Shown piece after piece: positions 1 through 64,000 of a stretch of DNA of 64,000 nucleotides. The DNA is taken from contig OY761614.1 in the NCBI GenBank assembly GCA_963664825.1, forward strand, positions 1,920,001 to 1,984,000. Reading direction: 5' to 3'. The notes below the pieces were generated by a model, which saw only the letters and a program-made list of their open reading frames with translations, was not told the origin of the DNA and did no database searches. Positions within the stretch are counted from its first letter, which is position 1; every line of letters starts with the position of its first letter. Origin of the DNA: an uncultured Holophaga sp. (lineage in GTDB: Bacteria > Acidobacteriota > Holophagae > Holophagales > Holophagaceae). Made by a program: the position numbers and the translations under genes.

Positions 1-8
1 GCGGTGGG

Positions 9-1274
9 TTGCCTATGATCGTCGGGATCGTGACTATTCCGCGCCTCGTGCATACATTGGGAGTGGACCGCTTCGGTGTTCTGACTCTGACATGGGTGGT
101 CATGGGATATTTCAGCCTGTTCGATCTGGGGTTGGGTCGGGCCCTGACCCAGATTGTCGCCGAGCGCACGGGAACTGGGGATTGCCAGGAACTTCCTGAC
201 ATCATCCGAACGGCACTGGTTATGATGGCTCTGCTGGGATTGGTGGGTGGGGTTGGCCTGAGCATAGCTTCGCCCCTCGTGGTGGGCCGCGTCCTGAAAA
301 TGTCTCCCACGCTCCATCGCGAGTCCCTGTACGCATTCGGATTGATGGCCTTTTCTGTGCCGGCCGTCACCCTGCTGGCTGGACTCCGAGGCATTCTCGA
401 AGCCCGCCAGCGTTTTTTCCAGATCAACCTCCTCCGTATGGGCATGGGCGTCCTCACCTTTTTGGGGCCCTGGTTGGTGTCCTTCAAGACGGTCCACCTT
501 TTCTGGGTGGTGCTGAGCCTGGAAGTGATGCGGTATAGCGCCCTGGTGGCGCATTACCTACTTTGCCGCCGGGTCGTGCCGGAAATGATTGGGCATAGGA
601 GCTTCCAATCCCGTCATGGGAAGACTCTGCTGCGGTTCGGGGGCTGGATGACGGTAAGCAACGTGGTCAGCCCCTTGATGGTGAACATGGACCGCTTCTT
701 CCTGGGGGCCTTCGTATCCGTGGGGGCCATCGCCTACTACGCCACCCCCTTCGATATGATCACCAAAGTGATGGTGGTTTCGAGCGCCATTGTCTCCGTG
801 CTGTTTCCCATGTTCGGCTCGCTGCACCGGGTTGATCCCGCCGAGGCTTTTCGCCTGTACCGAAAGGGACTCCGCAGCGTTTTCCTGATCCTGGCCCCCA
901 TCCTCTTCGTGGCCTGGGTCGCGTCTCCCTTCATCCTGCTGCATTGGCTTGGGCCCGATTTCGCCCGGCAGGGCAGCGGGGTCATGCGAATACTTTGCCT
1001 CGGTGTGCTGATCAACGCTCTGGCCGCGGTTCCCTTCGCGTTCATCCAGGGGATTGCCAGGCCCGACATCACCGCCAAACTCCATCTTGCGGAAGCCCCG
1101 GTCTATCTGCTGGTCCTATGGATTTTGGGCACCCATTTTGGTCTTCTGGGGGTCGCCTGGGCCTGGACCATTAGGGTCACTGCGGATTTCATCTTGTTGC
1201 TTTTGGGTGTATGGCGGTATCGAGAGGCTCTCCAGAAACCCTCAGGCCCTGACAGAGTGCCTTCGCTGGGCTAG
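9..1274 (+). CDS. wzx: Polysaccharide flippase (Wzx); true start probably upstream of the window
   Basis: Many TM helices; LG..RFG, FDLGLGRA and MDRFFLG..AIAYY motifs typical of Wzx. Confidence 0.9.
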   Translation: MPMIVGIVTIPRLVHTLGVDRFGVLTLTWVVMGYFSLFDLGLGRALTQIVAERTGTGDCQELPDIIRTALVMMALLGLVGGVGLSIASPLVVGRVLKMSPTLHRESLYAFGLMAFSVPAVTLLAGLRGILEARQRFFQINLLRMGMGVLTFLGPWLVSFKTVHLFWVVLSLEVMRYSALVAHYLLCRRVVPEMIGHRSFQSRHGKTLLRFGGWMTVSNVVSPLMVNMDRFFLGAFVSVGAIAYYATPFDMITKVMVVSSAIVSVLFPMFGSLHRVDPAEAFRLYRKGLRSVFLILAPILFVAWVASPFILLHWLGPDFARQGSGVMRILCLGVLINALAAVPFAFIQGIARPDITAKLHLAEAPVYLLVLWILGTHFGLLGVAWAWTIRVTADFILLLLGVWRYREALQKPSGPDRVPSLG

Positions 1275-1361
1275 AATGTCCGGGTGAAATGGGAAATATG
1301 AATTTCTTCACTTTCGCATCCAACACCGCTGATGGCCCTCTTTTGGGTCGAGGAGCGTGAT

Positions 1362-2630
1362 GTGACAGCATTGGTATTTTCCCTTTGTATTTTTATTTTT
1401 ATAGTTATAACCACGATTAATTATCTTGCCGGAAGAAAAGACGTTTTATATCCTGGTTTTTTGTATGGCCTTGTGTGGGTAATTGTATTTTCTGCGTATG
1501 TGTTTTCTCCGGTAGATGTTTATGATATTGGCTTTAAAACTGTATCGTTGTTGTTGTTTGGAGCTGCAGCTTTTTCGTTGGGATGTTATTTTAGCAAAAT
1601 TATTGATACGCACAGTTATAATTTAACCTATGGTAAGTGCTCAGTTCGAAGATGCGGGATATGGTTCTTGGTTTTATATTGTTTTATAGTGTTCCCATTC
1701 TTTTGTAAGGATATTCTGGCTGTTTCTGGTGGGGGATTGTCGTCTCTCCTTGATCTCCGTAATATGATGGTTTTAGCCACAAAAGATGGAGGAAGTATAT
1801 ATTCAAGCGTAATTACAGGTAGTGTTGTGATGGTTTCAATAAGCACGGCGTGTATAGCATTCATAGAGCCAAATGCAAATCGGCATGCTTTTTACGTTGC
1901 AGTCCTGTTGTCGATTGTGTACTGCGTTCTTAATACTGGACGTAATAGTCTGTTTGCACTGGTGTTTGGGCTAATTGCAATACATCTTATGAGAAAAAAC
2001 AAAACGACTTCATTTGGTTGGGCAGTCAAAAAACTTGGAATTCCATTGATATTATTTGTTTCTGTTATGATGGCGTATATGTTTGTAAATCACCAAACAG
2101 AAGGCGAAGGTTCATTTGTGCTTGCGAATAAATATTTATTCATATACCTAACGGGTGGGATTCCCGCACTGGATACAGTTGTAAATGCAAACGCGTCCAA
2201 CGCCCCGCACCATACCTTTCAATTTTTTACAAGCATTTCAAATGCATTATTCAACACGCGCTATGCACTTCCACTGCCCTTGGATAATTTTGTAAGCGTG
2301 CCATATCCGACCAACGTCTATACGGTCTACAAATTTTTCTATCAGGACTTTGGCTATAGTGGAACTATTATTGTCATGTCTGTAATTGGCTTTATTCATG
2401 GATTGGTTTATAGATTTGCCAAGATCGGCGATAAAATAGCTATATTTTTCTATGCAATGCTAACATCCCCCTTGTTGTTGAGCTTTTTTGATGACACTTA
2501 TTCGGATTTCAGAGGGCATATTAGGAATGCTTTGGTCGTGAGCTTTTGTTATATATTGTTGCCAACGGGTCACGCTCTATTTGTTTGGTTTTCCAAAAAG
2601 ACTAAAACAACAAGCCTTGGGACGTTTTGA
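1362..2630 (+). CDS. wzy: O-antigen/oligosaccharide repeat-unit polymerase (Wzy)
   Basis: AT-rich polytopic membrane protein with PTNVYT..YQDFG motif; GAGGAG RBS before GTG 1362. Confidence 0.8.
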   Translation: MTALVFSLCIFIFIVITTINYLAGRKDVLYPGFLYGLVWVIVFSAYVFSPVDVYDIGFKTVSLLLFGAAAFSLGCYFSKIIDTHSYNLTYGKCSVRRCGIWFLVLYCFIVFPFFCKDILAVSGGGLSSLLDLRNMMVLATKDGGSIYSSVITGSVVMVSISTACIAFIEPNANRHAFYVAVLLSIVYCVLNTGRNSLFALVFGLIAIHLMRKNKTTSFGWAVKKLGIPLILFVSVMMAYMFVNHQTEGEGSFVLANKYLFIYLTGGIPALDTVVNANASNAPHHTFQFFTSISNALFNTRYALPLPLDNFVSVPYPTNVYTVYKFFYQDFGYSGTIIVMSVIGFIHGLVYRFAKIGDKIAIFFYAMLTSPLLLSFFDDTYSDFRGHIRNALVVSFCYILLPTGHALFVWFSKKTKTTSLGTF

Positions 2631-2758
2631 TGGCCTATTTAAGTGCAATACTGTTGCACGGTCCATGTATGGGGTATCTAATGGAATAGGACATCTTCAT
2701 GCGCCGGAGGACGTTTTTAAAAACAAGCTATTTATTGTTGCAAACAGGAAGGCGGACA

Positions 2759-3706
2759 ATGAACACCACGGATCATCGTATGTGTATTAGAATGGTTGCC
2801 GTTATAGCGTTGTACAAAATGCAACCATGCGAATCAATAGCTTTATCTTCACTGCGGAAGGCGATTAGCTATTTGCCAAACGAGCAGGCAAAGGTGAAGA
2901 TCCTGCTGTATGATAACACTCCCGGTGGGCAGGCTATCGGCGAGTTGCCGGATGATGTATTATACAAGGCAAATCCTGAAAATGGTGCATTGTCTGCTGC
3001 CTGTAACTACGCGCTTGAAATTGCCGAGAAAGAGTGTTTTGAATGGCTTATCACCCTGAATCAGGACACTGACTTGCCCCAAGATTTTTTAAGTAAACTT
3101 TTAGACGCAGTAAGGTTAGTATCTCCCATGCAAAAAATCGCAGGGGTAGTGCCGCGCATATCCAGTGATGGGCGTGTTGTATCGCCCTATGTGCAGATGA
3201 GATTTTGGACTCTTCGTAAATATTTCCAAGATGGGTTTGTCGGAATTTCCACAAAAGAAGTACATGCCGCAAATTCGGCATCAATGATCAAGGTTAGCGC
3301 GTTGAAATCGATAGGTGGATTCGATCCGCGGTTCTCGCTTGATTTAGTTGATTTTGATATTGATCATCGGCTTTATTGCAATAATATGCATTTTTTTGTA
3401 GCTGGGAACATTCATGTCGGGCTTGAACTGTCTAGCAATGACTTGAAGAGGAGGTCATCTCCCGGTCGGTATGAAGATTACTTGCGTGCGGAAGAAGTAT
3501 ATTGTGACGAGTACTTTGGAAGAATTGTGAGTACAGTTGTCATGGCAAAACTTATCTACCGAATATGTTATAAGCTATGGTGTAACGGTGGAAATATGGC
3601 GTATCGCAAAATCGCCTTTAAATTTTTGTGTAGAAGACTATTTTGTTCGAAAACACGTCGCAAAGGGAACTGGAAGCCTTTAACAAGCCGACCCCAGTGT
3701 CTATAA
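2759..3706 (+). CDS. Glycosyltransferase family 2
   Basis: LYDNTP, ENGALSAACN, LNQDT, GGFDPRF motifs. Confidence 0.85.
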   Translation: MNTTDHRMCIRMVAVIALYKMQPCESIALSSLRKAISYLPNEQAKVKILLYDNTPGGQAIGELPDDVLYKANPENGALSAACNYALEIAEKECFEWLITLNQDTDLPQDFLSKLLDAVRLVSPMQKIAGVVPRISSDGRVVSPYVQMRFWTLRKYFQDGFVGISTKEVHAANSASMIKVSALKSIGGFDPRFSLDLVDFDIDHRLYCNNMHFFVAGNIHVGLELSSNDLKRRSSPGRYEDYLRAEEVYCDEYFGRIVSTVVMAKLIYRICYKLWCNGGNMAYRKIAFKFLCRRLFCSKTRRKGNWKPLTSRPQCL

Positions 3707-3743
3707 TTATCGTACTATATAACAAATAGTAAGGAATAGATGT

Positions 3744-4712
3744 ATGCCTCCCGAAAAACAACTCAATATAAATGATAGCGGTGTTTTCAGGCTTCTTGCT
3801 GTCGTTGTTCTTTATAAGATGAAACCAGCGCAATCCGCCTGCTTTGCTACTTTGCAAAAAGCATTCTCGTGTTTAGGGCATGGTCAAGCAGATATTAAAA
3901 TTCTGCTGTATGACAACACGCCCAAAGGTCAAGATCCTGGCTTTCTGCCTGATGATGTAATATACAAAGCGAATGCTGATAATGGAGGGGTATCAGTAGC
4001 CTACAACTATGCATTGGAACTTGCACAGCATGATGGTTATGATTGGCTACTGACATTGGATCAGGATACAAGACTTCCGGAAGATTTCCTGTGTAAACTA
4101 TATGACGCTGCAATGTTTATAGCACCCATGCAGGATGTTGCAGCGGTTGCGCCTAAGCTAACGAGCGATGGCCGGGACGTGTCTCCATTTACGCTGACGA
4201 AATATCTTCGAATCATGAGACATTATCCAGATGAATTTGTTGGGATTCCCCTGAAAGCAGTTGATGCGATTAATTCGGGATATTTGATCAAAGTCAGTGC
4301 ACTCAATGCAATAGGCGGATACGACCGTAAGCTAACTCTTGACTTCTGTGACATTGCGCTAGGCAACCGTCTACACAGCAAGAATTTACGAGTATATGTT
4401 GCTGGAAATATTCACGTGGTGCACGAGTTGTCAGTGTTTGAGCTCATGCAGCGAGCCGATTCTACCAGGTATGAAAACATCCTACGTGCGGAAGAATATT
4501 ATTATGACAAGTATTTAGGGAGGCGGCATGGCGCGGTGCTGCTGCTAAGGTTGTTGTTTCGGGTGCTATACAGGCTGGGGAGAGCCGGAGCGACTCGCCC
4601 CTACTTCTTTGTCGCAATGAAATATATATCCAGAAGGGCTTTCTTTTCGCGCAGGCATCGTTTAAAAAGTCAGGACTGTCGTTTTGGATTGCTGGCACCT
4701 GGGTGTCTGTGA
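3744..4712 (+). CDS. Glycosyltransferase family 2, paralog of the upstream gene
   Basis: LYDNTP, DNGGVSVAYN, LDQDT, INSG, GGYD motifs. Confidence 0.88.
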   Translation: MPPEKQLNINDSGVFRLLAVVVLYKMKPAQSACFATLQKAFSCLGHGQADIKILLYDNTPKGQDPGFLPDDVIYKANADNGGVSVAYNYALELAQHDGYDWLLTLDQDTRLPEDFLCKLYDAAMFIAPMQDVAAVAPKLTSDGRDVSPFTLTKYLRIMRHYPDEFVGIPLKAVDAINSGYLIKVSALNAIGGYDRKLTLDFCDIALGNRLHSKNLRVYVAGNIHVVHELSVFELMQRADSTRYENILRAEEYYYDKYLGRRHGAVLLLRLLFRVLYRLGRAGATRPYFFVAMKYISRRAFFSRRHRLKSQDCRFGLLAPGCL

Positions 4713-4817
4713 TTTGTGGTGAAGGTGTTCATTGATCTTACGAAACTATAACCTAGTAAGATAATGATCCGGGGGCATGTGGAATGGCCTCCGGAATAAG
4801 AACAGGCAGTTTGTATC

Positions 4818-5969
4818 ATGAATGGAGTCGCTATGCAAAAAACGAGCATTCTTGTCACGGGCGGGATGGGTTTCATCGGCACCCACCTGATTCGGAGTTT
4901 GTGTGCCCAAGGTCACTCGGTCCGGGTGATCGACAACCTCAGTCCTCAGATCCATGGCCACCTACCCGTGGTGAATCCTGATGTGGCGCAGGACCCCAAT
5001 ATCGAGTTCACCCGAGCGGACATTCTGTCCCCCCGGGCACTGGACGAGGCCTTCCAGGGGGTGGACTACCTGGTACATCTCGCCGCGGAAACGGGAACGG
5101 CCCAGTCAATGTATGAGATTGCGCACTACAATGCCGTCAATTCCCAGGGTACGGCTGAGGTCTTAGACCGTTTGGTGAACACTAAACACTCTATCAAGAA
5201 GGTCATCCTTGCTTCATCTCGTTCGATTTACGGCGAAGGAGCCTACCGGTGCGATACCTGTGGAATCGTCACACCCGTCGCTCGCTCGGCGGAAGCTCTG
5301 GCTGCAGGGAGATGGGAACCTGACTGCCCTAGCTGCCATGGATCCCTTCAGCTAATCGCCACGCCAGAGGTCTCACGGCCATTACCAGCCTCGATTTATG
5401 CGGCCACCAAACTGGCCCAGGAAGACTTAGTGCGCATCGCCTGCGAGTCCAGCGGGATCCCGCATGCCATTCTCCGGTTCCAGAACGTGTATGGGGAAGG
5501 TCAGTCCCTCAAAAACCCCTATACGGGCATCCTGTCGATCTTCTCGACCCGGATCCGGCGCGGAATGGATCTTCCGATCTTCGAGGATGGGATGGAGAGC
5601 CGAGATTTCGTGCATGTATCGGATGTGGTGAAGGCGATTCGGCTGTGCTTGGAGTCGGAGGTCGTGACTGGCCAGGTGTTCAATGTTGGTTCTGGGGTGC
5701 CCACCTCTGTCCTTGACGTGGCCAAGATGCTCATCGAAATTTTCAAGCGTTCCTCCAAGACGGTAATTACAGGTCAGTATCGCGTGGGGGATATCCGGCA
5801 TTGTTATGCCGATATCTCTGCGCTCAGCGCTGCCACGGGCTTTGTGCCTGTCATGAGTCTAGAGGATGGGTTGGCGGCCTTCGGGGAGTGGGTCGCCAGC
5901 CAACCACTCCCCGAGGACGGATTGGATCGGGCCAATCGTGTCCTGATCGAAAAAGGATTAATGAAATGA
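4818..5969 (+). CDS. NAD-dependent sugar epimerase/dehydratase (extended SDR)
   Basis: GGMGFIG, YAATK, RFQNVYG, RDFVHV. Confidence 0.92.
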   Translation: MNGVAMQKTSILVTGGMGFIGTHLIRSLCAQGHSVRVIDNLSPQIHGHLPVVNPDVAQDPNIEFTRADILSPRALDEAFQGVDYLVHLAAETGTAQSMYEIAHYNAVNSQGTAEVLDRLVNTKHSIKKVILASSRSIYGEGAYRCDTCGIVTPVARSAEALAAGRWEPDCPSCHGSLQLIATPEVSRPLPASIYAATKLAQEDLVRIACESSGIPHAILRFQNVYGEGQSLKNPYTGILSIFSTRIRRGMDLPIFEDGMESRDFVHVSDVVKAIRLCLESEVVTGQVFNVGSGVPTSVLDVAKMLIEIFKRSSKTVITGQYRVGDIRHCYADISALSAATGFVPVMSLEDGLAAFGEWVASQPLPEDGLDRANRVLIEKGLMK

Positions 5970-6508
5970 CCCTTGTCTCATTACTCAAGGCGGATGCGGA
6001 ACGCCAGTTCCACTATGCCGGGCGGAGGGTGGACAAGGTAACCCTGGGGGCGCTCCTGAAGGTCTGCTTCTCGCCGAGATTCCTCCCAGGTCTCTTGTTC
6101 CGATTGGGATCCTGGTGCGCTATCCACCACCTCCGGCCACTTGGGAAGGTTCTGTCTCTCATCAACTTCCTGGTATTTGGACTGGAGATTGGCTTGGACT
6201 GTCCGATTGGGCCAGGGCTATTCTTCCCTCATACCTCAGGGACTGTTATTGGCGCGAAGCGGATCGGGGCCAACGCAGTGATCTATCACAACGTTACCAT
6301 TGGCGCCAAGATCCCTGACCTTCAGAACCTTGGTGAACTGCGTCCCGAGATCGGTGACAATGCATTCCTTGGTGCGGGCTGCAAGATTTTGGGGCCCATT
6401 GTGCTTGGAGATTGCGTGACTGTTGGGGCAAATTCCGTAATCCTTCAGTCGATTCCATCCGGCAGTTTGGTGGTTGGTGTGCCGGGGAAGGTGCTAGATC
6501 GAAAGTGA
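5966..6508 (+). CDS. Hexapeptide-repeat O-acetyltransferase (CysE-like)
   Basis: IGPGLFFPH, IGDNAFLGAG, VGANSV, VGVPG; ATGA overlap with upstream stop. Confidence 0.88.
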   Translation: MTLVSLLKADAERQFHYAGRRVDKVTLGALLKVCFSPRFLPGLLFRLGSWCAIHHLRPLGKVLSLINFLVFGLEIGLDCPIGPGLFFPHTSGTVIGAKRIGANAVIYHNVTIGAKIPDLQNLGELRPEIGDNAFLGAGCKILGPIVLGDCVTVGANSVILQSIPSGSLVVGVPGKVLDRK

Positions 6509-7548
6509 TGGTGAAATTGCTGGGAGACAGCCTGATGGGGGAAATCGATACGTTCTTTTGGGGGCGGCAGATTCTCCTTATTGCACCGCGCTTTTTTGGA
6601 TACGAAACCAAGATCGTGGAGCACTTGCAAGGCCTGGGTGCCGAAGTTCAGTTTCTGGATGAAAGACCCGGAAATTCATTTTTCATTAAAGCCCTGATCC
6701 GGATCCGCTCTCCTCTGGCGCGGCCCATCATTCGACGGTATTACCGGACGGCATTAGATGTTCTCAAAAAAAAATGTTTTGATGACATTTTAATAATTAG
6801 CCCCGAGTGTTGTGACGAGGCAGTGCTTTGCAATATCCGGCGGACCCAGCCAAAGGCGAGGGTTATTCTATACATGTGGGATGCTTTGGCTCACAAAGGT
6901 TGGAAAGGCATTCGGGCGATCACTTTTGTATCCAAGTTTGACCGTGCTCTATCTTTTGATGATGTCGATGCAGCAAAGTTCGGAATGATATTACGGCCGC
7001 TATTCTATTCGACGACGGTTGGCCAACCGGATCCCGATGGGTTGACTTACACCTTCTCATTCATCGGGACAATCCATAGTGATCGCTTTAGGGTCCTGAA
7101 GTCGCTCAGCCATTGCGCACAAACACGGAATCTTAAAACGTTTGTTCACCCATACTTGCCTAGTCGAATCCTCTACTGGCTCTTCAGGCTAACAAAACCA
7201 GAATTCAGAGGTATCTCTCTAGAGACGTTCGCATACTCACCCATGCCATATGAAAAAGTTTTGGATGTGTTTCGGGCATCTCAATGTATTGTAGACATTG
7301 AGCACCCTGGGCAGCGGGGATTAACCATGCGCACCCTGGAAGTGATCGGATCTGGCAAACACCTGATCACGACCAATCCGAATATCAAGTGCTACCCCTT
7401 CTTTCGGCCGGATCGGGTCACCGTGATAGATCGCCACGATGTCATGCTACCGGATCCCATTCCGGTACCAAGTCCATTGGATAATGAAGAAAAACATGCT
7501 TTAAGCCTATCTGGCTGGTGTGAAGATGTATTCGATTTTGAAGTTTAA
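6505..7548 (+). CDS. Polysaccharide biosynthesis protein, putative glycosyltransferase
   Basis: YMWD, SFIGT.H.DR, DIEHPGQRGLTMRTLE motifs; locus context. Confidence 0.7.
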   Translation: MMVKLLGDSLMGEIDTFFWGRQILLIAPRFFGYETKIVEHLQGLGAEVQFLDERPGNSFFIKALIRIRSPLARPIIRRYYRTALDVLKKKCFDDILIISPECCDEAVLCNIRRTQPKARVILYMWDALAHKGWKGIRAITFVSKFDRALSFDDVDAAKFGMILRPLFYSTTVGQPDPDGLTYTFSFIGTIHSDRFRVLKSLSHCAQTRNLKTFVHPYLPSRILYWLFRLTKPEFRGISLETFAYSPMPYEKVLDVFRASQCIVDIEHPGQRGLTMRTLEVIGSGKHLITTNPNIKCYPFFRPDRVTVIDRHDVMLPDPIPVPSPLDNEEKHALSLSGWCEDVFDFEV

Positions 7549-7556
7549 AAAAATAA

Positions 7557-8225
7557 TCAAAGTAAGAATTTGAGCGTCTCCGGCGGCTCGGGCAAATCTT
7601 TGAAATAGCGTTTATATGCATCACTGCCTGGATGTAGAACAGACCAAGCAGTGAGAAAAATCATTATAAAGTAATTTATGAGGTTTCGTCGTTCGACATA
7701 CCATAGCTCTAGCTGCCCTTTGTACGGTGCGATAATTTCATCGTGCAGGTGTTTTCTGTCACCGCCAGCCCGATTTAAGATGCCCTCCTCATCACGGAAT
7801 ATGAGGGAGCCTATCCCTGTTAGGCCAGGTCGAAAGCCAAGGATGGTTGCGCGCGTGGCCTCGGGATAGAGATCAAGATGTGCTTGGACGATAGGTCTTG
7901 GGCCAACAAGGCTCATTTGACCACAGAATATATTAATAAGTTGTGGCAGTTCGTTAATTTTTGTCTTTCGTAAAAAATTGCCCATCGGAAGAATCCGTGG
8001 GTCCTTTTCTTGAGTAATGCAGCCACCAGGCATCTGAGGGCTATTAAGAAGCATCGTTGCAAATTTGAATACTTTAAATTCTTTGCCGTCCTTCCCGATG
8101 CGAGGTTGAAGATAGAAAATATAATGCTCACCCGTGAGGTGGAGGCCAACCATGATTGGGATCATAAAGGGAAGCAAGATCAGCATAGCAAAGAATGAAA
8201 ATATGATATCAAAGAAGCGTGTCAT
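7557..8225 (-). CDS. Undecaprenyl-phosphate sugar phosphotransferase (PglC/WbaP C-terminal type)
   Basis: RFFDI, KFATM, INELPQL, MSLVGPRP, PGLTG. Confidence 0.92.
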   Translation of the reverse strand: MTRFFDIIFSFFAMLILLPFMIPIMVGLHLTGEHYIFYLQPRIGKDGKEFKVFKFATMLLNSPQMPGGCITQEKDPRILPMGNFLRKTKINELPQLINIFCGQMSLVGPRPIVQAHLDLYPEATRATILGFRPGLTGIGSLIFRDEEGILNRAGGDRKHLHDEIIAPYKGQLELWYVERRNLINYFIMIFLTAWSVLHPGSDAYKRYFKDLPEPPETLKFLL

Positions 8226-9416
8226 TTACATCCTCCCGTCCAGAAATTTGCCGGTTTCCATGTGGTTGAAATTTGGAATGGTCGTATTGAAAAGTTCGAC
8301 GAGCTCATGGCGTGTCCACTTCCCTCGCCTGCGCATGGCTGCAATGCACTGTTCAAAATATTCAAGGCGAGTTTTGTCAAAATTGGCTGCATTTTTAATG
8401 ATTCCAACTGTGTTGAAGCGATTCATGTCGAGTGTCTCAAATTCAGTATAGAACTCTTCAAAATCTTTCTCGCCAGTGGTGTCGCTGGAGAAGAAATATA
8501 CTGGCCATTGACGTTTTGCTTTAAGTTCACTTACCTTGGATCTAGCTTCTTCCTCGCTCTCGCAGTGCACTGGTTCGTAATCATGATGTTTGAGGTAGCG
8601 TTCTGCGATTTCGGAAAAGGTGATGAGATTGAGATCCTCATCGAGTTTTGGGAAAAAAAGGTCTCGATTTTCACCCAGGAGTGCTGACAGGAGGCAGAGT
8701 TCTCCGGATTCTTTGGGTGTTACAAAATAGCGCCTAACGTCGTTAGGCGCAGATAAGGGTTGATTTTTCTCCATACGTCGATTAAATCCATAGAGAAGGC
8801 TTCCATCTGAAAAAGCCACATTGGCGAAACGGGCAGTTGAAACAGGGATTTCAAGGCTTCTGCGCACAAGGAACATTTCCATGATGCGCTTGCTTGCGCC
8901 CATCATGTTGACCGGGTTCGCAGCCTTGTCTGTGGATACACAAAAGTAATTTCGAGCACCTTTAGAGTTGGCTTGGCGCATCGTTTTGTCTGTGTTGAAA
9001 ACATTGACATCCACCATCCGCATGAGTGTCCACGGGTCCTTCTCGCTGCGCACATGCTTCAAGGCTGAAAGGTTGAGGACATAATCGTACCCGGTCCCAT
9101 TCGCCATGAATGTGTCAAAAATATCGCTGCCTGCATCGATAGCAAAGGTTGCAAATTCGCCTTTAATATATCCAAGGGAACTGCGGATATCTCGTACGAG
9201 TTCAACCATGTTATTTTCGGATATATCCACAACATGGAGAAGCTTGGGATGCCTGCAAAATATTTCCCGAGTTACAGCCTGACCGATCGAGCCTGCACCG
9301 CCTATGACCAAGAACCGGGATTTTTTAACGAGTTCCGATATTGCGGCTGTATTGGCTAAAATATCCTCACAAAATAGTTCCCTCTCGCGGTCAATGAGGC
9401 CAAGGATAGTATCCAT
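8226..9416 (-). CDS. UDP-GlcNAc 4,6-dehydratase family (Polysacc_synt_2)
   Basis: GGAGSIG, ALKHV, STDKAANP..MGASK, RFANV. Confidence 0.9.
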   Translation of the reverse strand: MDTILGLIDRERELFCEDILANTAAISELVKKSRFLVIGGAGSIGQAVTREIFCRHPKLLHVVDISENNMVELVRDIRSSLGYIKGEFATFAIDAGSDIFDTFMANGTGYDYVLNLSALKHVRSEKDPWTLMRMVDVNVFNTDKTMRQANSKGARNYFCVSTDKAANPVNMMGASKRIMEMFLVRRSLEIPVSTARFANVAFSDGSLLYGFNRRMEKNQPLSAPNDVRRYFVTPKESGELCLLSALLGENRDLFFPKLDEDLNLITFSEIAERYLKHHDYEPVHCESEEEARSKVSELKAKRQWPVYFFSSDTTGEKDFEEFYTEFETLDMNRFNTVGIIKNAANFDKTRLEYFEQCIAAMRRRGKWTRHELVELFNTTIPNFNHMETGKFLDGRM

Positions 9417-9740
9417 CAGTGTAATTCCTTTTGCGATTGTGTTTCTGTTTTAATGCTAAATTGCTTAGGTATGGAATGGCATTCATGAATGCGATTGTGT
9501 CAATTTAAACTGCCAATATTTAAACAAGTCTATCTTGCACCGCCCATATTTTCTGGGCTCCCTACTTCGACTAGCTGCTCAAGGCTCTCCATGTTGCTTA
9601 CTCGAACCAACCCTTCCCGGCCTCCGAACCCGCCTAAGCTCAGGAGGCACCGTGAACTCGAATCTTGGACAGAGACGACCCAAGGTCTATCCACGCTCAT
9701 AAGTGCGAGGGGGTGAATCGATACCATACGATTTCATGTC

Positions 9741-10448
9741 CTAGGGTCTTTGACATGTCTCTCTTCCCACACAAAAAGGCACATTTTCAACCCTGATGTG
9801 GGTGCGGAGCCCGCCATCGCAGCGTGAAGTGCATGGTTTCTGGGTTTTAGGACAAACAAATAATCTTAGCCATGATTTTTCCGCGTCAGATTCCGAACTC
9901 CCTACAACACGCAGGATTATTATTGCGCCTGCACATATCAGACCGAACCATCCAGTAGAGATAATAGTGTTTGAACTGTTTTGTAAGTTATCATAGCTAT
10001 AGGCATACAGACAAGGTATGATGGTTGAAGCGGCGGTTAAAACAATAAAAACAGCGCATTGTCCATTCGTATAGGTCGGTACTGATATTCCCTTATTACA
10101 TTCAGAGTAGCCCTTTAGCGAAAAATAGTGGTATTCCCAGTTTGATAGCCCAGTAATGCGCATGTAGCTGGTGAGTATACGCATTTTCTTCCGAATCACA
10201 CAAAGGTACCAAAACATTGTCGTTAAAAATATGTTAATGCAAATAGAGCCGAAACACGAAATTAAAGGGGTATTGCTATTTCCAAAACTCCTTGTCAATA
10301 TAATTGTTATTCCGGCAAAAAATGCCGTGATGGCAGCCATGGTCACCAGAAAACGCTGCATTACAAGTTGGTTTACTTCGTTATGCAATTTAGCGACATC
10401 AGGATCTGTTAAATCCTCGCCGGTGCGATTGTAAAATCTGGACAGCAT
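9741..10448 (-). CDS. Hypothetical AT-rich membrane protein (about 4 TM)
   Basis: GGAGAGG RBS before ATG 10448; four hydrophobic stretches; Cys-rich tail. Confidence 0.6.
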   Translation of the reverse strand: MLSRFYNRTGEDLTDPDVAKLHNEVNQLVMQRFLVTMAAITAFFAGITIILTRSFGNSNTPLISCFGSICINIFLTTMFWYLCVIRKKMRILTSYMRITGLSNWEYHYFSLKGYSECNKGISVPTYTNGQCAVFIVLTAASTIIPCLYAYSYDNLQNSSNTIISTGWFGLICAGAIIILRVVGSSESDAEKSWLRLFVCPKTQKPCTSRCDGGLRTHIRVENVPFCVGRETCQRP

Positions 10449-10636
10449 AGCCTCTCCAAATTGCATTAACATTATATGTATCAATTCATTTACATATTTT
10501 AACACTATTGTTCGTTTGTGCTTCTCGAAGATTGAATCTGGCAGCGGGGAAAACATCAGTCGATTCCTGCCGAGGAGCGCCAAATGAAAGCTCTATTTCG
10601 ACAGAATCCATCCGTGATTGCGCAGAATCCCGGGTT

Positions 10637-11848
10637 TCAGTTCCCCACGCTCGAATGCCGCGGGTCTGCTTCCAGATCCACATGAAGCCGAGTGTCGTTC
10701 CTTTGGGAACGAGGCTGACTGCATACCGCCTTCGCCCGCTGATGCCTGCGGATGCTGGAAACCATGAAAACAGTTGTCTGCACGCTTAGCCATGCGAGTC
10801 CGATCCAAGGGATGATCCTCCAGGAACCCGTCAAAAGGGTTCCTGAGGCGCAAAGAGCTGCCTGGAGCCAGATGAGCGGCACCCGAAGGTAGGCCCTTGC
10901 CCCCAGGGCCTCCTTCCAGCGGTGATGGAAGTGGTTCCGGTCGGCCTCACCCAGGGGGCTTCCTGTGGCCAGGCGCACGATGACGACCTGGACGACATCG
11001 GCAATGGGGTATGCGAAGAGCCAGAGCACGGCCTCGGGCTTGGTTCTCCCGAAGGCCTTGAACGCCAGCATGGCGCAGAGCAGGCCGAGGCAAAGGGAAC
11101 CACAATCGCCCAGGAATAGGCGGCTCCGGGGCCAATTGAGGACGAACAGGGCCGTCACCGCGCCCAGTACATAGGGGACGGGGGTGCCCGCGAGGGTCAG
11201 GACGGTGAGGCAGATCAAACCGTATCCCAAGGTCAGGCCATTGGCCCCGTCGATGAGATTGAAGGCCTGGGGGATGCCCCAGAAGAGCATCAGGAGCAGG
11301 GCGCTCAGGAGCAGGGGCATTCCCGAGACATTGCACCCGAACAGGTGGACGGCGGCGGGTAGCTGCGTCAGTTCAAGGGTGCCGAGAAGTGCCAGGAGGA
11401 TGGCGATAGCAAAAGTCCCGGCGGCTTTCCATCTTGCCCTCAGATCGAAGCGGTCGTCCAGGATGCCGATGAGGGCCATGGCCCCGAGGGGCATCCAGAC
11501 TAAGGGCGACAAGGTGTCTTTTAACCAACCACAGGCTCCAGCCAGGGCGAGACTGATGATCAGGGCTAGGCCTCCGATGCGCGGAACGGGGGCCTTATGC
11601 TGCTTTCGCCCACCCGGCTGATCCATGAAGCCCCTGGGCCCCACCCATCGGGCGGCCATGAGGGCGATCACCAGGGTCAAGGCGAAGGCGCCGCAGGAGT
11701 TCACCCAGACATTTCCCACCCAGGATGGCAGATCCGGGATCTGTTGTGGGGTTGCCGCCGGAGCAGCACTCAAGAATCCACCGGCGAAGTGCCGGTCGAG
11801 TCGGGAAATGAGGAACCCGTGGGCTAGCGTCATGAACATTCGGATCAA
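10637..11848 (-). CDS. MraY/WecA-family polyprenyl-phosphate GlcNAc-1-P transferase (start uncertain)
   Basis: RKQH..PVPRIGG, GILDDR, FNLIDGANG, FLGDCGS, HFHHR. Confidence 0.88.
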   Translation of the reverse strand: MIRMFMTLAHGFLISRLDRHFAGGFLSAAPAATPQQIPDLPSWVGNVWVNSCGAFALTLVIALMAARWVGPRGFMDQPGGRKQHKAPVPRIGGLALIISLALAGACGWLKDTLSPLVWMPLGAMALIGILDDRFDLRARWKAAGTFAIAILLALLGTLELTQLPAAVHLFGCNVSGMPLLLSALLLMLFWGIPQAFNLIDGANGLTLGYGLICLTVLTLAGTPVPYVLGAVTALFVLNWPRSRLFLGDCGSLCLGLLCAMLAFKAFGRTKPEAVLWLFAYPIADVVQVVIVRLATGSPLGEADRNHFHHRWKEALGARAYLRVPLIWLQAALCASGTLLTGSWRIIPWIGLAWLSVQTTVFMVSSIRRHQRAKAVCSQPRSQRNDTRLHVDLEADPRHSSVGN

Positions 11849-12153
11849 ACCTGGGGCAGAAACGAGGGGAATGGTCTATCAGTGCAGGCCCGATGGCCCA
11901 ACGCGTCATGTTATAATTAATGCACCAAAAATAGAAGGAATTACTGTCCATACATCCTTGCGATGTGGCCTAAATCACTGCCCCTCATCGCGATGAGCTG
12001 CCTGGACTCCAGCCCAGGTTTTGGGAGCCCTGAGGAATGGCCGACCTGCTTTTGCCAACTGGGAATCATGATAAGCCGGAAGGGCGGGCGGGGCAACGCG
12101 GGGAAAGTGCCCAGGTCGGCCTCAATGCCTCTGCCCTCGGGTATCCTGCGCTC

Positions 12154-13317
12154 ATGAACCCGCTCACTTCCATCCTCAATGCCCGCCTCGCCTCGGGGCC
12201 CGTCCCGGCCTCCGAGGTCATGGCCCTGGCGCTGTATCATCCCCAGTTCGGCTACTACCGCAGGGCGGAGGGGCCCTGGGGCTTCGAGGGCAAGGACTAC
12301 TACACGGCCCTGGATTGCGGCCCCCTGCTGGGCATGGCCCTGGCCCGGCGCCTGGAGGGAGCCTGGGAGGCGCTCGGGCGCCCTGGGCGCTTCACGGTGC
12401 TGGAGCCTGGTGCGGGGCGGGGCTGGCTGGGGCGGGATCTCCTGGCGGCGGCCCTCGAGCCCTTCGCGTCGGCCCTGTATTATGTTCACAGGGACGATAA
12501 TCCGGCGGCGCGGAGGCTGGCGGAGGAGGCGCTGGCGCCCTACCTAGAGGCGGGGCGGGCCCGCTTCGTGACCGAATTCGAGGCCCTGGAGCCCTTCCAG
12601 GGGGCCGTCATCTCCAACGAACTCCTGGACGCGCTTCCGGCCCAGCCCTGGCGCTGGACGGGGGAGGCCTGGGAGCGGGAGGTGCTGAGTCAGGAGGGCC
12701 CGGCTTGGGTGAGCGCCGATCCGGGAGAGGCGGGGGCCTGGTTCAAGGCCCAGGCGGAGGGGGGCCTGGAACCTGGGGATGCCAGCGTCTGGGCGGAAGG
12801 CCTGCCCGGTCTGGTGAAGGGGCTGACGGGAAGCCTGAAGGCAGGCCTCTTCCTGGCCATCGATTACGGCGATTCGGCCGCCCGGCTCCTGGCCAAGGGG
12901 GCCGATCTGCGCCGTTATCGGGGGCATTCGGTGGACGGCGCCTGGTGGGAGGCCCTGGGGGAAGGGGATCTCACGGCAGACGTGGACTTCACACGGCTGG
13001 GAAGCCTGCTGGAGGAGGAGGGACTGACGGGGGCCACGCCATGGTTGGCTGACCCAGGGTGCGGGCTTTGCCCGAGCCCTGGGTGGGGGTCAAAGGGGGG
13101 ACATTCGCGAGCCTTGGCGAGCAGGCGGTCCCCCCTTTCTTATCATCTGGGGAAGTGGATTCGTGAAAACGCGCCCCTGGCCGAATGGGAGGCCCGGTGG
13201 CAGGAACTGGATGGGGCCACCCGGAGGGCCCGCATGGAGAACCTCCTGGCCCTGACCCTGCCGGGGATGATGGGGGACCGCTTCAAGGTGATGGAGGCCT
13301 GGAAGGGGGGACGGTGA
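12154..13317 (+). CDS. MidA/NDUFAF7-family SAM-dependent methyltransferase carrying an in-frame repeat insertion
   Basis: ALYHPQFGYY, DYYTA, LEPGAGRG, SNELLDALP, IDYG, DLTADVDF, MGDRFKV. Confidence 0.88.
   Translation: MNPLTSILNARLASGPVPASEVMALALYHPQFGYYRRAEGPWGFEGKDYYTALDCGPLLGMALARRLEGAWEALGRPGRFTVLEPGAGRGWLGRDLLAAALEPFASALYYVHRDDNPAARRLAEEALAPYLEAGRARFVTEFEALEPFQGAVISNELLDALPAQPWRWTGEAWEREVLSQEGPAWVSADPGEAGAWFKAQAEGGLEPGDASVWAEGLPGLVKGLTGSLKAGLFLAIDYGDSAARLLAKGADLRRYRGHSVDGAWWEALGEGDLTADVDFTRLGSLLEEEGLTGATPWLADPGCGLCPSPGWGSKGGHSRALASRRSPLSYHLGKWIRENAPLAEWEARWQELDGATRRARMENLLALTLPGMMGDRFKVMEAWKGGR
13053..13139. repeat. Two-hairpin GC-rich repeat, copy 1 (intragenic)
   Basis: cccagggtgcgggctttgcccgagccctggg + tgggggtc + aaaggggggac...gcaggcggtcccccctttc; related to 26364 and 31224. 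Confidence 0.8.
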
Positions 13318-13344
13318 GGCGGTTTTTCAATCGTATTAAATATT

Positions 13345-13493
13345 CACGCGGAGGCGCGGAGACCACGGAGAACGATACAAGAAAGAAAGTAAGTCTTTTT
13401 GCATAAATTTGGCTCAGTGGGTCCCATGGCCTCGCGTGGGAACGGCTCTTTCGGGATTCGAGTTTTTCTCCGTGTGCCCCGCGTCTCCGCGTG
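13345..13493. repeat. Inverted repeat with 9-nt-periodic arms
   Basis: Left arm cacgcggaggcgcggagaccacggagaa (13345-13372) pairs with ttctccgtgtgccccgcgtctccgcgtg (13466-13493). Confidence 0.8.
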
Positions 13494-13543
13494 GGTTCCC
13501 TCTTCGGCTGGGTGGACCGACCCATTCCCTCCCGGAATTTCCC

Positions 13544-13572
13544 TTGTCGTCCAAGGGCTTCCTGGGCATACT
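13544..13572 (+). promoter_or_regulatory. Putative sigma70 promoter of the rplU operon
   Basis: TTGTCG-17 nt-CATACT upstream of rplU. Confidence 0.5.
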
Positions 13573-13646
13573 GGAGGGCCTTGTCTTGGGCTCCCCAAGT
13601 GCGCCGCTTCCCGTCGCCGCCCCAGACTCTCCCCAGCGAGGATGTC

Positions 13647-13958
13647 ATGTACGCAGTGATCCAGACCGGCGGCAAGCAGTACCGCGTCAGCGAAGGCGAT
13701 ATCCTTCGCGTCGAACTGCTCGAGAAAGATCCCAAGCAGGCGGTGGTCTTCGACCACGTGCTGCTGGTGGCCGAGGATAGCGCCATCAAGGTCGGTCAGC
13801 CCACCCTGATGGGTGCCACCGTCGAGGCCGAAGTCATCCGCCACGGCCGCGCGAAGAAGGTGTTCATCTTCAAGAAGAAGCGCACCACCACCTACCAGCG
13901 CACCCAGGGACATCGTCAGGGCTTCACCGAAGTCCGCATCAAGGGCATCAAGGCCTGA
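13647..13958 (+). CDS. rplU: 50S ribosomal protein L21
   Basis: MYAVIQTGGKQYRV...GHRQ. Confidence 0.98.
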   Translation: MYAVIQTGGKQYRVSEGDILRVELLEKDPKQAVVFDHVLLVAEDSAIKVGQPTLMGATVEAEVIRHGRAKKVFIFKKKRTTTYQRTQGHRQGFTEVRIKGIKA

Positions 13959-14030
13959 CTCTGATTCCCCGCCCTCGCAGGTGAACCTGCCCGGGCTTTC
14001 CCGAAGCTAAGACAGTAGAGAGGTTTCGTC

Positions 14031-14291
14031 ATGGCACATAAAAAAGGCGTTGGCTCCACCCGCAACGGTCGCGATTCGAACTCCCAGCGCCTCGGCGTCA
14101 AGGTCTTCGGCGGCCAGGTGGTGACGGGCGGTTCCATCATCGTTCGGCAGCGCGGCACCAAGTTCAAGCCGGGCATCGGCGTGGGCCTCGGCACCGACCA
14201 CACGATCTTTGCCAAGCTCAATGGCAAGGTGCGTTTCCAGGATAAGGGCCAGCACGGTCGCTTCATCCACGTTGATCCCATCGAGGCGTAG
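14031..14291 (+). CDS. rpmA: 50S ribosomal protein L27
   Basis: [16 protein letters not shown]. Confidence 0.98.
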
Positions 14292-14373
14292 GCCTCGATA
14301 CTCCCCTGTGAGCGCGCGCGGCCTGGGCTTGCGCGCGCTCTACCTTTAGGGGACTGCCTACCGGACCCGAATC

Positions 14374-15393
14374 ATGTTCCTTGACCATGTCACCCTTCAA
14401 ATCGAGGCCGGCCACGGTGGCGCGGGAGCCGTGAGCTTCCGCCGGGAGAAGTTCGCCGAACACGGCGGTCCCGATGGGGGCGATGGAGGCTCGGGAGGGT
14501 CCATCCAGGTCCGGGCCTCTAGGGCTCTCAATACCCTGAACCCCTTCCGCAGCGTGCGGGCCTTCACCGCCGAGCGAGGCTCCCCGGGGGAAGGCTGCCT
14601 GCGCCACGGCAAGGATGGCGTGGATGTGCTCCTGGAGGTCCCCCGGGGCACCCTCATCCGGGATGCCCAGAGCGGCGAGGTGCTCGCCGAGCTGATGGAG
14701 GATGGCCAGCAGGTCTGCGTGGCCCGGGGCGGGCGCGGGGGCCTGGGCAACGACAACTTCAAGAGCAGCACCAACCGCACGCCTCGCCACGCCCAGCCCG
14801 GCGAGGAAGGCGAAGTCCGGGAGGTGGAGTTCGAGCTCAAGCTCATCGCCGATGTGGGTCTGGCGGGCTTTCCCAATGCGGGCAAGAGCACGCTGGTCTC
14901 CCGCATCAGTGCGGCGCGGCCCAAGATTGCCGATTATCCGTTCACCACCCTGGAACCCCAGCTGGGTGTGGTGGCCATGGAGGCCTTCGGGGGCGATGAC
15001 CGGGATAGTTTCGTCATCGCCGATATCCCTGGCCTCATCGAAGGCGCGTCCCAGGGGGCGGGCCTGGGCATTCAGTTCCTGCGGCACGTGGAGCGCACCC
15101 GCATGCTGCTGCACCTGGTGGATCTGGCCGATCCCGTGCAGGAGCCCGAAGAGGCCATCGAGGTCATCGAGGGTGAGTTGAAGGCCTTTTCGGAAGTGCT
15201 CTTCTCCAAGCCTCGGTGGCTGGTGGGCACCAAGCTGGACGCCCTCCAGGACGAGGATCGCCGCAGCCGCTTCGAGGCGATCTGCCGCGCCCGGGGCCAG
15301 GAGCCCATCTTCATCTCCGGCGTCACCGGCGAGGGCATCCGGAAACTGGTCTTCCGCCTGGGAGCCACCCTCTCCGAGCTCCGAAACGCATGA
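14374..15393 (+). CDS. obgE: GTPase ObgE/CgtA
   Basis: GGPDGGDGG, GFPNAGKS, YPFTT, DIPG. Confidence 0.97.
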   Translation: MFLDHVTLQIEAGHGGAGAVSFRREKFAEHGGPDGGDGGSGGSIQVRASRALNTLNPFRSVRAFTAERGSPGEGCLRHGKDGVDVLLEVPRGTLIRDAQSGEVLAELMEDGQQVCVARGGRGGLGNDNFKSSTNRTPRHAQPGEEGEVREVEFELKLIADVGLAGFPNAGKSTLVSRISAARPKIADYPFTTLEPQLGVVAMEAFGGDDRDSFVIADIPGLIEGASQGAGLGIQFLRHVERTRMLLHLVDLADPVQEPEEAIEVIEGELKAFSEVLFSKPRWLVGTKLDALQDEDRRSRFEAICRARGQEPIFISGVTGEGIRKLVFRLGATLSELRNA

Positions 15394-16065
15394 TTGAAGG
15401 CGCTTCCTGTGAGTAAGCGGCGCATTGGCCTCCTCGGGGGGGCCTTCAATCCGCCCCACCAGGGCCATCTCAGGCTGGCGGAGCTCTCCCTTGGGCATCT
15501 GGGCCTGGACGAATTGCGTTTCGTGCCCACCCTGATTCCCCCCCACAAGGCGACAGCCGGCGATGGGGCCCCGCGGCTCCGCCTGCTCCGGGCCGCCCTG
15601 GAGGGCATGGCAGCCTGCATCGTGGAACCCCTGGAGCTGGAGCGGGGCGGCATCAGCTACACCGTGGATACACTGGAGGCCCTCACCCAGCGGGAACCGG
15701 GCAACGCCTGGATCTGGATCATGGGCAGCGACCAACTGGAGGGCTTCAAGACCTGGAAGAACGGGGCCCGAATCTTGGAATTGGCCTCCCTGGCTGTGGC
15801 GCCTCGGCCCCCCTTGGACCCTCACCGGGTGCTCGAGGCCCAGGTGGGACGCTCGTGCGAGGCCCAGGCGGAACGCCCGTACGATGTCTGGGGACGGCCC
15901 TGTGAGGCTTGGTCCGGGGCCCCGGGAGAGCTGGTGTGGCTGCCCGGTACCGAACTGGAACTCTCCAGCTCGGAATTGCGGACGGAGCTGGCCGCCGGTG
16001 GCCTGCCCGAAGGGCTCCCGATTCAAGTTCGGGCTGCCATCGTTCGAGAAAAACTGTACCGTTAA
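15394..16065 (+). CDS. nadD: Nicotinate-nucleotide adenylyltransferase
   Basis: GGAFNPPHQGH, PPHK, SYTVDT, MGSD, SSSELR. Confidence 0.93.
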   Translation: MKALPVSKRRIGLLGGAFNPPHQGHLRLAELSLGHLGLDELRFVPTLIPPHKATAGDGAPRLRLLRAALEGMAACIVEPLELERGGISYTVDTLEALTQREPGNAWIWIMGSDQLEGFKTWKNGARILELASLAVAPRPPLDPHRVLEAQVGRSCEAQAERPYDVWGRPCEAWSGAPGELVWLPGTELELSSSELRTELAAGGLPEGLPIQVRAAIVREKLYR

Positions 16066-16083
16066 CTAGTTCTTGGAGAAGGC

Positions 16084-16461
16084 ATGACCCTAGACCCCAG
16101 GTTTGTGATCGCAGTGGAAGCCGCACGTTCCAAGAAGGCCCTTCGAATCCGGCTGATCGATGTGAGGGGGATCGCCACCTTCACCGATACCTTCGCGTTC
16201 CTGGAAGGGGGCAGCGATCGCCAGAACCGGGCCATCGCCGATGCCGTGGAGGACCAGCTCCGGCTCGCCGGGGAGCGGCCCCTCTCCATGGAGGGGGCCC
16301 AGAAGGGGAACTGGATCCTCCTGGACTACGGGGATTTCATCGTGCACGTGATGGACGAAGAAACGCGCCAGTATTACAACCTGGAAGAGCTCTGGGCCTC
16401 CGGGCACGAATTGGAATTGCCGCCCGAAGTCCCTCCCGCGAATCTCTCTCCGCTGAAATAG
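16084..16461 (+). CDS. rsfS: Ribosome silencing factor
   Basis: WILLDYGDFIVHV...YYNLEELW; follows nadD. Confidence 0.95.
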   Translation: MTLDPRFVIAVEAARSKKALRIRLIDVRGIATFTDTFAFLEGGSDRQNRAIADAVEDQLRLAGERPLSMEGAQKGNWILLDYGDFIVHVMDEETRQYYNLEELWASGHELELPPEVPPANLSPLK

Positions 16462-16471
16462 AGGAAACGCC

Positions 16472-17722
16472 ATGCTCACGCAGCACAGTGCCTTCGATGC
16501 CATGCAGTCCCGTCTCCGTGCCGCAGCGGAACTCTACGGGCTGGAGGATGCCCTCTTCAAGGTCTTCATCCAGCCTCAGCGCTCGGTCATCGTGAGCCTT
16601 CCGGTCCACATGGACGATGGCCGCTGGGAGGTCTTCACGGGCTTCCGCGTGCAGCACAACGTGGCCCGCGGCCCCGCCAAGGGCGGCATCCGCTACGACC
16701 CCGGCGTCACCCTCGACGAGATCAAGGCCGGCGCCGCCTGGAATACCTGGAAGACTGCTGTGGTGGACGTGCCCTTCGGCGGCGGCAAGGGCGGCATCAT
16801 CTGCGATCCTGCCTCCATGAGCGAGGGGGAGCTGGAACGCCTCACCCGCCGCTACACCGCCGAGGTCATGGATGTGATCGGCCCTGACCGGGATGTGCCG
16901 GGCATCGATATGGGCACCAACGCCCAGACCATGGCCTGGTTGGCCGATACCTACAACATGCACACACGCATTCACGCCAACGCCGTTGTGACGGGGAAGC
17001 CCGTGGGCATGGGCGGCAGCCTGGGGCGGGCCGAGGCCACGGGCCGCGGTGTGCTCATCAACGCTCGCGAGGCCATGCAGCGCCTGGGCAAGCCCCTGGC
17101 CGGAGCCACGCTGGCCGTGCAGGGCTTCGGCAATGTGGGCAACCAGAGCGCACGCCTCCTCCACGAAGCCGGCGCCCGCATGGTGGCGGTCTCGGACCGC
17201 AAGGGCGCCATCCGCAATGATCGCGGCATCGATGTCCATGCCCTTCTGAAGCACCACGCCGAGCATAAGACCGTGGTGGGTTTCAAGGGTGCCGAACCCA
17301 TGGATCCGGCCGAACTCCTCATCATGGCCGTGGATATCCTGGTGCCCGCCGCCACCGATAACCAGATCACTGAGCAGAATGCCGCCAAAGTGCGCGCCAA
17401 GGTGGTGGTGGAGGGCGCCAACGGCCCCACTTCCCCCGAGGCCGATCCCATCCTCCTCAGCAATGGCGTGCTGGTGGTGCCCGATATCCTGGCCAATGCC
17501 GGCGGCGTGACGGTCAGCTACTTCGAATGGGTGCAGAACCGCATCGGCTTCTACTGGCGTGAGCGGGAAGTGAACGAGCGCCTGGTGGAATACATGACCC
17601 ACGCCTTCCAGTCGGTATTTGCCATGACCGACAAGTACAAGACCAATCCCCGCATCGGCGCCTACATCGTGGCCCTGGACCGGGTCTCGGTGGCCATGCA
17701 CTACCGCGGCTTCTACGCGTGA
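16472..17722 (+). CDS. gdhA: Glu/Leu/Phe/Val dehydrogenase (glutamate dehydrogenase)
   Basis: GPAKGGIRY, GGGKGG, QGFGNVG, EGANGP, NAGGV. Confidence 0.93.
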   Translation: MLTQHSAFDAMQSRLRAAAELYGLEDALFKVFIQPQRSVIVSLPVHMDDGRWEVFTGFRVQHNVARGPAKGGIRYDPGVTLDEIKAGAAWNTWKTAVVDVPFGGGKGGIICDPASMSEGELERLTRRYTAEVMDVIGPDRDVPGIDMGTNAQTMAWLADTYNMHTRIHANAVVTGKPVGMGGSLGRAEATGRGVLINAREAMQRLGKPLAGATLAVQGFGNVGNQSARLLHEAGARMVAVSDRKGAIRNDRGIDVHALLKHHAEHKTVVGFKGAEPMDPAELLIMAVDILVPAATDNQITEQNAAKVRAKVVVEGANGPTSPEADPILLSNGVLVVPDILANAGGVTVSYFEWVQNRIGFYWREREVNERLVEYMTHAFQSVFAMTDKYKTNPRIGAYIVALDRVSVAMHYRGFYA

Positions 17723-18657
17723 GTGAAGGCTATTTCAAGGCTTCGAGAGAGGCCTGGAAATGGAGTGTCCAGTTTCATCAGGGCGACTCGGATCGGCTGC
17801 ACGCTTTCAAGCGGCATCTGCGCTGGGCGTCTGCGGCCGCCTTTCGCCGAGGGGCTGCCGAGGACTGGTTCGCCTTCCTGGAACGCCCAGAGATGCGTCC
17901 CTTCGCGAAGGGGAATCCCCACCTGGCTTTCCGTCCTCTGGCTCGGTACATGTCCATCGAGTGGGATTTCCCGCAGCGGGTGAAGATCCTTCAGGACACC
18001 TATGAGTTCATCCATGCCCAGGGCGGGGGCCTGTGCCAGTCCATGCTCCAGGAGCGCGGCGCCATCCTCGCCCGCTTCCCCTTGGGGAAAGTGGGCGAGG
18101 CCACGGTTCGTTTCGGGTTCCTGGGGAAATTCCGCAAGGAGGGTGAGCTCGTGATCTACCTGGAGAGCTCCCAGACGGAAGGACCCATCAGTTACCTCGC
18201 ATGTTCCCTGGGCCAAGGGGTAGCTGGATGGACGCTGTATGTGGGGGCCGTTCAGGGGCGCTTGGGAGGGGAGGAAGAAGTCATCAAGGAGATTACGAAG
18301 GCGATGCATGGATTCCGGCCGAAGGCCTTCATGGTCTTCCTGGCCCAGGAGTTGGCCCAGGTCCTGCGGGTGAGGGAACTGCGGGGCATCGGCAACGCCA
18401 TCCATGTCTTCCTCGCCCGGAATGAAGGCCGTTCCTCGTCCAAGAAGCGCATCCTTTTCGATTACGACGAACTCTGGCAGGAGGCCGGAGGCGAGCTTCT
18501 GTCGGATGGTTGGTTCAATCTGCCCCTGCGGACGCCCCGGCGCGCTCCAGAGGAGATCAAGCCCAATAAGCGGGGCATGTATACCAAGCGCTACGCGATG
18601 ATGGACGCGATCTCCCGCCAGATCCGTACAGTGCTCACGCCCTTTCCGAGGGGTTGA
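17719..18657 (+). CDS. VirK/YbjX (DUF535) family protein
   Basis: KEGEL, VGAVQG, TKAMHGFRPK, FDYDELW, IKPNKRGMY.KRY. Confidence 0.85.
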   Translation: MSEGYFKASREAWKWSVQFHQGDSDRLHAFKRHLRWASAAAFRRGAAEDWFAFLERPEMRPFAKGNPHLAFRPLARYMSIEWDFPQRVKILQDTYEFIHAQGGGLCQSMLQERGAILARFPLGKVGEATVRFGFLGKFRKEGELVIYLESSQTEGPISYLACSLGQGVAGWTLYVGAVQGRLGGEEEVIKEITKAMHGFRPKAFMVFLAQELAQVLRVRELRGIGNAIHVFLARNEGRSSSKKRILFDYDELWQEAGGELLSDGWFNLPLRTPRRAPEEIKPNKRGMYTKRYAMMDAISRQIRTVLTPFPRG

Positions 18658-18716
18658 ATGAGCCGCTTTTCAAGGTGTTGTCCCCCGGGCATGATGAGAA
18701 CTGCCGCCGACGGATT

Positions 18717-20114
18717 ATGACCCACACCCCCCTTCTAACCCTGAGCTGGGCTGTCCTTCTGGGGATGGCGGGGGTGACGCTGTACGCCCAGAGCCCCATC
18801 GGCACCATCATCTCGGAACAATCTCGCACGAGCTTTACGGTGCAAGGGGCCGGAGCCCGGGCGATGGGCCTCGGGGGAGCCTTCATTGCCGTGGCCGATG
18901 ACGCCACTGCGGTCTCCTTTAATCCCGCGGGTTTGGCCCAGCTCCTGAAACCCGAGGTGAGCTTCGTGGCGAGGGCCGTCAGGCACGACGTGGCCTATGA
19001 GGATGTGGCCACCACCGCAGGGGCGAAACACCTCCTGGTGAGCGATTCCCTCATATCGAATTCACGCATTGATCCCCTCTTCCTGGCGGGTACCGTCCCC
19101 CTGCGCCTGGGCGACCGAACGCTGGCCTTTCAGCTCTCCCTCCAGCGCCTCATACCCTTGGGAGAGGGGGATTCCAGGGACCTGGAGGAGTATTCCCCGG
19201 GGGGGGCCGAGGCGGGACATCTCTCCCAGAGCATCCAACAGCATGGGCAGATCGATCTCTACTCCTTCGCCCTGGCCTACGAGGCCTCCCAGCGGATCCT
19301 GCTGGGCCTGTCGGTGAACCTGTGGCGGGGTGTGTGGGACCTGGATTCTCGGAGTTCCAAGACTTCCGGGGGGCAGACGAACTACGTCAATTTCTCCCAA
19401 TCAAATCGTCTGGAGGGGAACAATTTCAATTTGGGCCTTCTCTGGCGCTGGCCCACCTGGAGCCTTGGCCTCGTGCGACGCACGGCCTTTCGCGCCGACT
19501 ACACATTCGAGACGGCGCTGGATTCCAGTGGCCATCGGCGGACGCCCGCAAGCCCTGGCGGGCTCCGTTGGCCCGCCACCACGGGGATCGGATTCGCATA
19601 CCGCCCCTGGGAGACCTGGCTCTTTACGACCGATATCACGCACACACCCTGGTCCGATGCCTGCTACGTTTCCTCTAGGGCCAGCCTGGACGGCCAGAAT
19701 TTCTTCGACCTAGACAAGGGCACCCGCACGCCGGATTCCACGGATTTCCATATCGGCGCCGAGCACCTCCTCCTGACGTCCTCCGGGAATATCATTCCCC
19801 TGCGCCTGGGCTTCAGCCGGGAGCCCCAACCGGTGGTGGACCGGGCTACGGGGGAACAGCGGGTGATCTTCGGCTTCAGTCTCGGCTCGGGCATCAAGCG
19901 GGGGGCCTATACGCTGGATTTGGCGTACCGCTATGGTTGGAACACCCGCAGGGCTTCCCAATTCCTGGATGTGGATCAGATCCTCTCGAAGACGCCGCCC
20001 TCCTCCGTAGGCACCGAGCGGCTGAAGGAACACCGCCTGGATTTGAGCTTCAATATTCAGTTCGAACGCCAGCCCATCGAACGGGTCCTGCATCACCTCT
20101 TCGTGGGAGACTGA
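18717..20114 (+). CDS. OmpP1/FadL-family outer-membrane beta-barrel
   Basis: Signal peptide; GARAMGLGGAFIAVADDATA..NPAGL. Confidence 0.8.
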   Translation: MTHTPLLTLSWAVLLGMAGVTLYAQSPIGTIISEQSRTSFTVQGAGARAMGLGGAFIAVADDATAVSFNPAGLAQLLKPEVSFVARAVRHDVAYEDVATTAGAKHLLVSDSLISNSRIDPLFLAGTVPLRLGDRTLAFQLSLQRLIPLGEGDSRDLEEYSPGGAEAGHLSQSIQQHGQIDLYSFALAYEASQRILLGLSVNLWRGVWDLDSRSSKTSGGQTNYVNFSQSNRLEGNNFNLGLLWRWPTWSLGLVRRTAFRADYTFETALDSSGHRRTPASPGGLRWPATTGIGFAYRPWETWLFTTDITHTPWSDACYVSSRASLDGQNFFDLDKGTRTPDSTDFHIGAEHLLLTSSGNIIPLRLGFSREPQPVVDRATGEQRVIFGFSLGSGIKRGAYTLDLAYRYGWNTRRASQFLDVDQILSKTPPSSVGTERLKEHRLDLSFNIQFERQPIERVLHHLFVGD

Positions 20115-20115
20115 T

Positions 20116-21639
20116 GTGCGTTCGCGATCGCTTCTCCTCCTCGGGACCACACCCCTGCTCCTGGCCCAGTCCCAGCCCACTTTCTACGCAGCCTGGGAGG
20201 ATGGTCGCGACGCGGAGCATCAGGGCCGCTGGCAGGCCGCCCTGGGCGCCTATCGGCGGGCCGTGGCGCTGCGGCCTATGCCCGCGGTTCGCGTCATCAT
20301 CTACGGGAACAATCTCCTGAAGGACTACTTCCCCTACACCCGCATGGCGCGCTGCCACCTGGAGTTGGGGGAACTGGAGGCCGCCGAGGCCTCTCTTGGT
20401 CGGGGCGAGGCCCAGGCCGAGCCCCTCGGTGAGCGGCAGGCGCTGCTGCGGCGCCTGAGGGAACTTCGGGCCGCGCGCTTGGGGCCAGTATCCCGACTGC
20501 CGACGACCGCTCCGGCGGAATCCCCAACTCGTGGATCTGCGGCGCCTCCGCCCTCTCCGGTCCTTCCTGCGCTCCAGGCCGAGGCCGCGCCGGTTCCCCA
20601 GGGGCTTCCCCTCGGTCAGACCCCCGCGAAGCCCTCGGCCCCCCCGTCGAAGACCCAGGCCAGGGCTGTACCCGCCCCTGTCACGACCCTTCCGGCAGCA
20701 CCACCCGTTCCCCCCCAGCGGAGAGGGAGATCCCGGTGGCCACTGGGGATAGCTCTCTGCGCCTCCTTGGGAGGGCTCCTGCTCCTGGTCCGGTGGCTCG
20801 GGAGGCGCAAGGCCGGGCTGCGGCTTTCCGCCTTCGAGACTCCTGAGCACATCGGCCCCTACCGGTTGGAACGCCTTCTGGGTCGCGGGGGTTTCGCTAG
20901 CACCTACCTGGCCCGTCATTCACAGACCGGACAGTTGGTGGCCTTGAAGCTCCTCCATCCCTATCGTCAGGATGATCCGGAATTCCTGGGGCGCTTCCGT
21001 CAGGAGGCCCGTCTGGGGAGGCTGTTGGACCATCCCAATCTCGTGCATCTTGTGGATCCTGGGCCTTCGATTGGGTCGCCCTGGTTGGCCATGGAATACG
21101 TTGATGGGCAGCGGATGGATCAGTTCCTGCGGGAACGGGGCCCCCTGCCCGTGGCGGAGATCCTTCGATTGGGCCGTGCCCTGGCGTCTGCCATGGCCTA
21201 CGCCCATGCCCATGGCGTGGTTCACCGGGATCTGAAGCCAGGCAATGTCATGCTCCTGGATGGCCAGGTGAAGGTGATGGACTTCGGTATCGCGCGGACC
21301 ATGGATTCCCAGACCCTGACGACGACTTACGCCTTCTTGGGCACGCCCCTCTACGCCGCACCCGAGGTCCAGTTCAAGAGCCAGGTGGGGCCCGCGGCCG
21401 ATGGCTATTCCCTGGGCATCATGCTCTTCGAGATGCTCGCCGGGCATCCGCCCTTCACGGGGGAAACGCCCTTCGAGATTCTGGACCAGCACCGGGCCGC
21501 TCCCTTTCCAGACCTCAGGGCCCTGCGTCCGGACGCGCCCGAGGTCTTAGTCCGGCTGCTGGAGCGCCTCTGCGCCAAACAGCCCGAGGAGCGGCCGGAG
21601 GATATGGAAGTGTTCGAGACCCTCGAAGGGCTTGGCTGA
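20116..21639 (+). CDS. Membrane Hanks-type Ser/Thr kinase with N-terminal TPR-like ectodomain
   Basis: Signal-like N-terminus, Pro-rich linker, one TM, then GRGGFA, ALK, HRDLKPGN, DFG, APE. Confidence 0.92.
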   Translation: MRSRSLLLLGTTPLLLAQSQPTFYAAWEDGRDAEHQGRWQAALGAYRRAVALRPMPAVRVIIYGNNLLKDYFPYTRMARCHLELGELEAAEASLGRGEAQAEPLGERQALLRRLRELRAARLGPVSRLPTTAPAESPTRGSAAPPPSPVLPALQAEAAPVPQGLPLGQTPAKPSAPPSKTQARAVPAPVTTLPAAPPVPPQRRGRSRWPLGIALCASLGGLLLLVRWLGRRKAGLRLSAFETPEHIGPYRLERLLGRGGFASTYLARHSQTGQLVALKLLHPYRQDDPEFLGRFRQEARLGRLLDHPNLVHLVDPGPSIGSPWLAMEYVDGQRMDQFLRERGPLPVAEILRLGRALASAMAYAHAHGVVHRDLKPGNVMLLDGQVKVMDFGIARTMDSQTLTTTYAFLGTPLYAAPEVQFKSQVGPAADGYSLGIMLFEMLAGHPPFTGETPFEILDQHRAAPFPDLRALRPDAPEVLVRLLERLCAKQPEERPEDMEVFETLEGLG

Positions 21640-21643
21640 AACG

Positions 21644-24118
21644 CTAGAACACCCGCAGCAGCATGACATACCCGTTCACGGTGCATACGCCGGGGATATC
21701 GCTCTGGAGGCCGACGCCGAGATTGAGGCGCAGGGTGGTGAACCACCAGAAGCCCGGCAGATCGCCCGCGACGCCAAGGCCCGTGAAACCGTAGGTCTTC
21801 TGGTCGTCCAGGCTGCGGGCCCGGGCGTGATCCAGGGTCAGGGTGAGGCGCAGATTGGACCCTGAAGGCAGCACGACCCCTGCCTTCACGTAGTCCACCT
21901 GGTCTGCCGCCAGGGAATTGGCGCGGATGCCGGCCACATGCTCATCGCCGCCCCCCAGGGAGGTGAAGCGATCGAAGCTCCGGCCCCCGGCGAAGCCCGT
22001 CTCCCCGTGCAGCCACCATTCGCCCTCCATGCGCTGGTCGTAGCCCACCCGGGCGCCCCAGCGGCGGAAGCTGCCCCCATCGGGGATGGCCTGGGGGGCC
22101 AGGGCCGTGCCGTAGGCGCCATCGGGCCTTTGGCCCGCGCCGTAGTAGGCGTGGAGCTGGAAGCCTTGGGCCTGCCAGGACCCGGCGCCCTCCCATTGGC
22201 GGGTGAGCCCCGAGGGGGGCATCTGGAAGCCGGGAGTGACGTATTTGTCCTCCCGGGGCTGGGAGAAGCGATCGTACTGGAAGCGGGTGGTGGCCGTCAG
22301 GCGGAAGCCCTGGCCCAGATCGCGCCCGAGGGTCAGGGAGAGGAGCCCGAATTGCCGGGCCACGCCATCCTTCTCCAGGAGCTTGCCGTCTTTCACGGGG
22401 AGTTCCGTGGAGGGCAGGAGAAAGGTGCGGAACTGGGCGCCCAGATCGAAACCTCCGGCCAGGCGCGGCACGCTCATCTCCACCTGATTGAAGACGATGG
22501 CCGTGACGGCGTTGAGCTGGATGCCTTTATCGAAGGCGTTGAAATCGTAGTAGGCGAAGCCACCCAGGGGCACGACGGGCATCGAGAGGCCGGGGTCCAC
22601 CAAGAGGAAACCGGCCAGGGCCTTGCCGCTGGTCTTGGGCTTCTCCTCCAGGCGACGGCTGCCATCCTGTTGGAGGTTGTAGTAGCGCAGGCCCTCCGGG
22701 GTCTGCTTGAGCATGGTGACCTTCGAGCCTCTGGCGGCCTGGCGCCGGGCCTCGAAGCCCTGGCCATTGATGCGGAAATCGCTGTAGACATGCTGGCGCT
22801 GGATCTGGGTGACACCCCCGGAACTCATCCAGCGTTCGAAGGTCTCCACTTTCAGGATGCGCCAGAGGCCTGGGCTGGGTTCCCCATAGGTCATCACCCG
22901 CCGCTCGCTCTTCACGATGCCCGGCAGATCGGAGCGTTGGCTCCGCTCCTCCAGGATGCGGCCATTGGATTCCAGGACCAGGAGCTCCCCTTCGGGCAGC
23001 AGGGGATCGCGGTCCACGGCCTCGAAGCGGATCCGGCGCGTACCGACCCTTTCCCCCGGCCCCCCGTCCTCATAGTGGTAGCGCTCCGTGAGGTTGAGAG
23101 CCACGGGGGCCGCGATGCTGCTGCGGGCCTCGATGATGGGCAACTGGACGCCGCCTCCCAGGTTGGCCTTGACGCCATTGACGCGGACTTCCCTCTGCAG
23201 CAGTTCCTCGGCCTCTCCGAGGCGTTCGAAGGCCTGGAAGGAGAAACCCAGATCGGTCCCCGTGCCTTCGGCAGCCTGGAGGTGCAGGTCCACCTGCATC
23301 CGCGCCTCGCAGTTGGACAGGGCGGCGCGGTCCCTCAGCTGGGTGGCCCGCATGCGGGCCAACAGGGCCCCCACGTCATAGCTGTCCTTGGCCGTGACCA
23401 TCACCTCGTGGCGCTCCCGGGGCAGTTCGGCGGCCTTCCATTCGCCCTCCGCGAAATGCCAGCGCCGAGCCTCTCCCGTCTTTCGGTGGTGCAGCGTCAG
23501 ATCCCCCAGGCCACCTTCCACCTCCGTGAATTCCGGGGGCAGGGTCGAGGCCAGGCGGGAGGCGGGTCCCTGGGCAGGCACCACCAGCCGCCCGCCGTCC
23601 CCCAGCAGCATGGACATGCGCGGGCCAGGATCCACGGGCATCCAGAGGAACCAGGGGCGCCCGGGCATCTGCTCCTGGGCCGTCACCAGGATCTGACGCC
23701 ACTTCTCCGGGTCTGTGCCCAGGTCCTCGGGGCTGAGGAGGCCTCCCTGGAGGGCGCCCCAGGCGCTGGTGTCCCATAAGCTCGGAGCGCCGGGATCGAA
23801 GACCAGGTAGAGGGCCTGATCGGGATTCTGGGCCTTGAGGGCCTGGCTGGCGGCCAGGAGCAGGCCCAGCCGGGCTTGGCCTCGAGGCAGGCACAGGCGG
23901 AGGGCGGGCAGGCCCCTGAAGGCGGAGATGTGGGAGGCCCAGGCCTGGCGGACGGCTTCCATTTGGGCCGGATCCCGGGCGTCCCGGGGCAGGAGCTGCG
24001 CGGCATCGGCTTCCCTCAGATCCAGCAGGGGCGGGAGGGGTGTGCCCACCTGGATCAGGGACTGGGCTCCCAGCGCCATGGACAGGAAGGGGAGCCATCC
24101 TAGATTCGACCAGCGCAT
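21644..24118 (-). CDS. Large secreted/outer-membrane hypothetical protein
   Basis: Signal peptide; C-terminal amphipathic beta-strands ending in Phe. Confidence 0.7.
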   Translation of the reverse strand: MRWSNLGWLPFLSMALGAQSLIQVGTPLPPLLDLREADAAQLLPRDARDPAQMEAVRQAWASHISAFRGLPALRLCLPRGQARLGLLLAASQALKAQNPDQALYLVFDPGAPSLWDTSAWGALQGGLLSPEDLGTDPEKWRQILVTAQEQMPGRPWFLWMPVDPGPRMSMLLGDGGRLVVPAQGPASRLASTLPPEFTEVEGGLGDLTLHHRKTGEARRWHFAEGEWKAAELPRERHEVMVTAKDSYDVGALLARMRATQLRDRAALSNCEARMQVDLHLQAAEGTGTDLGFSFQAFERLGEAEELLQREVRVNGVKANLGGGVQLPIIEARSSIAAPVALNLTERYHYEDGGPGERVGTRRIRFEAVDRDPLLPEGELLVLESNGRILEERSQRSDLPGIVKSERRVMTYGEPSPGLWRILKVETFERWMSSGGVTQIQRQHVYSDFRINGQGFEARRQAARGSKVTMLKQTPEGLRYYNLQQDGSRRLEEKPKTSGKALAGFLLVDPGLSMPVVPLGGFAYYDFNAFDKGIQLNAVTAIVFNQVEMSVPRLAGGFDLGAQFRTFLLPSTELPVKDGKLLEKDGVARQFGLLSLTLGRDLGQGFRLTATTRFQYDRFSQPREDKYVTPGFQMPPSGLTRQWEGAGSWQAQGFQLHAYYGAGQRPDGAYGTALAPQAIPDGGSFRRWGARVGYDQRMEGEWWLHGETGFAGGRSFDRFTSLGGGDEHVAGIRANSLAADQVDYVKAGVVLPSGSNLRLTLTLDHARARSLDDQKTYGFTGLGVAGDLPGFWWFTTLRLNLGVGLQSDIPGVCTVNGYVMLLRVF

Positions 24119-24205
24119 TCGTGCTCCTCGGGTGTCAATGGATGAGTGTACAGGCAGCCCGAGAGGGCGATTAGCCGCTATGCTCGAATATTCTGGGTTG
24201 TTGCC

Positions 24206-25393
24206 ATGCGCTTTTCGGCCAAGTTCACTACCAGGACCGGCGAAGTCCTCGTCCGGGATTATGAAGGCGCGTCCATCGAGGACGTGCAGGCGCGGGTCCT
24301 GGGGGAGGGGAGCTTCCCCCTGGAGGTGAAGAAGGCGGCCTCGGCCTTTCGGCGGCAGCGCACGCTGGCGGCCGATTCCCTCATCCTCTTCAACCAGGAA
24401 CTGCTGGCCCTCCTCAAGGCCGGCATTCCGCTGCTCCAGTCCCTGGAACTGCTGGTGGGCCACGGGAAGGATCCGCTGCTGCGGGATTCCCTGGAACGAG
24501 TGGTGGAGCTGCTCCGGGAGGGCATGGCCTATTCCGAGGCCCTAGAACAGGCGGGCACCTTCCCGGCGGTCTACCGGGCCAATGTGGTGGCCGGCGAGCG
24601 CAGCGGCACCCTGCCCGAGGTTCTCTCCCGCTGGCTGGCCTTCCAGGCCTTCGCCCAGAAGAGCCGCAGCCGCATCGTGGAGGCCATGGTCTATCCGACC
24701 TTCCTGGTGGTGGTGCTCTTCATCTCCCTGGGCGTGATCTTCAATGTGGTGCTGCCGAAATTCCAGGAGATCTACTCGGACGGATCGGTGGAGATGCCCA
24801 CGCCCACACGCATCCTGCTGGGTCTGGGCGCCTTCATGCGGAGCACCATCTGGGTGCAGGGCCTGTTGCTGCTGGGTTTGGCCTTCGTGCTGCGCTGGAT
24901 GTTCACCTCCGAGGCCGGGAAGCGCCTCCTGGAGCGCATTCTGCTTAGCATTCCCAAGATGGGCACCCTCTATCGCATGTACCATTCCTCGGTCTTCTGC
25001 CGGACCCTGAGCGTGCTCCTATCGGGGGGCATGCCCGTGCTCCAGTCGCTGGAAGTGATCCAGCGCACCACGGCCAGCGAGCGGATGAAGTTGCGCCTGG
25101 TGACGGTGATCGAACTGGTGCGGGGGGGCTCTTCCCTACATGGCGCCCTGGAACAATCGAAACTGCTGGACCCCCTCGCCATCGAGATGACGCGGGTGGG
25201 CGAACAGAGCTCGGCCCTGCCCGAGATGCTGGATCATGTGGCGAACTTCTTCGATCAGGAAGTGGAAAAGGCCACTGCTGCCGTGACAGGGCTCATCGGC
25301 CCCGTGCTGATCCTCTTCATGGGCGTGGTGGTGCTGGGCCTGTTGCTGGCCATCTACATGCCCATGTTCAATGCGGGACAGGCCGTGAAGTAG
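24206..25393 (+). CDS. Type II secretion F / PilC family platform protein
   Basis: LLKAGIPL, AGERSG, MVYP, VGEQS, AIYMPMF. Confidence 0.92.
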   Translation: MRFSAKFTTRTGEVLVRDYEGASIEDVQARVLGEGSFPLEVKKAASAFRRQRTLAADSLILFNQELLALLKAGIPLLQSLELLVGHGKDPLLRDSLERVVELLREGMAYSEALEQAGTFPAVYRANVVAGERSGTLPEVLSRWLAFQAFAQKSRSRIVEAMVYPTFLVVVLFISLGVIFNVVLPKFQEIYSDGSVEMPTPTRILLGLGAFMRSTIWVQGLLLLGLAFVLRWMFTSEAGKRLLERILLSIPKMGTLYRMYHSSVFCRTLSVLLSGGMPVLQSLEVIQRTTASERMKLRLVTVIELVRGGSSLHGALEQSKLLDPLAIEMTRVGEQSSALPEMLDHVANFFDQEVEKATAAVTGLIGPVLILFMGVVVLGLLLAIYMPMFNAGQAVK

Positions 25394-25645
25394 GGCCGAG
25401 GCCGAGTTGCATTCCTTGCGCCAAGCTCCGGGAGAAGGCTCCCCCGCTGGCCCAGAGCCTGCCGGGGTGGGGGATCGCTTCAGGGTGATGGAGGCCCGGA
25501 AGGCGCGCTGAAGGTTCACCGTCGAAAAAATATTCACGCGGAGGAACGGAGCCCACGGAGAAGGAACCAAAAAGGGGTTCTTCGCGGAATTCTGGGGAAG
25601 GCCAGGGCACACCTGCGGCTTCGGATGGACGAGGCTCAAAGCAAG

Positions 25646-26182
25646 CCAGGAATTCGTGAAATTGGATCCCGAACCTTCATCCCCGCAGATCCCCTGTCCT
25701 AGTGGGGCCTGGGCTCATCTCCCCACCCGGCGGCGAAGGGGCGCTGGATTTGAACAATGATGAACGCCGATTCACGCCGATGGGGTGAGGCCTGGGGATC
25801 TTCATCCGCGTTCATCCGCGTGCATCAGAGTTGAATCCTTTTCGCAGTGAACCGGCCGCCTCCACGCAAACCGCGATCAGGGATGAAGAGCCTGGGATCC
25901 CTTCACTGGTTGGCGAGGCCTCAAGACTGAACTATGGACACCAGCGAGAAACGCTAGAACCAGTGATAGCCAGTGAGGACAGTGAGGAGAGAAATGACCG
26001 ATGAGGTTATTTGCGGGAACAGGCTCTCGGACATCATGGTTTTCCTGAACCCCTTGAGAGGGTGCCAGCCAGAGCCCCTGCCTTTTCACCGTTCTCACCG
26101 GTAGATCTTGGACCCTGGGAAGCGGTGAACCGCCTCCTCAAACCAGGAATTGGTGAAATTGGATCCCGAACCTTCATCCCCG
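25646..26182. repeat. 40-bp direct repeat (25646-25685 and 26143-26182) within a repeat-rich intergenic region
   Basis: ccaggaatt(c/g)gtgaaattggatcccgaaccttcatccccg, one mismatch. Confidence 0.85.
25746..25838. repeat. Inverted repeat with 9-nt-periodic arms
   Basis: gatgaacgccgattcacgccgatg pairs imperfectly with catccgcgttcatccgcgtgcatc. Confidence 0.75.
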
Positions 26183-26363
26183 GCTATCCCCGGCGCGGCC
26201 CCCCTACAGCGTCCCGGCGTAGGGATCCGGCCAGTAGGGGTCCCGGGTGTAGGGTTCCCGCATCCAGACTTCCTGGGGAAATTCCATGGGTTCCTGGGAC
26301 TGGATGGGTTCGTAGGGGGGAGGAGGCAGACCTGTCATGGACCCGATTTTACAGGGAAATCAG

Positions 26364-26449
26364 GCGGGGTGGCCAGGCTTTGCCTGGACACCCCGCGGGG
26401 GTCAAAGGGGGGACATCGCGACCGGAGGGAACAGGCGGTCCCCCCTTTC
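26364..26449. repeat. Two-hairpin GC-rich repeat, copy 2 (just past the rlmN stop)
   Basis: gcggggtggccaggctttgcctggacaccccgc + gggggtc + aaaggggggacatcgc...caggcggtcccccctttc. Confidence 0.8.
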
Positions 26450-26452
26450 TGG

Positions 26453-27538
26453 TTAGACCCGGCGCGATTCTTCACGTATCAACTGTCCGCAGGCCCCTTG
26501 CACGTCCCGGCCCCGGCTCTTGCGCACGGTCACGAAGCAGCCCCGGGCCTTCAGCCGGGCCACGAAGGCATTCAGATTGGCCTCCTGGGAACCCTGGCAG
26601 GGAGAGGCGGCGTGTTCATTGAGGCCGATGAGGTTGAGATTGTGGCGCTCCCGCAGGGGGCCCAGCCAGTCCGCAAGGCGGTCTGCGTCCTCCAGGCTGT
26701 CGTTGCCCGTCATGAGGACGTACTCGAAGGTGAGCCTCTCCTTGGCCCCCAGGGGCCATTCCTCCAGGGCCTGGCGCAACCGGGCCAGGTTCCAGGCCCG
26801 GTTGACGGGCATGATGGCGCTCCGGGCCTCGTCGGTGGTGGCGTTGAGGGAGATGGCCAGCCAGGGGCGGGGACTCATCTGGGCCAGCCTCTGGATGCCG
26901 GGGACCAGGCCCGAGGTCGAGACGGTGATCCGCTTGGTGCTGATATTCAGGCCCTGGGGGTGGTTGAAGACCCGGATGGCTCGGTGCACATGCTCCAGGT
27001 TGTGGAGGGGTTCGCCCATGCCCATGAAGACCAGGGTGATCTGGTGGGGTTTCTCGGGGCCCAGCTCCTTCAGGAGCGTCAGCACCTGGCCTGTGATCTC
27101 CCCGGCCGTGAGGTTGCGTCGGATGCCCATGGAGCCCGTGGCGCAGAAGGCGCATCCCATGGCGCAGCCCACCTGGCTGCTGATGCAGAGGGTGACCCTG
27201 GGATTGCGCACGGCCCGGGGCATGTGCACGGCCTCGATGCGCTGACCGTCCGCGAGGCCCAGGACCACCTTGGTGCTGCCGTCCTCTGATGCATGGCGCT
27301 CCAGGATCGCCGGCAGGGTCCCATCCAGGCGGGCCGCCATCCATTCCCGGATCTCCTTGCTCAGGCGGGGGCGCTCCTCCACCCAGACCCAGGGGTGCTG
27401 GCACTGGGTGAAGATGTGATCGGGCCTCCCCGGTGCCCCCAAGGCCTCGAAGTCCTCCGGGAGGAGGGCGAAGGCTGAAGGCAGTCCCTGTCGTTCGGGA
27501 GCGGGGCGATCCCAGGCGTGGTGCGCGATCTCTACCAT
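26453..27538 (-). CDS. rlmN: 23S rRNA m2A2503 methyltransferase (radical SAM)
   Basis: CISSQVGCAMGCAFC, MGMGEP, GACGQL. Confidence 0.93.
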   Translation of the reverse strand: MVEIAHHAWDRPAPERQGLPSAFALLPEDFEALGAPGRPDHIFTQCQHPWVWVEERPRLSKEIREWMAARLDGTLPAILERHASEDGSTKVVLGLADGQRIEAVHMPRAVRNPRVTLCISSQVGCAMGCAFCATGSMGIRRNLTAGEITGQVLTLLKELGPEKPHQITLVFMGMGEPLHNLEHVHRAIRVFNHPQGLNISTKRITVSTSGLVPGIQRLAQMSPRPWLAISLNATTDEARSAIMPVNRAWNLARLRQALEEWPLGAKERLTFEYVLMTGNDSLEDADRLADWLGPLRERHNLNLIGLNEHAASPCQGSQEANLNAFVARLKARGCFVTVRKSRGRDVQGACGQLIREESRRV

Positions 27539-27584
27539 GCCTCCATGGTACAGGGCCCTGGGTGGGAAACGGGTCCCCCATTTG

Positions 27585-27683
27585 GAACGCGAAGGCCGCG
27601 AAGGGGGCTAAGCGCGCGAAGAACTGAGGCCTTTGCCCGAAGTCCCATTCGCGCCCTTCGCTTCCTTGGCGCTCTTCGCGTTC
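27585..27683. repeat. Inverted repeat with 9-nt-periodic arms
   Basis: gaacgcgaag-gccgcgaag-ggggctaag-cgcgcgaa pairs with ttcgcgcccttcgcttccttggcgctcttcgcgttc. Confidence 0.8.
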
Positions 27684-27684
27684 T

Positions 27685-28155
27685 TCAGTTGCCCTTGGGG
27701 GCTGTGGCCTCACCCTTGAGGCTCACCACTTCCACCTCGAAGAGGAGGGTGGCTCCCGGGGGAATGACGCCGCCGGCGCCCTTATCGCCATAGGCCAGTT
27801 CGGGGGGGATGATCAGCACGCGTTTGGCGCCCTTCTTCATGCCAAGCACGCCTTCATCCCAGCCCTTGATGACCTGACCTGCGCCCAGCACGAATTCGAA
27901 GGGCTTCCGGCGGTTCAGGTTGGAATCGAAGAGTTTCCCCTGGCGGCCCTTGGCTGTGTCGTAGATCCAGCCCCGGTAGAGCATGCCGGGAGTCTGCCCC
28001 TGGGCGGCGCCCTTGCCGCTGCCCGGCTTGATCTCCGCGATCTGCAGGCCGCTGGCCGTCTTGGTGAAGGTGCCTGAGAGCTTGTGGTCCGCGAAGAGGG
28101 GCGCGGCCAAGAGGACCAGGGCCAGGGCGCCGAATAGCCATCGGGAAAGACGCAT
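27685..28155 (-). CDS. FKBP-type peptidyl-prolyl isomerase, exported
   Basis: FDS, QVIKGWDEG, IPPELAYG, IPPGATLLFEVE; signal peptide. Confidence 0.95.
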   Translation of the reverse strand: MRLSRWLFGALALVLLAAPLFADHKLSGTFTKTASGLQIAEIKPGSGKGAAQGQTPGMLYRGWIYDTAKGRQGKLFDSNLNRRKPFEFVLGAGQVIKGWDEGVLGMKKGAKRVLIIPPELAYGDKGAGGVIPPGATLLFEVEVVSLKGEATAPKGN

Positions 28156-28233
28156 GGAAACCTCACGAAGAATGGAAAATAGGTTCTAAACCGTTGTCAC
28201 GAATGAATCTTACTATCCCAGCGGCAAAGGGAG

Positions 28234-29505
28234 CTACCCGGCCAGATCCTGCTGGCGGATCTCGCCGTGCTTCCGCGTGCCCAGGGCCGAGACCGCCATC
28301 TGCTCCGGGCGCAGCACCTCCCGGGCCACCCGGTTGAGGGTATCCAGGTCCACGGCCTCGATCTCCTGGATCTGGCTATCGAGATCGAGGATGGCATCCA
28401 TGTGGATGGCCTGATGGGCCAGGGAGAACATCCGGGCGCTGGTGGATTCCTGGCTGAAGACTAGGCTCGTGCGGGCCTGGAGCTTAGCGCGCCCCAGTTC
28501 TTCCAGCGTGGCGCCCTGGGCTGCCAGGCGCACGCATTCGGCGGCGCCCCGCTGCACCAGTTCCCGGGCCTTGTCGGAGGCGCAGCTGGCGCTGATCTGC
28601 AGGGCGCCTCCCTCCCGGTAGTGGCTGAGGTAGCTGCCGATCTGGTAGCAGAGGGCGTGCCTCTCCCGGAGTTCCATGAAGAGCCGGGAGGACATGCCGC
28701 CCCCCAGCACATGGCTCAGGAGGTTCACCGCCACGCGATCCGGGTGGCGGTGGTTGGGGGCGGGAAATCCCAGGATGAGGCTGGCCTGCTGGAGATCCTT
28801 CCGGGGGGTATTGAGGATGAAGGGATGGGGGGCGTCCGTGGAGGGGTCCTCCCCGGGGGCGCCATCGGGCAGGCGGTCCAGGACGGGGCGCAGCATTTCG
28901 AGAAAAGCCTGCGGTTCGATATCGCCCGCGGCCGCGATGAGCAGATTGGGCGCCCGGTAGGTCTTTCGGAAGAAGGCCCGCGCCTCTTCCACGCCATAGC
29001 CTGCGACCTGCTGGGGGCGGCCCAGGATGGGGTGGGCCAGGGCGCCGCCCTTCCAAAAATTCAGGTAGAAGAGCTCATTGACCCAGTCATCCGGCTGGTC
29101 TTCGCTCTGGGAGATCTCCTCCAGGATCACCTTGCGTTCCCGCACCAGCTCTTCGGCATCGAAGCGGGGCGTCGTGACGAGGTCCCCCAGCAGCGCGACC
29201 ATCTCCGGCAACTGTTCCCGCAGCGCCTTCCCATAGAAACAGGCCGTTTCCTTGCCCGTGAAGGCGTCCACGTTCCCGCCCAGGGCGTCCGTGGCCGCGC
29301 TCATGCTCACGGGGTCCGGGAAGCGCTCCGTGCCCTTGAAGACCGTGTGCTCGATGAAATGGGCCAGGCCCTCTTCGGCCGCGGTCTCGTGGATGCTGCC
29401 CCGTTTCACCCAGAATCCCACCGAGCAGCTCCGCACATGGGAGAGGGGTTCGATCAGGATCTCGGTGCCCGTGGGCGTTTGGGTGCGGAAGGTGGATTCG
29501 GCCAT
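28234..29505 (-). CDS. M16 (pitrilysin) family peptidase
   Basis: GLAHFIEHTVFKG (HXXEH); GGGMSSRLF.ELRE. Confidence 0.93.
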   Translation of the reverse strand: MAESTFRTQTPTGTEILIEPLSHVRSCSVGFWVKRGSIHETAAEEGLAHFIEHTVFKGTERFPDPVSMSAATDALGGNVDAFTGKETACFYGKALREQLPEMVALLGDLVTTPRFDAEELVRERKVILEEISQSEDQPDDWVNELFYLNFWKGGALAHPILGRPQQVAGYGVEEARAFFRKTYRAPNLLIAAAGDIEPQAFLEMLRPVLDRLPDGAPGEDPSTDAPHPFILNTPRKDLQQASLILGFPAPNHRHPDRVAVNLLSHVLGGGMSSRLFMELRERHALCYQIGSYLSHYREGGALQISASCASDKARELVQRGAAECVRLAAQGATLEELGRAKLQARTSLVFSQESTSARMFSLAHQAIHMDAILDLDSQIQEIEAVDLDTLNRVAREVLRPEQMAVSALGTRKHGEIRQQDLAG

Positions 29506-29524
29506 GGGACCAGTGTAAGGCTCT

Positions 29525-30304
29525 TCACCCTTCGGCTTCGGTTCCAGCCAGCCCGATAGCCGCAGTCTGGAGTCTCCAGCCGCTGGCGGCCCAGCAGAGG
29601 AGGCCGAAGACGACGAACACGAGGATGGCCAGGTGCCAAGGTGTGCTGATCTGCTCCTGGGCGAGAAGCTGGGAGGTGCCCACAGAGCTGCCCCGGCTGC
29701 CGGCGATGCTTTCGATGTAGTGCTGGAAGGTGATGCGCTGGAGGTTGCCGGGGAAGATGCGCACCAGGGGATCGAAGATCAAGAGATAGAGCGCCCCCCA
29801 GAGGGTGCCCCGCTTGAAGACTAGGCCCAGGAAGGTCATGAAGGCCAGTTCGGCCCAATAAGCGGCCAGTAGGGCCGCGGCCATGAGGGGCAGGCTGGCG
29901 AACTCGGCCCCCAGGCCCCCCAGGCCCGCGATGGCCACCAGGATCCAGAGGGCCCCCCAGGCGTACCAGAGCAGGCCCTTGCCGAAGGGCAGGGCCCAGG
30001 CCTGGGCCGGACGGGTGAGCACCAGGGGCAGTGTGCGCTGCTCTAAATCTTCCCGGATACCCGCCGGGGCGGCCACCAGCACGAGGATGGGCAGGGCCAG
30101 GTGGGCGAGGACCTTATGGAAGACCATGAGAACCTCCGCCGATCCGAAATTCAGATGCTGCATGCGGAGGAGGGTGGCCAGCCCGTAGCTGAGGAAGACC
30201 GGCAGCAGGAGGACGAGGGCGCAGGCCCAGCCGCGGGCCTGGAGGACGCGAGGGAAGTAGCCCCGGAAAAGGGCCGAGATGGTGCGGGCAGGAGTGGGCA
30301 TCAT
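29525..30304 (-). CDS. ABC-2 type permease
   Basis: About 6 TM; EDLEQRTL..VLTRP; coupled to ABC ATPase. Confidence 0.75.
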   Translation of the reverse strand: MMPTPARTISALFRGYFPRVLQARGWACALVLLLPVFLSYGLATLLRMQHLNFGSAEVLMVFHKVLAHLALPILVLVAAPAGIREDLEQRTLPLVLTRPAQAWALPFGKGLLWYAWGALWILVAIAGLGGLGAEFASLPLMAAALLAAYWAELAFMTFLGLVFKRGTLWGALYLLIFDPLVRIFPGNLQRITFQHYIESIAGSRGSSVGTSQLLAQEQISTPWHLAILVFVVFGLLCWAASGWRLQTAAIGLAGTEAEG

Positions 30305-31329
30305 GCGTGATCCTTGGTGAGGAACTGGAACACGGCCTCCAGATTGAGATCCAGGGGATCGAGAGAACGGAGGGGCAGGGCGCCCTCCAGCACCGCCGCC
30401 TGGAGCTTGGGCAGGAAGGAGCGGGGATTGCGCACGGCCAGCACGGCGCCCCCCTCCTCCATGCGCAGGGCCACCAGTTCCTCCTGCTCCACGGCCCAGC
30501 GGGCCACGGCCTGGGAGGATTCGGCACCGATGCGCAGTTCCACGGGATGGCGGTCCAGCAGTGCGCGGATCTCGGGGACGCTGCCCTCCGCCAGGAGCCT
30601 GCCCCGGAAGAGGAGCAGGATGCGGTCCGTGAGGTGGGCCACTTCACCCAGGATGTGGCTGGAGACCAGGATGCGGCGGCCCTTGGCGGCCAGGCCCCGG
30701 AGCACCTCCATCAGCAGGAGGCGCGCCTCGGGGTCCATGCCATTGAAGGGCTCGTCCAGCAGGAGGAATTCGGGATCGTGCAGCAGGGCCTGGGCCAGGC
30801 GCATGCGCTGACGCATGCCCTTGGACATTTCATGGAAAGGTTTGGCACCGTTCTGCGCCATGCCCACCGTGGCCAGGGCCCGGTCCATGGCGGCCCGGAG
30901 CTCGGCCCCCTCGAGGCCGGAGAGTTCCCCCATCATCCTCAGCCACGGAATGCCTCGCAGGCCCGCGGGGAAGCGGTCCCCCTCGGGCACGAAGCCTAGG
31001 CGCGAGAGCACCCTTGGGTTGCGGAAGGGCGCCTCGCCAAAGATCCGCACCTCGCCGCCGGAGGGGGGCAGCAGGCCCGCCAGGAGTTGGATGAGGGTGG
31101 ATTTCCCGGCCCCATTGGGCCCCAACAGACCCGTGATGCCGCCCCCTGCGGGCAGTTCGAAGGAGGTGGGGGAAAGGCCGAGGATATCGCCGTAGCGCAG
31201 GGACGCGCGCTGGAGGGAGACGGACGGGGTGTTCGGGCTTGACCCGATCTCCCCGTGGGGGGACACGGGGGGGACATCGCAAGCGGAGCGAGCAGGCGGT
31301 CCCCCCCGTTTCATGGCGGTGGCGCTCAT
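30301..31329 (-). CDS. ABC transporter ATP-binding protein with repeat-derived N-terminal extension
   Basis: GPNGAGKS, MSKGMRQR, LLLDEP, SSH; ATGA overlap with upstream permease. Confidence 0.92.
   Translation of the reverse strand: MSATAMKRGGPPARSACDVPPVSPHGEIGSSPNTPSVSLQRASLRYGDILGLSPTSFELPAGGGITGLLGPNGAGKSTLIQLLAGLLPPSGGEVRIFGEAPFRNPRVLSRLGFVPEGDRFPAGLRGIPWLRMMGELSGLEGAELRAAMDRALATVGMAQNGAKPFHEMSKGMRQRMRLAQALLHDPEFLLLDEPFNGMDPEARLLLMEVLRGLAAKGRRILVSSHILGEVAHLTDRILLLFRGRLLAEGSVPEIRALLDRHPVELRIGAESSQAVARWAVEQEELVALRMEEGGAVLAVRNPRSFLPKLQAAVLEGALPLRSLDPLDLNLEAVFQFLTKDHA
31224..31311. repeat. Two-hairpin GC-rich repeat, copy 3 (within the 5' part of the ABC ATPase ORF)
   Basis: ggggtgttcgggcttgacccgatctcccc + gtggggg + acgggggggacatcgc...gcaggcggtcccccccgt. 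Confidence 0.75.
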
Positions 31330-32195
31330 ATTATGGCCTCCGAGGGCTGAGTGCGCCGGGCGGCGACCCAGGTCCAGAGGGTGATGTGGGCAACCGTGCC
31401 GAGGATCGTGGGAAGCCATCCCAACCGGGGTTCCGCCACGCGGCAGAGGAGATCGGGCCAGGCCCCGGCGAGAGCCTGGGGGCTCAGGGCCATCCAGGTG
31501 GGTTGGTGGAGCAGGCCGCTGAGGAGCTCACCCAGGGCGAAGGTGCCCAGATAGATGCCCAGCACCCAGCCGAAGCCCGCCTTGGGGCTCGAGGCGAGAC
31601 TGGAGGCGCCGAGGGTGACGGCCCCCATGAGCAGGGCCATGAGCAGGGCCGCGGGCATCAGGTAGAGGGGCGCCCAGGGGGAAACGGGGCCACCGGGGCC
31701 CGCGATGAGCAGCGACAGGCCCCAGGGCAGGAAGACGAAGGGCAGGAGGATCAGGAAGGGCAGACCCACCGCGAAGAGCCCCTTGGCCGCCAGGTAGTCC
31801 CGGGGGCGCACGGGATGGGCGTAGAGCAGGGGCCGGATGCGATAGAGGGTGTCCCGGGCCACCAGGCCGCCGCCCACCAGGGCCACCTGGAACCAGAGGA
31901 GGCTCGTGAGCCAGCCTCCCATGGTGAGGAGTCCGGCGTGGAACTCGGGGCCCTGGGTGAAGACCTGGCCGGCGAAATCCTTGAGGCCCCGCAGGGCCGC
32001 GCTGGTGTTCAGGAGGTATTTCACGTAGAGCATGGCCAATTGGAGGAGCAGGCTCCCCACGAACATGAAGCCGAAGAAGCGGCCCATCTTCTGTTTGAGC
32101 ACGCGGCCCATATCGAAGCGGGCGATGACCAGGGCAGGGGGAAGGCCCTGGTCCAGGGCGGGACGGGGGGGGAGGGAGGGGGCGTAGATGGGCAT
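31326..32195 (-). CDS. ABC transporter permease
   Basis: About 6 TM; GGGLVARD...LYAHPV.PRDYL.AK. Confidence 0.75.
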   Translation of the reverse strand: MPIYAPSLPPRPALDQGLPPALVIARFDMGRVLKQKMGRFFGFMFVGSLLLQLAMLYVKYLLNTSAALRGLKDFAGQVFTQGPEFHAGLLTMGGWLTSLLWFQVALVGGGLVARDTLYRIRPLLYAHPVRPRDYLAAKGLFAVGLPFLILLPFVFLPWGLSLLIAGPGGPVSPWAPLYLMPAALLMALLMGAVTLGASSLASSPKAGFGWVLGIYLGTFALGELLSGLLHQPTWMALSPQALAGAWPDLLCRVAEPRLGWLPTILGTVAHITLWTWVAARRTQPSEAII

Positions 32196-32220
32196 ATCAG
32201 TTCCCCAGCACTGAGATCAA

Positions 32221-32291
32221 GGCCGAGCCAGGCTTGGCCTGGCAAGGCCGCGGGGGCTCCGGGGGTGTAGGCCGCAGGCCGGTCCCCCGGA
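32221..32291. repeat. Two-hairpin GC-rich repeat, diverged copy 4 (intergenic)
   Basis: ggccgagccaggcttggcctggcaaggcc + gcggggg + tccggggg...ggtcccccgga. Confidence 0.55.
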
Positions 32292-32317
32292 AAGTGTCGT
32301 TGGCGTAGATGGGCATC

Positions 32318-33235
32318 CTAATTCCCCTCCGGCATATGCAAGGCCCTGATCAACACCTCGTCCAGCCGGTCATGGCGGGGCGTGAGCTGCACCAATACGG
32401 CGCCGTGCTTCTGGGCCCAGCGGAAGGGCTCGGTGGGATCGGCCTGATGGAACTCCAGGTCATAGAGGCCGTGGCGATTATCGAGCACCTCGCCCAGCTC
32501 GCTAAGACGCGCCTCCTGCTCCGTGTTCAGGGGATCCAGGAAGCGCAGCTCGAAGCGCCGCGTGAGCAGCTTCCGTAGGCCTGCCATGGAACCCGCCGCC
32601 TTCAATTCGCCCCTGTCCAGGATGACCAGCTGGTCCGCGCAGCGTTCCACGTCCTCCAGCAGATGGCTGGCCAGGATCACACCCGTGCCCAGCTCGGCCC
32701 GGACCTTCAGCACCAGATCCAGCATCCGCTTCCGGCCCTCGGGGTCCAGGCCGTTGGTGGGCTCGTCCAGGAAGACCAGCTCCGGGGAATGCACAAGAGC
32801 CTGGGCCAGCTTCACCCGCTGGCGCATGCCCGTGGAATAGCCCGAGACATGGCGGTAGCGGGATTCGTCCAGTCCCACGAAGTAGAGCACCTCGTGGGCC
32901 CGGTCCCGGGCGGCGTCCGCAGGCAGGCCGGAGAGTTCCCCCCAGAAGGCCACCTGCTCGAAGGCATTCACATCCTCGATGAGGGCGTCGTACTCGGGCA
33001 TGTAGCCGATGCGGGCCCTCAGCCGCGCGGCCTCGGGGCTGCCCAGGCCCACACCCAGCACCTGACCCGTGCCCTTCGTGGGGGTCAGCAGGCCCAGCAG
33101 CGTCTTGAGGAGCGTGGATTTGCCCGAACCGTTAGGGCCCAGTAGGCCGATGATTCCGTCCTCCAGATTGAGGCTCAGGTGCTTGAGGGCCACCACATCT
33201 CCGTAGTGGACCTCCAGGTCTTGGAATGCGATCAA
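32318..33235 (-). CDS. ABC transporter ATP-binding protein
   Basis: GPNGSGKS, YSTGMRQR, FLDEP, ASH; AGGAG RBS before TTG 33235. Confidence 0.92.
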   Translation of the reverse strand: MIAFQDLEVHYGDVVALKHLSLNLEDGIIGLLGPNGSGKSTLLKTLLGLLTPTKGTGQVLGVGLGSPEAARLRARIGYMPEYDALIEDVNAFEQVAFWGELSGLPADAARDRAHEVLYFVGLDESRYRHVSGYSTGMRQRVKLAQALVHSPELVFLDEPTNGLDPEGRKRMLDLVLKVRAELGTGVILASHLLEDVERCADQLVILDRGELKAAGSMAGLRKLLTRRFELRFLDPLNTEQEARLSELGEVLDNRHGLYDLEFHQADPTEPFRWAQKHGAVLVQLTPRHDRLDEVLIRALHMPEGN

Positions 33236-33322
33236 TGGAATCTCCTGGATGAAACAGATACGGGATGGGGGCCCTTCGAGTTTACCGGCTCCCTTGTGCC
33301 ATCCTGGAATCTGGAGGTCTGT

Positions 33323-33982
33323 GTGAAGCTCATCATCTGGGATTTCGATGGCACCCTGGCGGATAGTCGGGCCCTCATCGAGGCGGGCATGGACCATGCC
33401 CTCAAGGCCCTGGGGCTCCAGGAGCGTCCGGGGCTCAAGCAGGAATGGCTGCGCTATGTGGGCCTGCCGGTGGAGGGGGGGCTCCAGCGCACCTTCGGGC
33501 CCCTGGGGCTGGATCCGGCCGAGGTGCTGAAGGTCTACCGCACCTTCGATTGGGTGGTGAACGAACGTCTATTGGTGCCCTTCCCCGGCATGGACGCCCT
33601 GATTCATGAACTCCACGGCCTCGGCGTGAAGATGGCCATCGCTTCTTCCAAGCGGGGCGGGCCTCTGCGCCGCCAAGTGGAGGCCTTCGGATGGACCGGC
33701 TGTTTCGACCCAATGGTGACCCCCGATGAGGTGAGCATCGCCAAACCCCATCCGGAGAGCCTGGAGCTCTGCCTGGCCACCCACGGCCTCGCACCCCTGG
33801 AAGCGGTCATGGTGGGCGATACGCCCTTCGATCTGGAGATGGCCAACGGGGCCGGTGTGCCCGGCATCGCCGTGGGGCATGGGTTCTATGGCCGGGAAGC
33901 CCTGGAGGCCTGTGGTCCAATTGCCTATGCCCCCGATGTGCCTGCGCTGAGGGAGATCCTCCTGGCGAGGGTGACCCCATGA
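33323..33982 (+). CDS. HAD-family hydrolase
   Basis: WDFDGTL, KPHP, MVGDT. Confidence 0.9.
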   Translation: MKLIIWDFDGTLADSRALIEAGMDHALKALGLQERPGLKQEWLRYVGLPVEGGLQRTFGPLGLDPAEVLKVYRTFDWVVNERLLVPFPGMDALIHELHGLGVKMAIASSKRGGPLRRQVEAFGWTGCFDPMVTPDEVSIAKPHPESLELCLATHGLAPLEAVMVGDTPFDLEMANGAGVPGIAVGHGFYGREALEACGPIAYAPDVPALREILLARVTP

Positions 33983-34479
33983 GCCTGACCCATCTGGACG
34001 CGGAGGGCCGACCCACGATGGTGGATGTCTCGGCCAAGGCCATCACCCGGCGGCGGGCCGTGGCGGCGGGCTGCCTGGAACTCTGCCCGGCTTGTGCCGA
34101 GGCCCTGGAACAAGGGGGAGGTCCCAAGGGGGATCCCTGGTCCGTGGCCCGCATTGCCGCTGTCGGAGGCGTCAAGCGCACCTCGGACCTCATCCCCCTG
34201 GCTCATCCCCTGGTGGTGGAGGCCGTGAACGTGGTCCATCACTGGGACCCGATCACTCGTCGGGCCTGGCTGCGGGTGGAGGTCTCCCTGGAAGGCCGCA
34301 CGGGCGTGGAGATGGAGGCCCTGGTAGGGGTCAGCACCGGTCTACTGGCCCTCTACGATATGTTGAAGGCAATCAGTCACGAAATGTCCTTGGGGCCGGT
34401 GCGACTTCTCCTCAAGGAGGGGGGGCGCCGTGGTGCTGTGGCCTGGCCATGGCTTGAATGCCCATGGAGTGATAGGTAA
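33979..34479 (+). CDS. moaC: Cyclic pyranopterin monophosphate synthase
   Basis: MVDVSAK, KGD, LIPLAHP, TGVEMEAL, YDMLKA. Confidence 0.93.
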   Translation: MSLTHLDAEGRPTMVDVSAKAITRRRAVAAGCLELCPACAEALEQGGGPKGDPWSVARIAAVGGVKRTSDLIPLAHPLVVEAVNVVHHWDPITRRAWLRVEVSLEGRTGVEMEALVGVSTGLLALYDMLKAISHEMSLGPVRLLLKEGGRRGAVAWPWLECPWSDR

Positions 34480-34493
34480 AATACGATAATTGT

Positions 34494-34522
34494 TTGCAGG
34501 TTCGGCTTCGGCTCGCTACTCT
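34494..34522 (+). promoter_or_regulatory. Putative sigma70 promoter for the LysM-M23 gene
   Basis: TTGCAG-17 nt-TACTCT. Confidence 0.45.
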
Positions 34523-34623
34523 TGAATATCCCTGCGTGTAGTCACGATGGGAAATGGTCCTCAAGGAGGCCTTAGCGTCCTTCCTAGTCCCCTTTTAACC
34601 GCCCCTGAACCCTTGGAGGCCCC

Positions 34624-35700
34624 ATGAGATTATCGCCACTCGTGCTCGCGCTTTCCCTGGTGGGGATGTGCGGAAATCTGGGTGTTGCCAGGCACGCCCG
34701 ACCGGCCAAGACGGCCAAGGCCTCCAGGGCTTTGAAACCCGCCAAGGTGAAAGCGGACCGTGGGGTCCACAGGGTCCGCAAAGGAGAGACGGTCGCCAAG
34801 ATCGCCCGCCAGTTCAAACTGACCCGGTCCCAGATCGAGGAGCTGAATCCCGACGTGGATCTGGGGACCCTCAGTGTGGGCACTGTCTTGAGAGTGGTCC
34901 CCGATCGGAAACCCCTTCGCGTGCCCCAGCAGATTGCGAAAGAACCTGCCCAGGCGAAGGGCCTGCCTGCCGTGAGTCCCTTGCCCGGGACGCCGAGCCT
35001 GCGTCCGGCCTCGCTGGTCCATCTGGAGCGCGTGCTTCCCTCGGCCACCCTTCGGCCCGTGCCCGATGGCACGAACCTATCAGGAGCGGCTTCCTCAGAT
35101 GATCCCAAGACCCTAGCCGCTCAGATGCAGCCCGTTCTGCCCCGGATCACGGAATCCGAGTTGGCCGCTCCTGCGCGTTTCGATTTGGCTGATCCCACCA
35201 AGCTCGATCTCCTGTGGCCCGTGGGGACCCGGACCATCAGCTCGGCCTGGGGGCCTCGGATCCGCACCCGCACGGTGCGGGTGAGGACCAAGGCTAGCCG
35301 GAAGAAAATCCGCCAGCGTTATCGGGGCAGCCACAAGGGCGTCGATCTCACGGCTCCCATGGGCACCGATGTCTATGCGGCCATGGATGGGCGAGTGATC
35401 GAGGCGGGCCGTCACAAGGACTACGGGAATTTCGTGGTCTTGGATCATGGCAACGGCGTGACCACCCTCTATGGCCACCACAAGCTCAACTATGTGCGCA
35501 CCGGAGATGTGGTCCGGCGAGGCCAGAAGATCGCTGAGGTGGGGCGTACGGGCAAGGCCACAGGGCCCCATCTCCATTTCGAACTGCGCCTCAACGGTGT
35601 GCACCAGAATCCTCTCCCCGTCCTGAACGATTCGGAAGAGATCCCTGCCGAGCTCATGGCTCAGAATGAGGCCGCTATCCCTCCCCGTCTGCGGGATTGA
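34624..35700 (+). CDS. LysM + M23 peptidoglycan endopeptidase
   Basis: LysM (HRVRKGET..KIA); HKGVD, YGH, GPHLHFE. Confidence 0.93.
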   Translation: MRLSPLVLALSLVGMCGNLGVARHARPAKTAKASRALKPAKVKADRGVHRVRKGETVAKIARQFKLTRSQIEELNPDVDLGTLSVGTVLRVVPDRKPLRVPQQIAKEPAQAKGLPAVSPLPGTPSLRPASLVHLERVLPSATLRPVPDGTNLSGAASSDDPKTLAAQMQPVLPRITESELAAPARFDLADPTKLDLLWPVGTRTISSAWGPRIRTRTVRVRTKASRKKIRQRYRGSHKGVDLTAPMGTDVYAAMDGRVIEAGRHKDYGNFVVLDHGNGVTTLYGHHKLNYVRTGDVVRRGQKIAEVGRTGKATGPHLHFELRLNGVHQNPLPVLNDSEEIPAELMAQNEAAIPPRLRD

Positions 35701-35835
35701 GGGCGATGCACTTTCATTGCCCGGGCTTCTGAACCTTCAGGGGAGTTCAAAGCACTCAACCATCGGCCCTTCGCTCTAAGCCAAGGTGGGCGGGCCGTGG
35801 TACCCTATGATTTTGGCCCCTTTTCCGAGGTCGTG

Positions 35836-37734
35836 ATGGTGTTTTCGCGTTCTTCATGGCGTTTCCTGGCGGTCCTGGCGGCCCTGTGTGTTCTCCCCCT
35901 CGGCCTGGGCTGCGGAGGGAAGAAGAGCAACAGCAGCAGTGAAAGCGCAACCACTGTCACGGTTTCAGGCACTGCCACCTACACGCGAGTGCCCCTCCTG
36001 GCGGATGCAGATGGGATTCCCACGGGCCTCGAAACCGATAAGACCAAGTTCACCAGCCTGCCTCTGCGGGGGGCGATGGTGCGGGCCTACCAAAGCACCT
36101 CGGAGACCGATGCCAACGGCAACGCGGTGACGGTGTGGAAGGTCGTCGCGTCCACCAGCACGGGTACGGACGGCACCTATACCCTCACGGTCACCAAGGA
36201 TGAATCCACCTTCGTGGAGATCCTCAGCGCGATCACGCCTTCGACGGGATCGGGCGTGAGGGTCCTGGCCACCTCCATCTCGGATAGTACGCCGGTTTCC
36301 GACCGCCCTTATTACCTCCTACGCAAGGGGGTTGATGGGGGCAGCGCTGACCAGACGCCAGGATCGGTCATCAGCGCCAACGCCACGGTGGATTTCGCGA
36401 TCGATCTCGATAAGGCCTGGTGGAAGGGTCCCCTCGCCACCACTATCACCAAGACCGTCATTACGGGAGCCACGCCCAGCACTACTTGGGCCCCGAACGT
36501 GACACTGGAGACGGTCGGGACGGGCAGCCGTGTGGCGGCCATTCTCGATAGTGCCTACACCTTCGGGTATTACATCGGCGAACCCACTCCTGGCGCTGCG
36601 CTCTACCTGCACTACCTGATGAATTCCGGGGATGCAGGGCCCAGTTTCATCGAATACGATCTCGCAGCCCACTCGGCCACCAAGTCCACGAATACCTACT
36701 TCGGATATATCCGGGGTGCCTCTGCCAATGACGATGCCTTCGACGAGGGGGTGATCTTCCCCCTGCTGGCCCGGAACCACATGGTGGCCCAGGGCTATAC
36801 CACGCTTCGACCCACCCTTGCCCTCTCCGATCGCTCCGATCTCCAGGACCTCCGTCCCGAAATGGCCCTGATGGAGGGGTTCTCCCAGGGCATCGCGGCC
36901 GTTCTGCTCAAGTCGCCCTACCTGGCCGACACCAATGGCGCCACGATCAGCAGCCTTCGGGATGTGCGCGCCACGGGCCTTGGCAAGGATGCCTATTCCG
37001 CCGCCAATATCGCCGCGCTCACCTGGAAGCTCTATCTCGCCGCCAATAGCGTGGCCGATACGCCCACCGGATGGGCGGGCCTCACGCGAACGGCTCTCAA
37101 CCGCTTCTTCACGGTCTCCGTGCCCAAGGATTCCACCACCAGCACCTATCCCAAGGATGTCGGCAGCATCTATTCCCAACTCATCCGGCTCCAGGAAGCC
37201 CAGGGCACTTCCGATTCCGTCAATCTGGCGGCCTTCTTCCCGGACGCTACGCTCACCACACTGGTCACGCCCTTCGGTCTCACCTGGCCCCGTTTGACGA
37301 CCTTGCCCACCCCCTTTGTCTCCTCGGATGCCGGTTACCTGGCGGATTGGGGCACGAATCCCAATTCCCTCGCCACGGCCTTGCCCTCCTTCACCCTGGG
37401 CATGGGGAATGCCCATGCGAACAGTCTGGGCCTCTACCCGAACTTCTCGAAGGATGAGGTCTTCACCTCACGCTTCACACTGAGTGGTGACCGGATCTAC
37501 GCGTTGAATATCCTGACCGTGCCAACCCTCCCCTCAACGGCCCAGGTGCAGGTCACCATCGGAGGGCTCAAATACCTCTTCGATGCAGGGACGGAGCCCA
37601 TCCGCCTCCCTTATCTCGATGGAGACAGCACCACGGCGGTCTACCAGAGCCTCCAGGTTCGCCTACTGAGCCCTGTGACTAAACAGCCCAGTGATTTCAA
37701 AGTCACGCTCGAGCTCAACCAGCTCGAACCCTGA
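35836..37734 (+). CDS. Large Thr/Ser-rich lipoprotein
   Basis: Lipobox-like LGLGC after a hydrophobic stretch. Confidence 0.75.
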   Translation: MVFSRSSWRFLAVLAALCVLPLGLGCGGKKSNSSSESATTVTVSGTATYTRVPLLADADGIPTGLETDKTKFTSLPLRGAMVRAYQSTSETDANGNAVTVWKVVASTSTGTDGTYTLTVTKDESTFVEILSAITPSTGSGVRVLATSISDSTPVSDRPYYLLRKGVDGGSADQTPGSVISANATVDFAIDLDKAWWKGPLATTITKTVITGATPSTTWAPNVTLETVGTGSRVAAILDSAYTFGYYIGEPTPGAALYLHYLMNSGDAGPSFIEYDLAAHSATKSTNTYFGYIRGASANDDAFDEGVIFPLLARNHMVAQGYTTLRPTLALSDRSDLQDLRPEMALMEGFSQGIAAVLLKSPYLADTNGATISSLRDVRATGLGKDAYSAANIAALTWKLYLAANSVADTPTGWAGLTRTALNRFFTVSVPKDSTTSTYPKDVGSIYSQLIRLQEAQGTSDSVNLAAFFPDATLTTLVTPFGLTWPRLTTLPTPFVSSDAGYLADWGTNPNSLATALPSFTLGMGNAHANSLGLYPNFSKDEVFTSRFTLSGDRIYALNILTVPTLPSTAQVQVTIGGLKYLFDAGTEPIRLPYLDGDSTTAVYQSLQVRLLSPVTKQPSDFKVTLELNQLEP

Positions 37735-37747
37735 ATAGGATTCCGAC

Positions 37748-38563
37748 ATGGATCTAGGCAAAGCCTTCGAGGCCCTGAAGAACCGCGCTCCCTTTGTCCC
37801 CGAGATCGCCCTGGTCTTGGGCTCCGGTCTGGGCCAGCTGGCTCACTGCAAGGAGGCCCTGGCGGGCACCCAGATCCCCTTCACGGAGATCCCGGGTTTC
37901 CCCCAGCAGACCGTGCCGGGTCACGCGGGCAAGATGATCTTCTGCGAGCTGGAAGGGCGCAAGGTGCTGCTCCAGGCGGGACGCTTCCACTTCTATGAAG
38001 GCAACCCCATGGCCCTCTGCACGGCCCCCATGCGCCTCTACGGCCGCCTGGGCGTGAAGGCCGTGCTGCACACCAACGCCGCCGGCGCCGTGAACTGGAA
38101 CTTCAAGGTGGGCGATCTGATGCTGCTCACCGACCACATCAATCTCCAGGGCACCAACGCGCTCATTGGGCCCAACGTGGAACCCGGTCCCCGCTTCCAG
38201 GACATGACCGAGGCCTACGACAAGGGGCTCCGCGCCCAGATCCACGCCGCCGCCACCGCCACGGGACAGCGTCTCCAGGAAGGCGTCTACCTGGCCGTGA
38301 CCGGGCCCAGCTTCGAGACGCCCGCGGAGATCCGTGCCTTCCGCACCCTGGGAGCGGACGCCGTGGGCATGAGCACCGTGCCCGAGGTCATCGTGGCCCG
38401 CCACGAGGGCATGAAGGTGGCTGGCATCAGCTGCCTCTGCAACATGGCCGCCGGGATGCTGCCCCAGCCCCTCGCCCACACGGAGGTCCTGGAGGCCGGA
38501 GCCGCTGCTGCTGCGGGCTTCGAGGCCCTGGTGCGGAAGTTCGTGCGGGACCTCAAAATCTGA
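37748..38563 (+). CDS. punA: Purine-nucleoside phosphorylase (trimeric type)
   Basis: LGSGLG, GHAG, GRFHFYEG, GPSFETPAE, GMSTVPE. Confidence 0.93.
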   Translation: MDLGKAFEALKNRAPFVPEIALVLGSGLGQLAHCKEALAGTQIPFTEIPGFPQQTVPGHAGKMIFCELEGRKVLLQAGRFHFYEGNPMALCTAPMRLYGRLGVKAVLHTNAAGAVNWNFKVGDLMLLTDHINLQGTNALIGPNVEPGPRFQDMTEAYDKGLRAQIHAAATATGQRLQEGVYLAVTGPSFETPAEIRAFRTLGADAVGMSTVPEVIVARHEGMKVAGISCLCNMAAGMLPQPLAHTEVLEAGAAAAAGFEALVRKFVRDLKI

Positions 38564-38588
38564 ATTGGATCAGACGGAAACCTCAAGT

Positions 38589-38616
38589 GAGAAGCGGCCC
38601 TCCGGGGCCGCTTCTC
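38589..38616. terminator. Hairpin between convergent punA and ychF
   Basis: gagaagcggccc-tccg-gggccgcttctc. Confidence 0.65.
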
Positions 38617-38626
38617 ATGGTTGCTC

Positions 38627-38886
38627 TCAGACGTTGAAGAGGAAGTTGAGGACATCGCCATCCTGGACGACGTAGTCCTTGCCTGAGGGCCCCGCTCCAC
38701 GGCTCCAAGCGCAGCGCCGGAGGCGTGGGAGGGGCGTCCGGTGGACGCCCCGTTCGCGGGCGATCAAGCGCCGTGCGCGAGGTCCCCGAGCGCTCAGGCG
38801 CCAGGGCAAGGTCCTGTGGCGTGGCCGCTCTAGACGTTGAAGAGGAAGTTAAGGACATCGCCATCCTGGACGACGTAGTCCTTGCC
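38627..38886 (-). mobile_element. Duplicated 57-bp ychF 3' end (att-like) flanking a 146-bp remnant
   Basis: 38627-38683 and 38830-38886 both encode GKDYVVQDGDVLNFLFNV*. Confidence 0.75.
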
Positions 38887-39930
38887 CTCCGACCTCATCC
38901 GTCCGGCTTCCTTGGCGGGCTGCTCACCACCCAGGCGCACATAGTCCTCGTAGGCGATGGTCTGGGCGCGGATGAAGCCCTTCTCGAAATCCGTATGGAT
39001 GACTCCAGCGGCCTGGGGTGCCGTGTCGCCGATGTGGATGGTCCAGGCTCGCACTTCCTTGGGACCGGCCGTGAAGTAGGTCTGGAGGCCCAGGAGACGG
39101 AACGAGGCCCGGATCAGGGTGTTCAGGCCCGGCTCCTTGAGGCCAGCTTCTTCCAGGAACATGGGGCGTTCTTCTTCCGGAAGCTCCTGGATCTCCGCCT
39201 CGAGCTTGGAGCAGATGGGGATCACGGGACAGTCCCGTTCGAGCCCCGCCTTTTCCAAGGCCGCGAAATGGGCATTGGCCGATGGGTTGGGGATATCGGC
39301 TTCGGCGATATTCCCCACCAGCAGCATGGGCTTGAGGGTGAGGAGGCAGAAGGGCCTTAAGAGGACGCGCTCCTCCTTGTAGAGATCGGCGGTGCGGGCC
39401 CAGCGGCCGTCGTTGAGGGCCTTGTTCACCTTGCCGAGCACCAGCACCAGGGCCTGGGATTCCTTGTTGCCGCCCTTGGCGATCTTGAGGTGGCGATCCA
39501 GGGCCTTTTCCAGGGACTCCATATCCTTGAGGATCAGCTCGGTGTCGATGATGGCGAGATCGCGCACGGGATCGATACCGCCTTCCACGTGGGTGATATC
39601 CCCATCCTCGAAACACCGGACCACCTGCACGATGGCATCCGTATCCCGGATATTGGCCAGGAAGGCGTTCCCGAGCCCCTCGCCCTTGCTGGCGCCCCGC
39701 ACCAGGCCCGCAATATCGACGAACTCCTGGGCCGCTGGCATCACGCGCTGGGGCTTGACGAGGGTCGCCAGCCTATCCAGGCGCGCATCGGGCACATCCA
39801 CTACGCCCGTATTGGGTTCGATGGTGCAGAAGGGGTAGTTGGCGCTCGCGGCCCCTGCCCGGGTCAGCGCGTTGAAGAGAGTGGACTTTCCGACGTTGGG
39901 GAGCCCTACGATGCCGCACTGAACCGCCAT
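38830..39930 (-). CDS. ychF: Ribosome-binding ATPase YchF
   Basis: GLPNVGKS, NYPFCTIEPN, DIAGLV, IHTDFEKGFI. Confidence 0.97.
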   Translation of the reverse strand: MAVQCGIVGLPNVGKSTLFNALTRAGAASANYPFCTIEPNTGVVDVPDARLDRLATLVKPQRVMPAAQEFVDIAGLVRGASKGEGLGNAFLANIRDTDAIVQVVRCFEDGDITHVEGGIDPVRDLAIIDTELILKDMESLEKALDRHLKIAKGGNKESQALVLVLGKVNKALNDGRWARTADLYKEERVLLRPFCLLTLKPMLLVGNIAEADIPNPSANAHFAALEKAGLERDCPVIPICSKLEAEIQELPEEERPMFLEEAGLKEPGLNTLIRASFRLLGLQTYFTAGPKEVRAWTIHIGDTAPQAAGVIHTDFEKGFIRAQTIAYEDYVRLGGEQPAKEAGRMRSEGKDYVVQDGDVLNFLFNV

Positions 39931-39955
39931 TCGATCCTCCGAAAATCCAAGCCGT

Positions 39956-40834
39956 TCAGTCTCTCACGGAGCGCCCCTGGGCTCCAGCGGCGAGACTGGC
40001 GAGCAGGTCGGCGAATTTCTCCAGGGCCTCGGGGCATTCCTGGAGGAAGAGCCGCGGCTCCATGACCTCCACCTCCATGACGAGGGGCCTGCCCTGGGCG
40101 TCTGGCGCCAGATCCACGCGGCCATAGGTAGGAGCCACAGGCAGGGCGGCCATCACCTCGCAGGCGATCCTGCGTTCCTCTTCCGTGGGAATCACGCGTT
40201 CCATCGTGCGCTCGATGCCCACGCCTTCGGTGAGGGCCTGGGTGCGCTTCACGGCATGGGTGAGTTCTCCTCCGATGAAGAGGAAACTGCGCTCGCCGTA
40301 GGTCTCTACGCTGGAGAGGTAGGGCTGCAGGAGGGCGTCCCCCTCCTGGAGGAGTCCCTGCAGATGGATCTGGGCGGCGGGATCCTCCCCCCGGTAGCGG
40401 CCCGTGCGGTAGGCCCCCGCGCTGATGGCGGGCTTCACCACCACGTCCCCCCAGGCGGCGGCCGCACTGAGGGCGGCTACATTCATGTCCCTGCCGTGTT
40501 TCGCCAGGATCGTCGGCACCACGGGCAGACGCTTCGCGGCCAGTTCCAGCAGGTATCCCTTGTGATGGTTCCAGCGCAGGAGGGCGATGGGGTTCAGCAA
40601 CACGCTGCGGGAGGCCATCGCCTCGGCCCAGGCGAGAAAGGCTTCCGGATGCAGGTAGTAGTCCCAGGTATTGCGGATGACGCAGAGATCGGGCGTTTCG
40701 GTCGCGGCGGCTTCGGACGACCACACGAGGGGGAAGGCCTCCGCCCCCCGGCGGCGAAGGGCCTCCGCCAGCATCTGGTCATCGGTGAACAGATCCGGCA
40801 GTGTTTCGCAGGTGGCTAGGGCGATGCGCATCAT
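39956..40834 (-). CDS. ATP-grasp protein (RimK/glutathione-synthetase-like)
   Basis: WDY, VVKPAISAG, QPYL, GRVD, MEVEVMEP. Confidence 0.8.
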   Translation of the reverse strand: MMRIALATCETLPDLFTDDQMLAEALRRRGAEAFPLVWSSEAAATETPDLCVIRNTWDYYLHPEAFLAWAEAMASRSVLLNPIALLRWNHHKGYLLELAAKRLPVVPTILAKHGRDMNVAALSAAAAWGDVVVKPAISAGAYRTGRYRGEDPAAQIHLQGLLQEGDALLQPYLSSVETYGERSFLFIGGELTHAVKRTQALTEGVGIERTMERVIPTEEERRIACEVMAALPVAPTYGRVDLAPDAQGRPLVMEVEVMEPRLFLQECPEALEKFADLLASLAAGAQGRSVRD

Positions 40835-41706
40835 TCCTCCGCAGGGCAAGGGGGCGCGGGGCGTCGCACCGGGAACTGGACGAGGGCCACACCCGCCAGG
40901 ATGACGAGCATCCCCAGCAGCACGCGGAGCGTGAAGGCCTCCCGCAGGAAGAGACTGCCCAGGAGCACGGCCACCACTGGGTTGAGGAAGGAATAGGTGC
41001 TCATCTTGGCGGGGGGCCAGACCCGGGACAGGTAGTTGAAGGCCGTCTGGGTAATGAGGGAACCGAAGATGGCCAGGAAGGCCACGGCCAGCGCGGCCTT
41101 GAGGGTGAGCGACCCGTGAAGGAAGCCTCCCGTGAAACGCGTCATGACGAGTCCAAAGGCCCCGCCCGTGAGCATCTGGACGCCCACGTTGCCGAGGAGG
41201 CTATGACCCTGGACACGCTTGCGGGCGTAGAGGGTGCCGAAGGCCCACAAAAAGGTGGCCAGCAGGATGCCTGCGAGGCCCAGGGGATTCAGGGCCAGAC
41301 CCTGGCCCGGCTTCCAGGCGAGCACCGCCACCCCCGAAAAGCCCACGGCCAGCCCCAGGAAGGAGCGCCCGTTCATGCCCTCCCGGTTCATGAGGGCATA
41401 GAAGAAGGGCGTGGTGGCGCAGAGTATCGCCGTGAGACCGCTGGGGACGCGGCCTTCGGCCCAGGTGACGAGGGCGTTGGAGAGGCCTAGCAGGAGCAGT
41501 CCCTGGAACATCAGATGGGGCAGATCCCGGCGCAGGGGAGGCGTTTCTCCGCGTAGGCGGGCCAGGAGGAGCGCCAGGGCGCCGGCCGCAAGGTAGCGGG
41601 TGGCCACCATGCCGAAGGGCGTGAAGCTCGCGATGCCCAGGGCTATGGCGAAGTACGTGCTCCCCCAGACCAGGGCGCAGACGCCATAGGCCAGCCAGGC
41701 CATCAC
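40831..41706 (-). CDS. EamA/DMT transporter
   Basis: VWGSTY; about 10 TM; YSFLNPVVAVLLG. Confidence 0.92.
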   Translation of the reverse strand: MMAWLAYGVCALVWGSTYFAIALGIASFTPFGMVATRYLAAGALALLLARLRGETPPLRRDLPHLMFQGLLLLGLSNALVTWAEGRVPSGLTAILCATTPFFYALMNREGMNGRSFLGLAVGFSGVAVLAWKPGQGLALNPLGLAGILLATFLWAFGTLYARKRVQGHSLLGNVGVQMLTGGAFGLVMTRFTGGFLHGSLTLKAALAVAFLAIFGSLITQTAFNYLSRVWPPAKMSTYSFLNPVVAVLLGSLFLREAFTLRVLLGMLVILAGVALVQFPVRRPAPPCPAEE

Positions 41707-42212
41707 TTCCTGGTTTTCCTGGCCGTGGAAAGATCAGGGGGGAAGGGGCTGGGCCCGGCCTTGACGAAGTGGGTCTGCAGCACGATGGCCGTGCGCGTGC
41801 TCACCTGCTCGCCCAGGCTGCGGATGCGCCTCAGGCGGTCGTGGAGGCCCATAGGCGTATCGGCCACCAGCTTGAGCAGCAGGCAGTCCTCCCCGGCCAT
41901 GGAATAGGCTTCCAGCACATCGGGTTCATTGCGCAGGACCTCCAGGAAGGCGGCCTCCAGGGCGTCATCATCGCCGTGGCGATGGCGCACGGACACGAAG
42001 GCCACATTGGGTTTCTGCACGGCGGCAGGGCTCACCCGCGCACTGTATCCGGAAATGACCCCATCGGCCTCCAGGCGCTTCACCCGCTCGATGATGGTGG
42101 GGCGGCTGACGCCCAGGCGCTCGGCCAGTTCCGCGTGGCTGACGCGCCCCTCCTCCTGGAGGAGCGCCACCAGGCGTCGGTTGAGTTCATCGGACATGAG
42201 GGGTTTGGACAT
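41703..42212 (-). CDS. Lrp/AsnC transcriptional regulator
   Basis: LQEEGRVSHAELAERLGVS..RVKRLE.DGVI; MAGED. Confidence 0.92.
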   Translation of the reverse strand: MSKPLMSDELNRRLVALLQEEGRVSHAELAERLGVSRPTIIERVKRLEADGVISGYSARVSPAAVQKPNVAFVSVRHRHGDDDALEAAFLEVLRNEPDVLEAYSMAGEDCLLLKLVADTPMGLHDRLRRIRSLGEQVSTRTAIVLQTHFVKAGPSPFPPDLSTARKTRK

Positions 42213-42353
42213 GGGAAATACCTGGGAAGAGTGCGCTGAAGAGGCCATCTTCTCATGAGGAAGTCGGATTCGTTTGACGGTACGGAAAGTATTTGGCGAG
42301 TCGCCATCTTCTGCGCCTTCCAGGCTCCGATACACTGACTTCGAGGATCTCCC

Positions 42354-43190
42354 ATGGACTACGCGCGACCGTTCACCGATCAGAGTTTCTTTCTCATTGC
42401 GGGTCCCTGCGTCATCGAGAGCCGGGAGCACACGCACTTCCTGGCCTCCCAGCTTCGCGACTTGGCCGATGCCAGGGGCATCCCCTTCATCTTCAAGGCC
42501 AGCTTCGACAAGGCCAACCGCACCTCCCTGGGCAGCTACCGGGGCATCTCCATGGAAGAGGGCCTGGAGATTCTCGCGGAGGTGCGCCAGAAGCTGGGCA
42601 TCCCCGTGCTGACCGATGTCCACGAATCAGCCCAATGCGCCCAGGTGGCCCAGGCCGTCGATATCCTGCAGATCCCGGCCTTCCTCTGTCGCCAGACCGA
42701 TCTGCTGCTGGCAGCCGCCGCCACGGGGCGACCCGTGAATGTGAAGAAGGGCCAGTTCCTGGCCCCCTGGGATATGAAGAACGCCGTGGAGAAACTGCGC
42801 AGCGTGGAGGGTGCCGGTCCCGTGTGGGTCACGGAGCGGGGGGCCTCCTTCGGATACGGCCAGCTGGTGGTGGATTTCCAAAGCTTCCCGCATCTCCGCC
42901 GCACGGGGGCTCCCGTGATCTTTGACGCCACCCATAGCGTGCAGAAGCCCGGCGCCCTGGGCAACGCCACGGGAGGCGCCCGGGAGATGATCCCGACCCT
43001 GGCCCGGGCCGCGGCCACCTCCGTGGACGGATTCTTCTTCGAGGTCCACGAATGCCCCGAGAAGGCCCTCAGCGATGGGCCCAACGCGTTCTATCTCGAT
43101 CGCTTCGGGGACATGCTGGATCAGCTCCTGGCCATCTGGCGCGCCAGCCGCGGGGCTGCCCTGGGGGATCCTGCGGGCAGGACGCTCTGA
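42354..43190 (+). CDS. kdsA: KDO 8-phosphate synthase
   Basis: [36 protein letters not shown]. Confidence 0.97.
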
Positions 43191-43269
43191 AGCACCTGGA
43201 GAAGACGACGCCCCTGAAGGCGATCTTCCTGGCAAGTGCCTTGCTGACCTGCGGATTCACGGCGGAGGC

Positions 43270-43767
43270 CTATCTCGGAGGCGGGAATCCGCATCCCTGA
43301 TCCGCAGCGCGTCTTCCCGCCGTGTCCCGGCCGACGCAAAGCGAAGAGGTTCTGTATCGGAAACGGCCAGGGAACGGAGGCCTCTCCTTCGGAGCGACCT
43401 CGAGCGTGATGTTCATGCCGACGGGAATCAAAAGACCGGTGCCCAAGGCCTGGACGATGCGCCCCGCAAGCAGGATCTGGAAATTCTGCGCGAGAGCTCC
43501 GATCAAGCTCCCGACGATGAGAAGGCCTACGGAAGAAAGAAAGAGCTTCCGGGTGGAAATGCTCCGGTAGGCGAAGGAGGATACGGGAACCATGACGGCG
43601 GCTCCCAGCATGTAGGCCGTGGCCAGCCACTGGACCGTCGAGACGGACACGCCCAGATCGCTCATGATCGGTGAGAATCCGATGTTGAGAAACGTTTCGT
43701 TGAAGGTGGCCAGGAATGCCGCAAAAGCTGCGACGGCTATTGTCCATTTCGGGTTTCGGGATTGCAT
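43270..43767 (-). pseudogene. Truncated DHA2-type MFS transporter (N-terminal ~130 aa only)
   Basis: FNETFLN, VQWLATAY, LAGRIVQALG; family-like sequence ends after EVAPKER. Confidence 0.8.
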
Positions 43768-44248
43768 GGATAGACCTTTACTCGCGCAAGACGCATACAC
43801 AGACGCTCTCCGATGGCGGTGGATCCAGCGATCTCACCAAACGGGTCGCCCGTATTGGGTTATGAAACCGGATCGATGCGCATCCGCCGCGCCTAGTGCA
43901 TGCACAAGCAAGGCAGAGATTACGGATCGAACCAATTCGTCAGGAGACTGAAATCATCCGAATGGCCGGTGGCCCATTCAGGTAGCGCCGCGCCCGCTTC
44001 ACCCGCATTTGGCGGCGACCACGCGAAGATTTGCGGTTGTATTGCAAAGCGTCAACTCTTCTTGGATATCTGATTTCGGTGACCCATCCGCCATGGCTGG
44101 GAGTAGCCTTCGCTGAATGCCGGCTGCTCATCGCTCCGCACATAACACTTGCGGAAATGGTATCACGATCGGGGCGAAAACGGCCTCACTCCTAGGGGTT
44201 CCGATGATCCGTCCGGGACGAGAGAGACTGAGAACAGCGTTCCCGTTT

Positions 44249-45271
44249 TCACTTCCGCCTGTAGGCTTTCAGCGCCTTCTCCAGGCGCTCCAGGATCTCC
44301 TTCCTCAGCCATGCGGGTTCCAGCACCTCGGCAGCCTCGCCGAACTGGAGGATCCAGCGGCTGGCGCCATTGGGATGGGTGGCCTGGAAGCGGGCTTCCA
44401 GGCTCTGGCCATTCTTGGCGATGCGGGCCTGGAAATCGGGCAGGGCGGGGGGGGCCTCCTTGAGGGCTTGCACCCAGTGGGCGCCCTCGATGCGGAGCAC
44501 CACCTCGAAGGGCTCCTCGTCACGGGTCCAGCCGCCGATCTGGAAGCGGGCCGCGGCTTCCATGGGAGCCGCCTCCGGCACCTTCGCCTTGACCCCCACC
44601 TTCACGGGGCCGATGCGGTTGAGGCGCAGATGGATGGGCTTCCGCCGCACAGGATCCCAGGCCAGCAGGAAGGTGCCCCCCGAATAGAGATCGTGGGTGA
44701 GGGCATAGGGCAGCACCCGGTGGGGCGTGGGCGCCTTGGCTCCCGCGGCCTGGTATTCGACGATCAGTTCCCGTTCCTCCTGGAGGCCTCGGAGGATGGG
44801 CTCCAGCACCTCCGAGCCCTCGATGGGATCCTCCACGCCGCCTTGGACGCGCACGGCCTTGGCCAGCGCCTCGAAGAGGGCGCGGTCTCGGGTGGACATG
44901 TGGGCGCTGGCCAGGCCCTCCAGGGCCTCCAGCTTGTCCTGCCAGAGGAGCGTGCCGCTCTGGGCCAGGGTGAGGGTGGCCAGCCTCAGGGCCAGACGGG
45001 CGTCCCCGGTCACATGCTCGTCCCAGCTCGGGCCCTTGGCGACCCTGAAGTGCAGCACCGATGGGCGTCCCTCCCGGCTGCGATCGAGCCGGGCACCCTG
45101 AGCCTCCAGCAGGCCGAGGGCCCGATCCACGGTGCGTGTGCTGACGCCCCCGAGCCTGCGGGCGAGCTGGAGCTTGGTGACGCCCTTGGCACCAGCCTCC
45201 CGGAGCAGGGTCAGGGTTCTGCGCAGACGCTCGGCGTCCACAAGCCCTTCGGTGCGGATTTCGACCGCCAT
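44249..45271 (-). CDS. HTH-WYL-WCX transcriptional regulator
   Basis: N-terminal HTH (LARRLGGVSTRTVDR), WYL-like PYAL..FLLAW...LRLNRI, C-terminal WILQFG..AEVLEP..LR; GGAGG RBS. Confidence 0.9.
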   Translation of the reverse strand: MAVEIRTEGLVDAERLRRTLTLLREAGAKGVTKLQLARRLGGVSTRTVDRALGLLEAQGARLDRSREGRPSVLHFRVAKGPSWDEHVTGDARLALRLATLTLAQSGTLLWQDKLEALEGLASAHMSTRDRALFEALAKAVRVQGGVEDPIEGSEVLEPILRGLQEERELIVEYQAAGAKAPTPHRVLPYALTHDLYSGGTFLLAWDPVRRKPIHLRLNRIGPVKVGVKAKVPEAAPMEAAARFQIGGWTRDEEPFEVVLRIEGAHWVQALKEAPPALPDFQARIAKNGQSLEARFQATHPNGASRWILQFGEAAEVLEPAWLRKEILERLEKALKAYRRK

Positions 45272-45313
45272 GATGCCTCCAAATTTTTGGGATGATGAGG
45301 CAGAGTGGCTGGT

Positions 45314-45332
45314 ATGGACACAGGATGTCAAT
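45314..45332. promoter_or_regulatory. Candidate WYL operator overlapping a TTGACA -35 box
   Basis: ATGGACA-cagga-TGTCAAT inverted repeat, 6 of 7 bp matched. Confidence 0.5.
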
Positions 45333-45416
45333 GGAGGGATGCGGAAAAAAGAGAGGGAGCGGATTGCACCTTGCCTCACAAGGCGATGCAAGGTGCAATG
45401 GAAGGTGGAGGACTCC

Positions 45417-48400
45417 ATGCGTCATCTGTCCTATGCCCTTCTCGCGACCCTGGCCCTGCCTGGGGCTGCCCAGGTACCCGGGATCTCCAATCCGGGTTTC
45501 GAGGAATGGGCCCAGGGGCAGGCCGCGGGCTGGACGGCCACACTCGCACCGGGGGCCAAACTCTCGGCGAGTGGCCTCTTCAAGGCCGAGGGCGCTTCGG
45601 CCCTGAGGCTGGAACATCCCTCGGAAGGCGCGTCCTCCTTTGTCCTGAGTGCCCCCCTGAGGCTTCAGGTGGGCCAGCTCTACCGCCTCAGTGGATGGAT
45701 CAAGGCCCAGGGCGTGAAGACGGATCCGACGGCCCGCTACCCCACGGCCCTGGGCGCCTGCCTGTCCATGGCCAGCTTCCCCTTCACCAATGCCTCGCCC
45801 ACGGTGGCCGGCGATGGGGCTCGTCGCGTCTCCGTCACGTTTTTCGCCACCACCGCCACGGATCGTGTGCGCCTGGATCTGGGCCGCAATGGCCGGGCTT
45901 CGGGCAGCGCCTGGTTCGACGATGTGAAGCTGGAGAAGGTGGACGATATCACCGCCCACATTCCCCTGGAGACCGTGCGCTGGTCGGGCAGGGGCTTCCG
46001 CTACGAGGAGGGCGGCTGGGCCTTCGTGCACGTCGAAGGCGAACCCTATCCCCGGGGCCGCCAGTACGGTGAGCTGGTGGCCTCGGATCTGGCCCGCTTC
46101 ATGGACAAGACCGCCATCCAGAAGAATGCCCAGGATCCCGCCAAGGGCTGGGCCCAGGTGCGTCAGATGGCCGATGCCCTCTTCCTGCGCAAGTACGACC
46201 TGGAATACCTGGAGGAGATGAAGGGCATCGCCGATGGCGCCAACAAGGGCGGCGCGCGCTTCAAGGGCCGGGAACTGGATCTGCTCGATATCGTGAGCCT
46301 CAATTCCCTGGTGGACCTGGATTACGTGGACGGCGCCTCCCGGGTGACGGCCACGCCCCTCTCCGGTCGCAACTTCCTGAAGGCCGAAGAAGAGGCCGAG
46401 CGGGCCGGGAAGGGAGACCACTGCTCCTCCTTCGTGGCCACCAAGAGCGCCACCAAGGATGGCCGCTTCGTCATGGGCCAGATGTTCATGTGGGGCGGCT
46501 ACACGGGCGTGCAGTGGAACCTCATCGTGGATGTGATGCCCACCAAGGGTCATCGCCTCGTCTATCAGACCTTCCCGGGCGGCCTGCATTCGGCCACGGA
46601 CTGGTACCTGAACGGCGCGGGCCTGGTCATCGGGGAGACCACCGTGGGCCAGACCCCCTTCAATCCCGACGGGCTTCCCCAGAGCAATCGCATCCGCAAG
46701 GCCGTCCAGTACGCCTCCAGCATCGATGAATTCGTGAAGATCTTCAGCGCGAAGAACAATGGCCTCTACACCAACGACTGGACCCTGGCCGATACCAAGA
46801 GCGACGAGGGCGCCTGTCTGCTGCTGGGCACGAAGGCCTCCAGGCTCTGGCGCACGGGCTGCAAAGGCCACGCCGCCGATACGCCGGGGAACCTGAAGGA
46901 CTTCATCTGGGCCAATAACAACAATCGGGATCTGGCCGTGCGGAAGGAGTACGTGGCCAATGCCGAGAACACGCCCGTGGATCTGGCCTTCAATACCTGG
47001 AACCGGGATATCAGCTTCTGGAACTGGTTCCAGGAGAAGAAGGGCGCCATCGACCTCCAAGAGGCCATCCGCTATTGGGCCACCAGCCCCGTGCAGCGGC
47101 CCCACGCCTGTGATGGCAAGCTCACCACTTCCGAGATGGCCGAAAAGCTCATGTTCATCGCCCATCAGGGCAAGACGACCCTGCGGGAAAAATGGGTGGG
47201 TGGCCGCTACATCCCCGATCTGCCGGGCGCCGCGCCGCACCTCACCTATGGGTACACCACCTTCAGCCCCATCTTCGTGGCCGAGAAGCTGGAGGCCGCT
47301 CGGGACCGGGTGAAGCCAGAGGCGCCGCCCAGCCCCGAAAAGCGCGATCTCGCCAAGACCAAGGAGGCCGTGTCCTTTGACAGGAAACTGCTCTGGATCA
47401 ATACGGTCTTTCCCGCCACGGACGGGGAGAATTGGCTTTCCAGCGGGGACGCGGCCTATCACGCCCTGCTGCGGCATCTGCCCGAGGATCCTTCCAAGGC
47501 CTTCCTGGCCCAGCGCGAGGCCCTGTCCGAGTTGAACGCGCGCTACCTCTTCCTGGCCGCCCGGGAAAAGGAGGAGGCGCCTTTGAAGACCCAGACGGCC
47601 TATGACCGCTACGGCGCCTACCAGATGCCCCGCATCAAGGGCACCTTCGCCCTGCATCAGATGCGCCTCTGGCTGGGCAATGCCCTCTTCGCCAAGGCGA
47701 TGACTGAGGTCCATGAAGCCTACGCGAATAAACCGGTCCGCACGGGGGATTTCCTGCAGGCCGCCTCCCGCGCCGCGGGCCGCGATCTGAAACCCCTGCT
47801 CCTGCCCTGGCTGGAGCGGGTGGGCCTGCCGGATCCTGCCATCGAGGCCCGCGCTTCGAAGACCGACGTTGGTTTCGAGGTGACCCTCAAGGTGCGCCAG
47901 AAGGGCCCCTTCTATCCATTCGTCTCCATGGTCGAGATCCTGACCGCCAAGGGCAGCACCCTGGAGCGCGTGGAAGTGACGGCCCCGGAAGCGGCCTTCA
48001 CGTTCAAATGCGCCGAGCCGCCCACGCGCCTGGTCTTCAACGCGGGCAATGATATCCCCGTGGCCTCGGCCCTGCCCGCCGCCCTGCCCAATCTGCTGGA
48101 CGAATGGGAGAGGCTCCTCTTCGTGCCCGGCACCTCCCACCAGATCGAGGCGAACCGCAGCCTCCTGACCAATTTCAGGGACCAGGTGGCCGATACCTTC
48201 ACGGAGGTGCTGCCTGAGATCAAGCCCGACGCCGAGGTGACCGAGCAGGATCTGAAGGACCGGGATCTGGTGCTCTTCGGGGGCATCGAAGAAAACGCCC
48301 TGCTGGCGAGGCTTGCGGAAGAGGGCAAGCTTCCCGTGGCATTCGGCAGGGGATTCTTCCGTTTCCAGGGCCGCACCTACGCGGGTCCCGATGAGGGCGT

Positions 48401-48593
48401 GGCCTTCGCCATCCCCAGCCCCTGGAACCCCCGGCGCATGCTCTACGTCTACAGCGCCAACACCCGCCTCCAACTCTGGCAGATGACCAAGGCCTACCAG
48501 CGCGGCCTGCCCGGATGGGCCATCTGGAAGGGCGCCGAAGTGGTCTCCAAGGGCTTCCACGGAAGCGCCGGGTTGAGCGTGAGCTTCGAGTAA
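45417..48593 (+). CDS. Secreted multidomain Ntn hydrolase (C45/phospholipase-B-like) with N-terminal CBM-like domain
   Basis: Signal peptide; NPGFEE..AWFDDV; G.PY.RG.QYG, EEMKGIA.G, DHCSSF, NNGLYTNDW. Confidence 0.78.
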   Translation: MRHLSYALLATLALPGAAQVPGISNPGFEEWAQGQAAGWTATLAPGAKLSASGLFKAEGASALRLEHPSEGASSFVLSAPLRLQVGQLYRLSGWIKAQGVKTDPTARYPTALGACLSMASFPFTNASPTVAGDGARRVSVTFFATTATDRVRLDLGRNGRASGSAWFDDVKLEKVDDITAHIPLETVRWSGRGFRYEEGGWAFVHVEGEPYPRGRQYGELVASDLARFMDKTAIQKNAQDPAKGWAQVRQMADALFLRKYDLEYLEEMKGIADGANKGGARFKGRELDLLDIVSLNSLVDLDYVDGASRVTATPLSGRNFLKAEEEAERAGKGDHCSSFVATKSATKDGRFVMGQMFMWGGYTGVQWNLIVDVMPTKGHRLVYQTFPGGLHSATDWYLNGAGLVIGETTVGQTPFNPDGLPQSNRIRKAVQYASSIDEFVKIFSAKNNGLYTNDWTLADTKSDEGACLLLGTKASRLWRTGCKGHAADTPGNLKDFIWANNNNRDLAVRKEYVANAENTPVDLAFNTWNRDISFWNWFQEKKGAIDLQEAIRYWATSPVQRPHACDGKLTTSEMAEKLMFIAHQGKTTLREKWVGGRYIPDLPGAAPHLTYGYTTFSPIFVAEKLEAARDRVKPEAPPSPEKRDLAKTKEAVSFDRKLLWINTVFPATDGENWLSSGDAAYHALLRHLPEDPSKAFLAQREALSELNARYLFLAAREKEEAPLKTQTAYDRYGAYQMPRIKGTFALHQMRLWLGNALFAKAMTEVHEAYANKPVRTGDFLQAASRAAGRDLKPLLLPWLERVGLPDPAIEARASKTDVGFEVTLKVRQKGPFYPFVSMVEILTAKGSTLERVEVTAPEAAFTFKCAEPPTRLVFNAGNDIPVASALPAALPNLLDEWERLLFVPGTSHQIEANRSLLTNFRDQVADTFTEVLPEIKPDAEVTEQDLKDRDLVLFGGIEENALLARLAEEGKLPVAFGRGFFRFQGRTYAGPDEGVAFAIPSPWNPRRMLYVYSANTRLQLWQMTKAYQRGLPGWAIWKGAEVVSKGFHGSAGLSVSFE

Positions 48594-48677
48594 GGGAATG
48601 CGAGGGGCTCGCGATTTAATGAATGGCGTTTGACAATTCTGCGGGGGGGGACGATGTATTACCGTTAGGAGCTTCCT

Positions 48678-48905
48678 CTGAAGCGAATCATAATTTTCTG
48701 TTCTGCTGTGGCTGTTTCTTCGTTGATGTTCCCGGCCATGGCGGCGACCTGCGAGGTCAGGCCCATCGTGGCAGCAGATACAGGCAACGTGATTGGATGG
48801 GCTGCCACGGGGAACAAGGGCACTATTGTGGTCCAGGATCGAGCCAACGCCGGGGCCGCATGCACAAAAGTGACCGAGAAACCTCGTTCCGATGATCGGA
48901 CTTAA
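48678..48905 (+). CDS. Small secreted protein (75 aa, CTG start, two Cys in the mature part)
   Basis: AGGAG RBS 6 nt before CTG; MKRIIIFCSAVAVSSLMFPAMA-ATC signal peptide. Confidence 0.6.
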   Translation: MKRIIIFCSAVAVSSLMFPAMAATCEVRPIVAADTGNVIGWAATGNKGTIVVQDRANAGAACTKVTEKPRSDDRT

Positions 48906-48939
48906 TCAACGCAGTTGGGCCGACTAAAAAGGTGCTGTC

Positions 48940-50190
48940 GTGAATCATGCCTTTCGCAGCCTGAAGTTGCTTTCCCAGATGATCTTGATCATGGGATGCG
49001 TAATGCCGTGTCCTGCTCAGTATCAGGGCATGCTCCAGTCCAGTGTCCAATGGGAGGCGGGGCACCTTGTGGTACCGGGGAGTGAAGGCTCACGGAAAAT
49101 CCTCGTGCTCGACAAGGGATTTCGGGTTTCTCAAACGATTTCCTACCCGCTAGGCGTCTCGACGTTCCCCGATTCCGCGATGGCCTTTTTCCACAAGGGG
49201 GAGCCTTGGGTGTTTTGCCATCAGCGCATCGTGAATCCGAAGGGGGATCATGTTCTCGACCATCTGTACCGGTACCAGGATGGCCAGTGGAAGCAGGAGG
49301 GCAGCCACGAGGAGGAGGCCTTCCATCATGGGTTCGACGCCATTGTGCCGCTAGAAAATGGGCGTTTCTTTGGTGTTCGTATCGCCCAGATCAGGCGCTC
49401 CAAAGGGCTCGAATGCCCGTTCTACATCCTGAAAGCCGATGCTGAGGGGAAACTCCAGACGGTAGGGGAGGCAGATGGCGGCATTCCTCCCAAGCTCTTC
49501 GATGCCCCAGGCCTGCCCCGCGGGTATCAGGTCATTCGGACCGGCGCCTTCTTTCTCCTGGTGGACCCCCACCCGGGCTGGATCTGGGTATATTCGCTGG
49601 AGAACGGGAATCTCAAGCGTCTGGTCCGTGTTTACGAGGAACTGGACGAGAAGAGGATTCAGAAGAACGATTTCAGCTCTGTGGTCATTGGAGCTCAGGC
49701 GATGGAGGATGACACGCTCCTGCTGGCGGTGCATCCCGCCTCCAGTGCCCTTTCTGACGATTATGCCCGGCGGATGGAGGCGGGCCTGCAGGGTGGAGCC
49801 AAACTGGTTCTTGGGGCGGAGAATTCCTTTCCGAACGGAGAACCTTCCCCCGAGCAAGGGAACATGGAGATGGTGGATTGGGCCTGGAAGCACCACCCCG
49901 AGGTCCGTTGGGTGAACCTTGATCCAGCCACTGGGAAAATGCGGGAACTGGACCCCCCGCCCGAAGGAGCTCGCACCCGGATCGAATCCATGGTGGAAGG
50001 CATTACCTTCAATTGGATGCCTGTCTGGGATGGCCGGGTCGAATTCAGGTCCCTGGAGACACTCCTCGCCGAAGGTGAGCGCGCCATCGCCGCTGAACGG
50101 GAAGCGAAAAGGACGAAGGATAAGGGGAACAAAAAAAAAGAGCAGCAACGGCCAAGTCCAACCGATGTTCCGGCAACTGGGAGAAAATGA
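48940..50190 (+). CDS. Hypothetical exported protein, beta-rich (propeller-like)
   Basis: 416-aa ORF with signal-like N-terminus and repeated short beta-turn motifs. Confidence 0.65.
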   Translation: MNHAFRSLKLLSQMILIMGCVMPCPAQYQGMLQSSVQWEAGHLVVPGSEGSRKILVLDKGFRVSQTISYPLGVSTFPDSAMAFFHKGEPWVFCHQRIVNPKGDHVLDHLYRYQDGQWKQEGSHEEEAFHHGFDAIVPLENGRFFGVRIAQIRRSKGLECPFYILKADAEGKLQTVGEADGGIPPKLFDAPGLPRGYQVIRTGAFFLLVDPHPGWIWVYSLENGNLKRLVRVYEELDEKRIQKNDFSSVVIGAQAMEDDTLLLAVHPASSALSDDYARRMEAGLQGGAKLVLGAENSFPNGEPSPEQGNMEMVDWAWKHHPEVRWVNLDPATGKMRELDPPPEGARTRIESMVEGITFNWMPVWDGRVEFRSLETLLAEGERAIAAEREAKRTKDKGNKKKEQQRPSPTDVPATGRK

Positions 50191-50411
50191 CCGTCGCCCC
50201 GACGACTGGAACGAAGGGGCCTGCGCAGTAGGCGCATTTCGAGCCGTGATGCTCATGGGAATGTAAATTAGAGATCAAGGGAAGGTCATCGGGAACTGAG
50301 TCAGGAAGCCTCCCGGGTGAGGAGGGTGGAAACATCCCCCAACATGGGGTCGCTCGATTCCCCTCTTGAAGCCCGGCCCCCTTCCGTGGCCTTCTGGAGG
50401 GAGGTGCCGCG

Positions 50412-51098
50412 ATGCCCCAGGCCCAAAAAACGATCCTCCAGACGCGCTCCCTGCGGGAGCAGGTCTATGACTATCTGCGCGGGGAGATGGCCAGCGGCGG
50501 GATGCAGCCGGGCTCCTTCCTGGACCTCAACGCCCTGGCCCTGCATCTGGGCATCAGTCGCACGCCCCTGCGGGATGCCCTGCTCCAGCTGGAGGTCGAA
50601 GGCTTCGTGGAGATCCTGCCCCGGCGGGGTTTCCGGTTGAAGCCTCTGGGTCTCGACGAGATCCGCAATATCTACCAGATCGTGGGGGCCCTGGAATCCG
50701 CTGCCCTGGCCACGGCGGGGCCCCGGCTGGGGAAGGCTGGGTTCGCGTCCATGAAGGCCGAGAATAAGGCCATGAGCCAGGCCATCCGGGCCGATGACTA
50801 CGAGGCCTTCTTCGCCCATAATCTCGCCTTCCACGGGATCTTCCTGGAGGCCAGCGGGAACCCGCGCATGGCTTCCCTGGTGCATTCACTGAAACAGCGT
50901 CTCTACGATTGGCCGCGCCGCAAGGTCTTCCTGAAGAGCTGGGAGGCCCGCTCGATCGAGGAACATGCCCGCCTCCTGGCGCTGATGGAGAAGGGGAAGT
51001 TCGAGGAGGCCGCGGCCTACCACCGGGATGTGCACTGGTCCTTCGAGGTGCAGGAGCCCTTCGTGCGGGTGTATTACCTGACGGACCGGGCCGAGTGA
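50412..51098 (+). CDS. GntR (FCD) transcriptional regulator
   Basis: LGISRTPLRDAL..LE.EG; N.AFH; EEH. Confidence 0.93.
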   Translation: MPQAQKTILQTRSLREQVYDYLRGEMASGGMQPGSFLDLNALALHLGISRTPLRDALLQLEVEGFVEILPRRGFRLKPLGLDEIRNIYQIVGALESAALATAGPRLGKAGFASMKAENKAMSQAIRADDYEAFFAHNLAFHGIFLEASGNPRMASLVHSLKQRLYDWPRRKVFLKSWEARSIEEHARLLALMEKGKFEEAAAYHRDVHWSFEVQEPFVRVYYLTDRAE

Positions 51099-51119
51099 AG
51101 GGGAGCCTCCACTCAGGAT

Positions 51120-52763
51120 CTACTCCCGGTTGTTCGTGTACTTCGTGATGAGCTTTTCCCGCAGCCGGATGTAGAGGCCCGGCACCTGTTTCTGGATCCC
51201 GACGCAGAATTCGGTGAGGAATTTTTTCGCGGCCGCCGGGTCCTTGCGATGCAGCTCCAGGGCCTCGGCCTCCAGGGCGGGCAGCCGCTCCTGGATGCTC
51301 CGCTCGAAGGGATCCCGGGCCTCGCGCACATCCCGGATGGCGTCCTGGAAGCGCAGGTTGGCCAGGTTGTCCACGAAGTCGATGGTCCATCGCGCGCTGG
51401 CGTCGCTGTAGGCCTCGGGATCATAGATCTGGTAGCTGGGAGCCGTGTCCGTGACGCCCGCATACATGGGCACGTAGGGGCTGATGGCCGGGTTGTCCAA
51501 GTAGACCCAGTAGAGGCCTCCGATGCTGTCGGGCAGCCAGCCCCGCAGCTGGCAGACCATGCCGTAGTGGTCGCGATGGCGAGCCACCGGTCGGCGGTAG
51601 GTGATCTTGAGGAGGGCCCTCAGGTCCTTGCCGGGAAAGGGCGTGGCCAGGGGGCTTCGCGTCAGGCCACCCTTGGCATCCGCGACCTGCCAGGCGGGGT
51701 CCGAGGCCATATCGTAGATGCTGCCTTCCATGGTGGAGCGCTGGAAGGCGATGACATCCTGCACGGAGATCTTCTTCTCGGGTCTGAGGGAGAAGGGATA
51801 GATGGCGAGGGGTTCCACCGTCTGGAAGTAGGGACTGATGCCCTTGAGGGGCTCGGTTGGGTTGAGCCTGCGATCGGGCCAGGGGTGGCCGTTGGGCTTG
51901 AGGTTCGGCGCGAAGGTGGTGGCGAAGAGCCAGAAACGGCCCGTGGCGAATTCCTCGGGCAGGGGCGTGTAGGCGTCCTGCCAGATGAAGGGACGTCCCG
52001 CTTTGGGGTCGAACCAGCCCCGGTCAATGGCCTCCTGCTGGTAGTTCTTGGAGACGAGGAAGCGGGAGGCATCCTTCGGATCGATGCCCTTGATGATGCT
52101 CCAGTTGGGGATGAGCAGGGCTTCGTCATCGGGAATGCGCTGGGCGGCCCAGATGGCGCCGGGCTTGCCCCCGGCCTTCTTCCAGCCTGGTCCCACCGAG
52201 AAGACCTCGAAGACCCAGGCCTCCTCGGTGTCGCCGATGACGAGGGATTCCGAACCATCCGGAGAGGGGAGGAAGCCGTAGGTCTCCATGAGCTGGCCCA
52301 CGAGGCGGACCGCATCCTTGGCCTTGCGGCAGCGCTGGAGGGCGAAGACCTGGGCCTGTTCGATGGTCATGATCTGTTCGCCCGCGCCCTTGGCCACGGC
52401 GAGCTCGGGGCGCTGGCTCGTGGTGCTCTCGACGATGGCGAGCTGGTACTCGTTCATGTGGGAATAGGCGGACTGGAAGTAGGTGTAGGTTCGGGCTACC
52501 TGGGGTATGTAGCCGAGGATCTCCCCGGGACTGGCCAGGGGCCGGGAGGGATCCTGGAGGCCCCAGCCCACGGGAGCCTTCTCGCCGGCCCCGAAGGCAC
52601 GCCCTGGCACGACCCGAATGCGCGAATCGGGGCCACAGTCCGTGTGGGAGAGAATCACGGAGCCGTCCACCGTGGCCTTCTTGCCCGCGGCGATGACGGT
52701 GCAGGGCTGCAGGGTGAGGGACGCCACCAGCCATGTGAAGAGGATTACCAGGGGCTTTTTCAT
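51120..52763 (-). CDS. C69 family dipeptidase, exported
   Basis: Signal peptide then CTVIAAGKKATVDGSV; MNEYQLAI.EST; WAAQRIPDD. Confidence 0.88.
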   Translation of the reverse strand: MKKPLVILFTWLVASLTLQPCTVIAAGKKATVDGSVILSHTDCGPDSRIRVVPGRAFGAGEKAPVGWGLQDPSRPLASPGEILGYIPQVARTYTYFQSAYSHMNEYQLAIVESTTSQRPELAVAKGAGEQIMTIEQAQVFALQRCRKAKDAVRLVGQLMETYGFLPSPDGSESLVIGDTEEAWVFEVFSVGPGWKKAGGKPGAIWAAQRIPDDEALLIPNWSIIKGIDPKDASRFLVSKNYQQEAIDRGWFDPKAGRPFIWQDAYTPLPEEFATGRFWLFATTFAPNLKPNGHPWPDRRLNPTEPLKGISPYFQTVEPLAIYPFSLRPEKKISVQDVIAFQRSTMEGSIYDMASDPAWQVADAKGGLTRSPLATPFPGKDLRALLKITYRRPVARHRDHYGMVCQLRGWLPDSIGGLYWVYLDNPAISPYVPMYAGVTDTAPSYQIYDPEAYSDASARWTIDFVDNLANLRFQDAIRDVREARDPFERSIQERLPALEAEALELHRKDPAAAKKFLTEFCVGIQKQVPGLYIRLREKLITKYTNNRE

Positions 52764-52839
52764 GGGGTTCACCAAGTTCTTTTGGGTTCCAGGGCTGCGA
52801 AGGGGAAGTCTCCCACGGACCAGGGCTTCTAATGAAACA

Positions 52840-52878
52840 TTGTCCACAAATTTGCGGAACTGATATATTAGATATCCA
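52840..52878 (+). promoter_or_regulatory. Putative promoter/operator of the hyp operon
   Basis: TTGTCC-18 nt-TATATT with extended -10 TG; overlapping GATAT repeats. Confidence 0.5.
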
Positions 52879-52898
52879 GAGTTTTTTGGAGGAGCCCC

Positions 52899-54287
52899 AT
52901 GTTTCCGAGCCAAACCTACCTGGAACGCCGCGCGCGCCTGCGGGCCCAGATGCAGGGCCAGAAGGGCCTCCTGCTCTTCCTGGGCAACGAGGATTCGCCC
53001 ATGAACTATGGGGACAACTGCTTCCATTTCCGCCAGGACAGCAGCTTCCTCTATTTCCTGGGGGTGGACCAGCCGGGCTGGGCGGGCCTCCTGGATCTGG
53101 ACGCGGGCACCACGACCCTCTTCGCCGAGGATCTCTCTCTGGATGCCATCGTGTGGATGGGGCCCCAGCCCACGGTGGCCGAACGGGCCTCCCGGGCGGG
53201 CATCCTGGATACGGCTCCGGCGGCCCGACTGGAGGAGATCCTGGCCCAGGCCAAGGCTCAAGGCCGGCCCATCCACTTCCTGCCCCCCTACCGCCCCGAG
53301 AACCGCCTGCGCCTGCTGGATCTCCTGGGCATTCCTCCGGCCGCCCAGGCCTCCCGGGCTTCGCTGGCCTTCCTCCAAGCCGTCATCGCCCTGCGCGTCC
53401 ACAAGGGCCCAGAAGAGGTGCTCGAGATCGAGAAGGCCGTGGGCACTTCCCTGGAGATGCACTTGGCCGCCATGCGCATGGCCCGCCCAGGCCTGAAGGA
53501 ATCCGATATCGCCGCCCGGGTCTCGGAGATCGCCCAGGCCGCCGGGGGGCAGATCGCCTTCCCCGTCATCGCCACCGTGCATGGGGAGACGCTGCACAAC
53601 CACTTCCATGGCCATGGCCTGGAACCGGGCCAGCTCTTTCTCCTGGATGCGGGGGCCGAAGGGGAATCCCACTATGCCGGGGACCTCACGAGCACCTTCC
53701 CCGTGGACCCCACCTTCCCGTCCCGCCAGCGCGACGTCTACGAGATCGTCCTGGCCGCCCATCTGGCGGCCGTGGGCGCCCTGAAGCCGGGCGTTAACTT
53801 CCGCGACGTGCATCTCCTGGCCTGCCGCACCCTGGCCGAAGGACTCAAGGGCCTCGGGCTCATGAAGGGGGATCTGGATGAGGCCGTGGCCCTGGGCGCC
53901 CACGCCATGTTCTTCCAGTGCGGCCTGGGCCACATGATGGGCCTGGATGTCCACGATATGGAGGATCTGGGCGAAGTATGGGTGGGCTACGAAGGGCAGG
54001 CCAAGAGCACCCAGTTCGGCCTGAAATCCCTGAGGCTGGCCCGGGCACTGGAGCCGGGCTTCGTCTTCACGGTGGAACCCGGCCTCTACTTCATTCCCGA
54101 ATTGATGGATCGCTGGAAGGCCGAAGGGAAGTTCCTGGATTTCATCGACTACGAGCGGCTCCAGGCCTACCGAACTTTCGGTGGCATCCGCATCGAAGAG
54201 GACTTCCTGGTGACCTCCGAAGGCGCGCGCATGCTGGGGCCCCGCAAGCCCCGCAGCGCCGCCGAGGTGGAGGCTCTCCGTGGGTGA
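52899..54287 (+). CDS. pepP: Xaa-Pro aminopeptidase/prolidase (M24B)
   Basis: FRQDSSF.Y, DAG, GDLT, GHMMGLDVHD, TVEPG, GIRIEED. Confidence 0.9.
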   Translation: MFPSQTYLERRARLRAQMQGQKGLLLFLGNEDSPMNYGDNCFHFRQDSSFLYFLGVDQPGWAGLLDLDAGTTTLFAEDLSLDAIVWMGPQPTVAERASRAGILDTAPAARLEEILAQAKAQGRPIHFLPPYRPENRLRLLDLLGIPPAAQASRASLAFLQAVIALRVHKGPEEVLEIEKAVGTSLEMHLAAMRMARPGLKESDIAARVSEIAQAAGGQIAFPVIATVHGETLHNHFHGHGLEPGQLFLLDAGAEGESHYAGDLTSTFPVDPTFPSRQRDVYEIVLAAHLAAVGALKPGVNFRDVHLLACRTLAEGLKGLGLMKGDLDEAVALGAHAMFFQCGLGHMMGLDVHDMEDLGEVWVGYEGQAKSTQFGLKSLRLARALEPGFVFTVEPGLYFIPELMDRWKAEGKFLDFIDYERLQAYRTFGGIRIEEDFLVTSEGARMLGPRKPRSAAEVEALRG

Positions 54288-55179
54288 AGGGATCCCAGCC
54301 CGGCCCGGGGAATGCGCTGGCCTCGTCTTCCATATCCAGCGCTTCTCCCTGCAGGATGGGCCGGGACTGCGCACGACGGTCTTCCTCAAGGGATGTCCCC
54401 TGGCCTGCGCCTGGTGTCACAACCCGGAGAGCCAATCCCCCGTTCCCGAACTGCTGACGCTAGAAGGCCGCTGCATCCATTGCGGAGCCTGCACGGCGGC
54501 CTGCGGGAATGCTCCCTGCCAACTCTGCGGCGCCTGCGTGGAGGCCTGTCCCACGGGGGCCCGGCGGATGGTGGGCCGCAAGATGGGAGGGGAGGAAGTC
54601 CTGAAGGAAGCCCTGCGGGACCGCATCTTCTTCGATCAATCCGGCGGCGGCGTGACCTTCTCGGGAGGCGAGCCCCTGATGCAGGCGGACTTCGTATGCG
54701 AAATGGCCGAGGCCCTGAAGGCCTGCGGCGTGCATACGGCCCTGGACACCTGTGGCTTCGCAAGCGAGGAGGATCTGCTGAGGGTGGCTGCCCGGGTGGA
54801 TCTGGTGCTCTTCGACCTGAAGCTCATGGACGAGGCCCGGAACCGGGAGGCCACTGGGGCCTCGAACGCGCCCATCCTGGCCAATCTGGAGGCCCTCTCC
54901 AGGGTCCATTCCGCCATCTGGATCCGCGTGCCGATCATCCCCGGTCTCAATGATGACGACGACAACCTGGAGGCCACGGCCCTCCTGGCGGCCAAGACGC
55001 CCGGCGTCCGGCGGATGGATCTGCTCCCCTATCACGCCACCGGCGCCGTGAAGTTCGCTCGCCTCGGCAAGACCTATGCCCTGGACTCGGTGGAGCCACC
55101 CTCCCCCGGGCGCATGGAAGAGATCGCGCGGCGCTTCCGCGCCCATGGCATCGACGTGAACCTCGGAGGCCGCTCATGA
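54280..55179 (+). CDS. Glycyl-radical activating enzyme (HypD-AE)
   Basis: DGPGLRT, CPLACAWCHNPE, two ferredoxin-like CxxCxxCxxxC motifs, SGGEP, LLPYH. Confidence 0.95.
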   Translation: MGEGIPARPGECAGLVFHIQRFSLQDGPGLRTTVFLKGCPLACAWCHNPESQSPVPELLTLEGRCIHCGACTAACGNAPCQLCGACVEACPTGARRMVGRKMGGEEVLKEALRDRIFFDQSGGGVTFSGGEPLMQADFVCEMAEALKACGVHTALDTCGFASEEDLLRVAARVDLVLFDLKLMDEARNREATGASNAPILANLEALSRVHSAIWIRVPIIPGLNDDDDNLEATALLAAKTPGVRRMDLLPYHATGAVKFARLGKTYALDSVEPPSPGRMEEIARRFRAHGIDVNLGGRS

Positions 55180-57536
55180 ACCCACGCACTTTCCAGCTGC
55201 GCCAGGAGAGCCTGGACGCCGTTCCCACCCTCAGCCTGGAGCGGGCCCAGTTGATGACTGCCTTCTACAAGGAACACCTGGGCCGCCATTCCGTGCCCGT
55301 GATGCGGGCCCTGGCCTTCCACCATCTCTGCGAGCACAAGACGCTCTGGATGGGCGAAGGGGAGCTGATCGTGGGCGAGCGGGGGCCCAGGCCCAAGGCC
55401 GTGCCCACCTATCCCGAACTCACCTGCCACAGCGTGGAGGATCTGCGCATCCTGGATTCGCGTTCCAAGACCAGCTACAGAGTAAACGCCGCGATGATCG
55501 AGGCCTACGAGAAGGAGATCATCCCCTACTGGCGGGGGCGGAGCATGAGGGACCAGATATTTCAGGAGCTCTCTCCTGAATGGCAGACGGCCTACCACGC
55601 GGGCGTCTTCACGGAGTTCATGGAACAGCGCGCCCCGGGCCACACGGTGCTGGATGGCAAGATCTACGGCAAGGGCATGCGGGATTTCCTGGTCGATATC
55701 GCCCGCTCGGAAGCGGCCCTGGATTTTGAGCGGGCCCCGGAGGCCCTGGATAAGCGCGAGCAGCTGAAGGCCATGGAGATCGCCTGCGTGGCCCTCATCC
55801 GCTTCGCTGAGCGCCATGCGGAGCTGGCGGAAACACTGGCCCTGGCTTCAGATGATCCTGCACGACAGGAGGAATTGCGCCGCATCGCAGCGACCTGTCG
55901 CCGCGTGCCCGCCCACGCGCCTCGGGACTTCCAGGAGGCGCTGCAGTACTACTGGTTCTGCCACCTGGGGGTGATCACCGAACTCAACGGCTGGGACGCC
56001 TTCAGCCCGGGCCACCTGGACCAGCACCTCTGGCCCTTCTACCAGCGGGGTCTCCAAGACGGCACGCTCAGTCGGGAGAAGGCCAAGGAGCTGCTGGAGT
56101 GCTTCTTCGTGAAGTTCAATAATCACACGGCCCCCCCCAAGGTGGGCGTCACGGCGGCCGAGAGCGGCACCTACACGGACTTCGCCAACCTCAACCTAGG
56201 GGGGCTTCGGCCGGATGGTTCGGATGGCAGCAACGATGTGACGCACCTCCTGCTGGAGATCATCGACGAGATGCATCTGCTCCAGCCCAGCAGCAATGTG
56301 CAGGTCTCCCGCAAGACGCCGGACGCCGTGCTGAAGCACGCCCTGCGCGTGATCCGGAAGGGCTACGGATTCCCCTCCCTCTTCAACGCCGATTCGGTGG
56401 TGGAGGAACAGCTCCGTCAGGGCAAGACCCTGGAGGACGCCCGGGAGGGCGGCTGTTCGGGATGTGTGGAGGTGGGAGCCTTCGGCAAGGAGGCCTACAT
56501 CCTCACGGGCTACTTCAATTTGGTGAAGATGCTCGAACTGGCCCTCCACGATGGCGTGGATCCCCGCACAGGCAAGCAGCTGGGGCCCCGCACGGGCGCG
56601 GCCTCGGAACTTGGGGACTTCGACGCCCTCTTCAAGGCCTTCGAGGCGCAGACTCGGCATTTTCTGGATATCAAGATCCGGGGCAACCAGCTCATCGAGC
56701 GCCTCTTCGCCACCCGCATGCCCGTGCCCTTCCTATCGGTCCTCACCGACGACTGCATCGCCAAGGGCCGGGATTACAACGCGGGCGGGGCGAGGTACAA
56801 CAACACCTTCATCCAGGCCGTGGGCATCGGCAGCCTGGCCGATAGCCTTTCGGCCCTCCAGGAACTGGTCTTCGAGCAGGGGGCCCTCGATCTACCCGGA
56901 ATGGTGCAGGCTCTCGATGCGGATTTCGCGGAACGCGAAATCCTGCGCCAGCGCCTCCTCAACAAGACCCACAAATACGGCAACGACGACGACTACGCCG
57001 ACGACCTGATGCTGCGGGCCTTCCACTTCCTCTTCGAGAATATCGATGACCGTCCCAACGGCAAGGGGGGCGCCTACCGGCTGGAGATGCTGCCCACCAC
57101 ATGCCATGTCTACTTCGGCCAGGTGTGCCAGGCCTCCTCCGATGGCCGGAAGGCCGGCGAGCCCCTCTCGGAAGGCATCAGCCCCGTGCAGGGGGCCGAT
57201 CGCTGCGGTCCCACGGCCGTGCTGCAATCCGCCGGGAAGATGGATCACGTGAAGACCGGCGGGACGCTGTTGAACATGAAGTTCACGCCGGGACTCCTGG
57301 AGGGAGACGCGGGCATCGAGGGCCTGCATCATCTGGTGCGGACCTATTTCAAGCTGGATGGCCACCACGTGCAGTTCAACGTGGTCAGCGTAGGCACCCT
57401 GCGGGAGGCCCAGGCCCACCCCGAGGCCCACCGGGATCTCATCGTGCGCGTGGCGGGCTATTCGGATTACTTCCTGGATTGCTCCCTGGAACTCCAGAAG
57501 GAGATCATCCACCGCACCGAACACCATGCTTTCTAG
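55176..57536 (+). CDS. hypD: trans-4-hydroxy-L-proline dehydratase (glycyl radical enzyme)
   Basis: FTEFMEQRAPGHT, WDAF, APPKVG...ES.TYTDFAN, SGCVE, LTGY, MLPTTCH, RVAGYS match motifs recalled for C. difficile HypD. Confidence 0.9.
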   Translation: MNPRTFQLRQESLDAVPTLSLERAQLMTAFYKEHLGRHSVPVMRALAFHHLCEHKTLWMGEGELIVGERGPRPKAVPTYPELTCHSVEDLRILDSRSKTSYRVNAAMIEAYEKEIIPYWRGRSMRDQIFQELSPEWQTAYHAGVFTEFMEQRAPGHTVLDGKIYGKGMRDFLVDIARSEAALDFERAPEALDKREQLKAMEIACVALIRFAERHAELAETLALASDDPARQEELRRIAATCRRVPAHAPRDFQEALQYYWFCHLGVITELNGWDAFSPGHLDQHLWPFYQRGLQDGTLSREKAKELLECFFVKFNNHTAPPKVGVTAAESGTYTDFANLNLGGLRPDGSDGSNDVTHLLLEIIDEMHLLQPSSNVQVSRKTPDAVLKHALRVIRKGYGFPSLFNADSVVEEQLRQGKTLEDAREGGCSGCVEVGAFGKEAYILTGYFNLVKMLELALHDGVDPRTGKQLGPRTGAASELGDFDALFKAFEAQTRHFLDIKIRGNQLIERLFATRMPVPFLSVLTDDCIAKGRDYNAGGARYNNTFIQAVGIGSLADSLSALQELVFEQGALDLPGMVQALDADFAEREILRQRLLNKTHKYGNDDDYADDLMLRAFHFLFENIDDRPNGKGGAYRLEMLPTTCHVYFGQVCQASSDGRKAGEPLSEGISPVQGADRCGPTAVLQSAGKMDHVKTGGTLLNMKFTPGLLEGDAGIEGLHHLVRTYFKLDGHHVQFNVVSVGTLREAQAHPEAHRDLIVRVAGYSDYFLDCSLELQKEIIHRTEHHAF

Positions 57537-59844
57537 CGCCATCCTAGCGGCGGGCCTCCTCGTCCCTTCGCTTCCCGCCATTCCTGAGGTCGCGAGGCCC
57601 CTGCCGCTCTCCGCTGTGCGGGTCACGGGAGGTCCCCTGAAACGGGCCCAGGACCTGGATGCTGCCTACCTCCTGAAGCTAGAGCCCGATCGCATGCTCG
57701 CCCTCTTTCGCCAGGAGGCGGGCCTCAAGCCCCGCGCTCTCCCCTACGGCGGATGGGACGGTCCCGGCAAGAACCTCACGGGCCACATCCTCGGTCACTA
57801 CCTTTCGGCCGTGAGCTTCATGGGGGAGGCCACCGGTGATCCCCGTTTCAAGGCCCGTGCGGATTACATCCTGAAGGAACTCAAGGAGGTCCAGGAGACC
57901 CAGGGGGATGGCTACCTGGGCGCACTGGAACATGGCAAGGAGGCTTTCTGGGCCCTGGCGAAGGGGGACATCCGCACCACAGGCTTCGATCTGAACGGGC
58001 TGTGGTCTCCCTGGTACGTGCTGCACAAAGTTTTTGCAGGACTCCGGGATGCCCATCGGCACGGGGGCAGCCCCCTGGCCCTGCAACTGGAGACGAACTT
58101 CGCTGCCTGGACGGAGGGAATCCTCTCTGGTCTCTCTCCCTCCCAGATCCAGTCCATGTTGGCGACCGAGTTCGGCGGCATGGGTGAAGTGCTGGTCGAC
58201 CTCTATGCGGATACGGGGAACCCCCGTTGGCTGGTCCTTTCACGCAAGTTCGAGCACAGCGCCGTGCTCGATCCCTTGAAAAGGCACCAGGACAGGCTCG
58301 CCGGACTGCATGGCAACACCCAGGTGCCCAAGCTCCTGGGGAACCTGGCGCGGTACGCCTGTGTGGGCGACACCGGCGACGGATTCGCGGCGGGATTCTT
58401 CTGGGACACGGTGGTCCAGCGCCACACCTGGGCCACGGGGGGACACGGACGGAACGAGTATTTCTTCGACCCAGGCAGGATGTCGGAGAACGTGGAGGGG
58501 CGCACGGCCGAGACTTGCAATGTCTACAACATGCTCAAGATGGCTCGGAGGCTCTTCGCGCTGCGCCGGGATGCGCCCTACGCGGAGTTCCAGGAACGGG
58601 CCCTCTTCAACCACATCCTGGCCTCCATGGATCCCATGGACGGGCGCACCTGCTACATGGTGCCCGTGGGGAGCGGAGTGCAACACGAATACCAGGACAT
58701 GGATAAGGACTTCACCTGCTGCGTGGGATCGGGCATGGAGAGCCACGCCCTGCACGGCGCTGGCATCTACCATGAGTCCGGCGACCGACTGTGGGTGAAC
58801 CTCTTCGTTCCCTCCACGGCCCGCTGGGAGGCCGCGGGTCTCGATCTTGCCCAGGAGACGGACCTGCCCCTGGGCGATTCCATGCGGTTGAGCCTCACCC
58901 TACGCGAACCCCGCGCCTTCACGCTGGCCCTGCGGCGGCCCGCCTGGGCCCTGGAGGGATTCACCGTGAAGGTCAATGGGGAATCCGTCTCGATCCTCCC
59001 GGCGCCGGGCTCCTACGTGGAACTGGCCCGCACCTGGAAGACGGGAGATCGCGTGGAATTGAGCCTGCCCAAGACCCTGCGCCTGGAGCCCCTAGCGGAT
59101 GATCCGAGCCGTGCGGCCATCCTGTGGGGCCCCCTGGTGCTGGCCGCGGACCTGGGACCCGAAGAGGGCTTCGAGGCATGGCGAGAGGGTGCCGTGCCCG
59201 CGATGGTGGTGCCCGAGGGCATGGCCCCCTGGGCGTGGCTCAGGCCCGTCCTTGGGCAGCCCGGACACTTCCGCACCGGGGGCGCGGGGCGGCCGCGGGA
59301 TGTGGAATTCTCTCCCTTCTTTGCTCTGCATCGCCGTTCCTACTCCGTCTATACCGGAATCTTCACGCCCGGCGCATGGGCGAAGCGCTCCGAATCCCTC
59401 TGCCTCGAGAGGGAACGCCAGGGGAGGCTCCAGGCGGCCACCGTGGCCTTCGTACAGCCGGGTGAGATGCAGCCCGAGCGAGATTTCGGCTTTCGGGGCG
59501 AGGGTCTTGTGCTGGATGAATCCAGGATCCAGGGCCGCGCCTTCCGCCGCAGCAGCAAGTGGTTCTCCTTTACGATGCCCGTGGATTCCTCCCGTCCCAT
59601 GTCGCTGGCCGTGACCTTCCTTCAGGACGAATGGCGCAAACGCACCCTGGATATCCGCGTGGAGGGCCGGAAGATCGGCGAGCAGACCCTGGATCGGGGT
59701 GGCACACCCCGTTTTTTCGATGCGGTCTACGCGATTCCCGAAGAGCTCACCCGTGGCCGGACTTCCGTGACGGTGCGCTTCGAGGCCACCCAGCAGAACG
59801 AGACCCCCGCCGTCTTCGGCGTCCGGACCTTCCGGACCCACTGA
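57526..59844 (+). CDS. Beta-L-arabinofuranosidase, GH146/GH127 (HypBA1-like), exported
   Basis: GHILGHYLSA, HGNTQVPK, ETCNVYNMLK and FTCCVG (Zn-Cys site); signal peptide. Confidence 0.88.
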   Translation: MLSSAILAAGLLVPSLPAIPEVARPLPLSAVRVTGGPLKRAQDLDAAYLLKLEPDRMLALFRQEAGLKPRALPYGGWDGPGKNLTGHILGHYLSAVSFMGEATGDPRFKARADYILKELKEVQETQGDGYLGALEHGKEAFWALAKGDIRTTGFDLNGLWSPWYVLHKVFAGLRDAHRHGGSPLALQLETNFAAWTEGILSGLSPSQIQSMLATEFGGMGEVLVDLYADTGNPRWLVLSRKFEHSAVLDPLKRHQDRLAGLHGNTQVPKLLGNLARYACVGDTGDGFAAGFFWDTVVQRHTWATGGHGRNEYFFDPGRMSENVEGRTAETCNVYNMLKMARRLFALRRDAPYAEFQERALFNHILASMDPMDGRTCYMVPVGSGVQHEYQDMDKDFTCCVGSGMESHALHGAGIYHESGDRLWVNLFVPSTARWEAAGLDLAQETDLPLGDSMRLSLTLREPRAFTLALRRPAWALEGFTVKVNGESVSILPAPGSYVELARTWKTGDRVELSLPKTLRLEPLADDPSRAAILWGPLVLAADLGPEEGFEAWREGAVPAMVVPEGMAPWAWLRPVLGQPGHFRTGGAGRPRDVEFSPFFALHRRSYSVYTGIFTPGAWAKRSESLCLERERQGRLQAATVAFVQPGEMQPERDFGFRGEGLVLDESRIQGRAFRRSSKWFSFTMPVDSSRPMSLAVTFLQDEWRKRTLDIRVEGRKIGEQTLDRGGTPRFFDAVYAIPEELTRGRTSVTVRFEATQQNETPAVFGVRTFRTH

Positions 59845-59863
59845 ATCCCTTCCCGGAGAAACC

Positions 59864-62098
59864 ATGTTCTCAAGAGCCCTGCTCATCCCTTGCCTTGTGG
59901 GCCTCCTCCTCCCCGCCCAGGGAACTCGGGCCGACTACGAGCGTGCCGCTCGCATGAAGGAACTGACCAGGACGGAGCTCTCCCGCGCCCAGCTCCGGCC
60001 CACCTTCCTGGAAGATGGCGCCTCCTTCTGGTACCGCAAGGATGATCCCGAGGGCCGAAAGGCCTGGATTCGGGTGTCCCTGGATGGCCGGAAGCGGCCC
60101 GCCTTCGATCATGCGCGTCTGGCCGGGAGTCTCGCCAAGGTGACGGGCAAGGCCGTGGAAGCGGGCAAACTTCCTATCGAGGAGCTGAGCTTCCTGGAGG
60201 GCGGCAAGCACCTGCTTTTCCGGACGGAAGAGGGCTGGTGGAGCTTCGAGTCGAAGACGGGCGCCGTGGCCAAGGCTCTGGCTCCCAAGGAACAGGCCCC
60301 TCCCCGGGGCGAGTATGACGACCCGGCCCCCCGGCGAACCCTGGTGCCCCTGCGCAGTCCGGATGGCCGGTACGCGGCCCAGATGCAGGATTCCAATATC
60401 GTGGTGCGCTCCGCCTCGGGAAAGGAGATCTTCCGCACCACGGACGGCGATTCCTCCGATCCCTATACAGGCGCCCTGGACTGGAGCCCCGACGGCCGGA
60501 AGCTGGTGGCCCAGCGATCCACGGTGGTGCCCATCCACCGGGTGACCTTCGTGGAATCCTCCCCCAAGGACCAGCTGGAACCCAAGGTCCACGTCAACGA
60601 TTACGCCAAGCCCGGCGATCCCCTTCCCATTGTGCGTCCCGTGCTGCTCGACCCGGAGAAGGGGCGCGTCGCGCCTGCGGATGCGAACCTGGCGCCCACA
60701 CCCTACTTCAACTATGGCGAAGACCTGGATATCCACTGGGCCAAGGATTCCAGCCGCTTCTTCTACGTCTATAACCAGCGGGGGCACCAGGCCCTGAAGG
60801 TGATCGCGGTGGATGCCGCCACGGGGGCGTCCAGGGCCGTGGTGGATGATCGCAGCAAGACCTTCATCGACTATTCCGGCAAGCAGTTCCTGGAGTATTT
60901 GGACGACACGAATGAACTGGTGTGGATGAGCGAACGCAATGGTTGGAACCATCTCTACCTAGTGGATGCCAGGACAGGTGCTGTCAAGAACCCCATCACC
61001 CAGGGCGAATGGGTCGTGCGCCGGGTGCTGAACGTGGATCCCAAGGCCCGCCAGATCCTCTTCATGGCCGGGGGCATCGTCCCGGGCCAGGACCCCTACT
61101 ACCTCCATCTGGTGAAGGTGAATTTCGATGGCACGGGCCTGAAGGTGCTCACGGAGGGGGACGGCACGCATTCGGTCACCCTCAACAAGGACCGCAGCGC
61201 CTTCGTGGACCTGTGGTCCCGGGTGGACCAGGCCCCGGTGGCCGAACTGCGCCGGACCGTCGATGGCGCGCGGGTGGCGGAGCTGGAGCGCTGGGACACC
61301 GTTTCCCTGCGGAAGGCCGGATGGAAACTGCCCGAGCGCTTCACGGCCAAGGCCCGGGACGGCAAGACCGATATTTATGGCGTCATCTACCGCCCCTCGA
61401 ACTATGATCCGGCCAAGAAGTATCCCGTCATCGAGTACATCTACGCGGGGCCCCAGGATGCCTTCGTGCCCAAGGCCTTCCAGCAGCGGACCATGTTCCC
61501 GGAACTCGTGGAACTGGGCTTCATCCTCGTCTCCATCGATGGCATGGGCACGAGCCAGCGCTCCAAGGCCTTCCACGACGTGTGCTTCAAGAACCTGGGC
61601 GATGGGGGCTTCCCCGACCGCATCCTCTGGATGAAGGCCGCCGCGGTCCAGGATCCCGCCATGGATCTCTCCCGGGTGGGCATCTTCGGCGGCAGCGCCG
61701 GGGGGCAGGACGCCCTGAGGGCCCTGCTGGGTTTCGGCGATTTCTACAAGGCGGCCGTGGCGGACTGCGGATGTCACGACAATCGCATGGACAAGGTCTG
61801 GTGGAACGAACTGTGGATGGGCTGGCCCGTCGGCCCCCACTACGCCGAACAGAGCAATGTCACCAACGCGCCGAAGCTCAAGGGCGATCTGCTCCTGCTG
61901 GTGGGCGAGATGGACACCAACGTGGACCCGGCCTCCACCCTGCAGGTGGTGAATGCCCTGGTGAAGGCGGATCGGGATTTCGAGATGCTGGTGGTGCCCG
62001 GCTCCGACCACGGCACCATGCGCATCCCCCACGTGGAGCGCCGCCTGAAGGACTTCTTCGTGCGCCATCTGCTGGGCGTTGCGCCCAGATCCAAGTAG
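59864..62098 (+). CDS. S9 dipeptidyl-peptidase IV-like protein, exported
   Basis: DPP-IV-type propeller motifs; YAGPQ, GGSAGG nucleophile, D.NV, DHG. Confidence 0.9.
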   Translation: MFSRALLIPCLVGLLLPAQGTRADYERAARMKELTRTELSRAQLRPTFLEDGASFWYRKDDPEGRKAWIRVSLDGRKRPAFDHARLAGSLAKVTGKAVEAGKLPIEELSFLEGGKHLLFRTEEGWWSFESKTGAVAKALAPKEQAPPRGEYDDPAPRRTLVPLRSPDGRYAAQMQDSNIVVRSASGKEIFRTTDGDSSDPYTGALDWSPDGRKLVAQRSTVVPIHRVTFVESSPKDQLEPKVHVNDYAKPGDPLPIVRPVLLDPEKGRVAPADANLAPTPYFNYGEDLDIHWAKDSSRFFYVYNQRGHQALKVIAVDAATGASRAVVDDRSKTFIDYSGKQFLEYLDDTNELVWMSERNGWNHLYLVDARTGAVKNPITQGEWVVRRVLNVDPKARQILFMAGGIVPGQDPYYLHLVKVNFDGTGLKVLTEGDGTHSVTLNKDRSAFVDLWSRVDQAPVAELRRTVDGARVAELERWDTVSLRKAGWKLPERFTAKARDGKTDIYGVIYRPSNYDPAKKYPVIEYIYAGPQDAFVPKAFQQRTMFPELVELGFILVSIDGMGTSQRSKAFHDVCFKNLGDGGFPDRILWMKAAAVQDPAMDLSRVGIFGGSAGGQDALRALLGFGDFYKAAVADCGCHDNRMDKVWWNELWMGWPVGPHYAEQSNVTNAPKLKGDLLLLVGEMDTNVDPASTLQVVNALVKADRDFEMLVVPGSDHGTMRIPHVERRLKDFFVRHLLGVAPRSK

Positions 62099-62112
62099 TT
62101 CCGGGAGGTACC

Positions 62113-63696
62113 ATGCGAAACCAGGTCCCATGCCTCGTCGCCCTGCTGGCCGCAAGTCTCCAGGCTCAGACGCCCCAGGTGACGGCCCCCTCGGAGGCCC
62201 TCCTGGCCCGGGTGGAGGCGAAGAATCAGGCGGCCGTGCGCGCCTTCTACCACAAGACCCTGGATATCCAGGGCCTGCCCGTGCTCGCCTCGGGAAAGGT
62301 CGCCGACGAGGCTCTGTTGCGCACTTTTGAACTGGTGAGCCATGTGCTGGCGGGACGGCCCGATGTCATTAAGGCCATGGCTGAATTCGGCACCCGCCTG
62401 CTCATCATCGGCAGGGACGAGGTCTACACCGATCTGCCGGAGTACCGGGACACGCCCGACCCCGCCTTCTGGAACGAGCGGGTGCGCGGGACGGGAGGGG
62501 ACGACGTCACCAGCTTCGGGGAGGAGAATCTCCTCAACCTGCCCGGCGACCGCTACGACGATATGAGCGTGGGGGTCCACGAGTTCTCCCACACCATCGA
62601 CGCCACCCTCACCCGCATGGACCCCGCCTGGCAGAAGGAACTGGTGTCCGTCTTCCGCCACGCCCGGAAGGCCCGGCTCTATGAACACGCATACGCCGCG
62701 AGCAACCCCACCGAGTACTGGGCCGAGGCCGTCACCATGTACTTCGACTGCGAGCGGCCCAATAACTGGAACCACGCCCCCATCGCCACCCGCGAGGCGC
62801 TCCAGCGCTACGACCCGGAGATGTTCGCCTTCATCCGGAAGACCCTCCGCCTCGAGCCCGCCCAGGGCTGGCGCCTCAGGCCCCTGCATCGGCAGCCTTC
62901 CGTCATGGCGCCTCCCAAGAGCTTCGGGGCCGATGCCGCCTACATGAAATTCACCTACGCCCGGGAGTTTCCCGTGCTGGGTACGGCCCGGGTGAGCGAG
63001 GCGGCCCTGCTCAAGGCCAACGACACCATTCGCAAGCTCTTCGCCTACCGCCACGATATCCTCAAGGGCCTCATCGCCCAGGGCGTGCGCCTGGTGGTCC
63101 TGGGCCAGGGCGAGTGCCTGCGCGATCTGCCGGAATTCCGGGAGAACCTGCACAGGGCCTCAGCCGACGATCTCCGCTTCCTGGACTATGATCCCGCCCG
63201 CAAATTGATGGTGGTGCCCGAGGAGAACGTCCTGGGCCTGCCCGGGGATCCCTTCGCCGGGGAATGCGCGACCATCGTGGCCTTCGCCAGGGCCATGGAT
63301 GAGGTCCTCGGCCAGCGCCCCGTGGACCTGGCCTTCGAGCGGAAGGCCGAACACCAGCAGTACGAACTCGGCGTGCGCCGCATGGATGTGCGCTTCGACC
63401 GGGCCCTGAAGGCCGCCTTCTCCCGGGCCTCCCGCAAGGGCCTCTGGAAGGGCACGCCCGCCGCCCGGGAGCCCACGGGTTACTGGGCCGCAGGCCTCAC
63501 CGCCTACTTCGACGCCGGTGGGGATGGCCAGGCTCCGGTGGGCGCCGTCCGCCCCATCACCACCCGGGAGGCCCTGAAGGCCTATGATCCCGGGCTCTAC
63601 CGGATCGTGGACGATACAATGGCCTACCGAGAACACGTGGACTGGCGCTTTAAACCAGCAAACGCGGGCCAACCCTCCTTGGCGGCGCAGCCATGA
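62113..63696 (+). CDS. Exported tandem-domain zinc metallopeptidase (ATLF/PPEP-like)
   Basis: Signal peptide; domain 1 has HEFSH and EYWAE; domain 2 is homologous but lacks both. Confidence 0.75.
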   Translation: MRNQVPCLVALLAASLQAQTPQVTAPSEALLARVEAKNQAAVRAFYHKTLDIQGLPVLASGKVADEALLRTFELVSHVLAGRPDVIKAMAEFGTRLLIIGRDEVYTDLPEYRDTPDPAFWNERVRGTGGDDVTSFGEENLLNLPGDRYDDMSVGVHEFSHTIDATLTRMDPAWQKELVSVFRHARKARLYEHAYAASNPTEYWAEAVTMYFDCERPNNWNHAPIATREALQRYDPEMFAFIRKTLRLEPAQGWRLRPLHRQPSVMAPPKSFGADAAYMKFTYAREFPVLGTARVSEAALLKANDTIRKLFAYRHDILKGLIAQGVRLVVLGQGECLRDLPEFRENLHRASADDLRFLDYDPARKLMVVPEENVLGLPGDPFAGECATIVAFARAMDEVLGQRPVDLAFERKAEHQQYELGVRRMDVRFDRALKAAFSRASRKGLWKGTPAAREPTGYWAAGLTAYFDAGGDGQAPVGAVRPITTREALKAYDPGLYRIVDDTMAYREHVDWRFKPANAGQPSLAAQP

Positions 63697-64000
63697 CCCG
63701 TCGGGGCATCCTCCGAAACATCTGTGCCTTGCTCCTCGGCGCGCTCTTGCCCTTGTGCGGAGCGCCTGCCTTCGAGGCGTCGAACAGCGTGGGCGGAATA
63801 TGGGTCTTCTCTGGGGCGCCGCCCTTCCCGGGGCTGCGCATGATGCAGATCGCCGTGAAGGCTGGAAGGGCCACGGGCACACTCACCACGGATTGGTACG
63901 GGCCCATGCCCATGCACGACCTCTGCATCCGGGGGAAGGCGGCCTCCTTCGGGATCCATAACGGCAACCCGCGTCTTCCCATGAAGACTTGGATGACCAC
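63693..64000 (+). CDS. Exported protein, truncated by the window end
   Basis: ATGA overlap with upstream stop; MTRRGILRNICALLLGALLPLCGAPA signal-like start; frame open to the end. Confidence 0.65.
   Translation, partial: MTRRGILRNICALLLGALLPLCGAPAFEASNSVGGIWVFSGAPPFPGLRMMQIAVKAGRATGTLTTDWYGPMPMHDLCIRGKAASFGIHNGNPRLPMKTWMT

Follow-up and report, generated by a model that had tools for sequence, protein, structure and literature searches.

In a 64,000-nucleotide stretch of DNA from an uncultured Holophaga sp. (the whole of which we call the window), hydroxyproline (Hyp) breakdown is joined to sugar-removing and proline-cutting enzymes, an arrangement that resembles a single pathway by which hydroxyproline-rich plant cell-wall glycoproteins could be used as food. 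Our preferred reading, which we hold with moderate confidence, is that seven genes (pepP, hypD activase, hypD, GH146, S9, tandem M34 and GH27) make up an operon and act as a single unit, one that would deglycosylate and cut Hyp-rich plant glycopeptides and then catabolise the hydroxyproline. This draws on the gene families and their catalytic motifs, the layout of the operon, the recurrence of its downstream genes with GH127-clan genes in relatives, and their co-occurrence with HypD; weighing against it are the lack of a conserved fusion, the identity of the nearest solved relative of the GH146 protein (BT0349) and the absence of a transporter gene from the operon. A literature search found no description of HypD coupled to a β-L-arabinofuranosidase, and an earlier note on this DNA had likewise known of none.

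Organisation and putative control of the operon

All of the genes listed in the earlier note were recovered at or close to where it had placed them (Table 1), as were their junctions; from pepP to GH27, neighbouring genes overlap at four junctions (by 8, 4, 11 and 4 bp) and stand 19 and 14 bp apart at the other two, with the 11-bp overlap falling between the GH146 start and the hypD stop. The ‘further’ gene that it had seen after the HEXXH peptidase is indeed present on the same strand, and can now be assigned to GH27; it continues past the window to window-equivalent position 65231 (L003 693-2231), where the same-strand run ends, since an aminotransferase gene on the opposite strand comes next. 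The ATG of the M34 gene is preceded by GGAGG, and the codon at 62095 is GTA, not a start. HypD and PF07944 each have a single match in the genome, and these are the two neighbouring genes. The host is an anaerobic, soil-type bacterium.

Table 1. Features of the hypD locus, in window coordinates.
Feature	Position	Strand	Evidence or remark
GntR/FCD regulator	50412-51098	+	PF00392 52 bits; PF07729 75.5 bits
C69 dipeptidase	51120-52763	-	PF03577 138.8 bits; divergent from pepP
Promoter-like site	52840-52869	+	TTGTCC-18-TATATT with TG
Candidate operator CTGATATATTAGATATC	52860-52876	+	Overlaps promoter-like site
pepP, M24B Xaa-Pro peptidase (PepP/PepQ-like)	52899-54287	+	AMP_N 83.1 bits; Peptidase_M24 153.3 bits
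Glycyl-radical enzyme activase (radical SAM)	54280-55179	+	TIGR02494 333.1 bits (cut-off 174.35)
hypD, trans-4-hydroxy-L-proline dehydratase	55176-57536	+	NF043068 (NCBIfam equivalog) 1196.8 bits (cut-off 1100)
GH146 β-L-arabinofuranosidase homolog, BT0349-like	57526-59844	+	PF07944 356.3 bits; PF20736; PF20620
S9 peptidase, DPP-IV-type propeller	59864-62098	+	DPPIV_N 136.7 bits; Peptidase_S9 136.2 bits
Tandem M34-like metallopeptidase (HEXXH)	62113-63696	+	ATLF Pfam model 32.2 bits
GH27 α-galactosidase-family gene, start	63693-64000 (window end)	+	Melibiase_2 232.7 bits

Transcription of the operon probably starts at a single promoter in the 135 bp that separate pepP from the divergent C69 gene. 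A promoter-like site is found upstream of pepP only, with none before the GH146-S9-M34-GH27 genes (hereafter the ‘cassette’), and internal terminators are in no excess over shuffled sequences. The candidate operator is the genome’s only site with at most one mismatch, the runner-up having 3; G002, G019 and G043 keep its motif ahead of pepP or the activase, and G007 has a degenerate version. As a GntR homolog adjoins activase/hypD in 8 of the 14 hypD loci examined in relatives, we suggest that the neighbouring GntR/FCD gene is the probable local repressor of the operon, probably exerting control through this single conserved candidate operator.

The division into exported and cytoplasmic enzymes envisaged in the earlier note is supported by the N-termini of all but one protein: PepP, the activase and HypD carry no signal peptide, which places PepP in the cytoplasm, and C69, S9, M34 and GH27 are signal-bearing (the C69 N-terminus reads MKKPLVILFTWLVASLTLQPC, with a signal-like segment ending ...LQPC). 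Export of GH146 is uncertain, because its hydrophobic N-terminus does not have the charged n-region found in the canonical signal peptides of its homologs.

Hydroxyproline catabolism

HypD matches the C. difficile enzyme (6VXC) at 952 bits, compared with 486 for glycerol dehydratase and 383 for HplG. The best specific model for its partner is that of the T4HPD activase (326.2 bits, under its cut-off of 425), and the PepP protein falls under both NCBIfam cut-offs (PepP, 164.8 against 465; PepQ, 144.4 against 339). Neither proC nor proline dehydrogenase (Pro_dh) has a match in the genome, and a stand-alone P5C dehydrogenase is encoded elsewhere in it (TIGR01236, 759 bits; cut-off 613.6), so Hyp is probably converted to glutamate.

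Glycosidases and the likely substrate

The earlier note had labelled the PF07944 protein ‘GH146/127’. Its standing as a β-L-arabinofuranosidase homolog is upheld and the GH127 identity is rejected, as the protein scores 439 bits with BT0349 (5OPJ) and 41 with HypBA1 (3WKW). The alignment with 5OPJ (E 3.6e-130) takes in residues 28-768, including the ETCN, CCVGSG and NEYF (Zn/catalytic) motifs, and the C-terminal domain is DUF6805. GH27 matches plant α-galactosidases (6F4C, E 3e-100; 1UAS, E 6e-96) and also the β-L-arabinopyranosidase 3A21 (E 4e-72); no Pfam model matches its first 156 aa.

GH43, GH51 and AraA have no match in the genome, which means that the genome encodes no known route to complete deglycosylation of extensin or to the use of arabinose and that, with neither α-L-arabinofuranosidase family (GH43, GH51) found, Ara4-Hyp caps would not be removable by known enzymes. 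The same absences make it more plausible that a lone GH146 unmasks peptides than that it harvests polysaccharide.

The genes might instead form one functional unit directed at something other than an extensin-type Hyp-arabinoside (arabinogalactan-protein (AGP) fragments, pectic-arabinan-linked peptides or other Pro-rich glycopeptides), with GH146 taking off terminal β-1,3- or β-1,2-Araf caps, and GH27 α-Gal or β-L-Arap caps. GH146 activities are described on both kinds of substrate: XeHypBA1 and Bll4HypBA1 act on Araf-β-Hyp, while BT0349, to which our protein is nearest, comes from an RG-I/arabinan locus and acts on arabinan-derived oligosaccharides and β-1,2-arabinobiose (PMC10850190). Bll3HypBA1, also of GH146, is described as β-1,3-specific on AGP and arabinan, and this reading is also favoured by the match of GH27 to 3A21 and by the Gal-α-1,3 and Arap-β-1,3 caps described on gum arabic AGP (PMC10850190). 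We nonetheless consider such a substrate unlikely, as no galactanase was found in the genome or operon, which also hold no GH43 or GH51, and as sister loci pair GH51, GH146, GH127 and α-galactosidase-like genes without galactan-degrading families, a set that better matches extensin sugars.

Predicted secreted peptidases

The best PDB matches of the S9 peptidase are bacterial DPP4s (E ~1e-48) and its GGSAGG, Asp and His catalytic positions align, in keeping with its earlier description as DPP-IV-like; the DPP-IV double-Glu segment, however, falls in a gap. The C69 protein scores 133.8 bits against NF033678, under the cut-off of 250, and its gene recurs in G007 (84% identity) and is missing from the loci of G002 and G019.

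As modelled, the M34 protein has a Pro-Pro-endopeptidase-like fold: the top Foldseek matches of its AF2 model (pLDDT 84.2) are PPEP-1, -2 and -3, at E ~1e-4 and a target-normalised TM of 0.54-0.66. In sequence it matches PPEP-2 (6FPC) at E 8e-4, with the HEXXH, downstream Tyr and Glu aligned. Its 527 aa comprise two M34-like halves, 28-30% identical through internal duplication, the C-terminal one without HEXXH. Residues H156, E157, H160, Y194 and E201 are invariant in 20/20 homologs, a conservation from which the N-terminal half is predicted to be active. The family is large and unnamed, with 2524 proteins at E<=1e-5 among 8000 candidates scored.

The cassette in relatives

Physical fusion of hypD to the cassette is rare, and probably recent. 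In the same-genus genomes G007 and G002, unrelated genes and no cassette come after pepP-activase-hypD, and the region downstream of hypD varies among these two, G019 and G000; G019 has the order hypD-S9-tandem M34 (gap ~20 nt) and no glycosidase, and no GH146 or GH27 relics were seen in G019 or G007. Elsewhere the cassette lies away from hypD (G024, G067, G077, G091, G216 and G350), and in relatives it recurs inside larger loci with GH51, GH127, α-galactosidase-like genes and a peptide transporter. In L023, L025 and L114, genes for an outer-membrane barrel protein, GH51, GH146 (67-69% identical), GH127, tandem M34, Melibiase/NPCBM, DUF5695, aldose epimerase, LacI and a POT transporter all lie on one strand; L024 has GH51, M24, GH127, S9, tandem M34 and GH27, and G350 has GH127, DUF5695, S9, epimerase and tandem M34. 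Of 87 loci anchored on tandem M34, 24 include S9, 11 include GH127-clan, GH51 or α-galactosidase-like genes, 6 include POT and 2 include HypD.

Independent gene arrangements speak for the same coupling. G013 has an OppBCDF-prolidase-peptide-binding-protein-GH127 operon. In G311, G347 and G503 (the last examined by tblastn only), the ~15 kb after activase-hypD contain a peptidase gene (M28 in G311, S15 X-Pro dipeptidyl peptidase in G347), a triad of isomerase, kinase and aldolase genes, and a pair of GH127 genes.

Every genome with a tandem M34 gene also has HypD, be it in the class (6/6, against 31/157 overall; hypergeometric 3.9e-5), in the phylum sample (5/5, against 77/401; 2.3e-4) or among all Acidobacteriota genomes found to carry one (8/8), and in the 401-genome sample a GH127-clan gene is present in 45/77 HypD genomes against 47/324 others (odds ratio 8.3), these statistics being phylogeny-uncorrected and ignoring shared ancestry and lifestyle. 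The association of hypD with GH127/GH146 genes anticipated in the earlier note is seen in cassette recurrence and genome content, but not as general adjacency: the two are adjacent in 1/9 of the HypD and GH127-clan genomes in the class, and are far apart or on separate contigs in G067, G077, G091, G024, G013, G028, G155 and G154.

A mobile cassette that happened to land in the variable stretch after hypD, with each module keeping its own substrates, would account for the differing content downstream of hypD and for the six genomes in which the cassette stands apart. We regard this as improbable, given the 11-bp GH146/hypD overlap and the lack of a promoter-like site ahead of the cassette; moreover, a diverged strain (run X6, from a different study) retains the hypD-GH146 junction on a ~93% identical contig, G019 independently has S9 and tandem M34 at this position, a metagenome locus (L085; HypD-PutA-...-Melibiase-M34x2-...-POT) ties HypD-PutA to the cassette, and all eight tandem M34 genomes have HypD. 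Least probable of all is that the target is collagen, gelatin or other non-glycosylated Hyp/Pro-rich peptides, with both glycosidases as irrelevant passengers: PepP, S9, M34, the dipeptidase and HypD would suffice for this, and G019 does without any glycosidase, yet tandem M34 recurs with glycosidase genes in the 11 loci counted above, HypD is associated with GH127-clan genes across the phylum sample, β-L-Araf is described in plant glycans (PMC10850190), and no collagenase family was found among the proteins annotated in the operon.

A model for glycopeptide use, and its relation to known systems

Returning to the single unit acting on extensin-type substrates, we infer the following order of events. 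Outside the cytoplasm, GH146 would take β-L-arabinofuranose, and GH27 α-galactose (or β-L-arabinopyranose), off fragments of plant or algal extensin-type hydroxyproline-rich glycoproteins; the PPEP-like M34 and S9 peptidases could then cleave the bared Pro/Hyp-rich backbone, and the C69 dipeptidase trim their products. Small peptides would enter via transporters encoded outside the operon (the genome has two POT loci), the M24B peptidase would liberate Hyp in the cytoplasm, HypD would dehydrate it to P5C, and the stand-alone P5C dehydrogenase would oxidise P5C to glutamate. The extensin/Hyp-rich glycoprotein degradation system proposed in the earlier note is partly supported, through its gene identities, cassette recurrence and HypD co-occurrence, and weakened by the missing GH43, GH51 and AraA, by the BT0349-like character of GH146, by the unaligned double-Glu motif of S9 and by a linkage poorly kept in relatives. 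The enzymes responsible for Hyp release from plant glycoproteins have been described as an open problem (PMC6219649).

The glycyl radical enzyme and activase pair is that of C. difficile; the clostridial system (Levin/Huang/Balskus), however, reduces P5C to proline by P5C reductase (PMC6219649), whereas here there is no proC beside hypD, and an Xaa-Pro peptidase, two glycosidases and two secreted peptidases flank it instead. PPEP-1, -2 and -3 (MEROPS M34) are the best structural matches of the tandem M34 protein, at only ~12-18% identity. The likeness of GH146 to BT0349 of Bacteroides thetaiotaomicron is full-length, including the C-terminal jelly-roll/DUF6805 region, but BT0349 belongs to a polysaccharide utilisation locus for pectin (RG-I), and our GH146 resides in a peptidase/HypD operon within a genome where no other arabinan-degrading family was found. 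Related in theme are hypBA1-hypBA2-hypAA of Bifidobacterium longum and XeHypBA1/BA2/AA of Xanthomonas euvesicatoria, where a clan GH-P cysteine β-L-arabinofuranosidase is likewise tied to the degradation of hydroxyproline-rich glycoproteins (PMC10850190; PMC6085000), and a prolyl oligopeptidase pseudogene adjoins the Xanthomonas cluster (PMC6085000). Those clusters harvest sugars and are not reported to be tied to Hyp catabolism (PMC10850190; PMC6085000); here, with no match to GH43 or AraA, the β-L-arabinofuranosidase homolog is accompanied by peptidases and HypD.

Architecture and proposed regulation of the hypD operon

The genome is 3.47 Mb in one contig (96.55% complete), and the window (C1:1920001-1984000) has a G+C content of 65%. 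Pfam and NCBIfam scans, start translations and a stretch past the window end together gave the map set out in the table below. All the genes listed in the earlier note are present; the same-strand run comprises seven in all, one more than could then be named, and the junctions are as the note had given them (overlaps of 8, 4, 11 and 4 bp; gaps of 19 and 14 bp); an aminotransferase gene on the opposite strand comes next after GH27. Signal peptides are present in the C69, S9, M34 and GH27 proteins and absent from PepP, the activase and HypD. No transporter gene lies within the operon; POT transporters are encoded at two loci elsewhere in the genome.

Coordinates of features in the window, elsewhere in the genome and in fetched loci (L-numbers)
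Feature	Sequence	Coordinates	Strand	Remark
C45-like ORF	window	45132-48593	+	up to 1153 aa
416-aa ORF	window	48940-50190	+	between C45-like gene and GntR
GntR/FCD regulator	window	50412-51098	+	
C69 dipeptidase	window	51120-52763	-	
Intergenic gap	window	52764-52898		135 bp
Promoter-like site	window	52840-52869		
Candidate operator	window	52860-52876		17 bases
M24B Xaa-Pro peptidase (pepP)	window	52899-54287	+	
Glycyl-radical activase	window	54280-55179	+	
hypD	window	55176-57536	+	
PF07944 glycosidase (GH146)	window	57526-59844	+	
Terminator-like hairpin	window	59695-59711	+	inside GH146 3' coding end
DPPIV_N/S9 peptidase	window	59864-62098	+	
HEXXH protein (tandem M34)	window	62113-63696	+	
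GH27 Melibiase_2 protein	window	63693 to window-equivalent 65231	+	
P5C dehydrogenase	G000:C1 (own genome)	1287942-1289573		TIGR01236; L109 943-2574
DUF5695	L023	14969-17755		
DUF5695	L082	1530-6650		
Single-domain M34 relative	L085	6229-6903	-	
Single-domain M34 relative	L103	5651-6403	+	
S9/FAD oxidoreductase region	L061	11723-14320	-	
S9/FAD oxidoreductase region	L061	16747-19379	-	
OppBCDF-prolidase-GH127 operon	L018 (G013)	759-9433	-	

Only one promoter-like site was found upstream of the run, and within the run the counts of terminator-like hairpins, and of extra or internal promoters, are not above those of shuffles. The -10 element is overlapped by a 17-base motif, CTGATATATTAGATATC, which occurs once in the genome; with a perfect CTGATATATCAG palindrome, it also precedes pepP or the activase gene in G002 (same genus), G019 (other genus) and G043 (another family), and as a degenerate copy in G007 (same genus). 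Of the 14 hypD loci retrieved from relatives, 8 have a GntR homolog adjoining activase/hypD, and we predict that a local GntR/FCD repressor acts on one operon, with the CTGATATATYAGATATC motif as the preferred candidate operator. A second palindrome, TTGTCCACAA at 52840, was rejected for this role, being absent upstream of pepP/activase in all 10 of the relatives' regions examined.

Upstream of GntR, a large ORF has a match to a C45/phospholipase-B-like Ntn-hydrolase region, and a weak one to an aminopeptidase-N-like stretch; the ORF lies directly upstream of GntR in G007, G002 and G019 too (66-75% identity), and may be part of the same peptide-degrading neighbourhood as the hypD operon. The 416-aa ORF has neither a Pfam or NCBIfam match nor a tblastn counterpart in those three loci, where the C45-like gene nearly adjoins GntR.

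Predicted activities of the encoded proteins

By equivalog score (NF043068, cut-off 1100: 1196.8 bits, and 1196.4 in the whole-genome search) and closest structure (C. difficile HypD, 6VXC, 952 bits), the glycyl radical enzyme is assigned as HypD, and would be predicted to dehydrate trans-4-hydroxyproline (Hyp) to pyrroline-5-carboxylate (P5C). It carries the PF01228 glycyl radical domain (122.9 bits), and its RVAGYS and SGCVE motifs align with 6VXC; we take the RVxG glycyl radical motif and the Cys loop (GCVE) to be the defining marks of the family. Glycerol dehydratase 1R8W scores 486 bits, and identity with the Hyp C-N lyase HplG (7VUA) was ruled out at 383 bits against 952 for HypD. The pepP product has AMP_N and M24 domains, and scores 164.8 bits as PepP (cut-off 465) and 144.4 as PepQ (cut-off 339).

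In the whole genome there is no match to proline dehydrogenase (Pro_dh, PF01619) or to proC (TIGR00112), which is hence not next to hypD. A dehydrogenase for P5C (L-glutamate gamma-semialdehyde) is encoded as a stand-alone gene (759 bits, cut-off 613.6). On this gene content P5C evidently comes from HypD and is likely to end up as glutamate. A genome with no proC match may make proline by another route, or need external proline or Hyp.

The S9 protein (DPPIV_N 136.7 bits, Peptidase_S9 136.2 bits) has its best PDB matches among bacterial DPP4 structures (E about 1e-48), and its GGSAGG motif, Asp and His, the Ser-Asp-His triad, align with 5YP1 and 2ECF. In DPP-IV a double-Glu motif anchors the substrate N-terminus; here the propeller alignment is weak, that segment is an alignment gap against 5YP1, and no invariant Glu-Glu pair was found across 11 cassette-type S9 proteins. 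Pfam gave no match to a VHL-beta (hydroxyproline-binding) domain in residues 1-160.

The HEXXH protein, of 527 aa, is internally duplicated, its halves being 28-30% identical, and we refer to it as the tandem M34 protein. All 20 homologs aligned share H156, E157, H160, Y194 and E201 in the N-terminal half, and the HEXXH, Tyr and Glu positions align with PPEP-2, the sole significant PDB sequence match (E 8e-4); the C-terminal half has no HEXXH. An AlphaFold model (pLDDT 84.2) suggests a PPEP-like fold, the best structural matches among those listed being PPEP-1, -2 and -3 (E 1e-4 to 8e-4). The family is unnamed and large (2524 proteins at E<=1e-5 among 8000 candidates scored), with protein atlas clusters that are unnamed or automatically named only. 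DPP-IV-like enzymes classically do not cleave before Pro, and a Pro-Pro-type endopeptidase would complement such an enzyme. Two homologs, P0081 (697 aa) and P0084 (602 aa), have a precomputed Peptidase_S9 Pfam hit, which could reflect either a fusion of S9 with M34 or the merging of separate gene calls. Two metagenome loci, L085 and L103, each have a single-domain M34 relative close to the tandem gene; these relatives are about 225-250 aa long and match ATLF/M90 weakly.

The PF07944 glycosidase of clan GH-P (catalytic and middle domains, 356.3 and 90.1 bits) had been put down as ‘GH146/127’; the GH127 label is dropped in favour of GH146, given 439 bits to BT0349 (5OPJ; E 3.6e-130, whole length) against 41 to HypBA1 (E 6e-10), with 184 to Bll3HypBA1. 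Its ETCN and CCVGSG motifs and the NEYF glutamate have aligned counterparts in BT0349, and presumably supply the catalytic Cys and Glu as well as the zinc-binding Cys3-Glu set. The N-terminus is hydrophobic, without the charged n-region seen in homologs, such that export is uncertain. PMC10850190 states the Cys3-Glu zinc site, and Araf-beta-Hyp specificity for some GH146 enzymes (XeHypBA1, Bll4HypBA1). The 3' coding end of the gene contains a strong hairpin that, with its T-run (CGGGGTGGCACACCCCG TTTTTT), resembles a terminator.

The GH27 protein has a Melibiase_2 catalytic domain (232.7 bits), and its closest structures are plant alpha-galactosidases (6F4C, E 3e-100; 1UAS, 6e-96; the beta-L-arabinopyranosidase 3A21 gives 4e-72); by domain and structure it is probably an alpha-galactosidase family member. 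The two glycosidases might be thought to serve sugar harvest; this is unlikely for a lone GH146 and GH27, since the whole genome returned no match to AraA_N or to the alpha-L-arabinofuranosidase families (PF04616, GH43; PF06964, GH51 C-domain). With GH43 and GH51 unmatched, no enzyme was found for taking off Ara4 caps.

A conserved core and a variable downstream region

HypD scores over the cut-off in 14 of 61 relatives, and PF07944 is matched in 7, both counts including the genome under study. In G007 the order is C45-like, GntR and C69, divergent from pepP, activase and hypD, and in G002 C45-like, GntR, pepP, activase, hypD; unrelated convergent genes follow hypD in both. In G019, pepP, activase and hypD are followed, after a gap of about 20 nt, by S9 and the tandem M34 gene, with neither gene nor relic of GH146 or GH27; no such relics were found in the G007 or G002 loci either. 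G024 has GH51, M24, GH127, S9, tandem M34 and GH27 on a contig other than that of its GntR-activase-hypD, and in G043 a distant S9 (26% identity) lies directly downstream of hypD. From these syntenies, pepP-activase-hypD with GntR forms a conserved core, the region after hypD being variable, and the four-gene cassette (GH146-S9-M34-GH27) in our genome is best read as a recent or strain-level arrangement. The linkage to which the earlier note had tied its proposal holds only in part among relatives, the fusion of hypD to the cassette not being kept even within the genus. A contig from a sequencing run of a different study, which differs at 76 of 1091 letters (about 93% identity), bridges the hypD-GH146 junction, so that this arrangement exists in at least one diverged population.

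Searches anchored on the tandem M34 protein gave 7 loci from a genome collection and 80 from a metagenome collection, many of the latter only 2-6 kb long. Among these 87 loci the neighbours include an S9 homolog in 24, a GH127-clan, GH51 or alpha-galactosidase-like protein in 11, DUF5695 in 10, POT in 6 and HypD in 2 (G019 and L085); of the 54 loci with at least 1.5 kb of upstream sequence, 16 have S9 immediately upstream in the same orientation. Many, planctomycete-type above all, are without glycosidase-, POT- or HypD-type neighbours, which makes the S9-tandem M34 pair the conserved core, with the glycosidase link confined to a subset. Within that subset, L023, L025 and L114 (of genome G091) share a one-strand locus of outer-membrane barrel protein, hypothetical protein, GH51, GH146 (67-69% identical to that of the window), GH127 and tandem M34, then Melibiase/NPCBM, DUF6144 and DUF5695; the run goes on in L023 and L025 to an aldose epimerase, LacI and a POT peptide transporter, and the L114 stretch ends within DUF5695. 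L085 starts with a HypD truncated by the edge of the locus; PutA, an aldolase, the single-domain M34, Melibiase/NPCBM and the tandem M34 come next, and the locus continues with an alpha/beta hydrolase, GH31, DUF885 and POT.

DUF5695 recurs beside tandem M34, S9 and GH127 (L023, L082, L112) and has no match among PDB sequences, hence no tie to GH121 or another known enzyme; recurrence and lack of a match together make it a candidate for a new type of enzyme in this pathway. VHL is a hydroxyproline-binding fold, and in the metagenome locus L061 the S9 beside tandem M34 and GH127 scores 30.5 bits (cut-off 21) for the VHL beta domain. Two FAD oxidoreductases (Pyr_redox_2, DAO) follow this S9 and could provide an oxidative Hyp route; a D-hydroxyproline dehydrogenase label for them was set aside, NCBIfam giving only weak soxA/ThiO-like matches.

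Association of HypD with clan GH-P genes

Across 157 genomes of the class, HypD is over the cut-off in 31 and the tandem M34 protein is found in 6, all 6 with HypD (hypergeometric 3.9e-5); in a phylum sample of 401 genomes, HypD exceeds the curated cut-off in 77, including 5 of the 5 with tandem M34 (2.3e-4), and a GH127-clan gene occurs in 45/77 HypD genomes against 47/324 others (odds ratio 8.3, Fisher p 2e-14), significances that are overstated because the tests ignore shared ancestry and lifestyle. GH127-clan genes occur in 10 genomes of the class, 8 of which have HypD over the cut-off; of the other two, G154 has HypD in two pieces and G022 (88% complete) none, its GH146 homolog belonging to a GH51-GH43-GH146-GH51-GH115 polysaccharide cluster with no peptidases.

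HypD and this clan are associated at genome level, and adjacency is rare: among the matches listed, HypD is no more than 20 kb from a PF07944 gene in at least 4 of the 77 HypD genomes (our own, G311, G347 and G503). Between hypD and GH127, G311 and G347 hold a peptidase (M28 in G311, an S15 X-Pro dipeptidyl peptidase in G347), an isomerase/class-II aldolase/FGGY kinase triad of araBAD or fucIKA type and a BNR/sortilin protein, along with two GH127. The three loci from another acidobacterial family (L115 of G311, L116 of G347, L117 of G503) have activase-hypD 11-15 kb from two GH127.

In G013, an operon encodes OppBCDF, a prolidase (Creatinase_N + M24), a family-5 peptide-binding protein and, last, GH127; G028 (L019) has the same order of M24, 552-aa ORF and GH127, as judged from tblastn and ORF sizes only. 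This genus carries HypD, and the operon has the look of a pathway that processes arabinosylated Hyp-peptides in the cytoplasm after their import.

Discussion

The most economical reading, and a plausible one, is that the operon works as one unit, taking Hyp-rich plant glycopeptides to free, dehydrated Hyp. Arabinose and galactose would be stripped from the glycopeptides, the Pro/Hyp backbone would then be cut, the pieces imported, and Hyp freed and finally dehydrated. As for the anaerobic extensin/HRGP degradation system that the earlier note proposed, the gene observation is real and the interpretation remains a plausible proposal, helped by the comparative evidence. The locus brings known kinds of enzyme together in a new combination, along with an uncharacterised PPEP-like family; with deglycosylating and backbone-cutting candidates in a HypD operon, it offers a short, testable gene list for anaerobic extensin/HRGP breakdown.

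HypD is known as a gut-anaerobe enzyme acting on free hydroxyproline; its presence in 77/401 phylum genomes is far from that picture. We found no description of a coupling between HypD and an arabinofuranosidase in the open-access full text searched, in line with the earlier note. Huang et al. name the enzymes freeing Hyp from plant glycoproteins or collagen as an explicit future challenge (PMC6219649), and Nakamura et al. report a prolyl oligopeptidase pseudogene beside Xanthomonas Hyp-arabinoside genes (PMC6085000).

We also put forward a broader and distinctly tentative proposal, which as a whole we consider rather doubtful: that the tandem M34 protein and its frequent S9 partner might be the missing bacterial ‘extensinase’ of an undescribed soil Hyp pathway. 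In that proposal, the pair would be specialised for poly-hydroxyproline/Pro-Pro stretches impassable to DPP-IV-type enzymes, and joined to clan GH-P arabinofuranosidases and HypD, or to oxidative Hyp pathways in aerobes; the pathway would be widespread, taking plant cell-wall hydroxyproline-rich glycoproteins to glutamate, and the version in our genome would be the most compact, with one operon for the whole.

Beyond the single-unit reading of the operon, the locus points to a large uncharacterised family of PPEP-like peptidases, to an oxidative route from HypD to glutamate without proC, and to HypD in about a fifth of sampled Acidobacteriota genomes, strongly associated with beta-L-arabinofuranosidase-family genes; taken as a whole, they suggest a significant role for plant-derived Hyp as a substrate in anoxic soils and peats.

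Set against known systems, the operon differs in several respects. The clostridial hypD-proC unit has a P5C reductase gene beside hypD, whereas the window locus has none. PPEPs (M34), which cleave between two prolines, are single-domain proteins of about 200 aa, and we file the 527-aa tandem protein as M34/PPEP-like, rather than as a PPEP, on account of this difference. Finally, the HypBA-type Hyp-arabinoside system combines GH43 (HypAA), GH121 (HypBA2) and GH127/146 enzymes with an ABC transporter, and for its GH43 companion our genome gave no match.
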